Assembly (NCBI GenBank): GCA_045863335.1
Contig: BTVY01000023.1
Location: 15,755-79,754, forward strand
Reading direction: 5' to 3'
DNA: 64,000 nucleotides
From: Candidatus Hydrogenedentota bacterium
GTDB taxonomy: Bacteria; Hydrogenedentota; Hydrogenedentia; Hydrogenedentales; SLHB01
This document shows positions 1-64,000 of this stretch, in pieces. Numbering within the stretch: position 1 is the first letter of the stretch; each line of letters begins with the position of its first letter. The notes under the pieces were generated by a model that was not told where the DNA came from, ran no database searches, and saw nothing but the letters and a program-made list of their open reading frames with translations. Position numbers and translations under genes: made by a program.

Positions 1-289
1 TCTGCGGATCGAAGTACACGACCAGGTCGCGGATGACGTTTTCGGACAGTCGAAAATGGTTCTCGAGCTTGCCTACAAATTCCGGGCTCGATTCAAACCG
101 GAGAAGCACATAAACTCCTTCGGTCTGTTTCTTTACCTCGTAGGCCAGTTTCCTCTTGCCCCAGATTTCCGAGCGCACGATAGTCCCGCCATTGGTCGTC
201 ACAAGGGATTCCACATCCTTGGCTATCGTCTGGATCTCATCGTCCTGCACATCCGGCTTGACGATGTAGAGCGCTTCGTACGTTCTCAA
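1..289 (-). CDS. rpsF: 30S ribosomal protein S6 (partial; C-terminus beyond window edge)
   Basis: Own minus-strand translation: MRTYEALYIVKPDVQDDEIQTIAKDVESLVTTNGGTIVRSEIWGKRKLAYEVKKQTEGVYVLLRFESSPEFVGKLENHFRLSENVIRDLVVYFDPQ, which has the S6-like pattern (GKRKLAY, FR.SENVIRD). TTG start at 289 preceded by GGAGG. Absent from ORF track because it runs off the edge. Confidence 0.6.
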   Translation of the reverse strand, partial: MRTYEALYIVKPDVQDDEIQTIAKDVESLVTTNGGTIVRSEIWGKRKLAYEVKKQTEGVYVLLRFESSPEFVGKLENHFRLSENVIRDLVVYFDPQ

Positions 290-448
290 TGCATTCACCT
301 CCTCACAATTGACGGTTTGGTACCCAGGCGGTTTTAGGGCACGAACGGGGAAGCATAGCAAACGGAGAATTCAAAGCGCAAATCGATGCGGGGATTGGAC
401 AAAGTCCTAGTCGTCCTATCGGTCCCATACGTCCTGTTCCCGCGGAAA

Positions 449-1738
449 TCAAAGGATCTGCGCGTAGTCCGCTTCAATCCGCTGCAGATTCAAGCGGTTG
501 AGGAAACTCGAATAGCACATCCAACTGACCAATGCGTTCAGATCGGAGAAGACCGGCGGCAGATACTTGGGCGCCGCGACCAACCCCTCGTCCACGAGAC
601 CGGCAAGCGTCCGGATGTCCTCCAGCGTGGCCTTACCGCAAAACAGGAGTGGGATGCGCTCCGGAATACCCCGCGTCACGGCTAGGCGCAGGTAGTTGTA
701 AACCAGCACGAAACCTTTGCTGTAGCAGATGTCCTTGGTGAACGGCGCACCGTCGGGGGTGCTTCCGCGGAAAACGCGGACCGTGTTGGTATAGCTCTCG
801 ATATCGGAGAAGCTCTGGGCGCGGTAAAACTCGAAAACCTCGACGAAGTTCGCCCCGGACTCCGCCATATGGACCGCCCGAACCCGGTTCGTCAACCGCC
901 GCAGACGTGCCGGATGGGATGCAAAGGCCAGGATTTCCGCGATGATCGCCAAGCCTTCCTGGGTTACCGTTGAGGAGGGCGGCCCCTTGCTCAGGAACGT
1001 GCAAACTGGCTGGTTGAGGCCGTTTAGCGTGGTCCCCACGTGTACCCAGCCTTCGTGAATCTCCAGCAGCCGCAGGTCCCGCTGGCTGAACCGGGCCTCT
1101 TTGCGAATCTTGATGTAGTCGGACCCGGCGGCGGCGTCGGCCACGATGCCGTCGCTCAGGCGCACCCGGACGCGTCGGTCCGCGTCGTGGAAGTAATCGC
1201 GCATCCGCTGCTGAAGAATGGCTACCGCGTCCTCCCCGCTAATGGTGCGATCCTCCTGTTGGGAGAGCGCACTCCGGTCGATGTTTTCCAGGGCTTCGGT
1301 CAACATCGTGGCGAGATCGAAGAGCGTGGGATCGCCCGCATGAAACACGTCTCCCGCGCTGCCGTAGAGCTTCTGGGACAACTCCGAAAACTCGGGCGTG
1401 CCCCGGCATTCCAGCATGCGGACGACCATGCGGTACTCACGGCACATGCGTTGCATCAAGACGCCAACGGGATTGAACTGGCCCAACTGCCGCTGGATGT
1501 CCCGTTCGATTTCGTGGAGTTCCTGCTTCTTGTCCTCGGGATCGAAGGGGAGCGGGCGTTGGGCGTAGTACGCGGCGTCGACGGCGGGCAGTTCCCGGCA
1601 GTCCTTTTCAAAGAACGACACGAGCACCGCCGGATCCCACTTGATCGCGTCGAGCACGCGAATGGGGCGCTGCGCCTCCACCACCCGATCCGAAAGCAGC
1701 CGAACCGTCTGCCGGTAATTCTCTTCTGTCGTATCCAT
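449..1738 (-). CDS. DUF1704 family protein (QEGLA-motif, flavohemoglobin expression-modulating-like)
   Basis: 488-aa ORF contains the TQEGLAIIAEILAFASHP (QEGLA) motif. Start trimmed to internal ATG (MDTTEENYRQ). Confidence 0.5.
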   Translation of the reverse strand: MDTTEENYRQTVRLLSDRVVEAQRPIRVLDAIKWDPAVLVSFFEKDCRELPAVDAAYYAQRPLPFDPEDKKQELHEIERDIQRQLGQFNPVGVLMQRMCREYRMVVRMLECRGTPEFSELSQKLYGSAGDVFHAGDPTLFDLATMLTEALENIDRSALSQQEDRTISGEDAVAILQQRMRDYFHDADRRVRVRLSDGIVADAAAGSDYIKIRKEARFSQRDLRLLEIHEGWVHVGTTLNGLNQPVCTFLSKGPPSSTVTQEGLAIIAEILAFASHPARLRRLTNRVRAVHMAESGANFVEVFEFYRAQSFSDIESYTNTVRVFRGSTPDGAPFTKDICYSKGFVLVYNYLRLAVTRGIPERIPLLFCGKATLEDIRTLAGLVDEGLVAAPKYLPPVFSDLNALVSWMCYSSFLNRLNLQRIEADYAQIL

Positions 1739-1846
1739 ACACCCGCCGAATACCAAGACCCGAAACTGCCGAATACTACCACGTTCTGCCTTATCCCGCG
1801 AATGTGCCACGTGCAGTCTCGAAGGAAGAATTGGTCCAGGATGTGA

Positions 1847-1889
1847 TGCAGGCTTCCAGCCTGCGACAGAGGCAGGCTGGAAGCCTGCA
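1847..1889. repeat. Perfect 18-bp inverted repeat (tGCAGGCTTCCAGCCTGC-gacagag-GCAGGCTGGAAGCCTGCa); each arm is itself palindromic
   Basis: Read directly. Lies in the divergent region between the DUF1704 gene start (1738, minus) and the queC start (2090, plus). No U-tract on either side. Confidence 0.6.
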
Positions 1890-2089
1890 CCACAACCACT
1901 GCTCAGTCGTGCCAACGAGGAGTTCGCAACTGTTGCCGGAGGCGCGGGAATCCATCCACCGGAAACTCGTGCCGCTGCGAACAGGAAGTTGAAAACCTCC
2001 GATCAAAAACGGCAACGTGGACACTAAGCGCGGGTTCGCCCGGACCGCGCAGCTTAACGATCGGTACTCCACCACAAGGCTTTAGTTCT

Positions 2090-2785
2090 ATGAGCAACGA
2101 TACCTCATCGGGGGCCGTGGTCCTGGTAAGCGGCGGAATCGATTCCTCCGTGCTGCTCCATCACGTGTCGCGGAATTTGAAACATGCGCCCCTTCATGTC
2201 TTGAGTTTTAACTACGGCCAGCGCCATTCGAAGGAAATCGATTGCGCCCGCTGGCAGGCGGATGCCGTCGATGCGGACGCCCACCGCATCATCGACATCA
2301 GTTTCATGGGCGGGCTGGTGCGCGGGGCGTCGGCACTCATCTCCGGCGGAAAGACCGTTCCCGAATTCGCGGCGTTGGCCCCCTCGGACCTGGACCAGCC
2401 GCCGACTTACGTGCCGAACCGCAACATGATTCTCCTTTCAATCGCGGCGGCTTATGCGGAGGCCCACGGCATTCGCAACGTGTTCTACGGCGCCCAGGCT
2501 TTGGATGAGTATGGCTATTGGGATTGTACGACCGACTTCCTGGAACGCGTCAACGCGGTGCTCTCCCTGAACCGTAGAGAGCGCGTCACCGTTCACGCGC
2601 CTTTCATTGAAAAAAGAAAGGCGGACTCAGTTCGGCTCGGGCAGGAGCTGGGCGTCTTGTTTACCCAGACTTGGTCGTGCTATCGCGGAGAGGAAAAAGC
2701 CTGTGGGGTTTGCCCGACCTGCGTGGAACGGTTGAAGGCGTTCCAAGAGGCCGGCATCGAAGACCCCGTTCCCTATGAGACCTAG
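2090..2785 (+). CDS. queC: 7-cyano-7-deazaguanine synthase QueC
   Basis: PP-loop VSGGIDSS, NYGQRH, and C-terminal zinc motif CGVCPTC. 231 aa. Confidence 0.85.
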   Translation: MSNDTSSGAVVLVSGGIDSSVLLHHVSRNLKHAPLHVLSFNYGQRHSKEIDCARWQADAVDADAHRIIDISFMGGLVRGASALISGGKTVPEFAALAPSDLDQPPTYVPNRNMILLSIAAAYAEAHGIRNVFYGAQALDEYGYWDCTTDFLERVNAVLSLNRRERVTVHAPFIEKRKADSVRLGQELGVLFTQTWSCYRGEEKACGVCPTCVERLKAFQEAGIEDPVPYET

Positions 2786-2813
2786 TGGGTTCGAACTGCC
2801 GGGATAGGAACAC

Positions 2814-3641
2814 ATGCTGAACAATCAAGTCGTTCTCATCACCGGCTGTTCCTCGGGGATTGGCCGGGCCTTGGCCGTCGAATTTGCAATGCAGGGGCAC
2901 CGGGTCATCGCTTCCGCGCGCAGACCCGAAAGCATCGCGGATCTGACCGCGCAACAGATCGAAACCGCACAGATCGATGTGACCGACCCGGCATCGATCA
3001 AGGACGCTGTGGAAACGATTATCGCCGCTGCGGGTCGAATCGACATCCTCGTCAACAACGCGGGCTTCGGCCAAATCGCTCCCATGATCGACGTGCCCAT
3101 CGAGAAACTCCGGCTGCAACTCGAAACCAATGTCATCGGCGCCGTCGCCATGATGCGGGCCGTGGCTCCCCATATGATTCGGCAGCGCCACGGACGCATC
3201 GTCCAGATCGGGAGCATCTCGGGAATCCTGACGACCCCCTTCGCCGGCTCCTACTGCGCGTCCAAGGCGGCGTTGCACGCCCTGTCCGAATCGGCGCGGA
3301 TGGAACTCAAGCCTTTCGGAATCGACACGATCATCGTTCAACCCGGAGGCGTGACGACGCGATTCGGCGACACATCGACCGGCCACATCGTGATGCGTCC
3401 CGGGTCGGTATATGGCGGGATCGCCGGGCATATCGCGGCACGCGCCCAAACGTCTCAGCACGGCGCGGCCCCTGTGGACAAGGTCGCCCGGAAGATTGTC
3501 GCTGCGGCCACGCGTTCCCGGCCGCCTCGCGTACTCCGCCTGGGGCGTGGAGGACACCGGTATCCCCTGATTAAGCGGCTTGTGCCCGATGCGCTGCTCG
3601 ACAGGGTCCTCATGAAGATGTTTGGGCTGTCGGAGTTGTAG
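2814..3641 (+). CDS. Short-chain dehydrogenase/reductase (SDR)
   Basis: TGCSSGIGRA Rossmann motif, NNAG, catalytic YCASKAA (YxxxK). Confidence 0.8.
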   Translation: MLNNQVVLITGCSSGIGRALAVEFAMQGHRVIASARRPESIADLTAQQIETAQIDVTDPASIKDAVETIIAAAGRIDILVNNAGFGQIAPMIDVPIEKLRLQLETNVIGAVAMMRAVAPHMIRQRHGRIVQIGSISGILTTPFAGSYCASKAALHALSESARMELKPFGIDTIIVQPGGVTTRFGDTSTGHIVMRPGSVYGGIAGHIAARAQTSQHGAAPVDKVARKIVAAATRSRPPRVLRLGRGGHRYPLIKRLVPDALLDRVLMKMFGLSEL

Positions 3642-3717
3642 GGGGCAGTGAGATTCGTTTTCCTCGGATACGTGCCTGAAAAGCGAGGACTCGCGCGCGA
3701 CCGTCCGATCCTTCCCG

Positions 3718-4641
3718 CTATCGCCCTATAACCGATACGCTGCCGCTGAACGATCGAGCCCTTACGCGGGCAGCGCCGCTTCCAGCAACATACTCGAGGG
3801 ATCGGCCCGGACCAAACTTGGGTTCGTTTACCTCTCCCCCGAAATCGCTATCAATGCCTCCGCTGAAGGTGTTCAGATCCAACGAGACCGGAGACCCCGC
3901 GGGAAGCACGATATCGATGCTGCCGCTGTGGGTTTGAAGTTCGGCCTCTCCGTTGGCAGCGATCGCGCCGATGAAATCGACCGAACCGGAGACCGTCTCG
4001 CATTGAAGCAACTCCACGTCCACGGATTCGATATCGATGCTCCCACTCACCGTGGACGCCGCGATGCGTTCCATACGAGTTCGCACCGTATCCGGGTCGT
4101 CGGGAGCGGAACGGAGCGGGGCATTGGAAGCCACCATAATGTCCACCTTGCCGCTGACCGTTTTTGCCTCAACGCTGGTCGGACGGCCTTCGACTTCCAG
4201 TGAACCGCTTACCGTTTCGGCGCGCACCCGGCCCGCGGTTTGCAGGGCCTCGACTTTTCCGCTGACGGTGCGCAGGTCCAGGCCGCCTTCCACATCCTCA
4301 ACTTCAATCTTCGCGCTGACGCATTCCACCTGAACCGTTGCGCCGAAGGGCACGCGCACTAGCAGGCTGGCTTCCTTGGGACGCTTGTTCGGGTTCGACA
4401 CGCGAATGGTCAAGCGGTCTTCGGTACCGCTGAACTCCAGGACATCCGAATCGGAGCCCAGTTTTCCCGTCACTTCGACGACGGCCTGCTCCCATCCGAG
4501 GATGTCAACGGAGCCTTTCGTGTTGGTGACATCTACAGCCACGTCCCGTGTGGCTGGCCGCAACTCTTCGATTTGCGTCTCGGCAATTGCCACCCCGACG
4601 ATTGCCGCCGCGACGATCGCGATTCGTACATAAGTCTCCAT
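3718..4641 (-). CDS. DUF4097 (YvlB/LiaF-like putative adhesin beta-helix) domain protein
   Basis: Repeated TVSGSV/TVSGKV/HSGSID beta-helix repeats and an N-terminal TM helix. Immediately downstream of the anti-sigma gene on the same strand. Confidence 0.6.
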   Translation of the reverse strand: METYVRIAIVAAAIVGVAIAETQIEELRPATRDVAVDVTNTKGSVDILGWEQAVVEVTGKLGSDSDVLEFSGTEDRLTIRVSNPNKRPKEASLLVRVPFGATVQVECVSAKIEVEDVEGGLDLRTVSGKVEALQTAGRVRAETVSGSLEVEGRPTSVEAKTVSGKVDIMVASNAPLRSAPDDPDTVRTRMERIAASTVSGSIDIESVDVELLQCETVSGSVDFIGAIAANGEAELQTHSGSIDIVLPAGSPVSLDLNTFSGGIDSDFGGEVNEPKFGPGRSLEYVAGSGAARVRARSFSGSVSVIGR

Positions 4642-4652
4642 TACCCAATCCC

Positions 4653-5303
4653 CTAGAGTTGCGCAGGCAATTGCGTCGCCTGCTGCAAGAGGTCCACTTC
4701 CTGATCGTAGGCGGCCACGAGTGACCGAATGAGCTGTTGATTGGCGGGGTCCTGTTTCAACGCCGCCTTTATCTCGGCAATCGCGGTGCCGATAATCGCG
4801 AGATTCTCATCCACCACCGCAACCGTTTCCGGCGACAACTGGTCGCGCGAGTCATCCAGCGCTTGCACCAGGAGCGCGCGGGCCTGGCCGTACTCGGCCT
4901 CGACAAGCGCCAATTCCGAGCCGTCCGTTTTGCCGGGCTCAACGAGCGTCACAGTCGTGTCCTGCGGCGGCGTGCCCCATTGGAATTGCGCGAACAGGAT
5001 TCCCGCGAAGAAGACGGCCGCAAAGGACGCCGCAAGCAAGGCGTACCGGTACCGGCCCGAGCCTTTCGGTCGTTCCGGCTCGCGCCGCTCCAGGCGCGCT
5101 TCGATACCCGCCCAGAGATCGCGCTGCGGCGTCACGGTCTTCGGGAGCGCCGCCGCTTCGTCCATCACCCGCCGCAGCGAAGTTTCCAAGGCTCGATAAT
5201 CCGCGTCTCGCGCGAGTTCTTGCTCCACGGTTGCCGCTTCCTCGGGCGTCAACACGCCGTCGAGATAGTCGTTCAACCGGGCTTCCCGATCATCCACGTT
5301 CAT
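4653..5303 (-). CDS. Anti-sigma factor (single-pass membrane protein)
   Basis: N-terminal anti-sigma-like helix (LNDYLDGVLTPEEAATVEQELA) and a central TM segment (YALLAASFAAVFFAGILFA). The start overlaps the sigma stop (ATGA). Confidence 0.55.
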   Translation of the reverse strand: MNVDDREARLNDYLDGVLTPEEAATVEQELARDADYRALETSLRRVMDEAAALPKTVTPQRDLWAGIEARLERREPERPKGSGRYRYALLAASFAAVFFAGILFAQFQWGTPPQDTTVTLVEPGKTDGSELALVEAEYGQARALLVQALDDSRDQLSPETVAVVDENLAIIGTAIAEIKAALKQDPANQQLIRSLVAAYDQEVDLLQQATQLPAQL

Positions 5304-5827
5304 TGCAACTGTTCCCTCAGGAGTTTCCTCGCCCGATGGAGATGCGCTTTCGAGGTGCCCGTTGCCAGGCCCGTCATCTCCGCAATCTCTTCGTGCTTGT
5401 ACCCCTCGACGTCGTGCAGGATGAACACCTGCTTCGCGCCGGGAGGCAGCGTCGCGATTGCCGCTTCGAGGTCCACCCGTAACCCCGGCCGCCGGTGGTC
5501 GCCATCGGCGTGCGGCAGATCCGACAAATCCTCACGTTCGACCACCCGCGCGTTTCTGCGCGCCTGCGATCGCTTGTCCCCGAGCACTACGTTAAACGTC
5601 AACCGGTACAGCCACGAGTAGAACGCGCTGTCACCCCGAAATGAACCGAGCTTTTCCCAGGCCCGGATAAACGCTTCCTGCGTCAGGTCCTCCGCCAAGG
5701 TCCGTTGCCCGCACATGCGCAGGCATAGACCGTACACGCGGTTCACGTGCAGCCGGTACAACTCTTCGAAGGCGCGCCGGTCGCCATCTTGCGCCCGACG
5801 CACCAGCAGCATGTCGTCCGGCGCCAT
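5300..5827 (-). CDS. RNA polymerase ECF (sigma-70 family) sigma factor
   Basis: Region 2 (LVRRAQDGDRRAFEELYRLHVNRVYGLCLRM...DLTQEAF) and region 4 (VFILHDVEGYKHEEIAEMTGLATGTSKAHLHRAR). Start set at MAPDD. Confidence 0.8.
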   Translation of the reverse strand: MAPDDMLLVRRAQDGDRRAFEELYRLHVNRVYGLCLRMCGQRTLAEDLTQEAFIRAWEKLGSFRGDSAFYSWLYRLTFNVVLGDKRSQARRNARVVEREDLSDLPHADGDHRRPGLRVDLEAAIATLPPGAKQVFILHDVEGYKHEEIAEMTGLATGTSKAHLHRARKLLREQLQ

Positions 5828-5962
5828 TGTTTCCGTCGCTGGCACCTGCGGTCCTTCTCCTCGCCCTGACCTGTCCTGCCTCAACGCGTTCTCATCCCTT
5901 ACGATACCGCTCGTGCACCTTTGGTTTACCGGCGGGATCCAGTATACGCGGGAGCGCGTTGA

Positions 5963-5987
5963 GCGTTCCCCAGGCCTTTGCTACAAT
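5963..5987 (-). promoter_or_regulatory. Candidate ECF-type promoter (GGAAC-N16-CGTA) upstream of the sigma gene
   Basis: Minus strand reads GGGAACgctcaacgcgctcccgCGTAtac, ~130 nt upstream of the sigma start. This is the classical AAC / CGT ECF promoter architecture. Confidence 0.3.
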
Positions 5988-6026
5988 AAGCGTTTAGCTT
6001 GAAGGGCCTGTCACGCGGCCTTTCAT

Positions 6027-6821
6027 ATGGAGCACGCCTTGAGTCACGACCCCTTTCATATAGCGGGACGCGAATTTCGGTCGCGTCTCATGGTAGGTAC
6101 AGGCAAGTTTCCGTCCACCGAATCCCTGCGCGCCACGTTGGACGCGTCGGACGCGGAGATCGTCACCGTGGCCCTTCGGCGCGCCGACTTGGCTAACCCC
6201 AAGGGCGACGGGATCTTATCTGCCATCGACCCCGCCCGGCACCTGCTCTTGCCGAACACGTCCGGGGCACGCACCGCCGAGGAAGCGGTCCGGCTCGCAA
6301 AGCTTGCCCGGGCCGCGGGATGCGAACCCTGGGTCAAGCTCGAACTCACGCCGGAACCCCGCTATCTTCTGCCCGATCCGATCGAGACCTTGCGCGCCGC
6401 GGAACTGCTGGTCAAAGACGGGTTCGTCGTCTTGCCTTACATCCAACCGGATCCCATTCTCGCGAAGCGGTTGGAAGAGGTTGGAACGGCGACGGTCATG
6501 CCGCTGGGCGCGCCTATCGGCAGCAACCGGGGCGTCAAATCGCGGGACCTCATCAAGATCATCATCGAGCAGGCGACGGTCCCGGTCGTCGTCGATGCGG
6601 GGCTGGGCGCGCCGTCCCACGCGGCGGAATCCATGGAACTCGGCGCCGATGCAGTACTCGTGAATACGGCCCTCGCCGACGCCACCGATCACGGGGCCAT
6701 GGCCAAGGCCTTCGCCATGGCCACGGTGGCCGGACGCATGGCCTACCTCGCCGGCCTCGGCCCGGAGCGCAGCACCGCCGAAGCGTCCTCGCCTTTGACG
6801 GGTTTCCTGGATTCGATGTAG
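6027..6821 (+). CDS. thiG: Thiazole synthase ThiG
   Basis: [13 protein letters not shown]-terminus, TIM-barrel ThiG pattern; 264 aa. Confidence 0.85.
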
Positions 6822-6845
6822 ACGGGGAGGATCACCGTTCGCTCG

Positions 6846-7298
6846 TCAGCCGGATCCAAGCAAATCTTCGCCGTATCTCACGAGAAGCGCTTTAATGATG
6901 CGGACCTTGTCCGTCGGTTCGGGGCCAAACCTTGGGCGTTCTTCGGGGTCGCGAAATTCTTCGTAGCGGTTCCGGTTCGGCACTTCGGAAGTCTCACTCG
7001 TCACGTAGACCAGGGCATCTGCCCCGCGATCCATGGCCGCCCGGATCATCTTACGCTGAATCTTTTCGACACCAACCTTGTTGGCCTGCGCGCGTGCCGT
7101 GAGATTTCCGATGACGGTGTACGGCCCTTCGATATCTTCCAGTGCGAACAACACATCGACTTTATCGGAAGGTGCGAAAACGTCCCCCTTGTACTCCAGG
7201 GTCGTGCAGGACAGGCCGCCGCACAGCAGCCCTGCAAACAGCAGCGCAACTGCACCTTGCGGATACCATAGTCGGACTTTGGCAAACGGCTTACGCAT
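6846..7298 (-). CDS. Secreted/lipoprotein-like hypothetical protein
   Basis: N-terminal signal peptide with Cys-rich end (LLCGGLSCTT). No recognised domain. Confidence 0.4.
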   Translation of the reverse strand: MRKPFAKVRLWYPQGAVALLFAGLLCGGLSCTTLEYKGDVFAPSDKVDVLFALEDIEGPYTVIGNLTARAQANKVGVEKIQRKMIRAAMDRGADALVYVTSETSEVPNRNRYEEFRDPEERPRFGPEPTDKVRIIKALLVRYGEDLLGSG

Positions 7299-7453
7299 CT
7301 GCGGTTCTTCCCGGCGTCGTCGTGACGATTTCGAACGGAACGTTGGTGAAGGAGACCGAAGCCCTGTCCGGTTTGCTCAAGAGTGGGCTCGTGCAATGCG
7401 AACCGGGCTTCAGCCTCTCGCCCAGTGTACCACGGGACAGGCCGTGATTCCGA

Positions 7454-7777
7454 TCAGGGTGTTCGGCCAGAGATCGTGTCCTTAGACATGAAGAGCGGCC
7501 CCAGCAACACGACCCACAGCGGAAAGAGCAGCAGCACCCAGCCGGCAAACCGAATGTACAGCGGCGCGATCCGGTAGGGCAGCCGGAATCGGCGGAACCG
7601 GAGAGGGATTCTGGAGATCTGCACCGGGTACCAGATCAACCAGCAGGCTACGGTGATGTAGGCCGTGGCCAATGCACCCGTTGTGACGCTGTGTCCGGCC
7701 CCGAGGGCAGCCCAAAGGTAAAACATGCCGATACAAAGCGTGATGACGCGTTCCCGGTTGGAGGCGTTCTGGTTCAT
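7454..7777 (-). CDS. Small membrane protein (3 predicted TM helices)
   Basis: Hydrophobic 107-aa ORF. Its ATG overlaps the stop of the upstream propeller-protein gene (ATGA). Confidence 0.35.
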   Translation of the reverse strand: MNQNASNRERVITLCIGMFYLWAALGAGHSVTTGALATAYITVACWLIWYPVQISRIPLRFRRFRLPYRIAPLYIRFAGWVLLLFPLWVVLLGPLFMSKDTISGRTP

Positions 7778-8712
7778 GCGAGCACCGCCACGTCATCCAG
7801 GGCCACACGGCCCATGCGGACTTCGTTCGAGCGATTAGGCCGCGCCGCCTCGAAGTACACGAACATTTCGTCCCCGACGCGCAACCAGTGCGAATACCGC
7901 CAGGTATTGTGCAATGGACCCGGTGTTGTGCTGACCAGAAGCGGTGCGTCTGGCGTAAGGTCGTGAAAGGTAACAAGGTCTGGCGTGTACGCCAGGCCGG
8001 TGCAAATGTTGTAATTCGGGTCGTACCACCCGAGCGTGGAGCCTTCGTAAACGAACAGATATCCGAACGCCATTGGCACCACGCTGGCGGGGCGGGTGTA
8101 GAGATTGTGCCAGCCCCCGTTATCGAACACCGGGGCCAAGCTGATCGGCGTCCACGTTTCGCCCTCGTCGCTTCTGAAGAGATACGTGCGTTCAACGCGG
8201 TCAAGCCCGATGACGTACATGTGCCAGCACCCTCTCGCCCACAGAATGACCGGATCCTTGTACCCAATAACCTGGATGGTGTCGTCATCTTCCGCGTCGG
8301 CCTGAAGCACGGTTCGTACGGTGCCGGGGTCGAACGAATCGGGTGAAACCGCGTCATCGAATCGGAGGATCGACCAACCCTCCTTCAGCCACGCGCAGGT
8401 GTACAGCCGGAACTTGCCCGTGGCAGGGTCGATCAGTAGCGTGGGCCGCTCGAAACCCGGCACGCCCGCGTCTTCACGGGTGATGCTTGCGATCGGTTCG
8501 AACCGTACGCCGTCGGCGCTTCGCAGAATCCGAATCTCGTAGCCCCGATACCCCTTCGGCGAATTGCCCTCCCGCATGCGGGCGGCGAGGTAAAAGGTAC
8601 CATTCGCGGCACGGACGACCGACGGCGCGCCCGCCCACCACTCCGGCCGGTCTTCGTCCGGCTCAAGCACGACGCTGTAATCGGCCAGCGCCGATACGAT
8701 TCGCTCAAGCAT
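7774..8712 (-). CDS. Five-bladed beta-propeller glycoside-hydrolase-like protein (GH43/GH32/GH130 superfamily)
   Basis: Composition and motif spacing typical of the beta-propeller GH fold. Start trimmed to ATG (MLERIV) with a GGGGAG RBS. Confidence 0.4.
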   Translation of the reverse strand: MLERIVSALADYSVVLEPDEDRPEWWAGAPSVVRAANGTFYLAARMREGNSPKGYRGYEIRILRSADGVRFEPIASITREDAGVPGFERPTLLIDPATGKFRLYTCAWLKEGWSILRFDDAVSPDSFDPGTVRTVLQADAEDDDTIQVIGYKDPVILWARGCWHMYVIGLDRVERTYLFRSDEGETWTPISLAPVFDNGGWHNLYTRPASVVPMAFGYLFVYEGSTLGWYDPNYNICTGLAYTPDLVTFHDLTPDAPLLVSTTPGPLHNTWRYSHWLRVGDEMFVYFEAARPNRSNEVRMGRVALDDVAVLA

Positions 8713-8924
8713 AAACTGCTGCTCCCCAAGTGCGATCGGAACTACAAAGCACGAAAGCCCGGAGAAAATCAACTGACCTGCCCCGGCTAGCCGGCATCAC
8801 TGCGCGCCACGAGGGCGTCGGCTACGGTCCGCGGCCTTTCTCCGCTCCGCCCAGTGCGCTACAATGAGTGAGAATTCGGAGTCAGCCGCCGAACAGGATA
8901 CGCCAACCCCCAAGGAGGTGTCCG

Positions 8925-9905
8925 ATGTCCAGAGATCGTGTGAGTCGCAGAGAATTCATCCGGGACGCCGCCGTGTTAACCGGTGGCGTCGCCGCGGTGT
9001 CGTCGGTCCACGCGCAGCAAGCCGCAAAAGTGCCCCGCGCTATTCTTGGCCGTACCGGCGTCGAAGTGTCGCGGCTGGGCATCGGCTGCGCCCATTTTCA
9101 GCGGCCCAACGTAACGGTCGACGACGTAGGCGCCGCCATGCACCGCGCCCTGGAACTGGGGGTCGACTATTTCGATACGGCCCCGAACTATGGCCGGGGC
9201 GACCACTTTGCCGAAACAAAGATGGGCCCCACCGTCAAGGAAGTTCGGGATCGAATCTTCCTCGTGACCAAGACGGAAGAGCCGACGTACGATGGCACCT
9301 GGAAATTACTGCGCCAGAGTATGGAACGGTTGCAGACCGATCGGCTCGACCTCGTCCACGTCCACAACTTTGGCATGGAGTCGCGATTCGAGGACCTCGA
9401 TTTCGTATTCAGTGACAAGGGCACGCTTGGAGCCCTTCGCGAGGCCAAGCAACAGGGCGTGATTCGTTTCATCGGCGCCAGCGGCCACTTGTATCCATCG
9501 CGCTTTCACAAGATCCTCGATACGGGCGATATCGACGTGCTCATGAATGCGGTCAACTTCGTGTGCCAGCACGTCTACGATTTTGAAGGCAAGGTGTGGA
9601 GCCGCGCGCGCGGCGAAAACATCGGCTTGGTTGCTATGAAAGTGTTGGGCGGCGCATCGGGGGGCAATACCTTCCGCATGGCCAAGGACCATTACGAGTC
9701 GGCGGTGCGTTATGCGCTATCCATTCCGGGTTGTGCGGTGGCCGTGATCGGCTGTGAGAACGCGAAGGAGATCGAAGAGGCGGCCCAGGCTGTCGCCTCT
9801 GCCCAACCGCTTTCGGATGACGAGCGTATCCAGCTCGCCCAGCTGGGCCAGGAATTGGCGACGACCCAAGCGTGGAAGGCTGCGTACGGCGAACCGTTGA
9901 CATAG
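8925..9905 (+). CDS. Aldo/keto reductase with twin-arginine (Tat) signal
   Basis: SRREFIRDAAVLTGGVAAV Tat motif; AKR motifs (GIGCAHF, DYFDTAPNYG). AAGGAGG RBS 7 nt upstream of the ATG. Confidence 0.75.
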   Translation: MSRDRVSRREFIRDAAVLTGGVAAVSSVHAQQAAKVPRAILGRTGVEVSRLGIGCAHFQRPNVTVDDVGAAMHRALELGVDYFDTAPNYGRGDHFAETKMGPTVKEVRDRIFLVTKTEEPTYDGTWKLLRQSMERLQTDRLDLVHVHNFGMESRFEDLDFVFSDKGTLGALREAKQQGVIRFIGASGHLYPSRFHKILDTGDIDVLMNAVNFVCQHVYDFEGKVWSRARGENIGLVAMKVLGGASGGNTFRMAKDHYESAVRYALSIPGCAVAVIGCENAKEIEEAAQAVASAQPLSDDERIQLAQLGQELATTQAWKAAYGEPLT

Positions 9906-9998
9906 ACCGCAATAGCCGCTCGCGCAAGACCCTTTTGCCCAATCGCGGCCGGGGAATATCGCGCGGGCCTGTGAGGTTTTCCCGTTTCCAGGCACAGA

Positions 9999-10027
9999 AT
10001 TGCGTGCCAAAGCGCGGTACTGTATAA
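9999..10027 (+). promoter_or_regulatory. Candidate sigma-70 promoter TTGCGT-N17-TATAAT upstream of trxA
   Basis: Read from sequence; ~160 nt upstream of the trxA ATG. Confidence 0.25.
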
Positions 10028-10184
10028 TCCGGTGGCTTTTTATGCGGGTAATCCGGGCATGCCGTCTGGTTAACGTAACCCGTTGACATGATTGGGCATT
10101 GATTGCGAATTTAGACCAGGTGTAGCGGATTCGCCGGAATAGGCGGGCCGGGTGCGCCGTTAGGCTAGTTCAGGAGGCGACACG

Positions 10185-10505
10185 ATGAGCAACGCACAGG
10201 AACTGACGACCAGCAACTTCGATACGACCGTCAATGAGGGGGTCACCCTCGTTGATTTCTGGGCGGAGTGGTGTGCGCCGTGTCGTATGATGACGCCGGT
10301 ACTCGATGAACTCGCCACTGAATACGACGGAAAGGCGCGCATCGGCAAGATCAACGTCGACAACGAGCCGGATCTTGCCATGAAGTTCGACGTATCGAGC
10401 ATTCCAACCTTGATTGTTTTCAAGAACGGCGAGATCGCCAAACGGTTCGTGGGCGTCACGTCCAAGGGCGAACTGGCCGAAGCGCTGGACGGCGCCGCCG
10501 GGTAA
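10185..10505 (+). CDS. trxA: Thioredoxin
   Basis: WCAPC active site, 106 aa, strong AGGAGG RBS. Confidence 0.85.
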   Translation: MSNAQELTTSNFDTTVNEGVTLVDFWAEWCAPCRMMTPVLDELATEYDGKARIGKINVDNEPDLAMKFDVSSIPTLIVFKNGEIAKRFVGVTSKGELAEALDGAAG

Positions 10506-10540
10506 CGCTGGACGACGAGGGCTCACGCCCCTATCTTCGT

Positions 10541-11041
10541 ATGCTGATCAAACTCTGCATCATTGGACTCTTCGGGGTCGCGGCGTATATCGCGGCCTAC
10601 CGATTTGGGTTTGATGGGTCGCGGGGTATCTTGAGGGACCCGCTTACCATCGCCTTGCTGGCAATGGCGGCCGGATACGGCGTGGTGCGCGCTGTCATGG
10701 GTCCCTTGGCCGGACCGATGGTCTGGGCCGAGCCCATTACCGAAGTGAAATCGCAAACGGAGCTGGCGGCGCTCATCGCAGATGCTGGTGACAAGCCGAT
10801 TCTCGTTGATTTCTATGCCCCGTGGTGTATGCCGTGTCGCGCTACCGCGCCGGCCGTGAACGCGATGGCTGCGGAAGGGCACCGGGTCGCGGTCGTCAAT
10901 GTGGACGAAGCCAAACAGCTCGCCTGGGACTATGAGGTCGGTGCGATTCCGACGATCATCGTGCTTCGCGACGGCAATATCGTGGCCCGGGCGCAGGGAG
11001 TCCACACGGCGAGCGGGTTGAGGGCGCTTCTGGAGGGGTAA
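10541..11041 (+). CDS. Membrane-anchored thioredoxin-like protein
   Basis: Two N-terminal TM helices, then a thioredoxin fold with a WCMPC motif. Confidence 0.6.
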   Translation: MLIKLCIIGLFGVAAYIAAYRFGFDGSRGILRDPLTIALLAMAAGYGVVRAVMGPLAGPMVWAEPITEVKSQTELAALIADAGDKPILVDFYAPWCMPCRATAPAVNAMAAEGHRVAVVNVDEAKQLAWDYEVGAIPTIIVLRDGNIVARAQGVHTASGLRALLEG

Positions 11042-11196
11042 CGGTCACCGTCGCGCCAAGGGCGTGACCGTCAGCAACAACACCAATTCAAAACTGTAGA
11101 CCGGGGGAAATGCATCCGGACGCCGGCATGGCGCAGGATGCGCATAACCGTTTGAGATTACGAAGTACGTCTCGAACAGAACGAACGGAGCAAATC

Positions 11197-12201
11197 ATGA
11201 CACCGAAAGTGGTAGCCGTAGCCGGCGCGACCGGCTTGGTAGGACGACAGATGATGCAGGTGCTCGAAGAGCGCAACTTTCCCGTGAAGTCGCTGAAACT
11301 GCTGGCTTCCGAACGCTCCAAGGGGAAAACGCTCACGTTCAAAGGCGAGACGATTCCGGTCGAGGTGCTGTCCGAGGACTCCTTCAAGGGTGTAGACGTG
11401 GCGTTGTTCAGCGCGGGCGGCGGCACCAGCAAGAAGTATTCACCCTGTGCGGCGAAAGACGGGTGCGTGGTGGTGGACAACTCCAGTGCCTGGCGGATGG
11501 ATCCTAACGTGCCTCTGGTCGTTCCGGAAGTGAACGCACACGACATCGCGAAACACCAGGGCATCATCGCCAATCCCAATTGTTCGACGATTCAGATGGT
11601 TGTCGTATTGAAACCGTTGCACGACGCGGCGAAGATCAAGCGCGTGGTCGTGTCCACCTATCAGGCCGTTTCGGGGGCCGGCATCAAGGCGCTGGATGAA
11701 CTCAAGGCGCAGACCCTGGCAATACTCGAGGGCCGGGAACCGGAGTGCAGCGTGTTCCCGTACCCCATCGCATTCAACTGTCTGCCGCAGATTCCCCAAA
11801 GCGATGCGTTTGCGGACAACGGATACTCCACCGAAGAGCTGAAGATGGTCAATGAGACCAAGAAGATCATGGGCGACGATAGCATCCGCGTCACCGCCAC
11901 CACGGTGCGCGTGCCCGTCTTCAGCGGTCACAGCGAATCGGTGAACGTGGAAACCGAAAAGAAACTCACGGCGCAGCAGGCCCGCGAGATCCTGTCCAAG
12001 GCCGAGGGCGTCGTCGTGCAGGACGACCTTTCCAAGCAACTGTACCCCCTCGCGCCCAACGCCGTCGGCAAGAGCGAGACCTTCGTGGGGCGCATCCGGG
12101 AAGACGTGTCGCACCCGTCCGCGCTGGACATGTGGATCGTCTCCGACAACCTGCTCAAAGGCGCCGCGCTCAACGCGGTGCAGATTGCCGAGCGGCTGTA
12201 G
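11197..12201 (+). CDS. asd: Aspartate-semialdehyde dehydrogenase
   Basis: VAVAGATGLVG NAD-binding motif and ANPNCSTI active-site Cys; 334 aa from the internal ATG with an upstream GGAG. Confidence 0.9.
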   Translation: MTPKVVAVAGATGLVGRQMMQVLEERNFPVKSLKLLASERSKGKTLTFKGETIPVEVLSEDSFKGVDVALFSAGGGTSKKYSPCAAKDGCVVVDNSSAWRMDPNVPLVVPEVNAHDIAKHQGIIANPNCSTIQMVVVLKPLHDAAKIKRVVVSTYQAVSGAGIKALDELKAQTLAILEGREPECSVFPYPIAFNCLPQIPQSDAFADNGYSTEELKMVNETKKIMGDDSIRVTATTVRVPVFSGHSESVNVETEKKLTAQQAREILSKAEGVVVQDDLSKQLYPLAPNAVGKSETFVGRIREDVSHPSALDMWIVSDNLLKGAALNAVQIAERL

Positions 12202-12226
12202 ACGGCGTTTTTTCGCGTAGGATTGT

Positions 12227-12265
12227 GGAGGGCGTTCTCTCAACGGAACGCCCTCCCGTTTTTTT
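12227..12265 (+). terminator. Rho-independent terminator after asd
   Basis: GGAGGGCGTTC-tctcaacg-GAACGCCCTCC (11-bp perfect stem) followed by CGTTTTTTTGG. Confidence 0.65.
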
Positions 12266-12365
12266 GGTATGAGGGTTAGGTCCTTTTCCGGCCGGAACAC
12301 ATCCCTCGATTGAACCTGCTTCCTCGCAAGCCTCATACTGGTCGCGGTTGCAGGGGAGAATCGCT

Positions 12366-13820
12366 ATGAAGATGCACAAGCTCGCGTTGCTGCTCTCGCT
12401 GGTACTGGTCGCCGTGCCGGCAGCGTGGGCGGATTTCGATGAAGAAGCGGAGGCCGGCCTCCTCGACGCGTTCTTTTCGCTAAGCCAGTCACAGAACAGC
12501 GAGGCGGCCAACTTCATTGCAGCGTATTTGGCCGACAGCCGGTACGGCACAAGCGACTGGTCCCGCCTGTTCGGTACGTACTTCGAAGAAGGCGGCGGAT
12601 TCACTGCGGGGCACGCGACCTTCTGGAACTGGGCGATCTCCAACTCCGCAGGCGAAATGCAACGGCACATCGGGGTGGTGTCCGGCTTCTGGGCGGCGGA
12701 AGCGATTGGCGGCAGTCTCGAACTCGGCCCCTGGGGCGATACTGTGGCGTACCAGTCCCTGGTATCGGGCTTCGACTGGCTCGCTGGCATTGCGCAAGCG
12801 CTCGGCTCCAACGGCCGCAGCGCGGTCTTCTCAGCCCTATCGGATGCGGCCGGAAATCGCACGATCGCGGCGTTGGCCCAGTCGCCGCAACAGTTCCCGA
12901 CCTACGTGCAGTACGGGCTGATTCTTCGCGAATATGCCACGGGAAACCCCAACAGCCGGAAGGTCGTCAGCGAAATCATGGGGTTTCAAAACGCGCCGCT
13001 GCAGTTCTGGGAAGCGCGCGGGATCTTCCTCTTTGACAACGGCGCGCTCGACGCTGCCCAGTTGAACAGCCTCGACCTGCTCATCACGGTGATCCCAAGC
13101 GAACTCCACAACATCGGCGCCTTCATCGTTCCACAAAGTACGGGCATTCCGGCGGGAACGTCCTTCGCCACGCCCGTGCAGATCGTCTATCTCGAACCCG
13201 TGCCAACCGGCGTGACCACGAATCCCGGCGAGTTTCCGGAACGGCTGGGCCAACCCGTTGCATCCCTGTTTACGGTTTCGACAGCGGCGAGCATTATTCG
13301 CGCCGTGCAGGACATCCAGTTCGCGAAGCGGCCCGAACTGCGCGCGCGCCGCGATATCATTCTCGCAAACGCACGAGGCAAGCGGGAGCGGTTCCTGCGC
13401 CGCTTTCAGATCGTGCCGCCCGAGCAGTACTACGCGGACCCCGATTCCTTGCTTCCTTCAGTAGCCTATCCATACTTCATCGATTCGTCCCGCGCCTTTG
13501 CGATGGGAATGCTCTTGTTCGAGATCGAAAAGCAGGAGGCCATCGACTCGTTTCTGCTCCTTGCGGACCTGTTATCCGGCGGGTCGAACACGACCGTCCT
13601 GTTCGCGACGGATCCTGTCGGGCGAATTACCCACGCCCGCGCATCCTTATCCCGCATCTACCTCGGCCAGATCCGGCAGGCGGCCTCCGATGACTTCGGG
13701 TTCTCGGGCAACTACATTCCCGCGAACATCAACATCTGCAACGGCATCGCCATACAAGGCGCCTATTTTCTCTTCGAACCCGATCCGCAAGGGATCTCCA
13801 TCCGGGTGCACCGCAGGTAA
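12366..13820 (+). CDS. Secreted hypothetical protein (signal peptide)
   Basis: MKMHKLALLLSLVLVAVPAAWA signal peptide; GGGGAG RBS. No recognised domain. Confidence 0.45.
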   Translation: MKMHKLALLLSLVLVAVPAAWADFDEEAEAGLLDAFFSLSQSQNSEAANFIAAYLADSRYGTSDWSRLFGTYFEEGGGFTAGHATFWNWAISNSAGEMQRHIGVVSGFWAAEAIGGSLELGPWGDTVAYQSLVSGFDWLAGIAQALGSNGRSAVFSALSDAAGNRTIAALAQSPQQFPTYVQYGLILREYATGNPNSRKVVSEIMGFQNAPLQFWEARGIFLFDNGALDAAQLNSLDLLITVIPSELHNIGAFIVPQSTGIPAGTSFATPVQIVYLEPVPTGVTTNPGEFPERLGQPVASLFTVSTAASIIRAVQDIQFAKRPELRARRDIILANARGKRERFLRRFQIVPPEQYYADPDSLLPSVAYPYFIDSSRAFAMGMLLFEIEKQEAIDSFLLLADLLSGGSNTTVLFATDPVGRITHARASLSRIYLGQIRQAASDDFGFSGNYIPANINICNGIAIQGAYFLFEPDPQGISIRVHRR

Positions 13821-13833
13821 CGCAGGGGGCCGC

Positions 13834-14211
13834 TTGAGCAAACGATATCTTCTCGCAACAGGACTTTACTGCGCGTTCATCTGGGTGCTGTCTTCCCAAT
13901 CCGAACCCGGCGACTTCGAACTGCCCTTCACGTTCGAAGGCATGGACAAGGTGGGACACATGTTTCTCTACGGAGGACTCGCGGCGGTGGTGTCTCTCGG
14001 GCTCCGGCGTGCGAGGGTCAGGCCTTCGGCATGGGTCCAGGTATTCGCGCCCATCCTGTTCGCGACCTTTTACGGTGTGACGGACGAGATTCACCAGTAT
14101 TTCGTGCCCATGCGCCACTTCGATATCGTCGACCTCATCGCGGACTTGGCGGGTGCGACCGTCGTCCAGTGCGCACTCTGCTATCGTTGGCTGCGAAACC
14201 TGCACGCCTGA
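13834..14211 (+). CDS. VanZ-like family membrane protein
   Basis: DKVGHMFLYGGL ... VTDEIHQYFVPMRHFDIVDLIADLAG matches the VanZ pattern. TTG start after an AGGGGG RBS. The upstream portion of the 237-aa track ORF is Arg/Ser-rich and judged non-coding. Confidence 0.5.
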   Translation: MSKRYLLATGLYCAFIWVLSSQSEPGDFELPFTFEGMDKVGHMFLYGGLAAVVSLGLRRARVRPSAWVQVFAPILFATFYGVTDEIHQYFVPMRHFDIVDLIADLAGATVVQCALCYRWLRNLHA

Positions 14212-14233
14212 CGCCGGGATCGTTTCCGGTCTG

Positions 14234-14878
14234 CTATCGGGCTTTCTTTTCCAGCACAACCAGTCCGAACAACTCCAAGACCTCCTCGTAATCGCTCGTC
14301 ACGGACATCAATTCCCGATAGAAGCGCGTAACACCTTCCCAATGGCCGATGTCGTGAAGGGCGACAAGCCCGCCCGGGACAACATGCGGCGCCCACAACT
14401 CGAAGTCCAGTCTGGAACCGTCGTACGAGTGATCTCCGTCGACAAACAGCAAGCGAATGGGACCTTTCCACTCTCTTGCCGCGTCGGCCGAGGTGCTGAC
14501 CACGGGTGTAACGTGGTCGAAGAGATCCAGCTTTCGCAGGTTCTCTTCAAAAACCGGTAGTGTCGAACCTAGAGCGGCGAGATCGGAATCGGCCCATTCC
14601 TGCCCCGCCTGGTGTTCTGGCGATCCGGTGAACGGATCGATAGCGGTCACCTTCTCCCGGCCCGCAGTTTTGGCGCCGTAGGCAAGCCACGCCGTGGAGC
14701 GGCCTTTGAAGCTGCCAATCTCGACGACCGCGCCAACGCCCGGCCCCTGCTCGGCCATCAGCGAGAGAACATACCCCTGCATGTCATCCAGCCAGCCGTC
14801 GATGTCGCGGGTGCGAATCGACATCTGGTGAAACTCCAGCGCGGTGCGGAGCCGGAACATGAGCATTGCGCTAAGCAT
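14234..14878 (-). CDS. Class I SAM-dependent methyltransferase (family-3 O-methyltransferase-like)
   Basis: VVEIGSFKGRSTAWLA motif I, LLFVDGDHSY. Start trimmed to MLSAMLMF with a GAGGG RBS. Confidence 0.6.
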   Translation of the reverse strand: MLSAMLMFRLRTALEFHQMSIRTRDIDGWLDDMQGYVLSLMAEQGPGVGAVVEIGSFKGRSTAWLAYGAKTAGREKVTAIDPFTGSPEHQAGQEWADSDLAALGSTLPVFEENLRKLDLFDHVTPVVSTSADAAREWKGPIRLLFVDGDHSYDGSRLDFELWAPHVVPGGLVALHDIGHWEGVTRFYRELMSVTSDYEEVLELFGLVVLEKKAR

Positions 14879-15045
14879 AGAGACCCTCCCGTTTGGAGCC
14901 TGATGCCAAAAGAATATCGGCGCAAGGAAGAGCGCACAAGCATTCGCCGAAACAGCTGGTGCCGAGCGTTTGCCAGGATGACCCGAATTCCAGTATCGTT
15001 CTCCGAACTTTCCCGGCAGAAGTGCCATCCCAAGGGGTGCTGTTC

Positions 15046-16926
15046 GTGCGAATCTCCATTCGTCATACCTTGCGTATCGCATTACTCCTGGCAGTCGTGC
15101 TCGGCACGGGCTGCTTTGCCGGCGTGTCTCTCAAGCCCGTGCCGACAGCGGTTTCGTTTCGTGAGTTGCAGGGAAATGCGCTCAGCACCAACGGGCTGAG
15201 CATTCACACGAAACAGTTGCTGCGCACCTACAATCTCCAGGAATCCTACCTTGAAGATGTGCGTGGCGCATTGAAGGTCCTTCATGAGGAAGCCTGCAAG
15301 ACCGGCGAACGGCCGATCCTGTTCGGCCTGTCGGAGCTGGCCTGTTTTGCGGGGATGCGCAGCGAAAAGTCTCAGCCGGAAGCAGCGCTCGCCGAGTACA
15401 ACAGCGCCGCCCGGTATGCCTACTTCTACCTTTTCGACGAAGGATTCGGAGCGCCTCCAGACCCCTTCGACCCGCGCTTCCGGCTGGCCTGCAACCTGTA
15501 CAATTTCTCCCTCGCACGGGTGATCGATCTCGTGCAGCGTTCCGGGCATCCGATGGCGGAAGACGCGTACGAGATCCCCCTTTGGAACGGATCCGTGCAC
15601 GTGGACATCGAACGCACGGGCTTCCTGCCGGAGGAGGACATCGACCGGGTCATGCTGGCCACGGAATACGACGTGGTGGGCATTCGGAATCAGTATCGGA
15701 CCTTCGGCCTTGGCGTTCCACTAATCGCGGTGGGAGCGAAACCGCCCAAAGAAAGCTACCTCCCCAAGACCCCAAGTTTTGCGGCCACGGCCTTCCTCCA
15801 ACTGGACGGCACAATATGCGATCCGGCCGGCGCAAGCGGGACTTTGGAACTGTTCGATACCATGCAGATTCACTCGGTATACGTTGCGGAGGCGAAGATC
15901 CCCCTGGAAACGGACATCACGACGCCGCTGGGGTTTCTGTTGTCGAATCCCGAACTGGAGCGCACCGCGTACATCGGGTTGCTGCGCGCCGACCGCGTTG
16001 CCGAAGACGGCGGCCTGTATATGCTCGAACCCTATCAGCCCGGCAAAATTCCCGTCGTGATGATTCACGGGTTGGTGTCCAGCCCGCTCACGTGGGCGGA
16101 GATGTTGAACGACCTGCGCGGCCAACCCGAGCTTCGCGAACGGTACCAGTTCTGGTTCTACCAATACCCGACTGCATATCCATTTGCTTATCCCGCGAGC
16201 CAGTTGCGGAACGCGTTGCGCGAAGTGCGGGAGAATTTTGACCCTGAGCACAACGATGCCGCCTTCGACGACATGGTCCTGATAGGACATAGCATGGGCG
16301 GCCTGATCGCGAAAATGCTGGTCCAGGACAGCGGCGACGCGGTGTGGGGCGCGATTGCCCGCAAACCCTTGGATGAACTGCATGCGTCGCCCGAGGTTCA
16401 AGCGGCCATTCGCGATGTCTTCTATTTCGAACCGCAACCCTTTGTGAAGCGGGTGATCTTCATTTCCACGCCCCACCGAGGAAGCTCGCTGAGTAAGAGC
16501 ATCCTGGGGACCGCAGTGTCACTTTTGATTGCAGTGCCGAAAACGTTACTCGAAGAAGTGTGGTCTTTTATCGACACCAATCCCGGTGCATTGCGCGAGG
16601 ACGTGAAAAAGCGGCGGCTGACGAGCATCGCCAACCTTTCCCCGGACAATCCGGTCATCGAGGTCCTGCAGGAGATCCCCATCGCGCCGGAAGTAACGTA
16701 CCACACCATTGTCGGCAACGTGGCGGAGAAACCGGACGAGGAAATGACGGACGGCGTCGTTCCTTACACCAGTTCCCATCTCGAAGGCGCGGCTTCCGAG
16801 AAGATCGTGGAGGCGGGCCATTCCGCGCACTACCATCCGCTGGCGATTCTCGAGGTCCGGCGCATTTTGCAGGAACATCTTCAAACCCTTCCCGCGGCGG
16901 CCATGGCGGAAGTGCCGGGTCACTGA
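15046..16926 (+). CDS. Secreted alpha/beta-hydrolase (lipase/esterase-like) with large N-terminal domain of unknown function
   Basis: GHSMGG nucleophile elbow, downstream Asp (DGVVPY) and His (AGHSAHYH). GTG start gives the signal peptide MRISIRHTLRIALLLAVVLGTGCFAG. Confidence 0.55.
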   Translation: MRISIRHTLRIALLLAVVLGTGCFAGVSLKPVPTAVSFRELQGNALSTNGLSIHTKQLLRTYNLQESYLEDVRGALKVLHEEACKTGERPILFGLSELACFAGMRSEKSQPEAALAEYNSAARYAYFYLFDEGFGAPPDPFDPRFRLACNLYNFSLARVIDLVQRSGHPMAEDAYEIPLWNGSVHVDIERTGFLPEEDIDRVMLATEYDVVGIRNQYRTFGLGVPLIAVGAKPPKESYLPKTPSFAATAFLQLDGTICDPAGASGTLELFDTMQIHSVYVAEAKIPLETDITTPLGFLLSNPELERTAYIGLLRADRVAEDGGLYMLEPYQPGKIPVVMIHGLVSSPLTWAEMLNDLRGQPELRERYQFWFYQYPTAYPFAYPASQLRNALREVRENFDPEHNDAAFDDMVLIGHSMGGLIAKMLVQDSGDAVWGAIARKPLDELHASPEVQAAIRDVFYFEPQPFVKRVIFISTPHRGSSLSKSILGTAVSLLIAVPKTLLEEVWSFIDTNPGALREDVKKRRLTSIANLSPDNPVIEVLQEIPIAPEVTYHTIVGNVAEKPDEEMTDGVVPYTSSHLEGAASEKIVEAGHSAHYHPLAILEVRRILQEHLQTLPAAAMAEVPGH

Positions 16927-16980
16927 TTCGGGAGAGGCCGGCTGCAACGAAGCGGCTCCAAGAGACAGAGGAGACCGCTG

Positions 16981-17502
16981 ATGCCGTCCGCACCCCGTAG
17001 CCATCCCAACACTTTCCGAGCCTTGTCCTCGTACTGGGCCGATTCGAATCGCATCGACGACCTTTTAACACGCGAAGAGCACGACTTTGTAGCCGTCGCG
17101 GTGCGGGAGTTCCGGCGCCGGTTCGGAGACGTAAAACCGACCGTGGTGATGCGGATCGAGGGGGTGATCATGCTCTACGTGCTCGCGCGCCGGGCCGGAC
17201 TTGCGGCACTTCGTGCGGGCCTCGCGCCAACGGATCTAAACCGGCCGCAGAAAGATGGTAAGACGCCCGCGGCTGATGATGTTTGCAGGGCGCACGATCA
17301 TCTTCGCAAAGCGGTAAAGGACCTCGAGGACGCAACAGGAGACGGCGAGACGGCAGTGGCGCAAGGGGTCGCGGACCTTCTCCGGCCGCTGCTCAAGGAT
17401 ACGGAAGGGTTGGCGGAGTCCCTGGCGAATGAGGATCGCGAAGCGGGGTCGAATAACGGCCTGCCGTCCCGGCGTCGCGACTCCGTTGCGGCGGGGCCGT
17501 GA
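16981..17502 (+). CDS. Hypothetical helical protein; candidate terminase small subunit
   Basis: Position immediately upstream of, and translationally coupled (GTGA overlap) to, the terminase-large-like gene. No motif-level support. Confidence 0.3.
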   Translation: MPSAPRSHPNTFRALSSYWADSNRIDDLLTREEHDFVAVAVREFRRRFGDVKPTVVMRIEGVIMLYVLARRAGLAALRAGLAPTDLNRPQKDGKTPAADDVCRAHDHLRKAVKDLEDATGDGETAVAQGVADLLRPLLKDTEGLAESLANEDREAGSNNGLPSRRRDSVAAGP

Positions 17503-18977
17503 ACCGGATGCGATCGCCACACTACGAACGCGCCCGGCGAGAGTTGAAAACCCGCGGTTTCAGCGACGATGCGGTCCGACAGTGGTTGAATCTGCACGAG
17601 CGCGCGCGATTCGCCCATGCATACCTCCCCGGCGCGAAGGGCCGGCCCTGGATGGTGCGGGACTACCAGCGAAAATCCCTCGAATCCTTCGCGCTGCGCA
17701 AGGTGCATTGCGATGGTCGTGACGTGGGCAAGACGGCGGAGATCGAAATCATCGCGGCGTGGGCCATGGTCGCATGCCCCGACACGGAGATGCTCATCGC
17801 CACGCAGTGTGAGAATCATCTGTTCCCGTTGATGCACCGGCTCGTGCGCCGGTTCCAGACAACACCGGCTTTCGCGCCAAGCCTCGTTGAGTTGCGCCGG
17901 TCGCCGTCCTGGTTCCTTCGATTCTCTAACGGGTTCGTCCTTTGGGGGCGCATTGCGGGTCCGCGGGGAATGAATTTCCAAGGGCTTCACGTGGACTGGC
18001 AAATCGTGGACGAAGCCCAAGAGATGACCGAGAATTCCTGGGGAGAGTTGTATCAGGCGTTGAACGGGTGCGGCCGCCGCTGGGTGTATGGCGTGCCAAA
18101 TGGCTTGCGCAATACCTTCTACCGCATGACGCGCATGCCGGACGCGGAACAGTACAACTGGCCGTCCACGCTGAACCCGGATTACACGGCCGAGAAAGAC
18201 GCCGAGTTAACCCTGCTCTACGGCGGCAAGGATTCGCCCGGCTATCTTCATCGCGTACTCGGACTCCACGGATCACCGGCCCATGCCGTCTTTAATCTCG
18301 ACCACTATCAGGAATGCGTAGACGACGGTATTGACTTCCTGGCGCTGACTGTGGACGAGCAAGACCCGCTTGATCTGCCGGGCGCCACCGAACCGGGGGA
18401 ATACTACCTCGGCTGTGATCTGGGCTACGCGCGCGACCCGTCGGAATTCGTCGTGTTCCGAGCCGAGCCGCCGCACTTGACCAACGTGATACGGGTGCAT
18501 CTTCGGGGCGTAAACTATGCGCGGCAACAGGAGATCATTGTCGAACTGGACGCGGCGTTTGACTTCCGCTCCATCGGGATTGACTGCGGAAACAATGGCC
18601 GTGCTGTCGCCCACAATCTCATGGCGCAGGGGCCGTTGTGGTGCGAGAAGGTTCGCGCCTTCGAGTTCGGTTCGGTTTTGGAACTGGAACCGTTGCCGGA
18701 CGGCCGTCCCGACCGACGCCCCATGAAGACGTTCATGACCGAATTGCTCCAGCGACACTTGGCAGACCGGTCGGTCGTGTTTCCGCGCTTGCCGGACCGC
18801 GAAACGCAGTATGCCTCGCACACGTACTCAATCGGCATCAGCGGTCAAGTGCTGTTTGAGAAGGGCAACGATCACATCATCGACGCCGACCGATGCGCCG
18901 TGCTCGCCCATTATCTCGACACCCAGCGCGGGACCGCGGCGCCGTCAATTGGCCGTATGCGGCTGGAAGGATTCTGA
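17499..18977 (+). CDS. Phage terminase large subunit-like ATPase-nuclease
   Basis: Walker A-like DGRDVGKT, Walker B LHVDWQIVDEAQEM, C-terminal RNase-H-like nuclease Asp motifs (LGCDLGYARD, IGIDCGNNG); 492 aa. Confidence 0.55.
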   Translation: MNRMRSPHYERARRELKTRGFSDDAVRQWLNLHERARFAHAYLPGAKGRPWMVRDYQRKSLESFALRKVHCDGRDVGKTAEIEIIAAWAMVACPDTEMLIATQCENHLFPLMHRLVRRFQTTPAFAPSLVELRRSPSWFLRFSNGFVLWGRIAGPRGMNFQGLHVDWQIVDEAQEMTENSWGELYQALNGCGRRWVYGVPNGLRNTFYRMTRMPDAEQYNWPSTLNPDYTAEKDAELTLLYGGKDSPGYLHRVLGLHGSPAHAVFNLDHYQECVDDGIDFLALTVDEQDPLDLPGATEPGEYYLGCDLGYARDPSEFVVFRAEPPHLTNVIRVHLRGVNYARQQEIIVELDAAFDFRSIGIDCGNNGRAVAHNLMAQGPLWCEKVRAFEFGSVLELEPLPDGRPDRRPMKTFMTELLQRHLADRSVVFPRLPDRETQYASHTYSIGISGQVLFEKGNDHIIDADRCAVLAHYLDTQRGTAAPSIGRMRLEGF

Positions 18978-18989
18978 TCTTGCGGTCTC

Positions 18990-21068
18990 TCACAGACCGT
19001 TCAGCACGTTGCTTACCCGCTCGGTGAGCACGTCCGCCGTAAAGGGTTTCTGAATGAAGCGGTCTCCCAGTTGCTCCGCGATAAACCGGGAATCGCGGTT
19101 TTCGATATGGCCGGACATGAACAAAATCCGCATGTTCGGCCAAGTCTCAAGGATGCTCTCCGCCAGATCGCGGCCCGAAGGTCCAGGCATGACCATATCC
19201 GTCAACACCAGATCAATGGCCGTCCCCTGCCTCTGGAGAATTCGCAACGCTTCACGAGCATTCGGGGCGGCGAGAACCGTGTACCCCTCCTTCTGAAGGA
19301 TCCGTTCCACGACCTTACGGACCGACTCTTCATCCTCCACAACAAGAACCGTGCCTTCCGCATCGGTTCTCCGATCGCGCGGCGCTGGGGAATCAGCGTC
19401 TTCCTCGGTGTGCTCCGCCACCGGCATCGCGATCGTAAAGACCGATCCCTGGCCGGGCGTACTCTCGGCCACGATCTTGCCGTCACAACTTCGGACAATG
19501 GCGTACACGGTGGAAAGCCCCAAACCGGTTCCTTGACCCTCCTCCTTTGTCGTAAAGAACGGTTCAAAGATACGGGCGAGGACTTCCGGATCCATTCCCA
19601 TGCCCGTATCGGAAACGCTGAGGTGTACGAAACTGCCGTCCGGCGCTTCCTGAAGCGCTTTGCGCAACCTGGGCCGGTCCACACGGGTACGCACGGTGAT
19701 CGCGCCGCCTCGCGGCATGGCGTCGCGCGCATTCACCACCAGATTCAGTAACACCTGTTCGATCTGACTGATGTCCGCATAGATGTCTGGCAACGACGAG
19801 GCCAACTGCACGTCGAGCCTGATGTTCTCGCCGATGAGACGGCGCAGCAATTCGTGCATATTCTTGATGATCTGATTGAGATTCACCACGCGACGGCTCG
19901 CGACCTGACGCCGGCTGAAGGTTAGTAGCTGCCGGGTCAGGGCAGCGCCGCGCTCGGCGATGCCAAGAATCTCCTCGGCTCCAGACTGCACGGCTTGTGT
20001 ATCCCCGGGCTGGCCTGCCATCAAGTCGGCGGTGCCCATGATGGCAGTGAGCAGATTGTTGAAATCATGAGCGACGCCGCCGGCCAGCCGGCCAACCGCT
20101 TCCATCTTTTGGGCCTGCCGAAATTGATCTTCGAGCTTCCGAAGATCAGTCACGTCGAGCCCGTAAATAAGCACATGCGTCACATTGCCGTTTTCGTCAA
20201 GAATGGGTTTGTGCGTGCGAATCCAGTGTTCGACGTCTCCCGATTCAAGCGGGAATCGTTCGTCGAACTGCATCACCTCCTTGCGCGCCACCACAAGATT
20301 GACCCACTCGGTGCGTTGTTTGCCGATCTCGGGATTGATCCCGCGGTATTCGCAGTACTCCTCCATCGTCTGCCCGATAATCCAGGATCGTGTTTCCGGG
20401 TCTGGAACCGCGCTGGGAGAAGCGTACTCGTACCGGCACGAACTGTCGACCATGGCAATGTGCGCGGGCAGCAAGGCCAGCAGCTCCTCATAGAATTCAC
20501 GCAGTCGTATCGCTTCCAGTTCGGCCCGGCGCCGCTCCTCGATATTCTGCGTGATGGACAGGATGCAACGTTCGCCATTCAATGTAATGAGCCGCGCATA
20601 GAATAGACCGTGAATGACCTCGCCACCCTTCTTGCGGACGCGAATCTCCAACCCATTAATCTCGCCGTCTTGACGTAGCGCATCCACAATGCGCTGCCGG
20701 TTCTCGCCATCCGCCCAGAGGCCGATCTCGGCGGAAGTGTGTCCGATGATCTCCTCCCGAGCGTAACCGGTCCGCATAATGAACGCTTCGTTTACATCGA
20801 AGAATCGTCCATCGGCGAGCGTAGCAATCGACATGGAGAAGGGGCTGTCTTCGTAGATAAACTGGCGGAAATCCTGCGCATGGGCGCGGCGGGCCATTTC
20901 CTCGTCGAGCGCCTTGTACAGCCGTTCATTCTCCGCGAGGAGACTCCCCAGCGATTCCTGAATGGCGTCACATGCCTCTGTGCCGCCGGGCAGATCCTTA
21001 ACCAGTCTGCTCAGTCCGGACAATTCGGCTCGGACCTTCGCCTCTATATTGTTCTTCTGATTTGTCAC
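18990..21068 (-). CDS. Hybrid sensor histidine kinase/response regulator with PAS domains
   Basis: H-box HDFNNLLTAIMG, HATPase N/G boxes, C-terminal REC domain (LVVEDEESVRKV...DLVLTDMVMPGPSG). Confidence 0.85.
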   Translation of the reverse strand: MTNQKNNIEAKVRAELSGLSRLVKDLPGGTEACDAIQESLGSLLAENERLYKALDEEMARRAHAQDFRQFIYEDSPFSMSIATLADGRFFDVNEAFIMRTGYAREEIIGHTSAEIGLWADGENRQRIVDALRQDGEINGLEIRVRKKGGEVIHGLFYARLITLNGERCILSITQNIEERRRAELEAIRLREFYEELLALLPAHIAMVDSSCRYEYASPSAVPDPETRSWIIGQTMEEYCEYRGINPEIGKQRTEWVNLVVARKEVMQFDERFPLESGDVEHWIRTHKPILDENGNVTHVLIYGLDVTDLRKLEDQFRQAQKMEAVGRLAGGVAHDFNNLLTAIMGTADLMAGQPGDTQAVQSGAEEILGIAERGAALTRQLLTFSRRQVASRRVVNLNQIIKNMHELLRRLIGENIRLDVQLASSLPDIYADISQIEQVLLNLVVNARDAMPRGGAITVRTRVDRPRLRKALQEAPDGSFVHLSVSDTGMGMDPEVLARIFEPFFTTKEEGQGTGLGLSTVYAIVRSCDGKIVAESTPGQGSVFTIAMPVAEHTEEDADSPAPRDRRTDAEGTVLVVEDEESVRKVVERILQKEGYTVLAAPNAREALRILQRQGTAIDLVLTDMVMPGPSGRDLAESILETWPNMRILFMSGHIENRDSRFIAEQLGDRFIQKPFTADVLTERVSNVLNGL

Positions 21069-21128
21069 CCGAATCCAATCTGGTTTTTGAACTGGCTCTC
21101 CGGCTCCTACTGTCGTAATCGATCGTCG

Positions 21129-22100
21129 CTACCCGTTGGACATTGAGCCCACGGGAAACAGTGACTCGACCCGCGCCGTGCATTCACTCGAAAGCGTCAC
21201 GTTCGCAGCAGCGATATTCTCCTTCAATTGCGCCACCGAGGTGGCTCCAAGAATGACGCTGGACACGTTTGAATTTGCGAGGCACCACGCGATCGCGATC
21301 TGTGTGGCGGTCATTCCCTGCTCTTCGGCGATCGCGGCCAGTTCCTGCGCACGGACCTTGTTGGTTTCCTTCCAGTACATATCCTTGATGACTGCGTTCT
21401 GCCGGTCGTCCGCTGCGCGGCTCCCGGGCGGAGCATCCTCACCCGGCTTGTACTTCCCAGTCAACATGCCGTGGGCGAGGGGGGAGAAGGTCACGTTGCC
21501 AATCCCCTCGGCTTCGGTCGTTGGAAACAGGTGAGTCTCCGGATGCCGGTACAGGAGGTTGTAGCGGGGCTGGCTGACTGCGATGGGCCGCGCGCCCAGT
21601 TCGCGGGAGAGCGCGTTGGCCTGCACGATGAGTGTCGCGGGCCATTCGCTGATCCCCCAGTAGATGATCTTCCCCGCGCGGGCGAGGTCTTCCATCGCCC
21701 GCACCGTTTCCTCCAGCGGCGTCGACGGGTCGGGACGGTGGCACATGTAGATATCCACATAGTCCATGCCGAGCCGTTTGAGGCTTGCGTCGCACTGTTC
21801 GCGGATGTGCTTTGCGGAAAGACCGCGATCATTCGGGCCGTCGCCCATGGGCGCCCAGACTTTCGTCAGTACAACCAGGTCCGAGCGGGCAAACTCGGCC
21901 AAATGCTTGCCGAGCATGCGTTCCCCCTCCCCCATGTTGTACGCATTGGCCGTATCGAAGTAGTTTATGCCGTTATCGTAGGCGAAGCGGATCGTGTCTC
22001 GCGAGGTCTCGTCGTCGCAAGTCATTCCGATGGTCAAATAGCTGCCCAGACCCAGCGCGCTGACTCGCACGCCCCACTTCCCTAGCTGTCGGTACCGCAT
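21129..22100 (-). CDS. Aldo/keto reductase (Kv-beta/YajO-like)
   Basis: GLGSYLTIG, NYFDTANAY, ILGATSVAQLKEN. Start at MRYRQLGKWG with a GGAGGG RBS. Confidence 0.8.
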   Translation of the reverse strand: MRYRQLGKWGVRVSALGLGSYLTIGMTCDDETSRDTIRFAYDNGINYFDTANAYNMGEGERMLGKHLAEFARSDLVVLTKVWAPMGDGPNDRGLSAKHIREQCDASLKRLGMDYVDIYMCHRPDPSTPLEETVRAMEDLARAGKIIYWGISEWPATLIVQANALSRELGARPIAVSQPRYNLLYRHPETHLFPTTEAEGIGNVTFSPLAHGMLTGKYKPGEDAPPGSRAADDRQNAVIKDMYWKETNKVRAQELAAIAEEQGMTATQIAIAWCLANSNVSSVILGATSVAQLKENIAAANVTLSSECTARVESLFPVGSMSNG

Positions 22101-22311
22101 GGAACCCTCCAATCTATTCGTTTGCCATCGTAGCAACCAGAACCGGCTGGCGCAATGACAAGCGTTTACGGACCAAACCGCTCTTGCAACATCGCTCCAA
22201 GACGTGTCAACGCACAACGGAAATGTCCGACCCAAGACGTTTGTCCCGTCGAATCAAAGTGGCTATGCTCGCCGTGGACAAACCGTCAACTGTTGACATT
22301 CTGGACGGCCT

Positions 22312-23115
22312 ATGAAACCGGAACTGTTTGAATTCCTGGGGATACCGATCTACTCGTACCGGCTTTTGCTGGCTGTTGCCTTCGTTCTATGCACCTTGCT
22401 CGCCGTTCGCGCGTCGGAGCGGCAGTCCGGTGGCGTCCGTCTCGTTCCCTTCATGGGGATTTGGGCCTTGGGCGGCGCCCTGTTGGGCGCGCGTACTTTT
22501 TACGTTTTACAGTATCGGAGCCCCGCGGAATACTGGACGGCCATGGTCGTGTGGGAAGGAGGCCTGGTGTTCTACGGCGGGCTGTTGGGTGGCGCTGCGG
22601 CGGTGGCCATCCACTGGAGACTGCACCGCACCCCTTTCCTGAAGAGTGCCGACGTTGTCGCTCCATATCTCGCTCTGGGAGAGGCAATTACGCGGATCGG
22701 GTGCTTCCTGAACGGATGCTGCTATGGCGCGTTGACGCACGTACCTTGGGGAATGCGTTTCCCACCAGGCAGCGTGGCGTACCAGGCCCAACTGGACTCG
22801 GGTTTGATCACAACCGCCGACCTGCGCGCCCACGCCTGCCACCCCACGCAACTCTATATGGCGCTTGGACTACTTCTGGTATTCGGATTGCTGCACCCAT
22901 TGCGTCTGCGCCAGCTTCAGGCTGGATTCACGGTGTGCGGATACCTCCTTCTGTATGGTATTCTGCGTTTTCTCGTCGAATTCTTACGCGGCGACAGCGC
23001 CCGTTCGGTATTCGGGATGACCGTCTCACAGGTGATTAGTCTCGCGTTGATCATCGGGGCCGGTTCGCTGTTGGCGAGCCGATACTTCCGGGTCTCTACA
23101 ACGGAGATTCCATAA
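22312..23115 (+). CDS. lgt: Prolipoprotein diacylglyceryl transferase
   Basis: Lgt signature GGLVFYGGLLGG and RIGCFLNGCCYG. Confidence 0.85.
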   Translation: MKPELFEFLGIPIYSYRLLLAVAFVLCTLLAVRASERQSGGVRLVPFMGIWALGGALLGARTFYVLQYRSPAEYWTAMVVWEGGLVFYGGLLGGAAAVAIHWRLHRTPFLKSADVVAPYLALGEAITRIGCFLNGCCYGALTHVPWGMRFPPGSVAYQAQLDSGLITTADLRAHACHPTQLYMALGLLLVFGLLHPLRLRQLQAGFTVCGYLLLYGILRFLVEFLRGDSARSVFGMTVSQVISLALIIGAGSLLASRYFRVSTTEIP

Positions 23116-23215
23116 GGGTGCACGTGTAGGTGGTGAAAACCGAAGCGTTGCCCCAACCGTCAATCCCGGTGATACGTGGTCAGTCAGCGCCCGGCGCGCA
23201 CGGAGTATGTACAAA

Positions 23216-24658
23216 ATGAAGCGAGTCCTGCTCATGGTCACCTTGATGTTCTTCCCCAGACTGCTTGCGGCCCAGTCTCTGGACATATCGAGCCTGGAGG
23301 GAGAAAGCTGGTACGGGCTTTACCTGAACGGGCAGAAGTCCGGATATTCGATGCACGTGGTAAAAAAGGCCGACGACGGCACGGTCAGCGTGCAGGAGGA
23401 CGCCCATTTCCGGATGAACATGGCGGGGGTGCCCCAGGACATGCGCATGTTCGCGAACCGTATCTACGCGGCGGACGGCCGGCTACTATCCGTCGAATCG
23501 ACTATCGATGATGCGAGAAGCACCTCGCGTTTCAACGCGATTGTCGAGGGCGACAACCTGATACTGCGCGCGGACATTGGTGGCGCCGTCACGGAGCAGG
23601 AGTTCCCTCGGCCGAAGGAATCGCTGGAGGACGCATTGAAGCAGGTAGAACTGGTTCAAGGCGAGGCCAAAGTCGGCGATGCGCTCACCTTCACGACCTT
23701 CGAGCCCATGAAACCGGGAGAAATCAAAGGGCGCAGCGAGATCCTTGCGATCGAGGAGCGCCTGCTCGAGGGCGCGCCGACCAAGGTATACAAAATCCGC
23801 ACCACCATGGACTTCATGGGCATCGAAACGGTGTCGTACGTCACCGAACAAGGGACAACGCTGGAGGACATCACGGCCGGACAAATTACGATGCGTCTGG
23901 AGCCGGAAGAAATCGCCAAGGATGTCGACTACAGCAACGACGTGATCGTTTCCAACGCGGCCATGGTGGACGAAATCATTACCGACCCCCGGACCCGGAA
24001 TGGTCTCAGGCTGCGGCTGTCGGGACCGCTCTCGCCCGCGCACTTGTTCAACGATGAGCGCCAGTTTCTTACGAAGAACGGGGACGGGTACGAGTTCATC
24101 GCCAAAGCGGTAACCCTGGAAGGCTTCGAAACCGCGCAAATTCCCATAACCGATGAAAAGGTGGCGCAGTGGCTGGAGCCGACCCTGTTCGTCCAATGCG
24201 ATGATCCCCGTATTGTGGAGAAGGCCAAGGAGATTGTCGGCGACGAAACCGATTCACTCAAGGCGTCTGCACTCCTGAGCGAATGGGTCTACAAGAACGT
24301 CAATACCATCTTCTCTGCACGGCTGACCAACGCCCTGGAAGTGCTGGACAGCCTTGAGGGCGATTGCACAGAGCACAGTATTCTCTTCGTGGCGCTGGCG
24401 CGGGCAGCCGGTATCCCCGCGCGCGAAGTGGCGGGGTTGATCTACATGGATGCGGGTACGCGGCCGGGCTTCTACTTCCATCAGTGGGCGAAGGTCTGGG
24501 TCGGCAAGTGGATTGACGTGGACCCAACCTGGAATCAGCCCCTTGCCGACGTGACGCATATCAAACTCGCCGAGGGGGATCTATTCCAGCAGGCTCAGCT
24601 CATCCCCATCATCGGACAGATCAAGGTGGAGGTGCTCGACGAAGCGTCCGGCGGTTGA
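23216..24658 (+). CDS. Secreted transglutaminase-like domain protein
   Basis: Signal peptide; C-terminal transglutaminase core GDCTEHSILFVALARAAGIPAR. Confidence 0.6.
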   Translation: MKRVLLMVTLMFFPRLLAAQSLDISSLEGESWYGLYLNGQKSGYSMHVVKKADDGTVSVQEDAHFRMNMAGVPQDMRMFANRIYAADGRLLSVESTIDDARSTSRFNAIVEGDNLILRADIGGAVTEQEFPRPKESLEDALKQVELVQGEAKVGDALTFTTFEPMKPGEIKGRSEILAIEERLLEGAPTKVYKIRTTMDFMGIETVSYVTEQGTTLEDITAGQITMRLEPEEIAKDVDYSNDVIVSNAAMVDEIITDPRTRNGLRLRLSGPLSPAHLFNDERQFLTKNGDGYEFIAKAVTLEGFETAQIPITDEKVAQWLEPTLFVQCDDPRIVEKAKEIVGDETDSLKASALLSEWVYKNVNTIFSARLTNALEVLDSLEGDCTEHSILFVALARAAGIPAREVAGLIYMDAGTRPGFYFHQWAKVWVGKWIDVDPTWNQPLADVTHIKLAEGDLFQQAQLIPIIGQIKVEVLDEASGG

Positions 24659-24673
24659 ACAAGGTGACGTGGC

Positions 24674-27600
24674 ATGAATGTGCCGACAGACTCTTTACCG
24701 CAAGGTAGACGCGCGCGCTGGAGACGCACGCTATTCGCGACGTTGCTTATTGCGCTCACGGTGATCACACTGTTTGTCATCGGTCTTCCTCAGCGTTATG
24801 CACTTGAGTATGGGTTGCGCAGCGCGCTGGGAACCAACGTGCGCGTCACGGGGTTGTCTATCGCTCCTTCCGTCCGGATTCGGGAACTGGTCGTCACGGG
24901 TGGCGCCGACACGCCTCCTGTCGTGATCCGCGGGATCAACCTTGACTATGCGCTGAACGTCGATTCCATCGTTACCATTTCCACGGTCTATGTTGAATCA
25001 ATCGCACTCGACTTGCGCCAAAACGAGGACGGCGCCACCAACTACGCTTTTGCACAGCGGCTTCTGCAGGGCGATTTGGAATCCAAACCCAGCGACGAAC
25101 CGCCAATGGACATAGCGCCTTATCTGCCGGACTCGGTCGTGGTCGGCAACCTGTCCATCTTGTTGGAATCGCCACAGGGCAACCTCTCCCTTGACGGACT
25201 CCGGATGGAGGCCGATATGGAATCGGTCCTGGCCATGAATGCCCGATTGCTTGGAGAGAACGTGCATGGCTTCGTCGCCGGTGCCGGTTTGGAGGAAAAG
25301 CAGCCGGTCAACGGCTCGATCGACCTCCAGTTCATGCGCAATATGGCCAGCATGGGATTCACTGCGTCCGTCGCTCTCGACGGCATCGCGACACTCGACG
25401 GCACGCTGCACACGATTGCCGCCGTGGGTACGACGGCCGCCCAATTGCGCATCGAGGAGGGCCGATTCTTGGACGACCGCTTCGCGGCCCTGTTACCTGG
25501 AGGGCTGCGGTTCGAGTCGCTCGATGTGTCGGGGACCGAGGTGACGATGTCCTCGCCCCCGGGCATTCCCTGGGACGTAAACGCGAACATTCACGTCGAT
25601 GGGAAGGGGATTCGCTATGGCGTCGCGGATCATGAATGGTACGAGGGCGACTTGCAGGTACGCGGGAATTACGACGGCGAACGCGGCGACTTCGAGGCGG
25701 TACTGAACAATGGTCAGCGGCTTTCCGTGCTGGTCAGCGGCGAGGTGGAAGACATCCACGTCGCCGCGACCCTCATCGATTGGGATCGCGCGGATCTCGC
25801 GGATGCGTTGCCCAAAGACTTCCGGCCCTTGCTTGACGAACTGCCGCACCTCAGCCAGATCGGTGCGTCCGCAGAAGTGCGAACGCAGTGGCCCGCCTAT
25901 ACCGTGAATGCTTCCGTCGACCCGCTCTTTACGCCCGAGGCTGGAGAAGGCGAACGATTTGCCCTGCGCATTGCGGGTGAGGGCAATACGAATGCGGCGC
26001 ACGAGGACCTGTTTCATGGAAAATTGAACGCCACGCTCGGCGAGGGCGAGTTGAACGTCATCATCGATGCGGATTCCGCGAAGCGTTACAACGGCGACTT
26101 CAAGGTTGCCTACATTGACATGGCGCGATGGTTGACGCCGATCCAACAACGCGTGCCCATCGCACCGCCGCCAGGCACGCTGAACGGATCGCTCCGTATC
26201 CGGCACGAGGCCGAGTTTGCAATCGAGGGCGAACTCTCCCTTGATGCGGATGAACCGGGACCGGACGTGTCATTGACGTTCACCGCCGCGTCGGAGACTC
26301 CGGAATCCATCATTCCAATGACCGGAAAAGGGACCGTACGGTTCCCCACGCTCGAACCTGAAGGGTCCGCGGACATTAACTTCCGAATGACCGACAAGGA
26401 TCTGTCCGTCTCGTCAGTTCTTTCCAACGTCAATCTCGCTTCCGCAGTATCACTGGTCAATCGCGACCTCATGCCGGAAGGAATGGCAGCAACGCTGACG
26501 GGCAGCGCCAATGTCACGCGCGATTCCGAACAGGTTTCCATCGCGTTGAACGTGGACGCCGCGCCCGCAACGATCGCCGGGCTGACCGTACCGGCCGAAC
26601 AACCATTGCACATCGAAGGTACGTTGCGCGGTCCGGCGGCGTTGAGCGAATTGCGCGCGGAGACGCTGGCATTACGATTGACCGACGATGCAAGGGTAGA
26701 TATCGGCAACCTCGCGATTGCGTTCTCGCCATTCAAAGTTCGTGGCCACCTCACGGGACGCGTTGATTTCGACTACGTAGGCCCCATCATTGGACTGCCC
26801 ACCGTGGTCGGTGCGCTTACGGTTGACGCGCCGTTTACGCTGATCGACGGAGTATTGGAGGCGCCGCTACGCCTCGAAGGTGACGGATTCGGATATGGCA
26901 AATGGGCCGGACCTTACGGGACCCCCGTTGTACTGACGGGAGACGCACGCTACGCGCTGGATACGCAGTCCCTCGGCATCGGCAACGCAGAAGTGCTCTG
27001 GGGAGAAAGCACGCGCATCACGAGCACGCAGGCCGCCGCTGTGTTGAGCCCCTTCTCGCTTTCGGCGCCTTTCGAGGTTGCCACGGATCTTGCTCCCTTG
27101 GTTGACCTCCGCTTTCTTGATGCCGCAGACGGCACGGCGACGGCGAATGGCACGCTCGGCATTGGCAGCGGCCAGCAAACACGTGTGGAATACGATCTTG
27201 CCGCGCGGTCCCTGACCTTGGCCGGAGCCGTGGCCGCGTTCGGCGGATTGTCGTCCTCCGGCAACCTGGTGTACGGCGAGTCGCTGGACGGACGGGTCCG
27301 ATTCGCGGCCGCCGAAGCCGCGGCCGCCGGCGCGGTCCTGACCGATCCCCGCGGCATTTGCATGATCGAGAACGGCGTTGCGCAAGCCACCCATGTCGAA
27401 GCTTCGCTCTATGGGGGGCGAACCGCTTTTGATGCGACGGTGAATATCCTGGATATGGACGAGGGGGGCCGCCTGGACGCCCATCTCGAAGGGGTCGATT
27501 TGGATCGGTTTACCAAAGAATACGAACCGCCGTCTGTCGTGCTCACGGGGATTGCCAACGGAGACGTGTCGCTGGTCTGGGCTGCGAACGGGCTCGCTGA

Positions 27601-28048
27601 CTTGCGCGTCGATCTGGCCTCCGACGAGAACTTTTCCATGAACCGGGAGATCATCGAGAATCTGTTGCTCCAGTCCGTCACCGCGGACATGACCGGCCTC
27701 AAACGGCTCAACAAACGCATTCGCGAGGACACCATCGGCGAAGGATCGCAACGCCCCTTCGAACGGGCAGTGGTCTCGTTGTCGCTCGAAGGCGACACTT
27801 ACGAGGAGCAACGACTGATTGGACCGGTGTCCCTGGAAAGCGAAATGCTCGACCTGTCCATCGACCTGGGCGTCGACCTGCTGGCTATTGCCAGCGCCAT
27901 GGAGCTCCAGCAACAGGCGCAGCTTGGCGAAGGTGATACGATATCCGCAGAACCTGTACAATGGGAGCTTCCTGGAGAGTCTTCCAATCCCGATTCGAAT
28001 AATTCGGACGATCCGTCGTCCAGTACGTCAAAGGAGGAGGAATCATGA
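24674..28048 (+). CDS. AsmA-like (YdbH/TamB-type) giant envelope protein
   Basis: 1124 aa, N-terminal TM anchor (LFATLLIALTVITLFVIGL), long repetitive beta-rich body, acidic C-terminal tail. Confidence 0.45.
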   Translation: MNVPTDSLPQGRRARWRRTLFATLLIALTVITLFVIGLPQRYALEYGLRSALGTNVRVTGLSIAPSVRIRELVVTGGADTPPVVIRGINLDYALNVDSIVTISTVYVESIALDLRQNEDGATNYAFAQRLLQGDLESKPSDEPPMDIAPYLPDSVVVGNLSILLESPQGNLSLDGLRMEADMESVLAMNARLLGENVHGFVAGAGLEEKQPVNGSIDLQFMRNMASMGFTASVALDGIATLDGTLHTIAAVGTTAAQLRIEEGRFLDDRFAALLPGGLRFESLDVSGTEVTMSSPPGIPWDVNANIHVDGKGIRYGVADHEWYEGDLQVRGNYDGERGDFEAVLNNGQRLSVLVSGEVEDIHVAATLIDWDRADLADALPKDFRPLLDELPHLSQIGASAEVRTQWPAYTVNASVDPLFTPEAGEGERFALRIAGEGNTNAAHEDLFHGKLNATLGEGELNVIIDADSAKRYNGDFKVAYIDMARWLTPIQQRVPIAPPPGTLNGSLRIRHEAEFAIEGELSLDADEPGPDVSLTFTAASETPESIIPMTGKGTVRFPTLEPEGSADINFRMTDKDLSVSSVLSNVNLASAVSLVNRDLMPEGMAATLTGSANVTRDSEQVSIALNVDAAPATIAGLTVPAEQPLHIEGTLRGPAALSELRAETLALRLTDDARVDIGNLAIAFSPFKVRGHLTGRVDFDYVGPIIGLPTVVGALTVDAPFTLIDGVLEAPLRLEGDGFGYGKWAGPYGTPVVLTGDARYALDTQSLGIGNAEVLWGESTRITSTQAAAVLSPFSLSAPFEVATDLAPLVDLRFLDAADGTATANGTLGIGSGQQTRVEYDLAARSLTLAGAVAAFGGLSSSGNLVYGESLDGRVRFAAAEAAAAGAVLTDPRGICMIENGVAQATHVEASLYGGRTAFDATVNILDMDEGGRLDAHLEGVDLDRFTKEYEPPSVVLTGIANGDVSLVWAANGLADLRVDLASDENFSMNREIIENLLLQSVTADMTGLKRLNKRIREDTIGEGSQRPFERAVVSLSLEGDTYEEQRLIGPVSLESEMLDLSIDLGVDLLAIASAMELQQQAQLGEGDTISAEPVQWELPGESSNPDSNNSDDPSSSTSKEEES

Positions 28049-28731
28049 AGCGTATCGGACTTGCATTGGCCACGACCGTGTCGCTCATCGCCCTCGGATG
28101 TGTCATCACCACGAAGCACAAGATCGATGCGCATATCGTGCTCGATATTCGCCATATTCAGGAACAGGCCGACGGGGTGCTCGACTATATCGAAGGCAAA
28201 ACGGACGAACTACCGGCCGCGGCCCCCCCTAAGGAAAGCATGGGTCCGACGATTCTGGAGCGCGCCTGCTACGCCATGCTCTCCACCCCCGTGGCCTACG
28301 CGGCGGAGCTGAAGGAATCTTCGCCCAAGGTCAAGGAACTCGCCGACAAGATGCGTGAGCGTCAGCCCAAGATCGAGGCGCTCAAGAAACAAGGCGCCAT
28401 CGGCGAAGATAACCGCGGTTATGCCACGCTCCGCGAAAGCGAAGCCATCGCGGATGCCGAGAAGAAGAACGAGGCGCAACAACTGATCGCCGCGGAAAAC
28501 GCGGACCGCAAAGCCCTCTACCGCGAAATCGCCACAGACAATGCCGACCAGAATGTTACGCTTACCACCGTAGAGCGGATCTTTGCGCAACGCCGTCTCA
28601 TGCGTGCCGCCGCCGGAGAGGTCTTTCAGTTGCCGCCAGCTGGTGACGACTTTGACAAGTTCAAGGCATCTCCCATGGGCCAGAAGCTCGGCGACGAATG
28701 CGCCCCCGGCGCCTGGGTCACCATGAAGTAG
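28045..28731 (+). CDS. Lipoprotein with YnbE-like N-terminal segment and DUF1318 (YdbL)-like C-terminal domain
   Basis: Signal + Cys (LIALGC); N-terminal KIDAHIVLDIRHIQEQADGVLDYIE resembles YnbE; C-terminal GAIGEDNRGYATLRES...RKALYREIATDNAD resembles DUF1318 (from memory). ATGA overlap with the upstream gene. Confidence 0.4.
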   Translation: MKRIGLALATTVSLIALGCVITTKHKIDAHIVLDIRHIQEQADGVLDYIEGKTDELPAAAPPKESMGPTILERACYAMLSTPVAYAAELKESSPKVKELADKMRERQPKIEALKKQGAIGEDNRGYATLRESEAIADAEKKNEAQQLIAAENADRKALYREIATDNADQNVTLTTVERIFAQRRLMRAAAGEVFQLPPAGDDFDKFKASPMGQKLGDECAPGAWVTMK

Positions 28732-28779
28732 GGTTTTCCAATCACACGACGCCGCGCTCTTCATGAGCGCTAGCAACCG

Positions 28780-28816
28780 AAGCGCCCGGGATTCACCTCC
28801 CGGGCGTTTGGGTTTC
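28780..28816 (+). terminator. Rho-independent terminator (GCGCCCGGGA-ttcacc-TCCCGGGCG + TTTGGGTTTCT)
   Basis: Hairpin plus T-rich tract after the lipoprotein gene; overlaps the 3' end of the convergent membrane-protein ORF. Confidence 0.4.
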
Positions 28817-31054
28817 TGGCGGCCGGCAACATTCAGTCTTCGCCGAAAGATCGTCCGTGTTTGTCCGTGTTCGTCCGTGTGGCCACGGCCAAAACAACAA
28901 GGCCACCGCAAAAATACCCAGCAACCCGAGTCCCAACCCAGACCACCGGACACCCACCTGAAAACTTTCGGGGTTAAAACGGAAGCGAATCTCCCGCTCG
29001 CCCGTTGGCACCACTACCCCCATGAAATCGCCGTTGACACGCAGAATGGGAAGTACTGAGTTGTCCACCGCGCTTGTAGCGTGCCACCCTTTGTGAAAGC
29101 TTTCGCTAAGAATTAGCAGTTGGGGTGTTTCCGCGCGCACGTGTACATGCACGTCCCCCGGTCGCGAAGTCACTAAGCTCACCTCGCCGTCGCCGGGGCG
29201 TATGCCAATCGCTTCCTCGACAAGCGCTGTCGTCGCGACGTCAATGGTCTGGATATCTCGCGCCGGAGAATCGCTCACGATTGCCGAGCCCGCGAGATAA
29301 ACCCGCGAAACCGGATCGCTCACCGGAATCCATCGACCCGGTTCGCGCGTCACATGGTCGTTCATGTAATACCGCGCACCCGGTTTCTCTTTGTAGGCAA
29401 CCCCGGCCGCGCGCAATGCAGCGTCGCCGGAGTAATCGAGATTGCGCCGCGGCAGCACACCGGCAAGACCGCTGGCCATATCGTACTCGGCCAGAGCCCA
29501 ACCGTTGCTCTCCGGCTTGCGGCCGGAGTACACGCGATACGGTCCAATGTCGCCAGGCCCAGGAAAGCGCTGAGCGAAACGCTCGATCGTGGTGGGCGTG
29601 CTCCACCAATGGAGAAAGTGCAACCCGTAAAGCGACTGGTCCAAGGCGGCCAGCACGAACAAAAGCGGTAGTGCAAACCGAAGCCTGTACGCGGCCCCGG
29701 CAACAAGGACCACACAGGCCGTGGTCGCCAAGGGACCCCACCAAAGCAAGGGTGGCGTGGACAAGTCGCCATTGAGCGCTATATCGAGGACACCCCCGTA
29801 CGCGAGCACGGCGAAGGCCCAGCTTGCGAGCGCAATCGCGACCGCCACCGCGACCGCACTGCGCTTCAGACTCCGGCTGCATGCCCTCTGAAGTTGATCA
29901 AAACCGATTCCCGCGATCGCCGCCGTGGCAAAAAAGAAGAGAACCAGGTACCGGCAAGGTCCTTTGAACAACGAAATGAGCGGAATCCAGTTCACGAGGC
30001 GGTGGAACCCGGTGTAAGGACCAAACGCTAGGAGGAGAGCAAGTACGGAACCCGCGAGTAAAAACACGACAAGTCTTCGTTGTCCGCCGAGGCGCGGCAT
30101 GCGCACCAATGCCCAGACCAGCAGGAACGCACACACGGCGCCGCCGTACATGGTGAACTCCTGCAGGTTACCGTAGAAGCTTCCGTACTCGAAGAGGAAT
30201 GGATTGAGCAGTTGCAGCAGGTTCAGCGGATGGAGCGAGAGGTAATTGCGAAGCGCATCCGCGTCGGCGATGCGATCGGAATTCAGAAGGAAGTCATAGC
30301 TCGGAAGCCATTGGGCCGCGCCGATCAGGAATCCGATACCCTTCGCGAGAAACAAGAGGATGGGGGTCCCCCAACGCCGGTGCCGGAACGTCAGTGCCAG
30401 CGTATAGGCCGCCTCGGCGAGTCCGATGATCCAGATGAACTGCGGATAACCGAGGAGCAGCTCCGATGCCGTCAGCAATGCCACTGCGATGACAGACCAT
30501 GCGCGCTGGCGCGGAGTCCTGCCAGTAAACGCGCCATCGATCGCGAGGAGAAGCCACGGCAGATGAACTGTCATCTCGACAAGATGCATATGCGCCGCGC
30601 GCAGAATGCCGAATCCGGAGAAGGCAAATAAGAAGGCGGCAAACAGCGCCGCCGCACGGCTCATGGACCAGCGGCGAAAAAGCAGGTAGCAACCCGACAA
30701 GATGGCTGGATAGCAGAGCAGCAGTTCGAGATTAAAGGCTACCTGTAGGGGCAGGAACCGGTAGAGCAGGTAGTGCAACGGATGCAGAAATCCACCTTGG
30801 CCTTCGCCGTGGATGTAGTGCCCGCACAACACCTGCGGCTCCCACAGGAAGGAGTCCCCGTTACGCAGGCAGTCCTGGTAGAAGGCGCGCGCGGGTAGAT
30901 GAAAGCCACCGAGGTCAATGTGGGTGTAAACCTTGCCAGTCAGCAAGGGGATAGACAGCGCGAACAGGACCGACGCACAACAGGCCAGGCCGACGCGGAG
31001 GAGGATCGTATCGCGGGGGTCGGTTTTGCGGCTTGGTTGTGATGTGGTTGGCAC
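28793..31054 (-). CDS. Large polytopic membrane protein (YfhO/glycosyltransferase-like fold suspected)
   Basis: 753 aa with >12 hydrophobic segments and a soluble C-terminal domain. Confidence 0.4.
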   Translation of the reverse strand: MPTTSQPSRKTDPRDTILLRVGLACCASVLFALSIPLLTGKVYTHIDLGGFHLPARAFYQDCLRNGDSFLWEPQVLCGHYIHGEGQGGFLHPLHYLLYRFLPLQVAFNLELLLCYPAILSGCYLLFRRWSMSRAAALFAAFLFAFSGFGILRAAHMHLVEMTVHLPWLLLAIDGAFTGRTPRQRAWSVIAVALLTASELLLGYPQFIWIIGLAEAAYTLALTFRHRRWGTPILLFLAKGIGFLIGAAQWLPSYDFLLNSDRIADADALRNYLSLHPLNLLQLLNPFLFEYGSFYGNLQEFTMYGGAVCAFLLVWALVRMPRLGGQRRLVVFLLAGSVLALLLAFGPYTGFHRLVNWIPLISLFKGPCRYLVLFFFATAAIAGIGFDQLQRACSRSLKRSAVAVAVAIALASWAFAVLAYGGVLDIALNGDLSTPPLLWWGPLATTACVVLVAGAAYRLRFALPLLFVLAALDQSLYGLHFLHWWSTPTTIERFAQRFPGPGDIGPYRVYSGRKPESNGWALAEYDMASGLAGVLPRRNLDYSGDAALRAAGVAYKEKPGARYYMNDHVTREPGRWIPVSDPVSRVYLAGSAIVSDSPARDIQTIDVATTALVEEAIGIRPGDGEVSLVTSRPGDVHVHVRAETPQLLILSESFHKGWHATSAVDNSVLPILRVNGDFMGVVVPTGEREIRFRFNPESFQVGVRWSGLGLGLLGIFAVALLFWPWPHGRTRTNTDDLSAKTECCRPPETQTPGR

Positions 31055-31236
31055 GGGTATCTTCCGGTTAATGGCTGGAAGATTGCCACGGTGAGGCTTC
31101 GGAATCCAGTGGAGGGAAGAGATATGGACCTGCGGTCCATGTGGGACATGGGCTGGAAGCCCATGGCACCTCGAATCACGACCTGGAAGGCCGTGCCACC
31201 TTCACGTGCCGCCTCTGGCGTCACGCGAAGTATCGG

Positions 31237-32301
31237 TCAGACCTTGCCGGACTCGATGGCGGCGACGGCTTTGCGGCCGAGCATGTGGACCATGACGATC
31301 AGCATGGCAAAGCGTTCGTCTGTGGTGAGCCCCTGTTTGTAGCGGTAGTAGATTTGTTGGACGATGACCGAAAGTTTAAGCAGGGCGAGAACGTAGTAGA
31401 AGAGGATACTCGAGATGTCGCGGCCGGTGCGGGCGGCGTAGGCCTCCGCAAGTTCCATGCGGGTCATGGCGCCGGGTTCGGTGGTGAGAAAGCACTGGAC
31501 CACGTGCATCTCCTCGTCGTCGGCCTGGATCCAATAGCCGAGGGAAGTGCCAAGGTCCGCCAGGGGATCGCCGATGGTCGCCATCTCCCAATCGAGCACG
31601 CCGAGAATCTTCGTGAGGTCATCCGGATCGAGCACGATGTTGTCGAACTTGTAATCGTTATGCACGAGCACGGCCCCGGTATCAGCCGGAATGCGTTCGT
31701 GAAGCCACGCGATGACACGATCGATCTCGGGAATGTCGTCGGTCTGCGAACCAGCGTAGCGCTTTGACCAACCTTTCACCTGACGTTCCACGTAGTTTTC
31801 GCCTTTGTACAGATCGGCAAGCCCGATGGCGCGATAATCCAGCGCGTGCAAATCGGCAAGATTCTCGATGAACGACTGGCAACACTGGCGCGTGAGGCCG
31901 GCTGTGTTTTCCAGCCCCTCCGGTTTTCTTGATCGAAGTATCACCCCCTTGATGCGTTCCATGACGTAGAACTGCGCGCCGATAATCGATTCGTCCTCGC
32001 AGAACGCCAAGGGGCTCGGCGCGGACGGATACACGGGATGTAATTTCGATAACACCACAAACTCGCGCCCCATATCATGGGCGGATTTCACCTTGCTCCC
32101 AAAGGGCGGACGCCGCAAAACGAGTTCTCGTTCGCCCGCGCGCAAAAGGTACGTCAGATTGGAATGGCCGCTCGGAAACTGCTCGACCACGATGGGTCCC
32201 TCCATGCCGGGCACAGCATCCGCCAGGTAGCGCGCGAGCGCCTCCGTGTCGAGTTCCTCTCCCTTGCGAACCGCGGCCGTGCCGTCAAGCGGACCCATCA
32301 T
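31237..32301 (-). CDS. Phosphotransferase (APH/choline-kinase-like) family kinase
   Basis: Brenner motif HNDYKFDNIVLD and DWEMATIGDPLADLG. The start ATG overlaps the ACAD stop (ATGA). Confidence 0.7.
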   Translation of the reverse strand: MMGPLDGTAAVRKGEELDTEALARYLADAVPGMEGPIVVEQFPSGHSNLTYLLRAGERELVLRRPPFGSKVKSAHDMGREFVVLSKLHPVYPSAPSPLAFCEDESIIGAQFYVMERIKGVILRSRKPEGLENTAGLTRQCCQSFIENLADLHALDYRAIGLADLYKGENYVERQVKGWSKRYAGSQTDDIPEIDRVIAWLHERIPADTGAVLVHNDYKFDNIVLDPDDLTKILGVLDWEMATIGDPLADLGTSLGYWIQADDEEMHVVQCFLTTEPGAMTRMELAEAYAARTGRDISSILFYYVLALLKLSVIVQQIYYRYKQGLTTDERFAMLIVMVHMLGRKAVAAIESGKV

Positions 32302-33515
32302 TGGTTCGCCCCCGACTTGATCGTGATGCCGTGACGTTTCAGGATGCGTTTCGCGACCGACTGCTTGTGAACTTCGTCCGGGCCATCGTAAATGCGCGCG
32401 GGCCGTTCGTGCCGGTAGAAGTGGGAGAGCACGGAGTCGTCCGTGACGCCGTAGCCGCCAAGACATTGCACCGCGCGATCGACGACGCGCTGCATGGTGT
32501 TCGCCACGGTGAATTTGATGAGCGAAATCTCTTCCCGCGCTTCCTTCGCGCCGTGCTGCTCGATGCACCAGGCCGCGTGCAACACCATGAGCCGCGCCGC
32601 ATTGATCTCTGCGCGGCTGTCGGCGATCCACTGTTGGACCATCTGCCGCGTGCCGAGCGGTACGCCCGGAGCAACTTCGCGTTTGGCCGCGTGGGCGCAC
32701 ATGATTTCAAAACTGCGTTCGCAGATCCCGATCCAGCGCATGCAGTGGTGGATGCGCCCTGGACCAAGCCGTTCCTGTGCGATGGCGAACCCCATGCCCT
32801 CGCCGCCGAGCAGGTTGGACTGCGGCACCCGGCAATCGTCAAAGCGAACCTCGCCGTGGCTGGCCCAATCCTCGCCTGCATCGCCCATGACGCCGATGTT
32901 GCGCACGTGCTTGTAGCCCGGGTTGTCGAGGGGCACGAGAATCATGCTCGCGCGGAAGTGAGGTTCCTGGTTCGGATCGGTCACCGCCATGACCACGGTG
33001 AACGAAGCGCCCTCGGCCGATGACGTGTACCACTTGTGACCGTTGATCACGTAGTCATCGCCGTCTTTCACCGCCGTCGTGCTCATCCATACCGGATTGG
33101 ATCCCGCATGCTCCGGCTCGGTCATGGCGAAACAACTGCGAATGTCCCCGCGCAACAACGGTTCGAGAAATGTTTTCTGCTGTTCCGGCGTGCCGAACTG
33201 AATGAGGATCTCCATGTTGCCCGCGTCGGGCGCCTGGCAATTGAAGCAATAGTGACCGAGCGGCGTGCGGCCCAGCTCTGCGCTCAGAAGACCATGCTCG
33301 ACCAGACTGAGCCCGAGCCCGCCGTGCTCTTTGGAAATCTGCGGGAGCCACCAGCCGCGCTTCTTGACGTCTTCGCGGATGCGCGCCAGTTCCGGCAACA
33401 GCGCCTTGAATCCCCGCGCGTGGTCTCTGCGCTCGAAGGGGTACAGCTCTTTCTCAACGAACTCCCGGACGGCGCCGAGAAAATCCTGCGTCTGTTGCGG
33501 TATCGAGAAATCCAT
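32298..33515 (-). CDS. Acyl-CoA dehydrogenase family protein (ACAD10/11-like)
   Basis: 405 aa with typical ACAD N-, middle- and C-domain pattern (AMTEPEHAGSNP, GHKWYTSSA, GGYGVTDD). Confidence 0.85.
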   Translation of the reverse strand: MDFSIPQQTQDFLGAVREFVEKELYPFERRDHARGFKALLPELARIREDVKKRGWWLPQISKEHGGLGLSLVEHGLLSAELGRTPLGHYCFNCQAPDAGNMEILIQFGTPEQQKTFLEPLLRGDIRSCFAMTEPEHAGSNPVWMSTTAVKDGDDYVINGHKWYTSSAEGASFTVVMAVTDPNQEPHFRASMILVPLDNPGYKHVRNIGVMGDAGEDWASHGEVRFDDCRVPQSNLLGGEGMGFAIAQERLGPGRIHHCMRWIGICERSFEIMCAHAAKREVAPGVPLGTRQMVQQWIADSRAEINAARLMVLHAAWCIEQHGAKEAREEISLIKFTVANTMQRVVDRAVQCLGGYGVTDDSVLSHFYRHERPARIYDGPDEVHKQSVAKRILKRHGITIKSGANQ

Positions 33516-33545
33516 GACCGGCTTCCTTTCTGCGGCAGGCCCCGC

Positions 33546-34265
33546 CTACCGGTACGTCCACAGCATGGGATCGTTGAGATGGGACATGCCATTAAATCCA
33601 TTTAAGGTGAAGCGCCCGTTTGTGAACAGGAACTCCGTGGTCGAAGCGTTCCGCACCTGCCACACCAGTTCGAGCGTCGCCTCAGGAGTCGTGTTAAGGG
33701 CCATACCGAGTGCGACCGCCGTCGGGCCGCCGGAAGTAAACGCGGCGATGCGCTCGCCTTTCTTCGCGCGGTCGAGGATGGACCGGTACGCCGTTGTCAC
33801 CCGATCCCGAAAGTCAGCGAAAGTCTCTATCGCGTCGTCCCGATACTGTTCGTTGGCCCAGTGCAACATGAGCTTCTCAAAGGCCTTTTGGAAGTTCTTC
33901 TCCTTCTCGCGCTTGTCCTGGACTTCCATAAACTTCTGCATGAGCAACAGGACTTGCTCATCCTCCGCACAAAGTTGGGGCATAAAACGCTTCGCCAATT
34001 TCTCGACGGCCATCTCCGCGATGGCCTCTTCGATTTGAATCTCAGGAAACGTCTCGCCGGCCTTCGCATAGCATTCCGCGACGATCTCCGCGGAACGGCG
34101 TTGCCGCGCCAGGGGACCGGAGTAGACGCGATCGAAGGCGATCCCATGGCGGACCCAGAACTCCCCAAGGTGGCGGCACTGTTCCTCCCCCAACGGGCTC
34201 AGTTTGTCGTAGTCTTCCTCGTGAAACGAAGCTTGCCCGTGGCGGACAAGAATGAGAACACCCAT
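33546..34265 (-). CDS. Histidine phosphatase (phosphoglycerate-mutase-like) family protein
   Basis: LVRHGQASF (RHG motif). Start set at MGVLILVRHGQ. Confidence 0.6.
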   Translation of the reverse strand: MGVLILVRHGQASFHEEDYDKLSPLGEEQCRHLGEFWVRHGIAFDRVYSGPLARQRRSAEIVAECYAKAGETFPEIQIEEAIAEMAVEKLAKRFMPQLCAEDEQVLLLMQKFMEVQDKREKEKNFQKAFEKLMLHWANEQYRDDAIETFADFRDRVTTAYRSILDRAKKGERIAAFTSGGPTAVALGMALNTTPEATLELVWQVRNASTTEFLFTNGRFTLNGFNGMSHLNDPMLWTYR

Positions 34266-34305
34266 TTTGTGCTGAGACTCCAATACGTGCGGTAGACCTT
34301 GATTG

Positions 34306-34588
34306 CAAATTCGAAATCCGAAGCACGAAATCCGAAAACAAATTCTAATAACCGAAATTCAAAAAGACCCGTTCTCGATCAAACCGAAACAACCAATCCT
34401 CGCGAAGACCTTGAACCATACCGAAACGCGAATCCTTCGTGGCTTGGACGCCGTCGCCCAAGACGTATTGTCGGAATAGCCTGAGCGCGGCTCCCAAAAC
34501 CTTGGGCGAGGACGCCCAAGCACGGGATATACTTTCGCGCTTTGAACATTAATCTGTTTCGGATTTCGTGCTTCGGATTTCGAGTTTA
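34306..34588. mobile_element. MITE/REP-like element copy A: ~38-bp terminal inverted repeats flanking a ~205-bp non-coding core
   Basis: TIR-L caaattcgaaatccgaagcacgaaatccgaaaacaaatt (34306-34344) versus the reverse complement of TIR-R aatctgtttcggatttcgtgcttcggatttcgagttta (34551-34588): ~36/39 identical. Each TIR holds two CGAAATCCGAA units. The core contains two related hairpins (cttggacgccgtcgcccaag, cttgggcgaggacgcccaag). Confidence 0.45.
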
Positions 34589-34599
34589 ATCCCCTTACC

Positions 34600-34932
34600 T
34601 TACGGAATCGACGGAGGCGGGACAAGGGGCTCTCCCGATTCCAGCGAACGGACCACCGCGTCCAGAATAGGCTCAAGGTCGGCCGCGGTCACATGCGAGT
34701 ACCAGACGTTGTCCGGAAACACCATGATGTTGGGGCCGTCCTCGCACTTGTCCATGCAGCCCGACTGACTGACTCGAATCCTTGAGCGAAGCTGCCGCGC
34801 CTTGACCATGGCTTTGAGCGTGTCACGCAGTTCTCCGCCGCCCGCGCTCATGCAGCAGACCCGCTCGCCCTCCGCGCGTTCGTTGGTGCAGACAAAGATG
34901 ATCTTCTCAAAGGGTAGCGAATTGACGTCCAT
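34600..34932 (-). CDS. (2Fe-2S) thioredoxin-like ferredoxin domain protein
   Basis: FVCTNERAEGERVCCMSAGG ... SGCMDKCEDGPNIMVFPDNVWY Cys pattern. Start trimmed to MDVNSL with a GAAGG RBS. Confidence 0.45.
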   Translation of the reverse strand: MDVNSLPFEKIIFVCTNERAEGERVCCMSAGGGELRDTLKAMVKARQLRSRIRVSQSGCMDKCEDGPNIMVFPDNVWYSHVTAADLEPILDAVVRSLESGEPLVPPPSIP

Positions 34933-35045
34933 AGCGCGCCTTCTGAAAGGTAAAGCCGTTCCTAGCCCCAGGATCGATGATGGCGGGATTATACAGAATT
35001 CCGTGCCAATCGGAACGTGCCCGGCGGTCACACCCGTTGCGGCCT

Positions 35046-35088
35046 TTCGAATTTTGGACATTCGAAATTGTTCCGGATTTCGGATTTG
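35046..35088. repeat. Solo copy of the CGAAATCCGAA-type terminal repeat (right-end-like orientation)
   Basis: ttcgaattttggacattcgaaattgttccggatttcggatttgg is ~75% identical to the right-end region of copy B (ttcgaatttataacatttgaatttgtttcggatttcgag). Confidence 0.3.
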
Positions 35089-35195
35089 GTTCTTTCGCGG
35101 CGCCATACCTTGTCCCTCACGATGCCATTCGATATGCTGTGGTCCAGGCGGCAACCGCTGCCATCGACTTCCATCACCGGCCTACGGGGTATCTT

Positions 35196-37004
35196 ATGGC
35201 TGAATCCATCGTACTCGGACTCGCGGGTATCGTCGTACTCGGCATTGCCGCGGAGTGGCTGGCCTGGCGCATTCGCCTGCCAACGATCTTCGTCCTGCTC
35301 ATATTCGGCGTCTTCGCCGGGCCGATCACGGGCCTTTTCGACCCGGATCGCATGTTCGGCGACTTGCTGATGCCGCTGGTCTCCCTGTGCGTCGCCGTAA
35401 TTCTTTTTGAAGGCGGCTTGACCCTTCAGCTTCGGGAGCTGCGCGCCGTCGGCCGAGTCGTCTGGCTCTTGATTACGGTAGGCGTACTGATTACATGGGT
35501 ACTCGCGGCGGCGGCGGCGAGTCTCTTCCTTGGGTTCGAAGCCCGGCTCGCTGCCTTGCTCGGGGCCATCCTCGTAGTGACGGGTCCGACTGTCATCATA
35601 CCCCTGCTCGCGCACGTTCGGCCACGCGGGAAGGTCGCGTCCATCCTCAAGTGGGAAGGCATTACCATCGATCCCGTGGGCGCCAGCTTTGCCGTGCTTC
35701 TATTTGAAGCACTGTATCTCCATGCGGACGAAACAGCGACCTTGGTTGTAGCGTTGGGCGTGATTCGCACCATCGCCATTGGGTGTCTGCTTGGCGGCGC
35801 GGGGGTCGTCTTTCTCGTCGTCGTGTTGCGGAAGCATTGGGTTCCCGATCATCTGCATAGCCCCGTGGCGCTTGCCGTCGTCCTCGGGACCTTCGCGTTG
35901 TCCAACACGCTACAGCACGAATCGGGACTGTTGACCGTGACCTTGCTCGGGGCGATTCTCGCCAATCAACGTTACGTGAATATCCGGCACGTGGTGGAGT
36001 TCAAAGAGAATCTCCGCGTTCTTTTGTTGTCTAGTTTATTCATCCTACTCGCGGCACGCCTGGATTTGGACCGTCTCCTGCGGCTTGGTCCAGGTACCGC
36101 CTTGTTTCTCGGCGCGCTAATACTCCTCGTACGACCCGCAACCGTGCTCACCTGCACCATCCGTTCCGGCTTGAACTGGCGGGAACGGGCCTTTCTCGCC
36201 TATCTCGCGCCACGCGGGGTCGTGGCAGCAGCAGTGGCTTCCGTCTTTGCCCTCCGGCTATCGGAGAACGGCATCGCGCAAGCGGAGGAGATGGTGCCGG
36301 TCACATTTTTTGTGATTGCGGGGTTAGTCGGCTTGTACGCGCTGACCGCACGCCCGGTCACGCGGCTGCTGGGGCTTGCGCTACCGGAGCCGAACGGTGT
36401 GGTGATTGTAGGCGCGCACCGCCTGGGCCGCGCCATTGGTAAGGCTTTAAAAACCGAGGGCATTCCCGTGCTTGTTATCGATCGAAACTGGGGCAACATT
36501 TCCGCGGCACGCATGGAAGGATTGGCGACCTACCATGGCGACGTGCTGTCGGAACACGCCCTGCACGAAACAGACCTCTCCGAGATGGGCAAACTCGTCG
36601 CCCTGACGGCTAACGACGAAGTCAATTCGCTGGCTGCGCTACACTTCAGCGAACGTTTCGGTACCACCGCGGTCTACCAGTTAGCCGTAGCTGGCTCCAC
36701 CTCGGATAGAAGCGAAACGAAAGAACCGGCGTCCCATCTGCGCGGACAGATTCTTTTCAGCAAAGACTTTGGCTATGATGCGCTCGCGCGGCGGGTTGTC
36801 GAGGGCGCGGCCATGAAGGCCACCAAGATCAGTGACAAGTTCACCTTCGACTCCTTTCGGGATGAGCACGGCGAATCCGCGACGCCCATGTTTATCGTCA
36901 CTGAGCGGGGAGGACTGCGCATGATCACTGCCGGTATGGAGGTGAATCCGCAGCCCGGGGACAAGATCATCGCGTTGGTCGATCGCGAACCGGAGGTTGC
37001 GTGA
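35196..37004 (+). CDS. Cation:proton (Na+/H+) antiporter, CPA1 family, with C-terminal TrkA-N/RCK domain
   Basis: 10-12 TM helices, then VVIVGAHRLGRAIGKALKTEGIPVLVIDRN (Rossmann/RCK). Start trimmed to MAESIVLGL. Confidence 0.7.
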   Translation: MAESIVLGLAGIVVLGIAAEWLAWRIRLPTIFVLLIFGVFAGPITGLFDPDRMFGDLLMPLVSLCVAVILFEGGLTLQLRELRAVGRVVWLLITVGVLITWVLAAAAASLFLGFEARLAALLGAILVVTGPTVIIPLLAHVRPRGKVASILKWEGITIDPVGASFAVLLFEALYLHADETATLVVALGVIRTIAIGCLLGGAGVVFLVVVLRKHWVPDHLHSPVALAVVLGTFALSNTLQHESGLLTVTLLGAILANQRYVNIRHVVEFKENLRVLLLSSLFILLAARLDLDRLLRLGPGTALFLGALILLVRPATVLTCTIRSGLNWRERAFLAYLAPRGVVAAAVASVFALRLSENGIAQAEEMVPVTFFVIAGLVGLYALTARPVTRLLGLALPEPNGVVIVGAHRLGRAIGKALKTEGIPVLVIDRNWGNISAARMEGLATYHGDVLSEHALHETDLSEMGKLVALTANDEVNSLAALHFSERFGTTAVYQLAVAGSTSDRSETKEPASHLRGQILFSKDFGYDALARRVVEGAAMKATKISDKFTFDSFRDEHGESATPMFIVTERGGLRMITAGMEVNPQPGDKIIALVDREPEVA

Positions 37005-38152
37005 ATCCTACCGTGACGATCTCGTCTGTGGCCCATGGCGGCTATGGCATCGCCCGCATCGACGGGCAGGTCTGTTTCATCCCCTACGCATTGCCCGGCG
37101 ATGAAGTGGTGGTGCAGGTTGAACGACGGTCGAAGGGTGTTCTGTGGGGCGCCATCGATCGCATCGTCGCGCCGTCGCCGGATCGGATCGATCCGGGCTG
37201 CGGCGTCTACGGGCGCTGCGGCGCATGCACGTGGTTGCATTTCGCCTATCCGGCCCAGGCGGAATGGAAACGGCGGATCGTGCGCGACTGCTTCGAGCGT
37301 ATCGCCAAACTTCAGGTAGAGGTTACTTGGGCCGACGACCCAGACCGGCGCCTGCACTACCGCACGCGCGCCGAGTTTCACGGCGATGGAAATGGTTTTG
37401 GCTTCTACGCAGGCGGCACGCACGACGTCGTCGATGTGGTCACTTGCCCGCTGTGTCATCCACGGCTGAATACGGTGTTGTCCAGGTTGCGCGAACTGGG
37501 ACTGCGTGGATCGGTCGAAGTGTCCGTGAACCCGGAGAGCGACGACGTTCTTGTATGGTCGACAAAGCAGAGCGCGCCGCTAGCCTCGGCGTATCCGAAC
37601 GCACAGTGGATCGGTTCGGATGGTCCGCGCGCGCAGTTTCGGTTCGACGGCGTACCCGTGGTGAATGGCGCGTTTTCGCAGTCCAGCCTGTTATTGAATC
37701 GTGTGCTGCTGCGCGTCGTCCAGGAGGCGGTGGGCGATTCGGAACGAATTCTCGATCTCTATTGCGGTAGCGGCAACCTCTCGCTCGCCTTCGCGCGGGA
37801 TCGGTCGGTGGTCGGCATCGATCATAATCGCGCATCTATTGAAGCTGCTCAAGCCGCCGGACAAGGCGAGTACCGCACCGGAGACGAAACCGCTTTCGGT
37901 GCCGCGCTCGGCGAGGGGCAGTGGGACGCCATCCTGCTCGATCCGCCCCGTACCGGCGCGAAGCCTGTTGCCGGAGTGCTCGCTGAGTGTCGCGCGAAGC
38001 GGGTCGTCTACGTGTCCTGCGATCCGGCCACGTTGGCGCGTGACGCCAAGGTCCTGGCCGCGGGCGGCTGGAAGCCGAACCGGGTCACCGCGGTTGACCT
38101 CTTTCCCAACACCTGCCACATCGAAGCCGTGTGCGAATTCCTGCGCGCTTGA
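37001..38152 (+). CDS. rlmD: 23S rRNA (uracil-C5)-methyltransferase RlmD/RumA family
   Basis: TRAM-like N-terminus, 4-Cys cluster (CGVYGRCGAC...C), SAM motif LDLYCGSGNLSL, DPPRTG. GTGA overlap with the antiporter stop. Confidence 0.7.
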   Translation: MNPTVTISSVAHGGYGIARIDGQVCFIPYALPGDEVVVQVERRSKGVLWGAIDRIVAPSPDRIDPGCGVYGRCGACTWLHFAYPAQAEWKRRIVRDCFERIAKLQVEVTWADDPDRRLHYRTRAEFHGDGNGFGFYAGGTHDVVDVVTCPLCHPRLNTVLSRLRELGLRGSVEVSVNPESDDVLVWSTKQSAPLASAYPNAQWIGSDGPRAQFRFDGVPVVNGAFSQSSLLLNRVLLRVVQEAVGDSERILDLYCGSGNLSLAFARDRSVVGIDHNRASIEAAQAAGQGEYRTGDETAFGAALGEGQWDAILLDPPRTGAKPVAGVLAECRAKRVVYVSCDPATLARDAKVLAAGGWKPNRVTAVDLFPNTCHIEAVCEFLRA

Positions 38153-38229
38153 CGCGTTGCGTTTCGCACGCCTGCCGGGCCTGGTGTATAATCCGCCATC
38201 GGTGTGTCCCCACGTATTGGAGAAGATTT

Positions 38230-40035
38230 ATGACAACGCGTCTCTATTCCTTCGTTCCGGCGCTTCTTATACTGGCGTGTTTCCCGGCGTTCGCGGAAGA
38301 AGAGCCCGCCCCCGACCTGGCGGACCTTCCGTGGTCGTTGCGGGACCACTACACCATCACCACCGCCGACCAGCAGATGTACATCACTTACGGCGGCGAC
38401 AACGGGGAGTGGAGTCTCGATATCAAGGGGATCGGTACGGTACTCACCAAGGTGGCGGCAACGATTACCCTGGCGGACGGCTCGGTTATCGATCTGCGCG
38501 ACCTTGGTGTGGGCGATACTACCCGCTACAAGGAAACGGCGGAACTGGGACCCGGCATGAAGTACACGGTCAAAATGTCCGCTCCGAACGGACTGGGCAT
38601 CGTGCATTCCTTGACCTACCACGAGACCCATCCGTTCTACGTGGTACGCATGGAACTGACCAACAACGGCTCCGAACCTCTCGAAGTCGCCAGGATTAGC
38701 CCGGTCGTGATTGGCCCGGGCGGTTTCGGTAACCTGAGCCTGGAGACGACCGAGAGTCCGCGCCGCTTCGATGTCATCGGCGCCTCGCCCGTGTACACGA
38801 AAGTGGGCGACCCCCTCTTTTCGCTTTTCCACGATCCCGTCAAGAACGTCACCTTGGCCGTGGGCGGTCTTCCCGTAGGCCGCGCGAAGACGGGCGTCCA
38901 CCTGGAAAAGTTCGAAGGCCGGTACCAGGGGCACATCACGACCACCTTCGACCCGGCGGTGACGCTGGCGCCCGGCGCTTCGCTCGCATCGGACCCCGTG
39001 TGGATCGCCTTTACCCTGCCCAAGCCCGCCGACGTGGACATGTTCTACGCCTGGGCTCATGCGAACATGCCCGACGCCAAGTCGGAGGGCGTGCCGGAAT
39101 GCTGGGTCACCGTGCCGGACGGCGAGTCCTTGCCGGAACTGATCCAGGCTGTGAACTTCTGGAAAGGCGCCGACGTTGCCCACGCGCTCGTTCCCGTCAC
39201 CTGGGAAGGCCGGCCGGGATCGCTGGAAGGCGCTCAGCCTGATTATCCGAAAGACATGGCCAATGCCGCCGCGCAACTCCGTCAGGCGGGAGCCACACCG
39301 GGCATCACGCTTGACCCGTTGGCGGTAGTGGACGGGAAAGACGAGTTCACGGCGGTGTCTGCCGACGGTCAACGCTGGCTCAATCCGGCCAACGAACAAG
39401 GCAAACAGTTCGGCGTCGAGCGGCTCCGTGCCGTCGCGCGCTGGGGCTTCGGATTCTACGTTGTCGAGCCTTCCCTGATACCGGATGAAGTTCTGAAACA
39501 TTTCAATCTCACACGTACCCAGGCCAACGACCTCGCCTACGACATGATGGTCGAAGTCGCGGCCGGCGCCCCCGTGCTCGGGGCTTCGGAGGCCACCTTG
39601 GGCGCATCGATCGACGAGTGGCTCCTCGCCGCCGCGGCCACCAGCCGCATGGAGGAGTACTCCGTCGTCGTCGGGCCGGTGCGGTTTGATGCGAACGCTG
39701 CCGGAGACCTGCCGGACGATGCCGTTACCGCCATGGCGTTTTTTGGCGGGCCCATCGAGTTGGTGGGAAATCCGTCGTCGGGGCTTCTAAAGCAAATCGG
39801 CAAGGTGTTTCCCAAACCGTACATCTGGCCGCGCGCCATCGATTCCGGTTCTCCCGCGCCGAAGCTGTGGCAGGTTCACGTACAGCAAAGCCAGGGAGCA
39901 GGCGAACGCCTGGCGATCGTGTCGTTCCCCGGCGCGCGGGCCCATACGCCCGCGGATTTGGTTTCGCCTTCGGGTGAAGGACTTCAGACCATGGAATCCA
40001 GTGCGGCCGAGTTCCTGGATGCCCTCGGCCGTTAG
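38230..40035 (+). CDS. Secreted hypothetical protein (~600 aa)
   Basis: Signal peptide MTTRLYSFVPALLILACFPAFA; GGAGAAG RBS. No confident domain. Confidence 0.4.
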   Translation: MTTRLYSFVPALLILACFPAFAEEEPAPDLADLPWSLRDHYTITTADQQMYITYGGDNGEWSLDIKGIGTVLTKVAATITLADGSVIDLRDLGVGDTTRYKETAELGPGMKYTVKMSAPNGLGIVHSLTYHETHPFYVVRMELTNNGSEPLEVARISPVVIGPGGFGNLSLETTESPRRFDVIGASPVYTKVGDPLFSLFHDPVKNVTLAVGGLPVGRAKTGVHLEKFEGRYQGHITTTFDPAVTLAPGASLASDPVWIAFTLPKPADVDMFYAWAHANMPDAKSEGVPECWVTVPDGESLPELIQAVNFWKGADVAHALVPVTWEGRPGSLEGAQPDYPKDMANAAAQLRQAGATPGITLDPLAVVDGKDEFTAVSADGQRWLNPANEQGKQFGVERLRAVARWGFGFYVVEPSLIPDEVLKHFNLTRTQANDLAYDMMVEVAAGAPVLGASEATLGASIDEWLLAAAATSRMEEYSVVVGPVRFDANAAGDLPDDAVTAMAFFGGPIELVGNPSSGLLKQIGKVFPKPYIWPRAIDSGSPAPKLWQVHVQQSQGAGERLAIVSFPGARAHTPADLVSPSGEGLQTMESSAAEFLDALGR

Positions 40036-40076
40036 GATAGCCGTTTACGTGAACGAACGCCGCTGAAAGGATAGTT

Positions 40077-41750
40077 GTGCCGTACCGAACCATCTCGCGA
40101 CGTGTCGGCGACGCCGTGCGACTTGCGGAAGTCGCGCAGGTGCTGGTCCGTCACGGCTTCGCGGACCTGGTACGGCGCGTCGGATTGTACGAGGGGGCGC
40201 CGGCCAAACTGCTGCGCAGCCTGCATCTCATCGAGCAGGCTCCTGACGTGCCGGAGACGATGGGCGCGCGCTTGCGGGCCGCTCTCACGGAATTAGGGCC
40301 GACGTTCGTTAAGTTCGGTCAAATCCTGAGCACCCGGCCAGACGTGCTCGGGCCGGAAGTCTGCGCCGAGTTGAGCGACCTCCAGGACCGAGTGGCAGCC
40401 CTTCCCTTTGAAACGATGCGGCCGGTCATTGAAGCCGAACTCAAGGGAAGGCTCGAGGATCACTTCAGCACGTTCAACGAAACACCCGTCGCCTCCGCCT
40501 CGCTGAGCCAGGTCTACCGTGCGCGCACCCAGTTGGGCCGGGAAGTTGCGGTCAAAGTGCAGCGTCCGGGAATCCGGAAAACGATTCAGTCGGACCTGAG
40601 CCTCATGCGCGGTTTGGCGGAATGGATCTCCGAGCACGTCAAGGAATTGCAGTGGATCGATCCCGTCGGGACCGTGGAAGAGTTCAACCGCACCGTCATG
40701 CGGGAACTCGATTTCACGATCGAAGCCCACATCATTCAGCGCTTCCGCAAGAACTACTCCGGCGAGACGGCGGTCTTCGTGCCGCGCGTGGAGACCGACA
40801 TTTCCGGTCCGCGGATGCTCGTCATGGACTGGATTGACGGTGCGCGGGTGGATGCTCTGGACCAGTACGAATCCCGCAATTGCATCCCGCGGACCGTTGC
40901 GGCCAACGGCGCAAACACGCTATGCCGGCAGGTCTTCGAATTCAACCTGTTCCACGCCGACCCCCATCCCGGCAACATTCTCGTGACGCGAAACGACCAG
41001 ATCGCGTTTCTGGATTACGGCATGGTAGGGCACTTGCAACCCCACGATGTCGATGCCATCGCCGATTTGTTGCGGGCGGTCTTCGAAGAGGATTCGCCGC
41101 GCTGCGTGGACGCGTTGCTCAGGTTCACGGTCGCCGGGGAGACCGAGCACCGCGCGGAACTGGAACACGACGTTGCCGAGTACATCGCCTTCGAAGCCCG
41201 CTCAGTCATGGGCAACGCGGACGTCGGCAAGGCGCTCGACCAAATCACAAACATTCTGCGGCGGCACCGGCTGCAGCTTGCCCCGCGCTTTTCCCTGTTG
41301 CTGAAAGCCATGGCGACCATCGAGTCTACCGCAAAGACCCTCGACAAAACGCTGGACATGGGACCCGTCATTCGCCCCTATGTGGAGAACATCATCAAGC
41401 AGCGCTTTGCCCCGGTGCGGCTCGCCAAGGAAAGCCAACAGACCCTCGCCTCGGCCATCCGCATCGGCAAAGAGATTCCCGGCGAAGTGCAAAGCCTGGT
41501 GCGCACGTTCCGCAAGGGCAAGTTCCGGATTCAACTCGATCACGAAGGGCTCGACCACCTGGCCAACGTCACCGACCGGGCCAGCAACCGGATCGCCTTC
41601 AGCCTGATCGCCGGGGCCCTGATTGTCGGTTCCAGTCTGCTCATCTCGTCCGACATCGGAGCGCGATCGCTCGGCTACGCCGGATTCACCTTCGCCGGAG
41701 TCCTCGGAATCATGCTGCTAATCTCGATTCTGCGCTCGAAGAACTATTAG
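40077..41750 (+). CDS. ubiB: UbiB/ABC1 atypical kinase family protein
   Basis: ABC1 motifs (PVASASLSQVYRA, VAVKVQRPG, HADPHPGNIL) and C-terminal TM helices. Confidence 0.8.
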   Translation: MPYRTISRRVGDAVRLAEVAQVLVRHGFADLVRRVGLYEGAPAKLLRSLHLIEQAPDVPETMGARLRAALTELGPTFVKFGQILSTRPDVLGPEVCAELSDLQDRVAALPFETMRPVIEAELKGRLEDHFSTFNETPVASASLSQVYRARTQLGREVAVKVQRPGIRKTIQSDLSLMRGLAEWISEHVKELQWIDPVGTVEEFNRTVMRELDFTIEAHIIQRFRKNYSGETAVFVPRVETDISGPRMLVMDWIDGARVDALDQYESRNCIPRTVAANGANTLCRQVFEFNLFHADPHPGNILVTRNDQIAFLDYGMVGHLQPHDVDAIADLLRAVFEEDSPRCVDALLRFTVAGETEHRAELEHDVAEYIAFEARSVMGNADVGKALDQITNILRRHRLQLAPRFSLLLKAMATIESTAKTLDKTLDMGPVIRPYVENIIKQRFAPVRLAKESQQTLASAIRIGKEIPGEVQSLVRTFRKGKFRIQLDHEGLDHLANVTDRASNRIAFSLIAGALIVGSSLLISSDIGARSLGYAGFTFAGVLGIMLLISILRSKNY

Positions 41751-41854
41751 CATTAGCGGCTTCGGTGAGTTCCCTTTTCAGGTCGGACGAGACAGGCCCT
41801 CCAACGGACGGCAAACATGTGAGCCAGAGATTCTGAATGGATGTCCGTGTTAAG

Positions 41855-41872
41855 TCCCCCTTCGAAGGGGGA
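41855..41872. promoter_or_regulatory. Perfect 18-bp palindrome TCCCCCTTCGAAGGGGGA between ubiB and ispE
   Basis: Read directly; followed by ttt then aggggg. Could be a weak terminator or an operator. Confidence 0.3.
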
Positions 41873-41930
41873 TTTAGGGGGATGTTTCCCGAAGAACCGG
41901 GATCAGCTATCGGTTGTTGCAGGAACAAAC

Positions 41931-42800
41931 ATGCTCGAGATCAAGTCCCACGCCAAGATCAACCTCTACCTCGACGTGCTCAACAAACGGCGCGACGGGT
42001 TCACCAATATTGAAACCATCTTCCAGACCGTAAGCCTGGCGGATACGCTCCTGCTCGAACCACGGCCGGAAGAAGTCACCATGGAGTGCACCATGCCCGG
42101 CGTGCCGACGGACGAGTCGAACCTCGTCATCCGCGCCGCGCGATTGCTACAGCAGGAAACCGGTTGCCGCGCTGGCGCACACATGCGGCTGGAGAAACGC
42201 ATCCCCATGGCCGCGGGACTCGCAGGAGGTTCGGGGAACGGTGCCGCGGCCCTGGCCGGACTGAACGATTTGTGGGGCCTTGGCCTATCGATGCCGCGCC
42301 TGGAACGCCTGGCTGCGCGGCTCGGATCGGACGTGCCCTATTGCCTCCATGGCGGCACTGTCGCCGCGACCGGACGGGGCGAGCGCATGAAGCAACTGGG
42401 CCCGATTCAGGAAACGTGGTTCGTCCTGCTGCACCCCGACCTGCACGTGAGCACGCGCGACGTGTACACCAGTCCGGACTTGGCACGCAGCGCCGAACGG
42501 CCATTCGCCGGATCGACGCCCGCCTTTCGTCGCGCCATCGAAGCGGTAACCGAAGGGCGCCTCGCCGATGCACTATTCAACCGCATGGAAACGGCCGCTT
42601 TCCCCATGCACCCCGAGTTGGCGGATTGGAAGCAACAACTGCTCGACTGCGGCTGCAACGCCGCCATCATGAGCGGCAGCGGCCCCACCGTCTTCGGACT
42701 CTGCGCGTCGCAGCAGCACGCGGAGTCTGTCGCCGGACAAATGAGCGGGATTCGCGTGTCGGTCGTCCATAGCGTGGACCGGGCGCTTGAGTTGATCTAA
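41931..42800 (+). CDS. ispE: 4-diphosphocytidyl-2-C-methyl-D-erythritol kinase
   Basis: N-terminal AKINLYLDVLNKRRDGF and GHMP-kinase motif PMAAGLAGGSGNGAAAL. Start trimmed to MLEIKSH with an AGGAA RBS. Confidence 0.8.
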   Translation: MLEIKSHAKINLYLDVLNKRRDGFTNIETIFQTVSLADTLLLEPRPEEVTMECTMPGVPTDESNLVIRAARLLQQETGCRAGAHMRLEKRIPMAAGLAGGSGNGAAALAGLNDLWGLGLSMPRLERLAARLGSDVPYCLHGGTVAATGRGERMKQLGPIQETWFVLLHPDLHVSTRDVYTSPDLARSAERPFAGSTPAFRRAIEAVTEGRLADALFNRMETAAFPMHPELADWKQQLLDCGCNAAIMSGSGPTVFGLCASQQHAESVAGQMSGIRVSVVHSVDRALELI

Positions 42801-43074
42801 ATTCGAAATCCGAATCTCGAAATCCGAAACAAATCCGAAGGACCAAAACCCTAAACGTGACCGTTCCGGTCGGCTGGCGGGAGACGGTCACCGTGGCAGT
42901 GCGCGAGTCGAAGGCTGAAGCGGAGTTCGCCGCTGGCACCAACGAAGGTTATGAATACTGACCGAACCAGAAACTCCTGCGATAACCGATAAACGCTGTT
43001 GAGGCCCGTTTCGGTCATTCGAATTTATAACATTTGAATTTGTTTCGGATTTCGAGATTCGGATCTCGAATTTG
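42799..43074. mobile_element. MITE/REP-like element copy B: ~35-bp terminal inverted repeats flanking a ~205-bp non-coding core
   Basis: TIR-L aaattcgaaatccgaatctcgaaatccgaaacaaa (42799-42833) versus the reverse complement of TIR-R tttgtttcggatttcgagattcggatctcgaatttg (43039-43074): near-perfect. The element exactly fills the gap between the convergent ispE stop (42800) and esterase stop (43080). Confidence 0.45.
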
Positions 43075-43079
43075 TCTTC

Positions 43080-45089
43080 TCAGTTTCGCCCCACCGGATT
43101 ACCGACCGCATTGGTGGGCTCGATCACTTCGACTTTATCGCCAAGTGATTCGACCAAGTCCGGAAGATCGTAAACCCGTAACGCCCCGTGTACGACGTTT
43201 TCGTATTGCCGCTTCGTCTCCGGCGTGCGCACGACGCTGGACCAGGACTGCAGCGAGCGAGTCAGCGTGACGCGGCTGAACAAGTCCGGCTCCAGCGCAG
43301 CGGCGTGAAGGGCCGGCGGTCCCGCGACGTCCTGCGCCAAGAGCACCACCTTACGCGCCGCGCCAGCGTTCTCGTAGGTCGCCGCGAAACGGGCGCAGAC
43401 CAGCGCGTCTTCGGCGCGCATGCTCAAGATGGGCTTGTCGAGCAGGTACGCCAGCGATGTGGCCTTGTAGCCGGGGCCGAAAGCGTGGTCCCAACCTTCG
43501 CCGTGGGTCCAGTTGGACGTGGTTTCGCCAAGGCCGCGAAGGTCCGCAGCCACGACGACGTACCCGCTGCGCGCGAGCTGAGCGAGCGAGTCGTGGTCGA
43601 GGTCCGCCTTGCCATTCGCGAGGACCAGCATGGCTTCCCCATTGACCGCTTCGGGGAGGTAGACGACTGCAGGAAGGTGTATTCCGAGTTCTGGCGTCAG
43701 CACCACATGCCGAACGGTGCAGCCGTACTCCTTCGCCTCGTGCGCCACAACGATCTCGGGCTCCGGAAGTTCCGCCAGAGGCCGAATCCCCGTCACGTCG
43801 CGCACCTGCGAGATGAGGTTATCTTTTGGAGCGGCCTTGCGCGACTCCGCGAGTTGCGCGTCCACCTCCGCGTTGATGTCGAATACCGATCGCGCACCGT
43901 CCAGCAACAGGACCTGCCCTTGCGGCGTGACCTGCACTTCGGCATCCGTCAAGACGTCGACATCCCCTTCAACCACGGGCTCATCGACCCCTTTAAGCCA
44001 ACGCAACATCCACCGAGCCATGGCCTGGCGCAGCAGGATGGTGAACCCGTGTTGCTCGTCCGCCTCGGCGAGGTTTACCCGCTCTTCGTACCCAAGCTTG
44101 GTGTAGGCGCGTTTTGCGACGCGGAAGCTGTCCCACACCCCGGCAATAGGAAAAAAATCCTGCGTGGCGCAACAGATGAGCGTGGGCCGCGGCGCGCGCA
44201 TGAGCAGGAAGTCGCTGTGGTCCATCCCAAACGCGAGGGCGCCCGCGATGTTCTGTTCACCGTCATGCGGACCATCCTTGATAATAAGGTTCTTCAACGA
44301 CGTGATGTAGCAGCTCGGCGCGGCGCAGACCACCCGTTCGTCGAGCGCCATGATATAGCTGGTCAAGGTGCCGCCGCCGGAGTTGCCGGTGCATCCAATG
44401 CGTTCCGGGTCGATGTCGTCGCGACTGCAGAGGTAATCGATCCCGCGAATGCCGTCCCAGATGCGGTAGCCCGCCACGTTCAACCCAAGGGGTATGCTGC
44501 CCACGGTGACGATGGTGTGTTCGATGGTCGATCCGTACTTCTGCTTGCTGTTCTCGTCGAGCAACTGGCTGCGCTCGCCCTGACCGATGGGGTCATAGAT
44601 CATCGCCGCGATGCCGTTGCGGGCAAGAAGTACGGCGGCCCGCTGGTAAGCTTCCGCAGCCTTACCGTTGGCGTCGTGTCCGCAGGGCACGAGCACGCCG
44701 GGATAAGGCCCTTCCGTCAGCGGCAAGTAGATGATGGCAGTCACATAGAGACCAGGCCGGCTCTCGTAGAGGATCTTCTCGTACCGGAATCCGTCGCGGG
44801 TTTCGCCCGGGAATACCTGCGCATTCAACGGAGTCTTCTCCGGCCAGCCGCCAAGTTGTTGAACGAAGAATTCGCGCATGCGCTGTCCCCGCGCGAGGAT
44901 GCTCTCCGGCGTCGCGAGATCCTGCTCCAGCACCTCGGCGCGATTCTCAAAAGCGTCGACCATCTCGCCGCGCAGGTAGAGCGTCATCACTTCCGCGGGT
45001 GACGCACCGTTGGGCAGAGGCTGGAGGATCTGCGCTCCGGGGTCCGCACCCAACGTTGCTGTTAATACTGTTACCGCCGCCATCCACAT
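43080..45089 (-). CDS. Secreted alpha/beta-hydrolase (acetyl-xylan-esterase/dienelactone-hydrolase-like)
   Basis: GCTGNSGGG nucleophile elbow. Signal peptide after trimming the start to MWMAAVTVLTATLGA (GGAGG RBS). Confidence 0.5.
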   Translation of the reverse strand: MWMAAVTVLTATLGADPGAQILQPLPNGASPAEVMTLYLRGEMVDAFENRAEVLEQDLATPESILARGQRMREFFVQQLGGWPEKTPLNAQVFPGETRDGFRYEKILYESRPGLYVTAIIYLPLTEGPYPGVLVPCGHDANGKAAEAYQRAAVLLARNGIAAMIYDPIGQGERSQLLDENSKQKYGSTIEHTIVTVGSIPLGLNVAGYRIWDGIRGIDYLCSRDDIDPERIGCTGNSGGGTLTSYIMALDERVVCAAPSCYITSLKNLIIKDGPHDGEQNIAGALAFGMDHSDFLLMRAPRPTLICCATQDFFPIAGVWDSFRVAKRAYTKLGYEERVNLAEADEQHGFTILLRQAMARWMLRWLKGVDEPVVEGDVDVLTDAEVQVTPQGQVLLLDGARSVFDINAEVDAQLAESRKAAPKDNLISQVRDVTGIRPLAELPEPEIVVAHEAKEYGCTVRHVVLTPELGIHLPAVVYLPEAVNGEAMLVLANGKADLDHDSLAQLARSGYVVVAADLRGLGETTSNWTHGEGWDHAFGPGYKATSLAYLLDKPILSMRAEDALVCARFAATYENAGAARKVVLLAQDVAGPPALHAAALEPDLFSRVTLTRSLQSWSSVVRTPETKRQYENVVHGALRVYDLPDLVESLGDKVEVIEPTNAVGNPVGRN

Positions 45090-45167
45090 GGTCTTTCCTC
45101 CAACGTTTGCCGCGCCAATCTCAGAATTGTAGGGAGCGCGAGGACGGGCGGTCAATGGCGAGAAGGA

Positions 45168-45218
45168 AATACGTAATCCGAATTTCGGAATCCGAAACAA
45201 ATTCGAAGGACCAAAACA
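45168..45218. repeat. Solo left-end-like copy of the CGAAATCCGAA-type repeat
   Basis: cgtaatccgaatttcggaatccgaaacaaattcgaaggaccaaaac. Shares TIR plus the adjacent CGAAGGACCAAAAC with the left end of copy B, in the same orientation. Confidence 0.3.
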
Positions 45219-45324
45219 CGAAACTGGGGGGCCGAATCGTTGGAAGCGTGCTCGTTGCACATCCGATCGGTACAATGGTGCGGACCTTTTGAAACGAGTA
45301 CCACGACTTGCGGGGGTTCCATCC

Positions 45325-48312
45325 ATGGCGCGTTCGATTTGGATTCTAGTGTTGACGTTGGGTCTCTGGTCGGGCGCGGCTTGGTGCCAGGCCGTGGAGG
45401 ATGCGCCCGTCCCGGAGAAGGTCTATCAGGGCGACCTCATCGCCTATCCCGGACCGTGGGCCTTTGAACTGGGGCGTCCGCACATCATCCTCGTAAGCGA
45501 CGAGGAGTTAGAATTCCTCTCCGACCCTGACAAGGTCTTCAATATGACCACGGGCCGCAACCCGCGCGAAGACTCGCTGCGATCCATTTGCGAACGCGCC
45601 CAGGCCGCCGGGCATCCGACGCTCGTCATCGCATTCGACCATTTCTTCAGCCAATACCGTCCCGGCCAGGAAGGGAAGCCGCGCCGCCTCACGCCGGACA
45701 TGGACGAGTACGTGGAGCGCATGACCGCCATCGCGAAGTTCGCCCAAGGCTACGGGCTTGGCCTGGAGCTGAGCCTGTTGAGCCCCCTCGAAATCGGGCC
45801 CGCCTACCGCGCCGCCACGGGCGAGTCGGGCGTATGGATGCATTACCGGAAAGGCGTGCGCGACCCGGAGACCGGCGCGTTCAGCGTGCAGCTCTGGCAA
45901 CACCAGCGCTGGTCCAACAACAAAGGCCCCATCGACCTCGAAGATGCGGGCGTGCGTGTGTTTGCGTTCAACGAGCGCGGCGTCCGCGGAACGCCGTACC
46001 GCGTCGTCGATCCCGCGTCCATCATTGAGATTACGGACGTGGCAAAGGTGGAGCCGTGGGACGGCGCCGTTCGCACTGCCGGCGACTTCCGCGCGCGGCG
46101 GGTCCGCATCCATGGCGAAGGACGCACGGAGATTGGCAATCTCGATCGCGTGCTGGTCGTGCAGGTTTACCGTACGCCGGAGATGGACTATTTCAGCGAC
46201 CAGGCCCTGCCCTTTCTCAAAGGACTCATCGACAAGTACGCCGACGCGGGCGTAAAACTCAACGGCCTCTACTCCGACGAGATGCACATCCAGCAGGACT
46301 GGGGGTACTTCAACCACCACGACAACGGCGAATTCGCGGTGCGCTACGTAAGCCCGGGCATTGTGAACAAGTTCGCGGACCGCTATGGCGAGGAGTACCG
46401 CGACTTCGCGAAGTACCTGGTCTATTTCTGCTACGGCCAGGAAGACACCATGCACGATCTCAGCGCGAAGCAAGGCGTCATGCACGCCTTCGGCGATTCG
46501 CCGGAAGCCATCGCACAGACGGCCTTGTTCCGCGCGCGGTACTACCACTTCCTGCAAGATGGCGTTGTCGATCTCTTCGCTGCGGCGAAGGATCATGCCG
46601 AACGCCGCATGGGACATCGCCTCCACGCGCGCGCCCACGCCACCTGGGCTGAGAGTCCTACTATCGACAAGTGGAACACGGGCCGCCTGCCTCATGCGCG
46701 GAATCAGTACGAGTACACCTCCAACTTCCTCTGGTCCGATACGGTCCACCAAGCGACCTCGGCCTGTTACGACTACTTCAAGTGGGGCGACTTTCTCACG
46801 GGAAACGGCAACGACCACGCCGAGGGCGGCTGGCTCGACCGAAACTATTTCGCCATGGCGCTCGCGTGTTCGACGGGAATTCTGAACGAGGTGCCCTACT
46901 CCTACGCCGCTCATTGGGGTATGCCGCATGAACTGGCGCAACGGCGCCACGCCTTGGTCGACGTGTACGGCGCGGCGGCGTCGCCTCCCTTCATGCTCGT
47001 GGAAGAGGCGCAACACCGCGACACGGACGTGCTCATGCTGTATCCAATCGACCTCGTTGCGGCGGAAGAACGCTTCGGAAGCTGGATGACGCAGTACGGC
47101 TACGCGAACTACATCACCCAGGCGAAACTGCTCGAACGCGGCGTCGTGAAGAATGGCGCCATTGAAGTTGCTGGACGACGGTTCACAACCCTCGTCACGC
47201 TCTTCGAACCCTTCCCGAGCCCGGCGCTCATGACCATGATGAACGACCTCGCCGCGCAAGGTGGACGCGTGATCTGGTCGGGTCCACCGCCGGTGCTGGA
47301 CGCCGAGGGCAGTCCGGTCACGGCCGCGTGGAACGATCTCTTCGGCGTGGAATCCACGCCTGAACCCGGTGACGGGCTTATCGTCCCGGGCCGGGAGATC
47401 CAATTCGCAGGACCCCTGGCGCAGGTGCCCGCGCAAGCGATTCTGACGGACTTCATCGTGGACCGCATCTATCCCGTGACCGCGCGTGAAGGTGCCGCGG
47501 TCGCAGCAACCGTGCAGGACTGGACCGTCGGCGCCGTGCGGGCCACCGAATCCGGCGGCAGCCTGACCTATCTTGGGTTCCGCCCTCGTGACGATCAGGC
47601 GGCCAGCCTGGGCTATGAAACCCGCACTTGGTTCGAGGTGCTGAACGCGCTTGGCGCCTATCCCGCGTCGGGGGCCTTCGAAGGTATTAACGACAATCCC
47701 GACTACCTATCGCGCACGACCGAGTACCTGGTAGGCCGCTTCCCGAACGGTACCGTCGCAATCGCGCCCCACTTCCGCGCCATGGAAGAAGGCTGGCCCG
47801 GCGGGTTCGCGCGCAACGAAGAAGAGGACGCCGCGTATCTCACCGCAAATCCTCCGCCTTCCGACGCGCTGCAATTGCGGGACTTCAAAGCCTGGGGTCA
47901 TACGATTACCTACGAAGGTACGGGCGCCATGGCGTTCCGCCTGGACGACACGAACCGGCTCGTTGCCTTTGCCGGGTCCGGCTCCAACGCCGTCACCCTC
48001 GACGGTCAGACGCACACCTTCACCGACGGATCGCTCGCGCGTGTGGCGTGGGCGCCGGTCGCCGAAGCGCGTAAGGTCCCCGGCGGCGCTCTGGTTCAAA
48101 TCCTCGCCCACGGCAACGGCACGCTGCGCATTCCCGCAGCCAACATTCCGGCTGACGCGGTGGTCGTAGCCCAAGGCGCCACACCGGGCAGCCGCGGCGC
48201 GGTGGTCGAATCAACGCGCGAGGGCGACTATCTGCTGGTGACGATCGGGCCCGGATCTTCCGGCCGCTGGCTGTTTGCCGGTCCCGCGAGTCCGGCGCCG
48301 ACGGCTTCCTAG
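45325..48312 (+). CDS. Large secreted hypothetical protein (~1000 aa), possible carbohydrate-active enzyme
   Basis: Signal peptide MARSIWILVLTLGLWSGAAWCQA. No confident family; neighbours are esterase, GH95 and sulfatase. Confidence 0.4.
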   Translation: MARSIWILVLTLGLWSGAAWCQAVEDAPVPEKVYQGDLIAYPGPWAFELGRPHIILVSDEELEFLSDPDKVFNMTTGRNPREDSLRSICERAQAAGHPTLVIAFDHFFSQYRPGQEGKPRRLTPDMDEYVERMTAIAKFAQGYGLGLELSLLSPLEIGPAYRAATGESGVWMHYRKGVRDPETGAFSVQLWQHQRWSNNKGPIDLEDAGVRVFAFNERGVRGTPYRVVDPASIIEITDVAKVEPWDGAVRTAGDFRARRVRIHGEGRTEIGNLDRVLVVQVYRTPEMDYFSDQALPFLKGLIDKYADAGVKLNGLYSDEMHIQQDWGYFNHHDNGEFAVRYVSPGIVNKFADRYGEEYRDFAKYLVYFCYGQEDTMHDLSAKQGVMHAFGDSPEAIAQTALFRARYYHFLQDGVVDLFAAAKDHAERRMGHRLHARAHATWAESPTIDKWNTGRLPHARNQYEYTSNFLWSDTVHQATSACYDYFKWGDFLTGNGNDHAEGGWLDRNYFAMALACSTGILNEVPYSYAAHWGMPHELAQRRHALVDVYGAAASPPFMLVEEAQHRDTDVLMLYPIDLVAAEERFGSWMTQYGYANYITQAKLLERGVVKNGAIEVAGRRFTTLVTLFEPFPSPALMTMMNDLAAQGGRVIWSGPPPVLDAEGSPVTAAWNDLFGVESTPEPGDGLIVPGREIQFAGPLAQVPAQAILTDFIVDRIYPVTAREGAAVAATVQDWTVGAVRATESGGSLTYLGFRPRDDQAASLGYETRTWFEVLNALGAYPASGAFEGINDNPDYLSRTTEYLVGRFPNGTVAIAPHFRAMEEGWPGGFARNEEEDAAYLTANPPPSDALQLRDFKAWGHTITYEGTGAMAFRLDDTNRLVAFAGSGSNAVTLDGQTHTFTDGSLARVAWAPVAEARKVPGGALVQILAHGNGTLRIPAANIPADAVVVAQGATPGSRGAVVESTREGDYLLVTIGPGSSGRWLFAGPASPAPTAS

Positions 48313-48335
48313 TCGCCCGCCAACCGGATGGCGTC

Positions 48336-48381
48336 TTTACAACCGCCTCCAATGTGTATTACGATTAGAATATTCGTAATA
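48336..48381 (+). promoter_or_regulatory. Candidate promoter (TTTACA-N15-TATTAC) with overlapping palindromic operator TATTACGA-N9-TCGTAATA upstream of cbiM
   Basis: AT-rich island in the GC-rich intergenic region. 8-bp perfect inverted repeat arms at 48357-48381. Confidence 0.3.
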
Positions 48382-48418
48382 CGTTACGTCAGTCGATACT
48401 TGAGGACCACCATCTTTC

Positions 48419-49054
48419 ATGCATCTCGCGGAAGGCATCGTACCCTTGCCCGTGCTCGCCGGCGGCGCTGTACTCGCCGCAAGCGGAGTCGCCATCGGAT
48501 TGCGCAAGCTGGACGAGGAACGAATCGTGCCGGTCGCGGTGATGGCATCATCCTTGTTCGTGGCGTCGTTGATTCACGTGCCGGTTGGACCAGCCTCCGC
48601 GCACCTTGTCATGAACGGACTCGCAGGACTCATCCTGGGTTGGGCGGTGTTCCCCGCCATGCTGGTCGCCCTGTTGTTGCAGGCGCTGTTCTTCGGCTAT
48701 GGCGGCTTGACGACGCTCGGCGTCAATACGCTGAACATGGCCCTGCCGGGCGTGCTCTGTTTTCTGCTCTTGCGCCCGCTGATGTATGGCGGCCGTTCCG
48801 TTTTTGTCGTGGGCTTTTTCGCGGGTGCGCTCGCCGTCGCCCTTGCCTGCACGATGCTGTGCCTGACCCTGCTCACCGCCGGCCGCGGTATCGTCCCGCT
48901 CGCCCAGGGCGTCTTTCTTGCCCACGTTCCGGTGATGCTCGTCGAAGGTCTCGTCACCGGATCGGCCGTATCGTTCCTCTACCGGGTGCGGCCTGAGACG
49001 TTTGCCCTGTGGTCCAAACCCGAATGGAGCGCCGCTCATGCGCCAGTGTCTTGA
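48419..49054 (+). CDS. cbiM: ECF-type Ni/Co transporter substrate-capture component CbiM/NikM
   Basis: N-terminal MHLAEG (M-H-x-x-E-G metal-binding N-terminus) and multiple TM helices. Confidence 0.65.
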   Translation: MHLAEGIVPLPVLAGGAVLAASGVAIGLRKLDEERIVPVAVMASSLFVASLIHVPVGPASAHLVMNGLAGLILGWAVFPAMLVALLLQALFFGYGGLTTLGVNTLNMALPGVLCFLLLRPLMYGGRSVFVVGFFAGALAVALACTMLCLTLLTAGRGIVPLAQGVFLAHVPVMLVEGLVTGSAVSFLYRVRPETFALWSKPEWSAAHAPVS

Positions 49055-49676
49055 TCGATACGGTTTGATGCGGGGTTTCGCGCTTACGTTTTTGCTGGCT
49101 GCTGCTGCGCCGTTGGCGGGCGCACATGCGTTGCATCTTTTTGCCTCCGTCTCTGGCGATCACATCGAAGGTAAGGCGTATTACTCGGACAGTCCGGCCG
49201 CCGGCATTGCCGTCACCGTACTCGGGCCTGATGATGAAGTCCTTGCCACGGTCCGTTCGGACGTATCCGGCACCTTCACATGGCATCCAACGAAGCGCTG
49301 CGATCTCCGATTCGTCGCGGAAACGGAAGACGGTCATCGAACCGTATTCACTATTGCGGCGGAAGAATTACCCGGATCGCTTCCCCCCCCGGAACCGGAA
49401 TCCGTGCCAAGCGTGGTCACAGCAACAGATGGATCAGACGGATCCGACCGATCCGACCGATCGGTCCGATCGCAAAACAGCGGCCCGTCCCCTGCCGATC
49501 TCGAGCGTCTTGTTGCGGAAGCCGTGAGTCGTGAAGTGGCCCCCCTCCGCGAGCAACTGGATGCCGCCGCGCACCGCACCCAGCTTCGTGATGTCATCGG
49601 GGGCATAGGCTACATCGCCGGCGTTGCCGGACTCTTCGCGTTGTGGAAACGCCGGACGAGCCGGAGCGATCGTTGA
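49038..49676 (+). CDS. Accessory periplasmic/membrane-anchored component of the Ni/Co ECF transporter (CbiN/NikL-like, uncertain)
   Basis: Signal peptide, beta-rich domain, Ser/Asp-rich linker (DGSDGSDRSDRS), C-terminal TM anchor. Start ambiguous (49038 or 49068). Confidence 0.35.
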   Translation: MRQCLDRYGLMRGFALTFLLAAAAPLAGAHALHLFASVSGDHIEGKAYYSDSPAAGIAVTVLGPDDEVLATVRSDVSGTFTWHPTKRCDLRFVAETEDGHRTVFTIAAEELPGSLPPPEPESVPSVVTATDGSDGSDRSDRSVRSQNSGPSPADLERLVAEAVSREVAPLREQLDAAAHRTQLRDVIGGIGYIAGVAGLFALWKRRTSRSDR

Positions 49677-49677
49677 C

Positions 49678-50427
49678 GTGTTTACCGATGCCTTTCTCAA
49701 TATTGAATCGCCCATTCATCGCCTCGACGCCCGCGCGCGCGTGGCCGCCGCGATCGTTCTGTCCATTGCAGTCGCTGCTGTGGCCAGTCCGGCGGCATTG
49801 GCGCTGGGCCTGGCGGGTGCGATTGCGCTGGCCGTCGCCGCCCGGCTGCCGCTTCGACCCACATTGCGGCGGCTGCTTCCCCTGAATCTTTTCCTGGCCA
49901 TACTCGTCTTGCTGTTGCCCCTGACCACGCCGGGCCCCGCACTCTTTCACGTGCATACCGCGGCATTCACGTGGCCGGGACTTCTTGCGGGCCTGGCAAT
50001 CGCCGCACGCGCCAACGCCATCGTACTGATCGTCACCGCGCTGCTCACGACGATGGAAGCCGCCGAACTCGCGCGCGCACTCCGGTCGCTTCGCGTGCCG
50101 CCCGCGCTCGTAACGCTCTTTCTTTTGACGGGCCGATATGTCTTCGTGCTGCAGACCGAATACCAGCGCCTTCGCCGCGCCATGGGGGTGCGCGCTTTTC
50201 GGCCGCGCACCAACCGTCACACCTTGCGCGCCTTGGGCAATCTCGTCGGCATGCTCGTTGTGAAGGGATTCGACCGCTCGGAACGCGTGTACCAGGCCAT
50301 GAAATGCCGCGGTTATACAGGAGTCTTCCCCACGCGCGAACCGGCGCAGTGGGCGTTGCACGACGCGGTGTTTGGCTGCGGGACCGCAACGTTCGTCATG
50401 GTGATGCTGTGGGCGAACTCGCTGTAA
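49678..50427 (+). CDS. cbiQ: ECF transporter transmembrane (T) component CbiQ
   Basis: Polytopic membrane protein between cbiM/N and the ATPase. GTG start immediately after the upstream stop. Confidence 0.55.
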   Translation: MFTDAFLNIESPIHRLDARARVAAAIVLSIAVAAVASPAALALGLAGAIALAVAARLPLRPTLRRLLPLNLFLAILVLLLPLTTPGPALFHVHTAAFTWPGLLAGLAIAARANAIVLIVTALLTTMEAAELARALRSLRVPPALVTLFLLTGRYVFVLQTEYQRLRRAMGVRAFRPRTNRHTLRALGNLVGMLVVKGFDRSERVYQAMKCRGYTGVFPTREPAQWALHDAVFGCGTATFVMVMLWANSL

Positions 50428-51077
50428 ACGGCGCCTGCGTCGTCCTGGACGGTGTGACCTTCGGCTACGGCCCGAACCGTCCAGTACTCCGTTCGCTTGA
50501 CCTTACACTGCGCGCGGGCGAGCGCGTGGGGTTGATTGGCGCAAACGGTTCCGGCAAGACCACCCTGCTGCATCTTCTCGTCGGTCTTCGCAAACCGTCC
50601 GCCGGAAGGATCACATGCTTTGGCACGCCCCGCACCACGGAATCGGATTTTCGGGACCTGCGCAAACGCGCCGGACTGCTCTTCCAGGATTCCGACGATC
50701 AACTCTTCTGCCCCACCGTCGGCGAAGATGTCATGTTCGGACCGCTGAACCTCGGCAAGACGCACGCGGAAGCGCGTGCGATCGCGTCTGAGACGCTGCG
50801 ACGGATCGGCCTCGCGAACTACGAATCGCGCGTTACTTACCGTCTCTCTGGCGGTGAAAAACGCCTGGTCGCTCTCGCCACGGTGCTCGCCATGCAGCCG
50901 GACGTGCTGCTCCTCGACGAACCCCTCACCGGCCTTGACGAGGAACACGAAACCCGCATCACCGAGATCTTGCTGGACCTTCCCCAGGCCATGCTTATCG
51001 TCTCCCACAATCGCGAGTTCCTCGCGCGCGTCGCACAACGCACCTATGTACTACGAAACGGATCGCTGGAAGAATAG
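50409..51077 (+). CDS. cbiO: ECF transporter ATPase CbiO
   Basis: Walker A GANGSGKTT, signature LSGGEKRL, Walker B LLLDEP. GTG start overlaps the cbiQ end. Confidence 0.8.
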   Translation: MGELAVNGACVVLDGVTFGYGPNRPVLRSLDLTLRAGERVGLIGANGSGKTTLLHLLVGLRKPSAGRITCFGTPRTTESDFRDLRKRAGLLFQDSDDQLFCPTVGEDVMFGPLNLGKTHAEARAIASETLRRIGLANYESRVTYRLSGGEKRLVALATVLAMQPDVLLLDEPLTGLDEEHETRITEILLDLPQAMLIVSHNREFLARVAQRTYVLRNGSLEE

Positions 51078-51087
51078 GCACACACTT

Positions 51088-51157
51088 TTGAAATCCTCAC
51101 GAACCGGGTGTATAAGGCAATCGGAATTCAGTCCCCACCCTGTGCGCATCTGAATTT
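51088..51157 (+). promoter_or_regulatory. Candidate sigma-70 promoter TTGAAA-N17-TATAAG followed by inverted repeat GAATTCAG-N18-CTGAATTT
   Basis: Promoter at 51088-51116. The IR (51124-51157) lies at the predicted transcript start of the phosphoesterase gene; a third AATTCAG sits at 51188. Confidence 0.3.
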
Positions 51158-51215
51158 CATTTCCACACGCGAAGTTGAAGTAAATGCAATTCAGAACTAC
51201 AAGGATCGTCCTTTC

Positions 51216-53960
51216 ATGAGAACCACTCTTGTCATCGCCCTGACCGCATTCGTGCTTGCCGCCGCCGATGCCGCAGAACCCCTGCTCATGCGCGCGCCTT
51301 CCGGCGAAGCCTATGTCGAGCTGAACGAAACCGGCCGCACCATCCTTCCGAACGGGCGCTTCATCACACCCACCGGCACGATGATCCGCGTGCAGCCGCA
51401 CCCGTACGGCCTGACCATGAGCGAGGACGGACGCTGGGTAGTGGCGGTGTGCAGCGACGATCCTCAATTGGCCATCCTCGATCTCGCGAACCCTGGCGAA
51501 CCCCTCCTCTCGCACATCCCTGAAAACCTCGGCGAAGGCGAGGGCGTGCTGGACGCTGCCTTCATGGGCGCCGCGGTCGACCCTGCAAACAAGGTGGTCT
51601 ACATCGCGGGCGGCGGCGACTGGAGCGTCGTGGCCTTCGACCTGGAAACGCGGGAACGCCTTTTCCGGATCGACTGCGCCCACGAGAATGAGGACGGCGA
51701 TTTCACCTTCGGATACACCGGCGACCTGCGCCTCTCCGCCGACGGGAAGACGATCTACGCGGTCGACCAGTCGAACTTCCGCTTTCTCATTATCGATGTG
51801 GAATCGCAATCCCTGCGCAAGTCCATCGGCGTCGGGCGGTACCCCTTTGGGATTACTTTGTCGCCGGACGGCAAGAAGGCCTACGTCGCCAACGTGGGCA
51901 TGTTCGAGTACTCCTACGTGCGCGACGAAAAGGGCGGTATCGCTTCGCTCGAATTTCCTCCGTACGGCGTGCCGTCCAAGGATGCAAAGCGCGGCGTGGA
52001 GATCGACGGCAAAAAAGTCGAAGGCCTCGGCGATCCCAATGACATTCGCGGCATGTCCGTCTGGACGGTCGACATCTCCAAACCCGGCAAGGAGAAGGTC
52101 GTCGGCAAAACGAAGACCGGTCATCTCGTGGGCGAGAAGCTGGAAGACTTCCCGGCGGTGGGCGGCAGCAGTCCAAATTCCATGGCCGCCACCGAGAAGT
52201 ACGTCTACGTCTCCAACGGCAGCAATGACAGCATCAGCGTCATCAATCCCAAAAGCGGCAAGCGGCAGCACGACATCGATCTCGTGCTGGATTCCCGCGT
52301 CAATCACATCCGCGGCATGATCCCCTTCGGCGTGGCGCTCTCGCCGGATCGGGAGATCCTCTATGTCGCCGAGGCCGGTATCAACGCCATCGGTGTCGTG
52401 CGTCTGTCCGACGAAAAGGTGCTGGGCCATATCCCGACGGCGTGGTTCCCGAGCAAGCTTGCGGTTTCGCCCGACGGTAAGCGGCTCTACGTGGCCTGCG
52501 CGAAAGGCATCGGGTCGGGACCGAACGCGGGCCCCGGACACAAGGCCGGCGACCCGACCGGCATCGGCGCGCTTATGCGGGGGTACATCAACATCATCGA
52601 TCTCCCGCAATCCCAGGAAGCACTCGACGCCATGACGCGGCAAGTCATCGAAAACAACGTGGAGTTCTATGCCTTGTCCGATGACACTCGCCCGCAGGGA
52701 CATCCCGTCCCGCCCGCGCCCGGCACGTGGGAAAGCCCCATCAAGCACGTCATCTACGTGACAAAAGAGAACCGGACCTATGACGAGGTCTTCGGCGCGC
52801 TGCCGGGCGGCCGCGGCGACGCGGAATTATGCCGGCTTGGCAGACCTATTGACGTCTCGAACAAAGACAATTCGCGCACGGTGAAGGATGTCGTGCTCAT
52901 GCCGAATCACGTGGCCCTCGCAAAACGCTTCGCCGTCAGCGACAATTTCTATTGCGACTCCGACCACTCCGTCGACGGCCACCGCTGGCTCGTCGGCACC
53001 TACCCCAACGAGTTCATGGAAGCCAAGATCGGCGAAAACGCCAAGGGCGACGGCCCCGGCAACCACATGTTCATCGGCTCGTCCGGCGCGATTTATCCGG
53101 AGGACTACAATGAGGCGGGCGCGATCTGGGAACACTTCGCGCGGGGCGAACTGCGCTTCCGCAACTACGGTCTCGGTTTCGAGTTCAAGCCCCAACTCGA
53201 AGAGCAGGAGTACAAGTACACGGGCATCCGCCTGCCCATCAACTATCCCATGCCGGAGGTCTTGTTCCAGAACACCTCGCGCGAATTCGCCACCTACAAC
53301 ACGAGCGTGCCCGACCAGTTCCGCATGGACATGTTCCAGAAGGAATTCGAAGAGCGCTGGCTCAGCGGCAAAGAAGAATTCCCCGACATCATCACCATGA
53401 TGTTGCCCAACGACCACGGCGCTGGCGAACGGCCTGACGACGGGTATCCCTTCTGGGGATCCTACATGAGCGACAACGATCTCGCGCTGGGCCGGCTCGT
53501 CGAACTCATCAGTCACAGTCCATTCTGGAAGAACACGATCATCATGGTCACCGAAGACGACGCCCAAGGCTACCGCGACACCGTCGATGCCCATCGCTCC
53601 ATCTGCATGGTCATTGGACCCTACGCAAAGCGGGGATATGTTTCTCACCAACACGTGAGCATGTCGAGCATGCTGAAAACCATGTTCCTTATTCATGGCT
53701 TGCCCGCGCTGAACCAGTACGACGGATTCGCCACGGACCTCGCCGACATGTTCACCATGGAGCCCGCGAACGCCGAACCTTACAACGCCCTTCCCGTGAA
53801 CGCGGAGATCTTCGATCCGCAGAAAGCCTTCGATCCCCTGGACGAAGAGTTCGACTGGGAAGCCGCTACCGAGTACACCTCGGTCGACGACCAGGAATAC
53901 CTCGACACCGATCCCTACGGCCACAGCGGCGAGTCCGGCCACGTGGCCCGGACGGAGTAG
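51216..53960 (+). CDS. Secreted fusion: YVTN-type beta-propeller + phosphoesterase (PlcN/AcpA, PF04185-like) domain
   Basis: Signal peptide; repeated SPDGKxxYVAN propeller blades. The C-terminal domain begins with the hallmark VTKENRTYDEVFG (ENRSFDhyFG). Confidence 0.7.
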   Translation: MRTTLVIALTAFVLAAADAAEPLLMRAPSGEAYVELNETGRTILPNGRFITPTGTMIRVQPHPYGLTMSEDGRWVVAVCSDDPQLAILDLANPGEPLLSHIPENLGEGEGVLDAAFMGAAVDPANKVVYIAGGGDWSVVAFDLETRERLFRIDCAHENEDGDFTFGYTGDLRLSADGKTIYAVDQSNFRFLIIDVESQSLRKSIGVGRYPFGITLSPDGKKAYVANVGMFEYSYVRDEKGGIASLEFPPYGVPSKDAKRGVEIDGKKVEGLGDPNDIRGMSVWTVDISKPGKEKVVGKTKTGHLVGEKLEDFPAVGGSSPNSMAATEKYVYVSNGSNDSISVINPKSGKRQHDIDLVLDSRVNHIRGMIPFGVALSPDREILYVAEAGINAIGVVRLSDEKVLGHIPTAWFPSKLAVSPDGKRLYVACAKGIGSGPNAGPGHKAGDPTGIGALMRGYINIIDLPQSQEALDAMTRQVIENNVEFYALSDDTRPQGHPVPPAPGTWESPIKHVIYVTKENRTYDEVFGALPGGRGDAELCRLGRPIDVSNKDNSRTVKDVVLMPNHVALAKRFAVSDNFYCDSDHSVDGHRWLVGTYPNEFMEAKIGENAKGDGPGNHMFIGSSGAIYPEDYNEAGAIWEHFARGELRFRNYGLGFEFKPQLEEQEYKYTGIRLPINYPMPEVLFQNTSREFATYNTSVPDQFRMDMFQKEFEERWLSGKEEFPDIITMMLPNDHGAGERPDDGYPFWGSYMSDNDLALGRLVELISHSPFWKNTIIMVTEDDAQGYRDTVDAHRSICMVIGPYAKRGYVSHQHVSMSSMLKTMFLIHGLPALNQYDGFATDLADMFTMEPANAEPYNALPVNAEIFDPQKAFDPLDEEFDWEAATEYTSVDDQEYLDTDPYGHSGESGHVARTE

Positions 53961-54033
53961 CAGGCCGTATCTCTCCAACTAACAATAGGCTTGATACGTT
54001 GAATAACCCGTGACTGGAGACGATATTTCTCAA

Positions 54034-54110
54034 AATCGCTATCGGGATCGGGATCGAAATCGTGCGGCACTTCGATACCGATCCCGATAGCGATACCGAT
54101 ACCGATGAGG
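54034..54110. repeat. Long near-perfect inverted repeat (24-bp arms of GATCGG/CCGATC units, 1 mismatch, 12-bp loop)
   Basis: atcgctatcgggatcgggatcgaa-atcgtgcggcac-ttcgataccgatcccgatagcgat, then further (gatacc)n. Several GATC sites. Confidence 0.5.
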
Positions 54111-54227
54111 CCGTGAACGCGAACCGCAGTCGTTTCCAATCATGGACATCACCCCCGCCATTCGATAGGATAAGGGGAATCGAGACGAACGGGCGCATTC
54201 CGCCAATCCAGGAAGGGACGTGCAACG

Positions 54228-55010
54228 ATGAGACTTGGCATGGTGACCTACAACATGGGCAAGGATATGGACCTGCCCACGCTGATCAAGTTCTGCGAAG
54301 ACACTGGATTGGGAGGCGTGGAACTGCGCACGACTCACGCCCACGGCGTCGAAGTCGAGTTGTCCGCCGCGGAACGGGCGGAGGTGAGAAGCCGCTTCGC
54401 CGATTCCCCGGTCGAAATCGCCGGCCTCGGCTCGGCGTTCGAGTACCACAGCCCCGATCCCGCCGTCGTCAAGGAGAACATCGAAGGCTCCATCACCTAC
54501 GCGCGGCTCGCGGCCGACGTGGGCGCGTCCGGAATCAAGGTACGTCCGAACGGTTTGCCGGAAGAAGTGCCCGTCGAGAAGACTTGCGAACAAATCGGCA
54601 AGGCCATGCGGCAAGTCGCCCAGTTCGCGGGCGACATCGGCGTGGAAGTGCGCCTCGAAGTGCACGGGAAAAATTCGTCGGACCCGAAGATCATCCGCAA
54701 GATCATGGATTATGCCGACCATCCCATGGCCACCGTCTGCTGGAATTCCAACGGCACCGACATGGATGCGAACCAGAGCATCGAAGAGAACTTCAACCTG
54801 CTCAAGGACAAGATCACCCATTGCCACATCACGGAAATCGGCGTGTATCAGTATCCCTGGCAGGACCTGTTCAACCGCCTGAAAGCGATGGACTACCAGG
54901 GCTGGTGCCTGGCCGAGATCCAGTACAACGAACAGCCGGAGCGGTTCATGAAGTTTTATCGCACGCTGTTCGATCTGTACACCGGCAACTATTCCTGGCC
55001 CCACGATTAG
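54228..55010 (+). CDS. Sugar phosphate isomerase/epimerase (xylose-isomerase-like TIM barrel)
   Basis: TIM-barrel AP-endonuclease-2 family pattern (LGMVTYNMG, EVHGKNSSD); 260 aa. Confidence 0.65.
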   Translation: MRLGMVTYNMGKDMDLPTLIKFCEDTGLGGVELRTTHAHGVEVELSAAERAEVRSRFADSPVEIAGLGSAFEYHSPDPAVVKENIEGSITYARLAADVGASGIKVRPNGLPEEVPVEKTCEQIGKAMRQVAQFAGDIGVEVRLEVHGKNSSDPKIIRKIMDYADHPMATVCWNSNGTDMDANQSIEENFNLLKDKITHCHITEIGVYQYPWQDLFNRLKAMDYQGWCLAEIQYNEQPERFMKFYRTLFDLYTGNYSWPHD

Positions 55011-55020
55011 CGCCCATCCG

Positions 55021-55812
55021 GTGACGGCGATGTCGCACCCCACCATCGAAGCGCCCCCACCGCTGCCGCCATCCGAACCCCGCCCCTGGGGATTCTGGAT
55101 GACGACGGCGTTCACCGTGGCCATCTACGGCATTTACATCGTGATTCAGACCGGGATAGGTGTCATCATGGCGGTGCTGTGGTCCGTGCGCCAAGGGGGT
55201 GCCGACCCCAGCGCGTACGCTGAAGACCTCATGAACAACGGCCTGTTTGTCGCCGTGGCTACACTCGTTGCGGGCCCCCTGTGCATCCTGGTCACGCTGG
55301 CCCTGGCGCACTTCCGCAAGGGAATCACGCTGCGCGACTATCTCGCGCTCCGGCGCCCCCCCATTCTCCAGTCCATCGGCTGGACGGTCCTAACCGTCGT
55401 CGTGTTGTTCGGCATGGACTCCGTCCGCATTGCCGTCGGCGAACCGCTGGTCCCGGAGATCGTCGTCGCGTGGTACGAAACCGCCGTTCTCCTGCCCGTG
55501 CTCGTCCTGGCCATCGTCGTGACCGCCCCCGTCATGGAAGAACTCGTCACCCGCGGTTTCATGTATCGCGGCCTCGCCGCGTCCCGCGTGGGGATCCCGG
55601 GCGCGATTGTGCTCACGTCGCTCTTCTGGGCCGCCCTGCACTTCGGACAGTACAACTTGCTCAACACCGGGATGATCTTCCTCTTCGGCCTCATCCTCGG
55701 CGGCGCCCGCGCAACATCCGGCTCGATCTACCTCCCCCTCTTCCTCCACGCCCTCAACAACGGTATCTCCACCTTCCAGATCGCGTACTTCATCGGACAA
55801 GCGGGCCAATAG
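55021..55812 (+). CDS. CPBP family intramembrane glutamic endopeptidase (CAAX protease/Abi)
   Basis: EELVTRGF, FWAALHF, FLHALNN motifs and multiple TM helices. Confidence 0.7.
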   Translation: MTAMSHPTIEAPPPLPPSEPRPWGFWMTTAFTVAIYGIYIVIQTGIGVIMAVLWSVRQGGADPSAYAEDLMNNGLFVAVATLVAGPLCILVTLALAHFRKGITLRDYLALRRPPILQSIGWTVLTVVVLFGMDSVRIAVGEPLVPEIVVAWYETAVLLPVLVLAIVVTAPVMEELVTRGFMYRGLAASRVGIPGAIVLTSLFWAALHFGQYNLLNTGMIFLFGLILGGARATSGSIYLPLFLHALNNGISTFQIAYFIGQAGQ

Positions 55813-56098
55813 CGATTTCGTCTAGCCGAACCAACGGATCACCCGAAGCGGTGGCGACGAGTACAGTCCCGAAGTGAGGAACTTGGTATCTTTTCCGAAT
55901 GAGCCACAACCCGTCATAGCGCTTTCTTTAACCATGTCCGCTCTTCAGAGACACGGCGGCGCCAAGCCGCCGGAGTGGCCCGACGGGCCTAAATACAAAT
56001 AGCCCTGGGTTGACGCGCGACCCGTGCGGCTACCCAGGGTATCGGGCGTACTCTTCTCGGAAATCCCCTGTAAGGGGTACATAGCTGGCGGAGACGAT

Positions 56099-56812
56099 CT
56101 AATCCCGCGACATGAAGAGCCGGAGCACGTACCAGAACAGCAGGGCCACGCTGGCAAACAAGGCAAGCGACGCGGCGACATGCTGGCCGATGTGGTACTC
56201 GTGAAGGATATTGGATGTGTTGTAGAGGATGTACGCGCAGGCGAATCCGATCATCAGCACCGTGAACAGCACGCCGAGATTGAACCCAAACAGGATGCTG
56301 CACACGATCACGCCCAGCGCGACAATCCCCGCCACGCCGAGGAAGGGTCCCAGGAAGGAAAAGTTCTTGCGCGTGAAGAACACGAATACGGTCAATGCCG
56401 CAAAGATACCAATCGTCGCAATCGCCGCGGACGGGATAACGCCCGGCCCGCCGAACCGCGTGGCCACGTAGAGCATGGGTAGAAAAAGGAAGGCTTCGGC
56501 CACCACGTACAAACCCAGGCCCATGTATTGGGTGGAGAGTGAAGTCGTCGAAACCGCCCAACGGTTGGCAATGTAGCTGACACCCATGAATCCGCCCAGC
56601 ACCAACATCCACATGTAGCCATTCGTCATGGCCATGGTCATCTGTTCCGCGATGGGCAGACTCAGCAACACCGCTTCGATGGCAATGAACGCGACGATCG
56701 CCCCGAGCAGGTGCAGGTACGTCTTGACAATGAACGACGAGCGTTCGTCCACGGATGCCTGATCGGCCAGGGTGTACTCAGCAGGTCGTAAGGTCTGGGC
56801 GTCGTAGCTCAT
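56099..56812 (-). CDS. BAX inhibitor-1/YccA family membrane protein
   Basis: 7-TM protein with the BI-1 family pattern; AGGAGG RBS. Confidence 0.75.
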   Translation of the reverse strand: MSYDAQTLRPAEYTLADQASVDERSSFIVKTYLHLLGAIVAFIAIEAVLLSLPIAEQMTMAMTNGYMWMLVLGGFMGVSYIANRWAVSTTSLSTQYMGLGLYVVAEAFLFLPMLYVATRFGGPGVIPSAAIATIGIFAALTVFVFFTRKNFSFLGPFLGVAGIVALGVIVCSILFGFNLGVLFTVLMIGFACAYILYNTSNILHEYHIGQHVAASLALFASVALLFWYVLRLFMSRD

Positions 56813-56895
56813 GGGGGAGCGCCTCCTGTTGGTGTGAGTGCCTTCTGCACGCCGCTATCGTACTACGCGCCCCCGCAGAATGGCAACGGGAAGGG

Positions 56896-57036
56896 AATTG
56901 TGAATTAAGAATCAAGAATTAAGAATTAAGAAAGTGATGATACGAGCCGGGTGCGCGCCCGTGAGTAAACTCAAGAGTAGGAAAGATTTCTCGAGTCTTC
57001 CATCCCCAATTCATAATTCGTAATTCGTAATTTCCA
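56896..57036. repeat. AT-rich imperfect inverted repeat element (GAATTAAGAATTAAGAA ... TTCATAATTCGTAATTCGTAATTTC) with ~75-bp GC-rich spacer
   Basis: Tandem AATTAAGAA units on the left and complementary-type TTCGTAATT units on the right. Lies between the GH95 gene 3' end and the BI-1 gene 5' end. Confidence 0.35.
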
Positions 57037-57040
57037 TTTC

Positions 57041-59323
57041 TCATCCTCCTTTCGCGGCTCTAAACTGAAGCACATCACCGGTCTCCGTCTCCAGGGCGGC
57101 GATCCCGTCCGCCGTCTCGACGGGCGTCCAGGCACTGCCGTTTCGTTGCATTTCCGCTTTCCCCCACGGGAGCGCGGCGCGCAGCGTGCCGCCAACCGTA
57201 CTGGCAACCCGGAGTTCGCTTACGTTTCCTTCCGCAATTGCGGCGCTGACGAGAAACCCTCCTTGGGTGCGCAAGTTCTCGAAAGACCCGGGGATATGCG
57301 ATGGCCATGCGGGGAACACGCGAACCACGTCGCCGACGCTTTGCAGCAGCAGTTCCATGACGGGCAAGGCCGCTCCGAACATCTCCGTGTAGTGCCCGAA
57401 GTCGTTGAACCGGAAACGCGGATCGAGACGATTAAAACTCAGCGTGCCGTTGCGGCGCTCGCGCCACATCAACTCCGTGCGCAGGAAGTCGTGGGCGTCG
57501 GCCGTGCTGAGGCGCGCGCGCGTGACGGCCAGCATCACGGGGGCGTTGTTCCCGTTGTGCTGCAAGTGCTGGAGCGTGTTGGTAAACAAGGCCCGCTCTG
57601 GATCAGGCGATGCGAAGGTCACCACATCGCCGGGAAACACCGGCGTGGTCGGCACGGGGATGTTGTATTCGATGGGCGGCGCGTCCTCCACGTCGACAAC
57701 AATATTCGGATCGTCGCTCCAAACGGGATAGTCCGGCAGAAGCGCTTCCGCCGCGCGCCACTCTTCGATCTTGTCTGCGTCCACACCCAACGTCGTAGCG
57801 CCCTCGATGGCGGCGTTGAATATGTAGCGGAACATAGCAATGTCGAAGGTGCAATTCCGGTTCCGCTCGAAGTTCTCCGTCCACCCCCAATGCTCCGGCG
57901 ATACGCTCGGCGCGAGCACAACATGGTCGCCGTCGCGTTCGCATTGGGCGACGAAGTCGGCCTGAAAATCGGCCACGTCCCGCACTGCGGGATAGGCCAC
58001 GTCCCGCAGGAATTCCGGGTCGGGATCGTACTTGTAGTGCCACCACAAGGGCTGCACGCTGAACCCGTTTACGCCCTGCGTGAATCCCCACTCGTGGTGA
58101 ATGTACTGTCGGCCTCCGGGCGATTTGCATGCGGCCGGCTCCGGCGGTTCGTAGGCAAACAACACGTGCGGGATGTACGCGCCGTCCATGTCGAAGATGG
58201 TCCGCGCCATCCACCGCGCGCGCGGCAGATACTCGGAAATGAGCCGGTCGTAGGGTTCCGTCAGTTCGCACTGGTTCGCCGCGTACGCCGACCAGTAGGT
58301 CTGCTGGATGTTGTAGTTGGTGTGATAGTCGCCGTGCCACGCGGGCTTGTCGTCGAGCAACCCCGCGAAGAGGCCCGTGCTCACGACGCCGGGTTTCGAC
58401 ACGCAGCGCAGGAAGTACAGGTTCCGGTACCACACGCGTTCAAGGACGGGATCATCAATCGAAATGCCGCTTCTACTCCAGAAGTCGGCCCAAGCCGATT
58501 CATGTGATCCGGGATTCGTTGGCGACGCCGGCTGCACGGCACCATGGGCGATGGTCATGGCCAACCGCTTCGGATTCTCGTTCTCAAGCGAGGTCACCAC
58601 CGAGGCCGACGCGGCGCCCTCGTGTTGCGCCATTGCAACGGCGAATGACATGCCCGGCCAATCTAAATCACCGGGAATATCCTGCGCCGCCCAGACAACG
58701 CCCTCTTCCGTTCCGGTCTCGGCGGCGGGGATTCCCTCCGACGCAATTGCTTCCAGCGAGGACTCCAACGTCCCCGAGGAATGCTCTACCAAAACTTGAT
58801 TTGAGTCCGCGGGAATGACGACCGTGTAAGCGCCGCTTGCCGAGTGTATTTCGATACGCGCGCGCCGCAGATCGAGCTTCGCCACCAGCGGAGGCGCCGC
58901 GGCATCCGTGATCCGCATGACGCCACAAGCGCGCGGGCATGGGTAGGGGTTCGCGTGGTACGAGTCTGGCTTTTCCCAGGTGCTGCCTTCGGGGAGAATC
59001 AAGGTGCGATCCTCCCAGGGCCCGGCCGTGCCGAGTTCCTTCAACCGTTCCAGCGTGGGGATCGGCGGGTCCAGCGCCGACTCAAGACGCGCATCCCACA
59101 CATCGTTCTTCGTGATGCGGATGACGAGATCATTGCCCTCCGCAAAGACAAGCGCGTTCAGATCGCCGTTGCCGATGAGGAGTGCGTCGTTGATGGGATC
59201 ATCCAACGTGGCCAACGTGACCGCTGCGCGATCCAGCGCCTCCGGATACGGAACGTCTGCGACAGTGACTGGGCACACATAGACGAGTGCAATCGCCAGT
59301 AAACGTAACATCAAGTTAGTCAT
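57041..59323 (-). CDS. Glycoside hydrolase family 95-like (alpha-L-fucosidase-type), secreted
   Basis: Signal peptide; GH95 hallmark W.GD.H.N.N.Q..YW present as WHGDYHTNYNIQQTYW. Confidence 0.6.
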   Translation of the reverse strand: MTNLMLRLLAIALVYVCPVTVADVPYPEALDRAAVTLATLDDPINDALLIGNGDLNALVFAEGNDLVIRITKNDVWDARLESALDPPIPTLERLKELGTAGPWEDRTLILPEGSTWEKPDSYHANPYPCPRACGVMRITDAAAPPLVAKLDLRRARIEIHSASGAYTVVIPADSNQVLVEHSSGTLESSLEAIASEGIPAAETGTEEGVVWAAQDIPGDLDWPGMSFAVAMAQHEGAASASVVTSLENENPKRLAMTIAHGAVQPASPTNPGSHESAWADFWSRSGISIDDPVLERVWYRNLYFLRCVSKPGVVSTGLFAGLLDDKPAWHGDYHTNYNIQQTYWSAYAANQCELTEPYDRLISEYLPRARWMARTIFDMDGAYIPHVLFAYEPPEPAACKSPGGRQYIHHEWGFTQGVNGFSVQPLWWHYKYDPDPEFLRDVAYPAVRDVADFQADFVAQCERDGDHVVLAPSVSPEHWGWTENFERNRNCTFDIAMFRYIFNAAIEGATTLGVDADKIEEWRAAEALLPDYPVWSDDPNIVVDVEDAPPIEYNIPVPTTPVFPGDVVTFASPDPERALFTNTLQHLQHNGNNAPVMLAVTRARLSTADAHDFLRTELMWRERRNGTLSFNRLDPRFRFNDFGHYTEMFGAALPVMELLLQSVGDVVRVFPAWPSHIPGSFENLRTQGGFLVSAAIAEGNVSELRVASTVGGTLRAALPWGKAEMQRNGSAWTPVETADGIAALETETGDVLQFRAAKGG

Positions 59324-59374
59324 TCTGTTCCCCCTCCGTAGCCGCTACCGCGAACATTGAAGCGCTCGTCGCCC

Positions 59375-60793
59375 TCACTTCACCTGCCAGTGTTCGTTAT
59401 CGGTTCGCGCGACTTTCAAGTATTCCTCGATGCGTTGGATCACGTCGGGATGTTCCTCCGCGACGTTATTCGTTTCTCCGATATCCGTGGAGAGATCGTA
59501 GAGTTCCAGCGGCTCGTCCTTCCCGTTCCGGACCGCTTTCCAGTCGCCGCTGCGTACCCCCTGCTTGAATCCGCCTTCATGAAACTCCCAGTACAGATAC
59601 TCGTGCTGCTTCTGCACGGGCTTGATGCCGCCCATGCCATGAAGACGAAGGGTCTGCACCATGGACATGCCGTCGATCCCATCTGGCGCTTCGCCGCCCG
59701 CGAGTTCGACCGCCGTGGGTAGAAAGTCCCAGAAGGCCCACACCTGATCGCTGGTCTGTCCCGCGTTCAAGGTGCCGGGCCAGCGCACGATCATGGGCAC
59801 GCGAATGCCGCCTTCATAGAGATCGCGCTTGATCCCTTTGAGCGGACCATTACTGTCGAAGAAGTCGGGGTCGGCGCCCCCTTCCCGGTGTGGACCATTG
59901 TCGCTGGTGAAAAACACGATGGTATTCTCGTCGATCCCCAGTTCCTTCAAGCGGTCCATGAGCCGGCCCACATCTTGGTCCATCCGCGTAATCATCGCGG
60001 CGTGGCCTTTCTGCGGATTCGCCCATTCCTTTTCCGCGTAGCTCCCGTAGTCGGGCACTTCCATGCCGTCGCCGGTGGCACGTCCCCCCTCGTTGTTCGC
60101 GTGGGGCGTGGTCAGCGCAAAGTAGAGGAAGAACGGCTCATCCTGATGGCGGTTGACAAAATCGAGGGCCTCCTGCGCGAAGAGGTCGTGCGAGTACGTC
60201 TCGCGTTCTATCGCGACGCCCTTGTCTGTCTCGCTCTGCACGTTTTCCGGCAGTTCGACGCGTTCCTCGTTTCGCCACAGGTGGTCGGGGTAGTAGTTGT
60301 GCGCGTGGCCCTGGTCAAGGTACCCGAAAAAGTAATCAAACCCCTGTTTGTTGGGCACGCCCGTCGTTTCTTCATTGCCGAGCCCCCATTTGCCGACGAG
60401 ACCGGTGGTGTACCCCTGTTCTTTCAGCAGTTCCGCGACGGTCACGTCTTCGGGCCGCAACGGAACGCGTGCATTGCCGCGAATCCAGCAGTGTCCCGTG
60501 TGAAGTCCCGTCATGAGGGCGCAACGCGACGGCGCACACACCGTGCTGCCCGCGTAACATTGTGTGAACCGGATGCCTTCTTCCGCGAGTTGATCGATGC
60601 GCGGCGTCTGAATGACGTCCTGGCCGTAGCACCCGAGATCGCCGTAGCCGAGGTCGTCGGCCATGATGTAGATGATATTGGGACGACGGCCGCTTGCTCC
60701 CGCTTTCGCAGCACCCGCGCAGGCGCTCGCAACCAGTCCGCTGCCCGCCGCCAATCCCGCGCTGCGCAGCCACTCCCGCCGGTTCATTCGCAT
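59375..60793 (-). CDS. Formylglycine-dependent sulfatase (arylsulfatase family) with Tat signal
   Basis: CAPSRCALMTGL (C-x-P-x-R), Tat motif RREWLRSAGLAAG, GGAGG RBS before MRMNRREWL. Confidence 0.85.
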   Translation of the reverse strand: MRMNRREWLRSAGLAAGSGLVASACAGAAKAGASGRRPNIIYIMADDLGYGDLGCYGQDVIQTPRIDQLAEEGIRFTQCYAGSTVCAPSRCALMTGLHTGHCWIRGNARVPLRPEDVTVAELLKEQGYTTGLVGKWGLGNEETTGVPNKQGFDYFFGYLDQGHAHNYYPDHLWRNEERVELPENVQSETDKGVAIERETYSHDLFAQEALDFVNRHQDEPFFLYFALTTPHANNEGGRATGDGMEVPDYGSYAEKEWANPQKGHAAMITRMDQDVGRLMDRLKELGIDENTIVFFTSDNGPHREGGADPDFFDSNGPLKGIKRDLYEGGIRVPMIVRWPGTLNAGQTSDQVWAFWDFLPTAVELAGGEAPDGIDGMSMVQTLRLHGMGGIKPVQKQHEYLYWEFHEGGFKQGVRSGDWKAVRNGKDEPLELYDLSTDIGETNNVAEEHPDVIQRIEEYLKVARTDNEHWQVK

Positions 60794-60947
60794 CGTGGAT
60801 TCCTCCCTCATCCATGCTGACATTTAGCCCTCCTATCTTAGTGCCTGGAGCCGGCCGCGACAACTGCAGACCAAACGACATCGCAAAACATCCTCTTCCA
60901 CCGCACACATTGTCTGCGCTTTCGTGCTCCTGCTATTGTTGCGCGCT

Positions 60948-61970
60948 ATGGATATTTCAGAACTTGATTATGATTTGCCCGATGAACTTATCGCGCAACA
61001 CCCGAACGAGAAACGGGACGAATCCCGCCTATTGGTGGTCGATCGCGCGGACGGATCGCTCCGCGAAGACGTCTTTCGAAACGTAGGCGCGCATCTCCGG
61101 GCCGGCGATTGCCTCGTGCTCAACGAAACACGAGTTATCCGCGCGCGGTTGCACGGGCGGAAGCCGTCCGGCGGCAAGGTGGAGATTTTTCTCCTGCATG
61201 AACATGAGCCGGGCGCCTGGGACGCGCTCGTCCGGCCTTCGGCGAAGGTTTCACCCGGGACGACGGTCGTTCTGGGCTCCGGGATGGAAGCCGTGGTCGA
61301 GGAGGTCTTGCCCGAGGGGCGGCGTCGCGTGCGGTTTCACGCGCCCGATGTCCTGCGTGTGCTGGAAGAATGCGGCGAAGTGCCGCTGCCACCCTACATT
61401 CACCGGAAAGGACCGGAGGATGCGGACCTGACTCGCTACCAGACCGTCTATGCCCAATCGCCGGGCGCCGTCGCGGCGCCGACGGCGGGTCTGCATTTCA
61501 CGGATACGGTTTTTGCGGACCTGGAGCATCGGGGCGTACAACGCACATCTCTAACCCTGCACGTGGGTTATGGAACCTTCAGCCCCATTCGCGGCGAGCG
61601 GGTGGAGGCCCATATTGTCGAACCCGAGGAGTTTGTCTTGCCCGAAGCCACCGCGGCAACGCTCAACGCGACGCGCGATGCGGGCGGACGCGTCGTCGCC
61701 GTGGGCACCACGTCCACGCGGGTGCTGGAGTTTCAGTACCGTCATGGTCAATTTCAGCCGGGTGCCGGTACGACCGGACTGTACATCTATCCGCCCTATA
61801 CATACCGGGCCGTGGATGTCCTGCAGACCAATTTTCACCTGCCAAAGTCGAGTCTGCTGGCGCTCGTGTATGCGTTTGCGGGAATGGACTTGGCGCGGGA
61901 AGCCTATCGCTACGCCATCGCGAACCGGTTCCGCTTTTATTCCTACGGCGACGTGATGCTGATTCTGTGA
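60948..61970 (+). CDS. queA: S-adenosylmethionine:tRNA ribosyltransferase-isomerase
   Basis: MDISELDYDLPDELIAQHP N-terminus and QueA pattern throughout. Confidence 0.85.
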   Translation: MDISELDYDLPDELIAQHPNEKRDESRLLVVDRADGSLREDVFRNVGAHLRAGDCLVLNETRVIRARLHGRKPSGGKVEIFLLHEHEPGAWDALVRPSAKVSPGTTVVLGSGMEAVVEEVLPEGRRRVRFHAPDVLRVLEECGEVPLPPYIHRKGPEDADLTRYQTVYAQSPGAVAAPTAGLHFTDTVFADLEHRGVQRTSLTLHVGYGTFSPIRGERVEAHIVEPEEFVLPEATAATLNATRDAGGRVVAVGTTSTRVLEFQYRHGQFQPGAGTTGLYIYPPYTYRAVDVLQTNFHLPKSSLLALVYAFAGMDLAREAYRYAIANRFRFYSYGDVMLIL

Positions 61971-61977
61971 CCCGCGC

Positions 61978-62577
61978 CTACTCCGCGTCCAGAAGCCGTT
62001 CAATCTCCTTGGCGAGGGCTTCCTCCAGCTGCGACTGGTGTTCGCCGTAGATGCTCTCTTCCCGGAGTAGGGCCAGGGCGGCCTTGCACTTGACCAGGGC
62101 CGTCTGCGCGTCGCCGGCTTCGATCGCTTTCTGAGCGGAGTTGTAGACGCGCTCGAATTTCAGGCGCGTATTCTTCGCGAAGCTTTCCGCCCGTTTCGAG
62201 GCCACTTCCGATTCGCTGGGCCGCAGCGAGGGGGAAATATAGGGGGGAATGCGCTCACCGTTCTGGCGGGCGCGCATGGCGCGGATGGCGTGCTCGGTGC
62301 GCGCGCGGGCTTCTGTAGCCCGCTCCTTGGAGACTTTCTTGGGGTCGAAGGTAGCAAGGTAGCGTCCCGTGCCCGGCGCAAAGAGTCCGTCCCGAATCGC
62401 CTGCTCAACAGTGGGAAGTCCCTTAACCTTGCCGGTAACGCTCAGGATGGCGCCGGTCCAGTGACCGGTATCGGTCCGGTCGTCCCTGGGTCCAATGACG
62501 ATCACCAGTTCCGATCCCGAGGCCGCCAACCGCTGCATGAGCGGTTCGTGACGCCCCATCCCTCCGGCCCGATTCAT
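61978..62577 (-). CDS. Hypothetical protein
   Basis: 199-aa ORF (ELVIVIGPRDDRTDTGHWTGAIL core). No recognised domain; start uncertain. Confidence 0.3.
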   Translation of the reverse strand: MNRAGGMGRHEPLMQRLAASGSELVIVIGPRDDRTDTGHWTGAILSVTGKVKGLPTVEQAIRDGLFAPGTGRYLATFDPKKVSKERATEARARTEHAIRAMRARQNGERIPPYISPSLRPSESEVASKRAESFAKNTRLKFERVYNSAQKAIEAGDAQTALVKCKAALALLREESIYGEHQSQLEEALAKEIERLLDAE

Positions 62578-62789
62578 GGTCGTGGTCTTCCCAATCCCAG
62601 TGGCGCGATACGCGTGTACGTTTGAATTGCATGAATGGTACCACAGTCAATCGAGGATCAGAGAAGGCATCGAAACCAAAGGGCATAAACCGTTCCGCTC
62701 GCTGCGAAATTTGACAATTCCCCCGTCAATGGCTACGATCCGGCGTTTAACTGCGGCACGATATCAGTACCCGCTCTGGAGAAACGACC

Positions 62790-64000
62790 ATGCATCCCTT
62801 TCGAACGCATACCTGTGGCGAGCTGCGTCCATCAGACGTAGACAAAGAGGTCCGGCTGTCGGGCTGGGTCCATCGCAAGCGCGACCACGGGGGCGTGATC
62901 TTCATCGACTTGCGCGATCACTATGGCCTGACGCAGGTCGTCATCAACCCGGATCAAGCCTTTTTCACGGAAGCCGAACAGGTGCGGTCGGAGAGCGTCA
63001 TTCGCGTGGATGGCAAGGTCGTCGCACGCACGCCGGAAACGATTAATCCTAATCTCGATACCGGCGCGATCGAAGTCGTCGCCTCCAGTTTTCACGTGGA
63101 ATCCGTCGCCGACCAGATCCCCTTCCCGGTCAACCAGGAGCTGGAGTACCCGGAGGAAGTGCGGCTGGCCCACCGGTTTCTGGATCTGCGCAAGGAACGG
63201 TTGCACAAGAACATTTTGCTTCGTTCCCAGACCGCACAGCTCACCCGCGCCCATTTGACGGAGCGCGGGTTTACCGAGTACCACACGCCGATCCTGACCA
63301 GTTCGTCGCCCGAGGGCGCGCGCGACTACCTGGTGCCCAGCCGGCTGTATCCAGGCGAGTTTTACGCCTTGCCCCAGGCGCCCCAGCAGTTCAAACAGTT
63401 GCTCATGATCTCCGGCTTCGACCGGTACTTCCAGATCGCGCCGTGCTTCCGCGATGAGGACAGCCGCGCCGATCGCAGCCCGGGCGAGTTTTACCAGATC
63501 GATATCGAGATGTCCTTCATCACGCAGGACGATCTCTTTCACGAAATCGAGTTGCTCCTCGTGCGGTTGTTCAACGAGTTGTCGGACAAGACCATTCAGG
63601 CCAACCCCTTCCCGCGGATACCCTATCGCGAGGCCATGGAGAAATACGGCACCGACAAGCCGGACATCCGCTTCGGGCTCGAGATGATCGAAGCGACGGA
63701 CATCTTCGAGAACAGCGAGTTCAAAGTTTTCTCGGGCGCGGTGAAGAGCGGCGGCGCGGTGAAGGTCATCAACGCCAAAGGCGTCGCCACGCAATCGCGG
63801 AAATTTTTCGATGACGCGGAGGCCTTCGCCAAAGGCGAAGGGGCTAAGGGCCTGGCCTGGATCGCTCTGCGCGATGGCGAAATGAAAGGCCCCGTCGTCA
63901 AGTTCCTGAGCGAGGCGGAACAGAAAGCCCTCATCGAGCGGACTTCCGCCCGGGAAGGGGACGCCCTGTTCTTCGGCGCCGGCGACCGGACGGAAACCAA
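62790..64000 (+). CDS. aspS: Aspartate--tRNA ligase (partial; 3' end beyond window)
   Basis: Own translation MHPFRTHTCGELRPSDVDKEVRLSGWVHRKRDHGGVIFIDLRDHYGLTQVV... (OB-fold N-terminus, class II motifs FRDED, GEFYQID). Not in ORF track because no stop occurs in the window. Confidence 0.85.
   Translation, partial: MHPFRTHTCGELRPSDVDKEVRLSGWVHRKRDHGGVIFIDLRDHYGLTQVVINPDQAFFTEAEQVRSESVIRVDGKVVARTPETINPNLDTGAIEVVASSFHVESVADQIPFPVNQELEYPEEVRLAHRFLDLRKERLHKNILLRSQTAQLTRAHLTERGFTEYHTPILTSSSPEGARDYLVPSRLYPGEFYALPQAPQQFKQLLMISGFDRYFQIAPCFRDEDSRADRSPGEFYQIDIEMSFITQDDLFHEIELLLVRLFNELSDKTIQANPFPRIPYREAMEKYGTDKPDIRFGLEMIEATDIFENSEFKVFSGAVKSGGAVKVINAKGVATQSRKFFDDAEAFAKGEGAKGLAWIALRDGEMKGPVVKFLSEAEQKALIERTSAREGDALFFGAGDRTET

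Follow-up and report, generated by a model that had tools for sequence, protein, structure and literature searches.

A conserved terminase gene pair in Candidatus Hydrogenedentota is probably the packaging module of a dispersed gene transfer agent-like element

The window analysed here, the whole 64-kb stretch of DNA from a Candidatus Hydrogenedentota bacterium, contains two neighbouring genes on the forward strand that encode a 173-aa protein and a terminase large subunit (TerL). The features of this pair are given below with their window coordinates; residue numbers follow the 492-aa reading of TerL.

16981..17502, + strand: 173-aa all-helical protein with an ATG start; conserved TerL partner and candidate small terminase subunit (TerS)
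17499..18977, + strand: TerL, 492-aa ORF with a GTG start; intact
17712..17735, + strand: Walker A/P-loop, DGRDVGKT, aa 72-79, with the terminase-type P-loop arginine R74
18003..18020, + strand: Walker B and catalytic glutamate, IVDEAQ, aa 169-174; D171 and E172 invariant
18090..18104, + strand: candidate coupling (C) motif, GVPNG, aa 198-202, after the Walker B strand; assigned by position only
18411..18425, + strand: nuclease motif I, GCDLG, aa 305-309, with D307; invariant
18576..18602, + strand: nuclease motif II, GIDCGNNGR, aa 360-368, with D362; strand at aa 358-362 in the AF2 model
18870..18896, + strand: nuclease motif III, DHIIDADRC, aa 458-466, with D458, D462 and D464; invariant in 82 of 82 sequences including paralogues

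A preliminary description of this DNA had called the 492-aa protein a large-subunit terminase, and the call was right. The profile check proposed at that stage gave a mixed answer: the PHROG search returned phrog_2, ‘terminase large subunit’ (E = 4.6e-17, aa 10-475), whereas Pfam-A gave no match at E ≤ 1 and NCBIfam gave none. A sequence search of the PDB also found no match, and TerL is placed by PHROGs and by fold search only. When the AF2 model of TerL (pLDDT 79) was compared with known structures by Foldseek, the best matches were T4 gp17 (6e-18), D6E, HK97 TerL, Sf6 gp2 and the G20c nuclease, and the E-values to characterised TerLs ranged from 6e-18 to 1e-11, with HK97 TerL aligned over the full length at a TM score of 0.50. 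The model matches the T4 gp17, D6E, HK97 and Sf6 TerLs across both domains. Taken separately, the ATPase domain can be aligned to the corresponding structures of T4 gp17 and P74-26, and the nuclease domain matches those of G20c, P74-26, SPP1, P22 and RB49 with target-normalised TM scores of 0.54-0.76. The 492-aa protein has both parts of a complete TerL: the ASCE ATPase at its N-terminus and, at its C-terminus, a nuclease of the RNase-H fold.

The catalytic residues of both domains are conserved among homologues, and the four motifs quoted in the preliminary description (DGRDVGKT, VDEAQEM at aa 170-176, GCDLG and IGIDCGNNG) all lie in TerL. We scored motif conservation in a set of 34 sequences and then in a wider set of 82 that includes paralogues. 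Walker A is invariant in 34/34 and, save for conservative changes, in 82/82; R74, K78 and T79 of GRDVGKT and D171 and E172 of VDE are invariant among the 82 sequences, so that the P-loop lysine/threonine and arginine, Walker B and the catalytic glutamate expected of a TerL ATPase are all present. YGVPNG is near-invariant (78/82). The acidic metal ligands of the RNase-H-fold nuclease (D307, D362, D458, D462 and D464) are likewise invariant in 82/82. D307 ends the first strand of this fold (aa 301-307 in the AF2 model). D362, G364 and G367 of motif II are invariant in the 34-sequence set, and the two glycines hold throughout the 82, whereas a second TerL lineage (clade B, below) and the distant paralogues vary at N365 and have another residue in place of R368. 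Motif III, a third acidic nuclease motif in addition to those quoted earlier, sits where the C-terminal helix (aa 459-476) of the model begins.

The start codon of TerL bears on how the two genes are joined. An in-frame ATG at 17508, giving a 489-aa protein, is the start used in a 100%-identical database protein (P0001), and it fits the N-termini of homologues better than the GTG at 17499; ATG 17508 is likely the true start. Translational coupling through a GTGA overlap had been proposed for the pair. The overlap is present in the sequence (GTG at 17499-17501, TGA at 17500-17502), but because ATG 17508 is better supported, the two genes are perhaps separated by 5 nt rather than overlapping. 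Moreover, the spacing in relatives runs from overlap up to ~3.5 kb, and coupling is therefore not a conserved feature. One large subclade has a gene inserted between the small ORF and TerL, for a lipoprotein that resembles murein hydrolases and carries a 3D domain. A ‘113-aa ORF’ conserved between this 3D gene and TerL was considered as a new component and rejected, as it is the opposite-strand shadow of an esterase gene.

The small gene occupies the usual position of TerS, immediately upstream of TerL and co-oriented with it. With a family HMM, we found the small ORF upstream of TerL on the same strand in at least 65 related loci, and members of the family also precede the distant TerL paralogues of the L157 (3e-22) and L156 (7e-13) loci. 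Its dN/dS is 0.24-0.39. Similarity to known TerS families was not found: the 173-aa protein has no match in Pfam, PHROG or NCBIfam, and the family profile matches only designed helical bundles in the PDB. A Pfam scan of 37 family members gave scattered noise, with one of the 37 touching Terminase_4 (E = 0.006). The AF2 model is all-helical and of low confidence (pLDDT 53), too poor for a fold search, and neither HMM nor hhalign comparison (hhalign probability 0.1%) revealed similarity to the ORFs that precede TerL in related phages. Hence, of the initial view of a helical ORF in the TerS position, the position and the conserved linkage stand, but profiles, structure and phage neighbours lend the TerS assignment no support. 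The 173-aa protein is a conserved TerL partner, for which position and linkage suggest a candidate, as yet unproven, TerS role.

Around the pair, the window looks like ordinary chromosome. The lipase-like gene upstream and the convergent histidine kinase downstream are as first described, encoding an Abhydrolase_6 protein and a PAS-HisKA-HATPase-REC hybrid kinase, and the remaining neighbours are housekeeping genes. A tblastn search aimed at the portal, capsid and tail genes of the family found no homologue of them in the 64 kb, and no portal gene adjoins TerL here. The window has no tRNA genes, no significant att-like repeats (short chance-level matches only) and no GC anomaly, the profile being flat; promoter and terminator scans stayed at background level, and Rfam gave no matches. 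The features of a prophage, namely an integrase, an att/tRNA target, a contiguous phage genome and a compositional signature, were not found in the window, and the isolation of the pair noted in the preliminary description is borne out.

The pair is widely conserved outside the window. Close homologues of TerL number 421, with identities of 67-82%; none is truncated, and every one with a named source comes from a Hydrogenedentes MAG. Relatives are present in at least 144 GTDB species-representative genomes; the best 80, at 62-97% identity, all appear to be Candidatus Hydrogenedentota MAGs, and 80 of 80 assessable orthologue ORFs are full-length. The suggested test of selection gave dN/dS values of 0.13 and 0.083 for TerL, like those of the flanking host genes (0.02-0.23, with similar dS). 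The window is collinear with two related loci (L009 and L010) over 21 kb, and the flanking gene order follows the TerL tree, on which each synteny class (an upstream abhydrolase, or an inserted 3D-domain gene) forms a monophyletic group. TerL and its small partner are conserved together throughout the phylum and evolve under purifying selection, and dN/dS, dS and the agreement of synteny with the TerL tree together display the vertical inheritance across a host clade that characterises gene transfer agents (GTAs). In eight MAGs, TerL and capsid distances compared by Mantel test (r = 0.19, p = 0.34) are uninformative because they are star-like, all about equal. Two further TerL lineages, clade B and the L156 type, have no nearby phage genes, and so terminases in Hydrogenedentota might also have non-packaging roles; these extra paralogues, together with the L157 type, sit among metabolic genes.

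Relatives of the window genome, including one of its own clade, carry a 12-gene portal-capsid-Dit-tail cluster, which is conserved to the same degree as TerL in the same MAGs and usually lies at another locus. Database matches of the cluster genes fall in phage portal, major head, Dit and structural families. The portal belongs to the Mu type (PF06074) and the capsid to Phage_capsid_4 (PF25209); a 240-aa gene follows the portal. A representative capsid protein (from L001) has 360 homologues, and the best 120, at 67-73% identity, come from the same MAG prefixes as TerL with distant locus tags. On one 540-kb contig, ~31 kb separates the portal-to-tail cluster from the TerS-TerL pair; the two are oppositely oriented, each with housekeeping genes on its flanks. 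In MAG SJ204, which belongs to the window's clade (TerL 78% identical), the capsid-Dit-tail genes are on a different contig from TerL. Only in ~6 of 80 genomes does TerL adjoin the cluster (L001/L086, L019, L028, L031, L043 and L063), and whenever such linkage exists, the adjoining TerL is of clade A, the window's lineage. In L007 and L159, the genes that border the cluster are lptE/holA, trx/asd and fumarase, and the TerS-TerL pair is flanked by housekeeping genes in the window and in L002-L008. In L007, a trx-trx-asd block comes after the structural cluster. The block in the window was tried as a marker of the expected cluster site and rejected, since an aldo-keto reductase gene precedes it there. 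No integrase, replication or lysogeny genes accompany the structural cluster in the relatives; structural and packaging genes are thus found there in the combination typical of GTAs. We identified no gene for a tail tube, a tape measure or lysis among the cluster genes, and a 579-aa protein of the tail region has faint similarity to nucleases. Among the readings first proposed was a packaging module of a GTA-like system with its structural genes elsewhere, and the co-conserved cluster at separate loci in the same genomes supports that reading.

The nearest viral TerLs share only 23-35% identity with the window TerL, and no closer copy (above ~35%) was found in 2.9 million IMG/VR contigs or 50,697 phage genomes. 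In the related phages, a homologue of the portal directly follows TerL in 54 loci, and a homologue of the next gene is present in 39 loci. Since these phages have TerL directly followed by the portal, the adjacency is ancestral and the dispersal seen in Hydrogenedentota is derived.

Several explanations compete for the isolated pair, and two of those raised at the outset fare badly. If the pair were a decaying prophage remnant, its terminase genes would have been left behind after the others were deleted and would be drifting towards loss, as the absence of portal, capsid and integrase from 64 kb of host genes might suggest. Yet the assessable orthologue ORFs are full-length without exception, the catalytic motifs are invariant, dN/dS (0.08-0.13) equals that of host genes, relatives occur in at least 144 species genomes and the structural genes that go with them are still present there. 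Given purifying selection and such broad conservation, this reading is effectively refuted, and we regard it as highly improbable. A PICI-like satellite redirecting module, or a common active mobile prophage, is extremely unlikely: a small and large terminase pair without structural genes does recall some satellites, but the window lacks an integrase, an att repeat, a tRNA, any satellite gene and a compositional anomaly, the module stays with its flanks across species so that vertical descent tracks synteny, and the viral databases hold no close copy.

Two other explanations carry more weight. The terminase and its partner may have been exapted for a different task on DNA (defence, repair or export) that involves no capsid, and the distance of TerL from the structural genes in most genomes, the paralogues among metabolic genes without phage neighbours and a small partner unlike any known TerS are all in line with this. 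Against it, it is the clade A TerL that adjoins the portal-capsid cluster whenever they are linked, the full two-domain architecture is kept, and the equal conservation of capsid and portal in the same genomes is hard to explain without a packaging enzyme; we hold exaptation to be rather unlikely. The gene content, on the other hand, is the same whether the particles act as a GTA or as a defective-prophage particle of the PBSX type, which would contain DNA and kill competitors or release the DNA with no productive transfer. The 579-aa protein with its faint nuclease similarity and the murein-hydrolase-like lipoprotein gene of one subclade would suit such a particle, and computationally nothing separates the two readings. 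However, PBSX-like elements are contiguous and restricted to the species or genus level, whereas the Hydrogenedentota set is dispersed and phylum-wide, which makes a PBSX-type particle an unlikely alternative.

We favour, with a probability of roughly 0.6, the reading in which the small ORF and TerL form the packaging module of a resident, vertically inherited, dispersed GTA-like (viriform-like) element, one best read as having arisen independently of RcGTA. With tens of kb or more between its packaging and structural genes, the element cannot be packaged whole by its own machinery, and it therefore bears a hallmark of a GTA rather than of a phage. Once the element is expressed, the small protein would recruit TerL to DNA, and TerL would dock on the portal of procapsids whose proteins come from the distant cluster, pump DNA into them using ATP and cut it with its nuclease when the head is full, so that the resulting particles would carry host DNA. 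We infer particle production, random packaging of host DNA and transfer from the genes and their arrangement. The fuller version of the GTA-like reading, which we advance tentatively and at slightly under even odds, is a phylum-wide, vertically inherited GTA of ~14 genes, divided between a terminase locus and a portal-capsid-tail locus, whose particles transfer host DNA and which would represent a sixth, independent GTA domestication. The extra TerL paralogues would then mean further diversification or exaptation of the packaging motor.

To our knowledge, only about five GTA lineages are known, each found by experiment in cultured organisms, and our search of the literature on Hydrogenedentes together with terminases or GTAs found nothing relevant; the GTA-like system of Hydrogenedentota looks previously undescribed. 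It is a candidate GTA lineage that is conserved across an uncultured candidate phylum and was recognised from sequence alone. If the GTA-like reading is true, it brings a new part of the bacterial tree into the known range of tailed-phage domestication, provides a marker set (TerL, small partner, portal and capsid) for finding such elements in metagenomes, and explains the ‘hypothetical’ and ‘phage capsid’ labels given by annotators and virus-prediction tools in Hydrogenedentota MAGs. With its terminase away from the portal and with its terminase paralogues, the phylum also offers a natural system in which to study how a packaging motor is maintained or repurposed after domestication.

Like the TerLs of T4 (gp17), D6E, HK97, Sf6 (gp2) and G20c/P74-26, the window TerL combines an ASCE ATPase with an RNase-H-like nuclease and has a Walker A with the P-loop arginine, a Walker B DE and three acidic nuclease positions; it differs from them in sequence (10-18% identity) and in being chromosomal and vertically inherited, outside any phage genome. 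Its nearest viral relatives, uncultivated IMG/VR phages of ~40-45 kb and Microcystis phage MACPNOA1, share the order of TerL followed by homologues of the Hydrogenedentota portal and the 240-aa post-portal gene. Unlike the Hydrogenedentota loci, these phages have contiguous genomes with recombinase genes, and the ORFs upstream of their TerLs are 230-320 aa long and dissimilar to the 173-aa protein. PBSX-like defective prophages are likewise resident, phage-derived particle gene sets that package host DNA, as the Hydrogenedentota set may also do, but they are repressor-controlled with a narrow host range. The RcGTA-type GTAs of Alphaproteobacteria (Rhodogtaviriformidae) have contiguous terminase and portal genes and HK97-type portal and capsid families, whereas the Hydrogenedentota TerL usually lies apart from its portal and has no counterpart among NCBIfam or Pfam models, the portal is a PF06074 and the capsid a PF25209 protein, genes for a tail tube or a tape measure were not recognised, and the host is a different, uncultured phylum in which the GTA function is predicted. 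Judged by these family assignments (NCBIfam; PF06074 and PF25209), the element falls outside the RcGTA family. What it shares with RcGTA is the overall plan: a compact, phage-derived head and tail set with a small and a large terminase gene, free of integrase and replication genes, distributed over more than one locus and inherited vertically over a large clade under purifying selection.

The gene neighbourhood of the terminase pair agrees with the preliminary description, since Pfam identifies an abhydrolase upstream and a convergent hybrid kinase downstream. The features of the locus are as follows.

10185-12201, thioredoxin-thioredoxin-asd block, upstream, 4.8 kb from the small ORF
12348-13820, 490-aa ORF with a signal-peptide-like N-terminus
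14234-15082, minus strand, divergent methyltransferase
14893-16926, plus strand, Abhydrolase_6 protein, directly upstream neighbour
16981-17502, plus strand, small ORF, 173 aa, ATG start
17499-18977, plus strand, large terminase subunit (TerL), 492 aa, GTG start
18990-21068, convergent, PAS-HisKA-HATPase-REC hybrid kinase, downstream neighbour

An aldo-keto reductase precedes the thioredoxin block, and farther downstream lie a second aldo-keto reductase, lgt, a transglutaminase-like protein, DUF748, DUF1318 and a YfhO-like protein. GC content is flat around the pair, and searches of the window found no tRNA, no Rfam match, and no repeats other than short ones of the kind expected by chance. 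The GTGA overlap described earlier is present (GTG 17499-17501 over TGA 17500-17502), but an in-frame ATG at 17508, where a database protein of 100% identity (P0001, 489 aa) begins, agrees better with the N-termini of homologues, so that the two genes have either a 4-nt overlap or a 5-nt gap. Other start sites and genes nearby also deserve comment. The longest abhydrolase ORF overlaps the methyltransferase by ~190 nt; its true start is probably farther downstream, as the orthologue in a related genome (L003) has 616 aa against 677 aa here. The 490-aa ORF has no Pfam match, but is a real gene judging from its conservation in the related loci L009 and L010 at a dN/dS of ~0.09.

The longer ORF of the pair (492 aa) encodes an intact large terminase. 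Although sequence searches of Pfam-A, NCBIfam and the PDB gave no match, the PHROG family phrog_2 (terminase large subunit) matches residues 10-475 with E=4.6e-17. An AlphaFold2 model built from 34 homologues (mean pLDDT 79) retrieved T4 gp17 (6e-18), the D6E terminase, Sf6 gp2 and, over the full length, HK97 TerL (TM 0.50) from the PDB by Foldseek, as well as single-domain ATPase and nuclease structures from P74-26, G20c, SPP1, P22 and RB49. All the motifs quoted previously occur in the window sequence. The alignment, divergent paralogues included, shows no variation in Walker A GRDVGKT with its terminase-type P-loop arginine, in Walker B VDE, or in three acidic nuclease positions (D307, D362 and the D458/D462/D464 group); YGVPNG is near-invariant, differing in a few sequences such as the distant paralogue L156. 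These fold matches and motifs support the large-subunit call.

The 173-aa protein is a conserved TerL partner and a candidate small subunit (TerS). An HMM trained on several of the upstream ORFs found a family member upstream of TerL on the same strand in 65+ loci, with gaps ranging from an overlap to ~3.5 kb. Homologues also precede the distant TerL paralogues L157 (53% TerL identity, E=3e-22) and L156 (45%, E=7e-13), which implies a long-standing, stable pairing. Sequence conservation in the family is weak (15-43% identity to the window protein in the wider alignment, 89-96% in its closest relatives), with an LRKAxKELE helix and a GLADxxxPLL motif retained, and the AlphaFold model is all-helical with low confidence (pLDDT 53). 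Position and pairing are what suggest the TerS label; the protein has no similarity to Pfam, PHROG, NCBIfam or PDB entries; one of 37 family members weakly matches Terminase_4 (E=0.006), and the family does not resemble the 230-320-aa ORFs preceding TerL in related phages.

Genomes of Candidatus Hydrogenedentota carry TerL as a conserved, resident gene. A search of 5.8 billion proteins gave 421 homologues, the best 120 of which are full-length (~487-490 aa), 67-82% identical, and named solely as hypothetical proteins of Hydrogenedentes MAGs; among 144 relatives in GTDB species representatives, the best 80 are 62-97% identical and all from Hydrogenedentota-type MAGs. The relatives compared are MAGs throughout. 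Records L010, L018, L019, L025, L038, L046, L047, L060, L063, L071, L072, L076 and L081 have 'uncultured Nitrospiraceae/Nitrospirales' titles yet hold the Hydrogenedentota-type TerL, and L010 is 90% DNA-identical to the window across 21 kb; these titles look wrong. The same 21 kb is collinear with L009 (MAG HYD1, the nearest; 94.6% nt) and L010 (~90% nt), and in these comparisons (Nei-Gojobori) the dN/dS of TerL is 0.13 and 0.083, within the 0.02-0.23 of eight flanking host genes of similar dS; for the small ORF the values are 0.39 and 0.24. In a plain neighbour-joining tree of TerL without support values, the loci sharing the upstream abhydrolase (window, L009-L013) are monophyletic, as are the 29-30 loci with a 3D-domain gene between small ORF and TerL, as in-situ vertical descent predicts. 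No IMG/VR contig holds a TerL copy above ~35% identity, and the nearest deposited phage by TerL, Microcystis phage MACPNOA1, is 28% identical.

The inserted gene encodes a same-strand lipoprotein of ~150 aa (PF06725, as in MltA-type murein hydrolases; L001:7338-7820, L037:8206-8793 and 27 further loci among L039-L088), which might serve the element as a peptidoglycan hydrolase for release or entry. It occurs in one large monophyletic TerL subclade and is missing from the window lineage. Branching early, a second lineage of TerL, clade B (L073, L077, L078, L084, L085), keeps all catalytic motifs without the small upstream ORF; four of the five are second copies in MAGs with a canonical TerL, including HYD1, and L078 has metabolic genes around it. 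Clade B may be a paralogue with another partner or role, although some of the bins may be mixed. The third, distant paralogue (L156:8064-11527, 45% identity), in the same MAG as L018 (CAYOCT01), has its own small-protein homologue, upstream ORFs of 189 aa (HNH-like motif VDHIDGNPYDCRARNL...SHN, read by eye) and 261 aa, and DUF2971 nearby; it may be a separate, more prophage-like remnant.

Structural genes were found at other loci. On a 5.1-Mb Hydrogenedentes chromosome (L001/L086), one inserted gene after TerL is followed by a Mu-type portal (phrog_3753, 5e-46), a phrog_16951 protein, a virion structural protein, a major capsid protein (PF25209; phrog_3922, 2e-51), a Dit-like tail protein and further genes. 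For the capsid protein, 360 homologues were found; the best 120 are 67-73% identical (349 aa) and belong to MAGs that share their prefixes with the TerL matches, but at distant locus tags (HZB26_14225 vs _13770; IT364_26615 vs _17250; likewise JXR94, HY706 and HPP83). On a 540-kb contig (L007), a 12-gene cluster (portal, 240 aa, 81 aa, 245 aa, 126 aa, capsid, 138 aa, Dit, 579 aa, 173 aa, 167 aa, 122 aa), bounded by lptE/holA and trx/trx/asd, lies ~31 kb from the small-ORF/TerL pair in opposite orientation. In MAG SJ204, of the window's abhydrolase clade (L012; TerL 78% identical), the capsid, 138-aa, Dit, 579-aa, 173-aa and 123-aa genes, followed by fumarase, are on another contig than TerL. 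Among 80 species loci, only L086, L019, L028, L031, L043 and L063, all of the window's TerL lineage, have the cluster no more than 10 kb from TerL. None of the 12 genes has a homologue in the 64-kb window, so for this gene set the reported isolation of the pair holds. In distantly related phages, a portal homologue directly follows TerL (54 loci), as does a 240-aa-gene homologue at 39 loci; the TerL-portal order implies that adjacency is ancestral and dispersal derived.

Two observations concern the cluster and its surroundings. The thioredoxin-thioredoxin-asd block directly follows the cluster at L007:15906-18224, whereas in the window an aldo-keto reductase precedes it, which suggests rearrangement around the site. 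The conserved 579-aa protein after the Dit-like gene (L007:12267-14006; L159:2330-4069; L001:19863-21467) has faint nuclease similarity (Pfam SNase; PHROG endonuclease, 1.5e-5 over ~70 residues), unusual at a tail-tip position.

We consider the terminase pair to be, with a probability of roughly 60%, the packaging module of a gene transfer agent (GTA)-like element, one of the origins proposed earlier, whose structural genes would lie outside the 64 kb covered here, as the conserved cluster in related MAGs indicates. Several points fit a domesticated element of this kind: the packaging enzyme is intact, head and tail genes are conserved to the same degree, purifying selection is as strong as on host genes, descent agrees with synteny, viral collections hold no close copies, packaging and structural genes are physically separate, and integration, replication and lysogeny genes are absent beside either locus in those examined. 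An active prophage does not fit these points. A decayed remnant, also suggested before, is contradicted by the intactness, selection and descent of TerL, and a satellite-type module has no support, given its vertical, synteny-congruent descent and the lack of integration genes in the loci examined and of close viral copies. The co-phylogeny test of TerL against capsid distances had low power. A PBSX-like killer or DNA-release particle, and a terminase exapted for a non-packaging role, are less probable alternatives. If the GTA-like reading is right, then, judging from known terminases, TerL would be brought to DNA by the small partner, attach to the portal, pump DNA into procapsids and end packaging with its nuclease; particle production, DNA content and transfer are putative.

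We found no account of an element of this kind from Hydrogenedentota in the literature searched. Its closest analogue in putative function and in evolutionary pattern is the RcGTA family. Unlike RcGTA, it has a Mu-type portal, its capsid is of the Phage_capsid_4 type and its TerL falls outside Pfam and NCBIfam models, from which its origin appears independent of RcGTA, and its terminase is usually unlinked from the portal.

Follow-up and report, generated by a model that had tools for sequence, protein, structure and literature searches.

In mammalian ACAD10 and ACAD11, a kinase domain is followed by a domain with the acyl-CoA dehydrogenase (ACAD) fold in a single chain (PMC12440821, PMC11342911; PDB:8v3u, 8v3v, 2wbi). 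Human ACAD10 also has a phosphatase-type HAD domain, which is not homologous to the histidine phosphatases, and ACAD11 has no phosphatase-type component. In Pseudomonas putida KT2440, the kinase and the ACAD-like eliminase are encoded separately in the lva operon (lvaRABCDEFG), and the pair acts on 4-hydroxyacyl-CoA via 4-phosphoacyl-CoA (PMC6692424, PMC12440821, PMC11342911). A small gene, lvaB, lies next to the kinase gene, and an SDR (LvaD), an acyl-CoA ligase (LvaE), and a regulator (LvaR) are clustered with it. A motif (R...HCMR) and a catalytic aspartate are specific to, and essential in, the ACAD-type enzymes of both systems, and LvaC has the same aspartate and active-site motif as ACAD10 and ACAD11 (PMC12440821). 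Furthermore, split orthologues from Burkholderia pseudomallei can stand in for both domains of ACAD10 in vitro (PMC11342911).

The only described system that we found with a histidine-phosphatase-family gene inside a kinase/ACAD cluster is the lva cluster of P. citronellolis LA18T (PMC6692424). There, the phosphatase gene lies between the homologues of lvaA and lvaC and replaces lvaB. (The order is lvaA ... phosphatase - lvaC - lvaD, with a dedicated ligase and a regulator nearby.) The cluster is up-regulated on levulinate, and the authors suggested that the phosphatase may strip phosphate from 4-phosphovaleryl-CoA (PMC6692424).

At the locus from Candidatus Hydrogenedentota, three co-directional genes fill the span 31237-34265, which runs exactly from the stop of the kinase gene to the start of the phosphatase gene:

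34265..33546, minus strand: histidine phosphatase (His_Phos_1) gene, first of the operon (ATG start, 239 aa)
33515..32298, minus strand: ACAD gene, second of the operon (405 aa)
32301..31237, minus strand: APH-type kinase gene, third of the operon (354 aa)

The stop of the phosphatase gene is separated from the start of the ACAD gene by 30 nt, with a Shine-Dalgarno-like GAAAGGAAG within the gap. The ATG of the kinase gene (32301-32299) shares bases with the TGA of the ACAD gene (32300-32298), which gives an ATGA overlap (a spacing of -4 nt). The original prediction had described the shared direction and the overlap correctly; it did not mention that all three genes are on the minus strand. The gene structure and overlaps indicate that the three genes probably form one transcription and translation unit.

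All three proteins match Pfam families far beyond chance (E = 8.8e-22 to His_Phos_1 for the phosphatase; 2e-15, 1e-18, and 1.6e-37 to Acyl-CoA_dh_N, _M, and _1 for the ACAD; 2.9e-49 to APH for the kinase). We then compared the ACAD to proteins of known structure. Using phmmer against the PDB, the highest scores were for 4hr3 (293 bits) and mouse ACAD11 (286 bits; 42% identity to its ACAD domain), while the best canonical enzyme was human SCAD (PDB:2vig) at 156 bits. By bit score, the ACAD is nearly twice as close to 4hr3 and ACAD11 as to any canonical ACAD, and it does not fall among the short- or medium-chain dehydrogenases. It also has the active site that is described for phosphate elimination: R249, H257, R260, and D377 correspond to R626, H634, R637, and D753 of mouse ACAD11 (PDB:8v3u). 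The upstream arginine and the two HCMR residues (R249, H257, and R260) fall inside RLGPGRIHHCMR, and D377 sits in ARIYDGPDEVH, where an aspartate takes the place of the canonical glutamate. The preceding residue differs: it is tyrosine here (RIYDGPDEVH) but alanine in ACAD10/11 (LRLADGPDEVH), which marks a separate bacterial subclade. We predict that the ACAD relies on FAD to eliminate phosphate from 4-phosphoacyl-CoA.

Among solved structures, the best matches of the kinase are an ACAD10-type kinase from Caldalkalibacillus thermarum (PDB:9o56; 331 bits, 46% identity) and a protein from Cupriavidus (PDB:3dxp; 178 bits), followed by the kinase domain of mouse ACAD11 (173 bits, 36% identity). 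The aminoglycoside kinases APH(2'') and APH(3') score only 23-28 bits, and the kinase does not cluster with the aminoglycoside or choline kinases. Using published motif definitions (PMC12440821, PMC13596139), we found the catalytic set of the ACAD10/ACAD11/LvaA-type kinases: H214-N-D216-Y-K218 (HxDxK), N221, and D237-W-E, along with an arginine in beta3 (LRRPP) and R79-E80 in alphaC, all of which align to 9o56 and ACAD11. (The HxDxK, N, and DWE motifs and the beta3-Arg/alphaC-Glu pair are shared with 3dxp as well.) The arginines of ACAD11 that contact CoA, R86 and R176, also have equivalents. R173 corresponds to R176, and R79 is the counterpart of R86, as assigned by its position beside the alphaC glutamate (with a numbering offset of about 2). 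The kinase gene is coupled to the gene for an HCMR-type ACAD by the ATGA overlap, and this pair recurs in relatives. We predict that the kinase is a 4-hydroxyacyl-CoA kinase of the ACAD10/ACAD11/LvaA type.

Compared to ACAD10 and ACAD11, the locus encodes the same two catalytic modules, with the catalytic aspartates of both, the R...HCMR phosphate-binding helix, and the CoA-contact arginines in common. The modules are separate polypeptides here, with overlapping genes and with the ACAD before the kinase, and the phosphatase-type component is a PGAM-like histidine phosphatase instead of the HAD domain of ACAD10. As in P. putida, the kinase and the eliminase are split, but the histidine phosphatase is a difference from the lva operon of KT2440, and the kinase gene has no small neighbor like lvaB: the gaps of 30 nt and -4 nt leave no room for one. 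More broadly, we found no equivalents of lvaB, lvaD (SDR), lvaE (CoA ligase), or lvaR in the window (the whole 64-kb stretch of DNA that we analyzed). A Pfam scan of roughly 33 ORFs in the window (all but about a dozen shorter ones) found no genes for a CoA ligase, an SDR, or beta-oxidation. Since we found none of lvaB, lvaD, and lvaE there, the locus resembles ACAD10/11 more than a complete Lva operon. Overall, the similarity to an ACAD10/11- or LvaA/LvaC-like pair that was originally predicted is supported by the bit scores and the signature residues, and we consider it highly probable that the kinase and the eliminase are a split bacterial ACAD10/ACAD11 (LvaA/LvaC-type) module.

We then examined the phosphatase, which has the same length as nearly all of its homologues. 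It belongs to a distinct PGAM-like subfamily with the motif VRHGQASF...TSGG, which at 50% identity splits into at least 1,300 clusters and is found in at least 8 bacterial phyla. (The homologues that we examined from Burkholderia, Acinetobacter, and Pseudomonadales are all within this subfamily.) A search of the PDB with the single sequence gave no match at E <= 0.01. A structure predicted by AF2 (pLDDT 88.7, pTM 0.86) matched PDB entries with a Foldseek probability of 1.00 and TM scores of 0.63-0.75, and the top matches were phosphoserine phosphatases (PspA), PhoE, and PGAM5. Together, the model and the matches identify the PGAM alpha/beta fold. A helical cap is inserted at about residues 85-165, and within it F125, Q126, and W136 are invariant in the family.

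Most of the catalytic residues of branch 1 of His_Phos_1 are present. R8 and the nucleophile H9 (in R8-H9-G10, the RHG motif), the second arginine R54, and the acidic proton donor E84 are invariant in the family, both in an alignment of 26 sequences (A1) and across 80 homologues from genomes. But the second catalytic histidine (xHG) is missing. In a profile alignment to PDB:9mmh (GHGG) and PDB:5zkk (SHGA), its position is occupied by Ser178 (FTSGGP), and all 80 of the genome homologues have serine there. Compared to the canonical members of branch 1 (dPGM, PhoE, PspA, PGAM5, CobC, and SixA), which have the same fold, RHG motif, second arginine, and glutamate general acid, the phosphatase is only 15-20% identical. 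Its subfamily also has a larger cap insert and, unlike the canonical members, appears to be genomically dedicated to the 4-hydroxyacyl-CoA module. Because the second histidine is replaced by serine throughout the subfamily, the phosphatase may have weak or altered activity, or none. On the other hand, the invariance of His9, Arg8, Arg54, and Glu84, along with the confirmed fold, argues for retained catalysis, and our preferred reading is that the phosphatase is catalytically active.

We surveyed 80 loci in genomes of at least 8 phyla, which were picked by similarity to the phosphatase alone, and considered neighbors within 6 kb. The kinase is present at 35 of these loci, an HCMR-type ACAD at 35, both at 23, and at least one of them at 47; these neighbors nearly always run in the same direction as the phosphatase gene. 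The HCMR motif is identical in all 35 of the HCMR-type ACADs, and every ACAD homologue adjoining the phosphatase carries RLGPGRIHHCMR and (Y/A)DG(P/A)DEVH. Other recurrent neighbors at the 80 loci encode SDRs (31), acyl-CoA ligases (13), Zn-ADH-like proteins (12), and FadB-like ECH/3HCDH proteins (7), which are the complement of an Lva-like pathway. About 40% of the phosphatase-family loci have no kinase or ACAD nearby, and these mainly encode proteins of about 224 aa, of the Variovorax/Roseateles type.

In the reciprocal direction, we considered close homologues of the kinase at 41 metagenome loci where the sequence extends 2.5 kb or more upstream. The phosphatase is present at 25 of them, the ACAD at 22, and both at 15. 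Some kinase-ACAD pairs lack the phosphatase, so the phosphatase is not obligatory, and we found no conserved small ORF (LvaB-like) at the kinase loci without the phosphatase. The order phosphatase-ACAD-kinase is repeated at seven loci (L001, L087, L116, L120, L122, L141, and L155). In Deinococcus radiodurans, the order is SDR-MaoC-PaaI-hyp-ACAD-?-APH-HisPhos. LysR genes are also present at related loci, besides those for the SDR and the ligase.

The kinase-ACAD pair is thus kept across at least 8 phyla, and the phosphatase is very probably linked in function to the kinase/ACAD pathway. Neither outcome that the original prediction had named as a refutation (an ACAD and a kinase clustering with the canonical families, or a pair without co-conservation) was observed. 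Judging from its gene neighborhoods, the putative phosphatase is a partner of the 4-hydroxy-acid system that is conserved in a wide range of bacteria. The original prediction had placed this protein outside the described systems, which was too strong, given the P. citronellolis LA18T cluster (PMC6692424) and the link at 47 of 80 genome loci. The two phosphatases are likened by family name and gene position, and they differ in size (218 aa in P. citronellolis and 239 aa here). Also, the phosphatase gene is the first of a minimal three-gene operon here, in a phylum that is distant from P. citronellolis.

Our best explanation of the locus as a whole, which we think is likely to be correct, is a compact operon that brings 4-hydroxy acids into beta-oxidation, with the phosphatase as a dedicated partner. 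The kinase would transfer phosphate from ATP to the 4-hydroxyl group of a 4-hydroxyacyl-CoA. The ACAD-fold enzyme would then make transient use of its bound FAD, with Asp377 and the R249/H257/R260 phosphate-binding helix: the substrate would be oxidized, phosphate eliminated, and the product re-reduced to yield a 2-enoyl-CoA, with zero net redox change. Activation with CoA and onward beta-oxidation would rely on genes elsewhere in the genome. We infer the kinase, eliminase, and beta-oxidation steps by homology to proteins that have been characterized experimentally.

As for the phosphatase, it might hydrolyze the phospho-intermediate, either 4-phosphoacyl-CoA or a 4-phosphoalkanoate released from it by a thioesterase. 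This could be a safety valve or a repair step, which would prevent the trapping of CoA and phosphate if the eliminase is limiting or if the wrong isomers are phosphorylated. We suggest this specific role tentatively and rate it somewhat below an even chance. A counterpoint is that if the kinase and the phosphatase both acted on one intermediate, they would cycle it futilely unless their kinetics were tuned. Furthermore, hydrolysis of the phospho-intermediate is not proved by the analogy to ACAD10, whose HAD domain showed negligible activity on 4-P-OH-C6-CoA (PMC11342911).

In another reading, the phosphatase-fold protein does not hydrolyze the intermediate but assists or regulates the kinase as one of its subunits. 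Its functional counterpart would then be LvaB, a 12-kDa protein that binds LvaA in P. putida and that LvaA requires for activity. A further parallel would be the degenerate HAD domain of ACAD10, which lacks a complete DxD motif and has no measurable phosphatase activity, yet restrains the kinase and lowers its output (PMC11342911). The invariable serine in place of the second histidine fits this idea, as does the phosphatase gene of P. citronellolis, which fills the missing lvaB slot between lvaA and lvaC (PMC6692424). Across loci, the phosphatase gene most often directly adjoins the kinase gene (in the arrangements PK, SPK, ASPK, and KP). However, many loci pair the phosphatase with an ACAD and have no kinase within 10 kb (such as L028 and L043; L058 is likewise free of the kinase, over 10 kb on the downstream side and 4.5 kb on the upstream side). 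Phosphatase-kinase fusions are absent from the best 150 family representatives, and the B. pseudomallei and C. thermarum kinases show activity by themselves in vitro (PMC11342911, PMC13596139). Also, the nucleophilic histidine, both arginines, and the general-acid glutamate are invariant over 80 diverse genomes, which is atypical for a pseudoenzyme. We consider such a subunit role unlikely. A broader proposal is that the RHGQASF...TSGG subfamily makes up an ancient third component that is dedicated to the pathway, and that it is the bacterial, non-homologous counterpart of both the ACAD10 HAD domain and LvaB. It would be either a 4-phosphoacyl-CoA/4-phosphoalkanoate phosphatase, with its pocket re-modeled by the change from histidine to serine, or a phosphatase-derived regulator of the kinase. 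We give this proposal nearly even chances. If it is true, then a phosphatase fold has been recruited repeatedly, and control of the phospho-intermediate would be an intrinsic requirement of this chemistry.

A different substrate is suggested by a 2026 preprint, which reports that ACAD10-type kinases, including the C. thermarum protein, have a second activity as 1-O-alkylglycerol kinases (PMC13596139). Since this protein is the closest solved homologue of our kinase, and its reported activity in vitro is 1-O-alkylglycerol phosphorylation (of chimyl alcohol, stimulated by acetyl-CoA; PMC13596139), we kept a role in glycerolipid or ether-lipid metabolism as a rival. The kinase would act on 1-O-alkyl- or monoacyl-glycerols, and the phosphatase would act on lipid phosphates, in place of the ACAD10 HAD domain. 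The set of phosphatase, kinase, and ACAD does mirror the HAD-kinase-ACAD of ACAD10. Carriers include Planctomycetes, Acidobacteria, Desulfobacterales, and myxobacteria, groups with ether-lipid producers. But the recurrent neighbors are exclusively of the acyl-CoA type (HCMR-ACAD, SDR, acyl-CoA ligase, FadB, MaoC, PaaI, and ECH), and glycerolipid or AGPS-like genes were not found among the conserved neighbor clusters. The kinase keeps the CoA-contact arginines of ACAD11, and the tightly coupled ACAD retains a phosphate-eliminating active site, for which an ether-lipid scheme has no use. How the two activities relate is left open in the preprint (PMC13596139). We view a lipid role as quite improbable. 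If the genes were adjacent by mere coincidence, they would encode a plain beta-oxidation ACAD, an APH kinase of the antibiotic or choline type, and a housekeeping phosphatase of the PGAM family. In favor of this, the Pfam names are generic, and none of the three proteins reaches the cut-off of an NCBIfam equivalog. Against this stand the large gaps in bit score to canonical ACADs and APHs, the signature residues of the ACAD and the kinase, the translational coupling, and the linkage of the three genes across phyla in several gene orders. The bit scores, the signature residues, and both surveys effectively refute a coincidental adjacency, which we consider extremely improbable.

The original prediction had also mentioned a repeat element A and, just beyond it, a gene for a thioredoxin-like 2Fe-2S ferredoxin. 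The ORF beyond the repeat ends at 34600, with a likely start near 34932. Its only Pfam match, to DUF1636, is below the threshold (21.9 bits versus a cut-off of 31.6). Its cysteine pattern is C..NER...CC...SGC.D.C, and a thioredoxin-like 2Fe-2S ferredoxin is plausible. Repeat element A is real: it is a 31-nt inverted repeat whose arms (34307-34337 and 34557-34587) are 97% complementary. The same termini recur in a second element, at 42804-43068.

The operon comprises three genes on the minus strand, listed here in the order of transcription:

34265..33546, minus strand: histidine phosphatase (PHOS), 239 amino acids; Pfam His_Phos_1, E = 8.8e-22
33515..32298, minus strand: acyl-CoA-dehydrogenase-fold enzyme (ACAD), 405 amino acids; three Pfam acyl-CoA dehydrogenase domains, E down to 1.6e-37
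32301..31237, minus strand: APH-type kinase (KIN), 354 amino acids; Pfam APH, E = 2.9e-49

The phosphatase and ACAD genes are 30 nt apart, and this gap includes GAAAGGAAG, which resembles a ribosome-binding site. The ATG of the kinase gene overlaps the TGA of the ACAD gene (ATGA). Gene structure and Pfam matches thus bear out the original prediction of three co-directional genes at 31237-34265 with an ATGA overlap between ACAD and kinase, coordinates included, and at the sequence level both the operon structure and the three family memberships are established. No curated NCBIfam equivalog reached its cut-off for any of the three proteins. In a scan of 30900-34750 for promoters and terminators, nothing that fits the operon exceeded the shuffled expectation.

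Among all PDB sequences, the best matches to the ACAD are from M. abscessus (PDB:4hr3; 293 bits) and mouse ACAD11 (286 bits, 42% identity), versus 156 bits for the best canonical ACAD, human SCAD. Rashan et al. (PMC12440821) described the residues that mark the clade of ACAD10, ACAD11, and LvaC (the ACAD-like enzyme of the Pseudomonas putida levulinate system, Lva). These are a catalytic aspartate instead of glutamate (D753), an HCMR motif (H634 and R637), and an upstream arginine (R626); they adjoin the FAD and are required for handling the 4-phosphate (PMC12440821). As aligned to mouse ACAD11 (PDB:8v3u), all four are conserved in the window's ACAD (D377, H257, R260, and R249), as expected for a phosphate-eliminating active site. 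The bit scores and the signature residues rule out an ordinary SCAD or MCAD. Similarly, the kinase matches the C. thermarum ACAD10-type kinase (PDB:9o56) with 331 bits (46% identity), PDB:3dxp with 178 bits, and the kinase domain of mouse ACAD11 with 173 bits (36% identity), versus at most 28 bits for aminoglycoside, thiamine, and other APH models. Its catalytic set is entire (H214-N-D216-Y-K218, N221, D237-W-E, and the beta3 arginine and alphaC glutamate), and R79 and R173 correspond to the two CoA-contacting arginines of the ACAD11 model. Again, bit scores and signature residues rule out an aminoglycoside or choline kinase. By sequence, then, the ACAD belongs with ACAD10, ACAD11, and LvaC, and the kinase with those of the ACAD10/ACAD11/LvaA type, as had been predicted for both.

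The kinase-ACAD pair is a new example of an already known type of system, and it occurs here in a phylum new to that system, as a minimal operon of three genes. (The kinase-eliminase chemistry was recognized in 2017 for the bacterial Lva system and in 2024-25 for ACAD10/11.) The locus extends the reach of this pathway to Hydrogenedentota and many uncultured lineages. No partners like lvaD (SDR) or lvaE (CoA ligase), nor any of the other accessory genes that recur at related loci, were found among the scanned ORFs of the window, where the operon's neighbors encode a YfhO-like membrane protein, a Na+/H+ exchanger, a methyltransferase, glycosidases, and sulfatases. If the proteins act as their characterized homologs do (PMC12440821, PMC11342911), the kinase would phosphorylate a 4-hydroxyacyl-CoA, and the ACAD-fold enzyme, with transient use of FAD, would eliminate the phosphate to give a 2-enoyl-CoA for beta-oxidation.

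We examined the co-conservation of the three genes from both sides. In a profile scan with one genome per species, no fewer than 593 genomes had a relative of the phosphatase, and we analyzed the best 80 loci. These are from Planctomycetota, Acidobacteriota, Hydrogenedentota, Desulfobacterota, Myxococcota, Nitrospirota, Chloroflexota, Spirochaetota, and Pseudomonadota. Of the 80, 35 carry the kinase gene no more than 6 kb away from the phosphatase gene, and an HCMR-type ACAD (a putative phosphate eliminase with the HCMR motif) lies within that distance in 35 as well; 23 loci contain the two together, and 47 contain one or both. The linked genes are almost always on the phosphatase's strand. 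SDR genes also recur nearby, at 31 loci, as do genes for acyl-CoA ligases (13), Zn-ADH-like reductases (12), and FadB-like hydratase/dehydrogenases (7). From the kinase's side, in 41 metagenome loci with close kinase homologs, each extending 2.5 kb or more upstream, the phosphatase is present in 25, the ACAD in 22, and both in 15. The co-conservation that the original prediction depended on is therefore present in both directions, and linkage across phyla is established. The gene order varies, as in these examples:

Gene order at related loci
L001 (another Hydrogenedentota genome): PHOS-ACAD-KIN
L005: ACAD-SDR-PHOS-KIN-SDR
L003 (Acidobacteria): PHOS-KIN adjoining MaoC, ligase, and SDR
Burkholderia: PHOS-KIN-SDR-SDR-ACAD-LysR
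Pseudomonadales MAG: SDR-KIN-PHOS-ECH
L167 (Deinococcus radiodurans, NZ_OV024759.1 73384-88094): SDR-MaoC dehydratase-PaaI thioesterase-hypothetical-ACAD-(about 1 kb without an annotated gene)-phosphotransferase-histidine phosphatase

The three genes are conserved as a unit while their order varies, a pattern that marks functional rather than accidental linkage. The PaaI thioesterase in the D. radiodurans module would fit the idea that free 4-phosphoalkanoates form.

Every HCMR-type ACAD that we found adjoining a phosphatase homolog has an identical RLGPGRIHHCMR and also has (Y/A)DG(P/A)DEVH. Across loci L007-L086, these ACADs form two subclades, which differ in the residue before the catalytic aspartate. 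The tyrosine form, RIYDG(P/A)DEVHK, includes the window's ACAD and proteins from Hydrogenedentota, Desulfobacterota, and others (57-72% identical to one another). The alanine form, LRLADGPDEVH, includes ACAD11, 4hr3, and proteins from Burkholderia (these three 42-46% identical to the window's ACAD), Planctomycetota, and Acidobacteriota. The corresponding residues of canonical ACADs are Y-E-G, so the tyrosine forms look intermediate.

The phosphatase belongs to a sharply delimited subfamily of the branch-1 histidine phosphatases, and nearly all of its members have about 239 amino acids. Searched with the family profile, 1.84 billion representatives yielded 1,319 clusters of this subfamily at E <= 1e-30; the closest named homologs are from Hydrogenedentota (59-66% identity), which points to this phylum as the probable source of the operon. 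A single-sequence search of the PDB with the phosphatase had no match at E <= 0.01, and the connection to solved structures comes solely from the family profile and a fold search. For the confident AlphaFold model (pLDDT 88.7), the fold matches are phosphoserine phosphatases, PhoE, and PGAM5, at TM scores of 0.63-0.75 and only 15-20% identity. The subfamily retains the nucleophile (R8-H9-G10), R54, and E84. In place of the superfamily's second catalytic histidine, it has a serine, within an invariant (T/S)-S-G-G motif (profile alignment to 9mmh and 5zkk), and this serine is present in all 80 genomes. We considered the invariant H229 as a stand-in, but canonical members that have the second histidine also show the C-terminal N...HL motif in profile alignments, so we rejected it. 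The helical cap is larger (approximately residues 85-165) and includes the family-invariant F125, Q126, and W136.

Among the best 150 of the 1,319 clusters, we found no fusions of the phosphatase to APH or ACAD domains. Two of these matches are long: an N-terminally extended protein and a fusion to a C-terminal FKBP-type peptidyl-prolyl isomerase domain (P0164, 478 amino acids). A shorter form of about 224 amino acids, with the same RHGQ...SSGG motifs, is found in Variovorax, Roseateles, and other Burkholderiales. At its loci (L049, L052, L056, L061, L066-L069, L074, L076, L078, L079, and L082-L084), there is no kinase or ACAD nearby; instead, PhzF-like and glyoxalase-like genes recur upstream. 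It may represent a sub-branch that serves another role.

The original prediction placed the phosphatase outside the described systems, which needs correction because two precedents have been described. Pseudomonas citronellolis LA18T has, between its homologs of lvaA and lvaC, a gene for a histidine phosphatase, in the slot that lvaB (the small partner) has in P. putida; its authors suggested dephosphorylation of 4-phosphovaleryl-CoA (PMC6692424). This was the only mention of such a gene in a kinase/ACAD context that we found in the literature. The other precedent is the phosphatase-type domain of human ACAD10, although this is a HAD domain and is not homologous to the window's histidine phosphatase. 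Its role is disputed, as either a regulator or an ether-lipid phosphatase: it was reported to curb the kinase, with negligible activity on 4-P-OH-C6-CoA (PMC11342911), and to dephosphorylate 1-O-alkyl-2-acetyl-glycero-3-phosphate (PMC13596139). We also considered whether LvaB might be a relic or analog of the phosphatase: no Pseudomonas lva operon turned up in the plasmid collection, and the 16 kinase loci without the phosphatase had no conserved small ORF. Overall, the novelty lies in how broadly and specifically the phosphatase is associated with the kinase and ACAD and in the His-to-Ser change in its active site, and this conserved, modified histidine phosphatase is an under-described component of the kinase/ACAD system.

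What might the phosphatase do? With lower confidence than for its partners, we infer that it is a safety valve or repair enzyme that would hydrolyze the phospho-intermediate or its de-esterified acid. Catalysis is favored because the nucleophile and the arginine and glutamate residues are retained. A role as a regulatory partner of the kinase seems unlikely to us, even though the second histidine is lost, the gene occupies the slot of lvaB and often adjoins the kinase gene, and the HAD domain of ACAD10 is a precedent. At L028 and L043, the phosphatase gene is followed directly by an HCMR-type ACAD of subclade A with no kinase within 10 kb on either side, which argues against a mere kinase subunit. 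L058 has the same pair with no kinase in 10 kb downstream or 4.5 kb upstream, and at L039, L041, L046, L050, L053, L055, and L060 no kinase was seen, but these loci are near contig ends. (The kinase-less loci are from Desulfobacterales, Leptospirales, Spirochaetes, and others, and their ACADs are 58-63% identical to the window's.) These pairs suggest that the phosphatase may have as close a link with the eliminase as with the kinase.

A role in ether-lipid metabolism appears more doubtful still. The closest solved homolog of the kinase, from C. thermarum (PDB:9o56), phosphorylates chimyl alcohol in vitro (PMC13596139), but the window's kinase keeps the CoA-contact residues, its gene is coupled to an ACAD that retains the phosphate-eliminating site, and the conserved neighborhood is solely of the acyl-CoA type. 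Coincidental adjacency of housekeeping genes is excluded by the bit scores of the ACAD and kinase, the ACAD's signature residues, and the cross-genome linkage in both directions.

Whatever the phosphatase does, its function is experimentally accessible. Carriers include the tractable Burkholderia, Acinetobacter baumannii, and D. radiodurans, whose module is convenient for genetics. To a specialist in ACAD10/11 or Lva, the pair will be unsurprising, and the association will be useful for considering why a phosphatase fold accompanies the kinase: hundreds of bacterial genomes link the same two enzymes to another phosphatase fold, which offers a simple system for asking why the kinase-eliminase pathway needs a phosphatase. 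Also, annotations such as "histidine phosphatase family," "acyl-CoA dehydrogenase," and "phosphotransferase family" could gain a specific pathway context.

We also noted other features of the window. Three long ORFs with good coding statistics (24674-28048, 38131-40035, and 45289-48312; 1124, 634, and 1007 amino acids) had no significant Pfam domain, only a sub-threshold DUF748 in the first. Directly upstream of the phosphatase's start codon is a MITE-like element (34307-34587) with terminal inverted repeats of 31 nt, 97% complementary and 219 nt apart (AAATTCGAAATCCGAAGCACGAAATCCGAAA). Inside it, at 34442-34521, is a palindrome with arms of 21 nt, 86% complementary and 38 nt apart (GCTTGGACGCCGTCGCCCAAG / CTTGGGCGAGGACGCCCAAGC). 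At 42804-43068, with a GHMP-kinase gene on one side and the next gene on the other, is a second element of about 265 bp, whose termini agree with those of the first for about 45 nt and whose interior is unrelated. The terminal-repeat motif has four copies in the window, versus zero expected by chance. Upstream of the operon and co-directional with it, a small ORF (34600-34932, minus strand; about 110 amino acids from MDVNSLPF...) has the cysteine pattern typical of thioredoxin-like [2Fe-2S] ferredoxins; its sole Pfam match is a sub-threshold DUF1636, and it has no counterpart beside the module in L001, the one related locus checked. Finally, a 488-amino-acid protein at 449-1915 (minus strand) matches Pfam MATCAP (E = 2.9e-137) in this bacterial genome. 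(The family is named for microtubule-associated tyrosine carboxypeptidase.)

Follow-up and report, generated by a model that had tools for sequence, protein, structure and literature searches.

A dispersed intergenic inverted-repeat family with fixed heptad-array arms in a Hydrogenedentota genome and in other bacterial phyla

The window analysed here is the whole 64-kb stretch of Candidatus Hydrogenedentota DNA, and the element under study, named A, is a 281-bp inverted repeat located between a gene for a thioredoxin-like 2Fe-2S/DUF1636-like protein (the ferredoxin-like gene below) and a His_Phos-ACAD-APH operon on the same strand. A starts 17 nt past the stop of the ferredoxin-like gene (34600) and ends 41 nt ahead of the operon start (34265), which agrees with the initial annotation, where a non-coding element had been placed between a ferredoxin gene stop and the start of a phosphatase-ACAD-kinase operon. 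The features of this region are as follows.

34307-34587: element A, 281 bp, non-coding inverted-repeat element
34307..34363, plus strand: left arm of A, inverted repeat (nhmmer with the foreign-arm profile, E 3.6e-10)
34364..34548, no strand: interior of A, non-coding
34549..34587, minus strand: right arm of A, the array of the left arm on the minus strand (nhmmer E 6.5e-10)
33546..34265, minus strand: His_Phos_1 phosphatase gene, first gene past A, opening the His_Phos-ACAD-APH operon
34600..34932, minus strand: thioredoxin-like 2Fe-2S/DUF1636-like gene, 110 aa, upstream neighbour of A (context)

The left arm of A reads AAATT, then the heptads CGAAATC, CGAAGCA, CGAAATC and CGAAAAC, then AAAT, and passes into degenerate heptads. 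The two direct CGAAATCCGAA units per arm with a 14-bp period that had been noticed earlier were found as exact matches at 34312 and 34326 and, on the minus strand, at 34558 and 34572. At no more than one mismatch, this 11-mer occurs 12 times in the window as against 2.4 expected matches, a count reached in none of 100 shuffles. Inverted arms of about 38 bp had been proposed: the outer 31 nt (34307-34337 and 34557-34587) are 97% complementary and the match covers approximately 39 nt if one indel is allowed, but the similarity reaches about 56-64 nt inward, so the original figure understates the length of the arm. Both interior hairpins described for A proved to be real. They lie at 34444-34461 and 34502-34519, are related to each other and GC-rich, and their pattern was restricted to element A in a pattern search. 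The G+C content of the window is about 0.61 (range about 0.56-0.64), lower than the approximately 65% given at first. Neither an intrinsic terminator (short GC-rich stem and U-tract; three matches in 34000-35400 fall elsewhere) nor a sigma-70-like promoter was detected within A.

A profile was built from 147 arms, all of which originated from other genomes, and the 64-kb window was searched with it using nhmmer. This foreign-arm profile recovered exactly six arms (A-left, A-right, B-left, B-right, C, and D) and none elsewhere in the 64 kb. The features outside A are the following.

42799-43073: element B, 275 bp, second complete copy, 41-nt arms 93% complementary
42799..42858, plus strand: left arm of B (nhmmer E 6e-15)
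42859..43009, no strand: interior of B, non-coding, with stop codons in all six frames
43010..43073, minus strand: right arm of B (nhmmer E 4.6e-12)
45167..45229 (nhmmer 45175-45222), plus strand: single arm C, without a partner arm (E 6.6e-10)
35041..35087, minus strand: single degenerate arm D (nhmmer E 5.5e-6)

The four copies counted originally in the 64 kb are consequently two complete elements, A and B, and two single arms. B occupies the space between the convergent stops of the IspE and S9-type peptidase genes: its right arm ends 6 nt short of the peptidase gene stop (43080), and the TAA stop of IspE, both in the window and in its relative L153, spans the junction, the T being provided by the flank and the AA by the first two A's of B. 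Arm C sits in a divergent promoter region between the peptidase gene and a gene starting at 45326, and it belongs to the same sub-family as the left arm of B, with which it shares 88% identity over 58 nt, that is, past the universal part of the arm. Arm D lies upstream of the promoter region of the ferredoxin-like gene, and its orthologous stretch is more decayed in the relatives L127 and L125. A and B can be aligned in their arms only; their interiors are unrelated, and among the fetched loci each interior matched true orthologs only.

The spread of the family was surveyed in a collection of one genome per species with the 22-base arm pattern CGAAATCCGAA-NNN-CGAAATCCGAA, which was found at at least 120 loci (the arm set was ascertained by this exact pattern, the taxon labels are those of the deposited records, and the loci were fetched as slices of about 8 kb). 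The matches listed fall into two classes, pure (CGAAATC)n runs and arms similar to those of the window, the latter having a variable middle triplet (TAT, GCA, TAC, and others) and continuing as ACAAAT(T/C)CAAA..TGACCAAAA. Window-like arms were present in records of Planctomycetota (Gemmataceae, Thermoguttaceae, Phycisphaerae, Sedimentisphaerales, and Tepidisphaerales), Verrucomicrobiota including Kiritimatiellales, Omnitrophota, Patescibacteria (Staskawiczbacteria and Saccharibacteria), Desulfobacterota (Syntrophobacteria and Desulfobacterales), Aminicenantes (Acidobacteriota), and Binatia. Identity between the window arms and those of other phyla is 85-93% over 58-68 nt, and the arms are A-rich throughout, although the G+C content of the hosts ranges from 0.37 to 0.69. 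Near-identical intergenic arms thus occur in at least eight bacterial phyla, the host phylum Hydrogenedentota counted, and the earlier preference for a dispersed repeat family over a locus-specific site was borne out by this distribution. All legibly titled records among the matches listed are MAGs or uncultured bins; several of the matches are on contigs as long as 0.2 to 7.5 Mb, and mis-binning was therefore rejected as the cause of the cross-phylum spread. Up to three elements per 8 kb were counted in three patchy genomes of Patescibacteria (L117), a group with reduced genomes. A literature search by sequence matched PCR primers only. A metagenome scan for the lineage-specific inner arm gave no match, and a metagenome search with the His_Phos protein gave distant relatives only, all of which were without arms. 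It was also observed that short-read contigs break inside arms (L001, L157) and that gene callers run through arms, producing false open reading frames.

The anatomy of the arm was derived from 68 non-tandem arms aligned on the query. Its design is AAAT(C/T)-(CGAAnnn)x3-CGAAACAAAT, followed by about four degenerate CAAAnnn units; read as an array, it consists of a truncated AAnnn unit, three CGAAnnn units, CGAAACA, AAT, and then the approximately four degenerate CAAAnnn units. The outer edge, AAAT(C/T), is sharp: the A residues at positions -5 to -3 are conserved in 97, 94, and 91% of the 68 arms, and conservation was seen no farther out. The ACAAAT motif after the last CGAA, which lies outside the query pattern, is 74-85% conserved in the same arms, and the inner part shows a 7-nt periodic C.AAA pattern whose phase is shifted by 4 nt. 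A complete element has two such arrays in facing orientation, with 30-210 bp of variable sequence between them. The 38 complete elements found elsewhere are 100-197 bp long, compared with 281 bp for A and 275 bp for B, and elements often occupy an entire intergenic gap, abutting stops and starts. Among the loci listed, no bias was found for convergent, tandem, or divergent gene pairs or for either strand, the gene calls being crude, ORF-based, and in some cases misplaced. These results define a dispersed inverted-repeat family by its arms, each of which is a fixed array of 7-bp units.

To follow the history of A, the intergenic gap that separates His_Phos from the ferredoxin-like gene was examined in relatives taken in order of decreasing His_Phos identity. 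In L157 (95%), an element of about 205 nt was found, the contig starting within its left arm, while in L127 (90%) A was nearly deleted, leaving a remnant of approximately 50 nt. A 191-bp element occupies the A site in L125 (82%), and in L122 (81%) an element is present at the same site with its left arm fused to the 3′-end of the ferredoxin-like ORF. In L148 (69%), in contrast, the two genes are separated by an armless gap of 28 nt, and no arms were found in the fetched loci of relatives at 62-69% His_Phos identity (about 90 kb of distinct sequence). The initial annotation had treated orthologous conservation as the mark of a conserved regulatory region as opposed to a repeat; here, same-site retention of A down to 81% amino acid identity coexists with multicopy dispersal, a combination also shown by REPINs. 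The ortholog alignment showed that the A of the window carries about 90-100 extra nucleotides (approximately 34431-34532), the interior being otherwise homologous. Since this extra sequence is found in the window only and holds both GC-rich hairpins, it has the appearance of a nested insertion. Comparison of the window with L125 gave saturated fourfold degenerate sites (43% identical) and 66% identity in the immediate flanks of A, whereas identity was 85-89% in the right arm and 64-70% in the left. The L125 arm is closer to the B arms of the window (94-97%) than to its own ortholog in A (88%).

Element B could be followed in two relatives. In L153 (IspE 96%), it is present at the same site with 268 of 275 positions identical, including all 60 of the left arm and 150 of the 155 in the interior, and its orientation is colinear in the two genomes (a single comparison). 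The identity at fourfold degenerate sites of IspE between the window and L153 was 0.84 overall and 0.92 in the third of the gene adjoining B, and the interior of B evolves about three times slower than the nearby synonymous sites. The single arm C is also present in L153. In L154 (IspE 85%), no arm was found in 8.4 kb; its IspE and peptidase genes are convergent and overlap by 14 nt, and its IspE is 8 residues longer, extending about 12 residues beyond the point where the two C-termini diverge. The search for empty sites in relatives suggested earlier was therefore productive for both elements, and the empty sites show both to be gains of this lineage: A came to lie between two cistrons that had adjoined each other, and B between convergent genes whose counterparts in L154 overlap. 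Arm conservation is far above the neutral rate, while the interiors drift, take nested insertions, or get deleted. A and B are under constraint yet dispensable, and the arms are either selected or else homogenised toward a family consensus. Intragenomic copying is suggested by the likeness of B-left and C, by the L125 arm being nearer to the B arms, and by the contig breaks within arms.

Whether the arms are conserved as sequence or as RNA pairing partners was judged from their folding and from the mismatches between them. The whole A folds at -128.7 kcal/mol (z -8.1) and B reaches a z of -9.1 relative to shuffled sequence, as any inverted repeat folds well; all elements are imperfect palindromes from end to end. 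Single arms, on the other hand, fold like shuffled sequence (z 0.05 and -0.66). In the 38 complete elements, of which one arm each was query-selected, the CGAA cores are 98% conserved, but within an element the variable triplets of one arm agree with those of the other at a frequency of 0.618, compared with a null value of 0.641 +/- 0.019 obtained for arms of different elements. The inter-arm mismatches of the same 38 elements comprised 80 G.U, 77 A.C, and 121 other non-wobble pairs, and this equality of G.U and A.C is not what a transcribed stem under selection should give, since wobble pairs would then be favoured on one strand. The lack of arm covariation and the mismatch counts led us to conclude that each arm is conserved independently as primary sequence and not as a pairing partner or RNA stem, a pattern that would be expected of arrays of protein recognition units. 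The A and B elements of the window are atypical in having well-matched arms. A search of Rfam 15 over 30-50 kb gave no family at E<=1, and a tRNA or tmRNA origin of the element was rejected after a search that found nothing. The composition of the arm (A 45, C 23, G 14, and T 17%) is A/C-rich and G-poor, and the symmetry of the element means that, from whichever side it is transcribed, the first arm to be transcribed is always A/C-rich, G-poor, and unstructured.

Two hallmarks of MITEs are present in the family: terminal inverted repeats with conserved tips (arms 93-97% complementary in the window, and the AAA of the outer edge 91-97% conserved in the family) and presence/absence polymorphism at orthologous sites, seen for both A and B. 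Target-site duplications, which the initial annotation proposed to look for, were not found. In the 38 elements, neither exact direct repeats of 2-8 bp at 64 offset combinations nor partial duplications at lengths 2-10 and offsets -2 to +5 exceeded the shuffled controls. GTCT occurs on both sides of B in L153, and the window has ATCT and GTCT at these positions (3/4 match); this single case may be due to chance. An autonomous partner with the same ends, for which the initial annotation suggested a search, was missing from the window and among the at least 120 loci listed: the loci contained no transposase near the arms, no arm-bracketed gene except between two separate elements (the 8-kb slices could miss a single-copy gene), no recurrent recombinase or invertase gene near the arms, and no recurrent neighbour protein in an all-against-all BLASTP of their 1,781 ORFs. 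Where two arms lay 0.4-4 kb from each other, they belonged to separate small elements or to pure tandem arrays. No match was obtained in PLSDB plasmids or INPHARED phages, and the 15 matches in IMG/VR viral contigs were all small elements, none of them autonomous. The copies of one genome, A and B, do not share an interior, unlike those of a recently amplified MITE. The original description of the locus as MITE/REP-like therefore holds as far as a dispersed non-coding repeat is concerned, while neither three further features of a classical MITE (target duplication, shared interior, and partner element) nor the palindromic, tagged units of REP sequences were found in the loci searched.

Considering these results, we propose that the heptads may be the units bound by a sequence-specific protein provided in trans, either an element-specific recombinase or transposase or a DNA-binding protein travelling with the family. 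Such a protein would bind both arrays and, once bound, would copy or maintain the element without target duplication, as the RAYT protein does for REPINs, and the family would spread horizontally between phyla together with its protein. A secondary benefit to the host, such as mRNA end protection, termination, or insulation, is possible. This proposal, made by analogy with RAYT, of a trans-acting protein that binds both arrays, copies or maintains the element, and spreads with it across phyla seems to us evenly poised between right and wrong. We put forward tentatively, as a possibility that falls short of even chances, that the heptad element and its binding protein constitute one horizontally spreading system retained through the effects of the bound arrays on genes; whether that system would represent a new class of miniature mobile or "regulon-seeding" DNA, present in at least eight phyla and making no target duplication, is an equally tentative suggestion. 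The same-site retention to 81% amino acid identity and the slowly evolving interior of B suit a host function at least as well as they suit a selfish element, and for the same arm sequence to recur across phyla, either an unseen protein would have to be transferred horizontally on a wide scale or a host factor would have to be conserved universally.

The main rival to the protein-copied element is a REP/BIME-like host cis-element: a conserved nucleic-acid-binding factor of the host would recognise the arrays, and mobility would be secondary or absent. A nucleoid protein could play this part or, on RNA, Rho, S1, a cold-shock protein, or an RNase, with termination, insulation, or differential mRNA stability between neighbouring genes as the presumed role. 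We consider this explanation rather improbable as a whole, but several observations agree with it: elements often span the whole gene gap, touching the stops and starts, A interrupts an operon whose genes are contiguous in L148, the arms are retained while synonymous sites saturate, and B, including its interior, is more conserved than the neighbouring fourfold sites. The A/C-rich, G-poor, unstructured arm transcribed first resembles a Rho loading site, the long stem would block exonucleases or attract RNase III, and the three patchy Patescibacteria genomes carry up to three elements per 8 kb. Against this stand the dispensability of the element, which is nearly deleted in L127 and absent in relatives at 62-85% identity, its patchiness among close lineages, the lack of orientation or context bias relative to genes (by crude gene calls), and the lack of an intrinsic terminator or sigma-70-like promoter in A; moreover, a loose requirement, such as that of a Rho site, would not hold an exact 36-nt design across phyla. 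The protein-copied and the host cis-element readings are not mutually exclusive.

For each of the other explanations (a DDE-type MITE, a structured RNA, an invertible switch, and slippage debris), one or more direct tests gave an unfavourable result. The small, non-coding, intergenic character of the elements, their terminal repeats with conserved tips, the existence of empty sites, and the GTCT flanking B in L153 (3/4 positions matching in the window) would suit a classical MITE, that is, a cut-and-paste deletion derivative of a DDE-transposase IS whose short target duplication has decayed. It is nevertheless unlikely: no exact or partial duplication of 2 to 10 bp exceeded chance at any offset in the 38 elements, no full-length partner or transposase lies near the arms in the at least 120 loci listed, plasmids and phages (PLSDB, INPHARED) gave no match and viral contigs only 15 small ones, interiors are unrelated inside one genome, and old copies retain their arms without decay. 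A long hairpin as the functional product, serving as an RNase III substrate, a small RNA precursor, or a 3′-end exonuclease barrier, would account for the z scores of A and B (-8.1 and -9.1) and for the end-to-end palindromy of all elements, but it is quite unlikely in view of the lack of covariation between the arms, the equality of wobble and A.C mismatches (80 vs 77, besides 121 other non-wobble pairs), the lack of strand preference relative to genes and of an Rfam match at E<=1, and the existence and persistence of single arms (C in L153). Replication slippage without any specific recognition, the cross-phylum likeness being coincidental, might be argued from the pure (CGAAATC)n runs in many genomes and from heptamers being, as cited in PMC4679880, the commonest long simple repeats in bacteria (Mrazek, 2007). 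This explanation appears very improbable, however, for the arrays have a set number of units and a sharp edge, conservation extends to the non-repetitive ACAAAT and TGACCAAAA-like parts, arms of different phyla are 85-93% identical over 58-68 nt, and the arrays do not show slippage-type length variation. Also very improbable is an invertible switch with the arms as sites for a site-specific invertase that flips the interior: inverted repeats do surround an intergenic segment of 30-210 bp at several loci per genome, but many interiors are only about 30 nt long, too short for a promoter or for inversion, the orientation of B in L153 is that of the window, no recurrent invertase gene was seen near the arms in the loci listed, and A has no promoter-like site. 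IHF sites, integron attC, dif/pdif, and parS, as well as CtsR, PurBox, and Spo0A boxes, CsrA GGA motifs, and tRNA T-loop mimicry, were considered and dropped for lack of fit.

The nearest mechanistic model would be the REPIN-RAYT system, in which REPINs are maintained by a single-copy RAYT protein acting in trans. REPINs are likewise extragenic, hairpin-forming inverted pairs of about 100 bp that lack target duplications and persist for long at orthologous sites, and the inverted doublet hairpin, lack of target duplication, and long orthologous persistence of the heptad element correspond to them. The REP unit itself, however, is a palindrome of 20-40 nt specific to a species or genus, while single heptad arms are unstructured and cross-phylum. 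In the description given by Di Nocera et al. (2013; PMC3733652), REPs carry a GTAG or CGTC tetranucleotide tag at one end, whereas the tips of the heptad arms are AAAT(C/T)CGAA, have no such tag, and have nothing conserved outside. Identity with REPs was rejected on these grounds, single arms being neither palindromic nor tagged, and no RAYT-like gene was found near the arms in the 8-kb slices of the at least 120 loci listed. Bacterial MITEs, such as Correia, RUP, and Nezha, are similar in being small, non-coding, and intergenic, with terminal inverted repeats and presence/absence differences, but the heptad element has no target duplication, matching IS, or shared interiors.

A closer resemblance in architecture is found among paired intergenic heptamer arrays of the Xanthomonas or Geobacter type, a descriptive class into which the heptad elements fit when compared by published description. 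To our knowledge, the paired sites of G. metallireducens have had no experimental follow-up. They were reported as "global regulator binding sites" of classes 1-3, consisting of 3-5 tandem 7-9-nt repeats (five heptanucleotides in class 3), and the authors took them to be bound by global regulators yet to be identified (Aklujkar et al., 2009; PMC2700814). Like the heptad elements, they are multicopy intergenic opposite-strand pairs at variable distance, one of them lying between the cistrons proB and proA, but their units are GTTGCTYN, TCTCCGTS, and MTYCTGA, and three of the classes were described as unique to that genome. In Xanthomonas, GGGAATC heptamer repeats form 70-75 convergent opposite-strand array pairs per genome, which are mostly transcribed and whose function is unknown (Rehm et al., 2015; PMC4692102). 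These share with the present family the intergenic 7-nt units, the paired geometry, and a unit resembling CGAAATC, while they differ in being G-rich, quadruplex-forming, and variable in number, with up to 14 units (PMC4692102), and in being described from one genus, with related units in Nostoc and with no fixed arm or cross-phylum identity reported. The TAACTGA repeats, patchily distributed in Beggiatoaceae, Cyanobacteria, and Bacteroidetes, for which a mobile repeat-binding protein was proposed (MacGregor, 2015; PMC4679880), are also dispersed intergenic heptamers in distant phyla, a distribution that suggests horizontal spread with no known vehicle; in contrast to the heptad elements, they are mostly single direct arrays of variable copy number immediately upstream of start codons, for which one indirect repeat has been reported, and they have no fixed arm design. 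Reports of dispersed heptamer arrays have been anecdotal for decades (Calothrix/Nostoc, Xanthomonas, Geobacter, and Beggiatoaceae), a mechanism being lacking. Dispersed intergenic heptamer arrays are represented in cyanobacteria by the STRR heptamers as well. The novelty of the present family appears to lie in an arm of fixed design that is nearly identical in at least eight phyla, the architecture itself being already known and unexplained. The 36-nt arm, nearly constant from Patescibacteria (37% G+C) to Planctomycetota (69% G+C), provides a sharp handle on such systems, and the fixed arm, the gains at defined sites, and the constraint on the arms should make the partner protein findable by phylogenetic profiling or pull-down. 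Such a protein, if found, would decide whether arrays of this kind act as selfish DNA, as a portable regulatory system, or as both.

The inverted-repeat elements were found to alter the ends of adjacent genes at two junctions, one in the window and one in a relative:

Window 42798-42800, junction of the IspE stop codon and element B (a complete inverted-repeat element with CGAAnnn heptad arms), compared with 940-980 of L154, a relative lacking element B
L122 9780-9905, left arm of the orthologous element joined to the ferredoxin-like ORF in this relative

In the window and in L153, the relative that carries element B, the TAA stop of IspE is composed of the final flank base and the first two A's of the element. 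In L154, the IspE protein is longer by 8 residues, and there is a 14-nt overlap between its gene and that of the peptidase. At the second junction, the native C-terminal codons of the L122 ferredoxin-like ORF were replaced at the fusion with the left arm, and the called ORF extends about 40 codons inside the orthologous element; this fusion shows how such elements give false or altered gene ends. The arms also coincide with assembly breaks. Short-read Logan contigs of the window's lineage stop within them, as at the end of L001 (window 34334) and the start of L157, which is the behaviour expected from a multicopy repeat in assembly graphs.

Element A, the other complete element, contains an extra stretch at about 34431-34532, which was found in the window genome only and, according to the ortholog alignment, is missing from the orthologous elements of the relatives L157 and L125. 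It includes two related hairpins, TTGGACGCCGTCGCCCAA and TTGGGCGAGGACGCCCAA, and the pattern search detected no second occurrence of this hairpin sequence anywhere in the 64-kb window. The stretch appears to be another small palindromic element, nested within element A.

Upstream of the ferredoxin-like gene, a TATAAT box (attctgTATAATcc) was observed on the minus strand at window 34990-35000. It is nearly invariant across the window, L127 and L128, and its counterpart in L125 is TATACT. The degenerate single arm D lies approximately 40-90 nt farther upstream, at the position expected for an activator or UP-type site.

The 200 nt separating the ABC1-kinase gene from the true IspE start at 41931 (window 41724-41923) are 100% identical in the window and L153, compared with 92-95% for the flanking genes. 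This gap includes a palindrome, CCCCCTTCGAAGGGGG, at about 41857-41872, and the Rfam search (E<=1, 30-50 kb of the window) gave no match in it. The gap may serve as a conserved leader, or it may encode a small RNA.

Further inverted repeats were located elsewhere in the window:

1846-1890 and 4663-4683, hairpins GCAGGCTTCCAGCCTGC and GCAGGCTGGAAGCCTGC next to each other, and a third, GCAGGC...GCCTGC
54035-54094, inverted repeat whose 24-nt arms are 96% complementary and enclose a 12-nt loop

The GCAGGC...GCCTGC hairpins gave three matches in the window against 0.07 expected, the L122 element contains a similar GCAGGCGTCTCGCCTGC, and they may constitute a separate REP-like family. The 24-nt inverted repeat is composed of ATCGGG/GATACC-type short repeats and lies in the gap that follows a 950-aa gene ending at 53960.

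Arm-like arrays were also present in other genomes. Eight loci of the Acidobacteria MAG SZAS-13 (L062, L077, L091, L074, L037, L051, L081 and L101) carry single AATC(CGAAATC)3-4 arrays at a density of up to 4 per 8 kb, frequently immediately 5′ of a start codon or immediately 3′ of the stop codon of an opposite-strand gene. Their heptad is identical to that of the window arms, but the SZAS-13 arrays are unpaired and extremely dense. The variant found in Akkermansiaceae MAGs (L018, L088 and L120) consists of CGAAATCCGAAGCTCGAAATCCGAA followed by a GC-rich segment (..GGCCTCCGGCGACCGCTGATC..) that replaces ACAAAT, in some cases with GCTGATCTTC tandem repeats.
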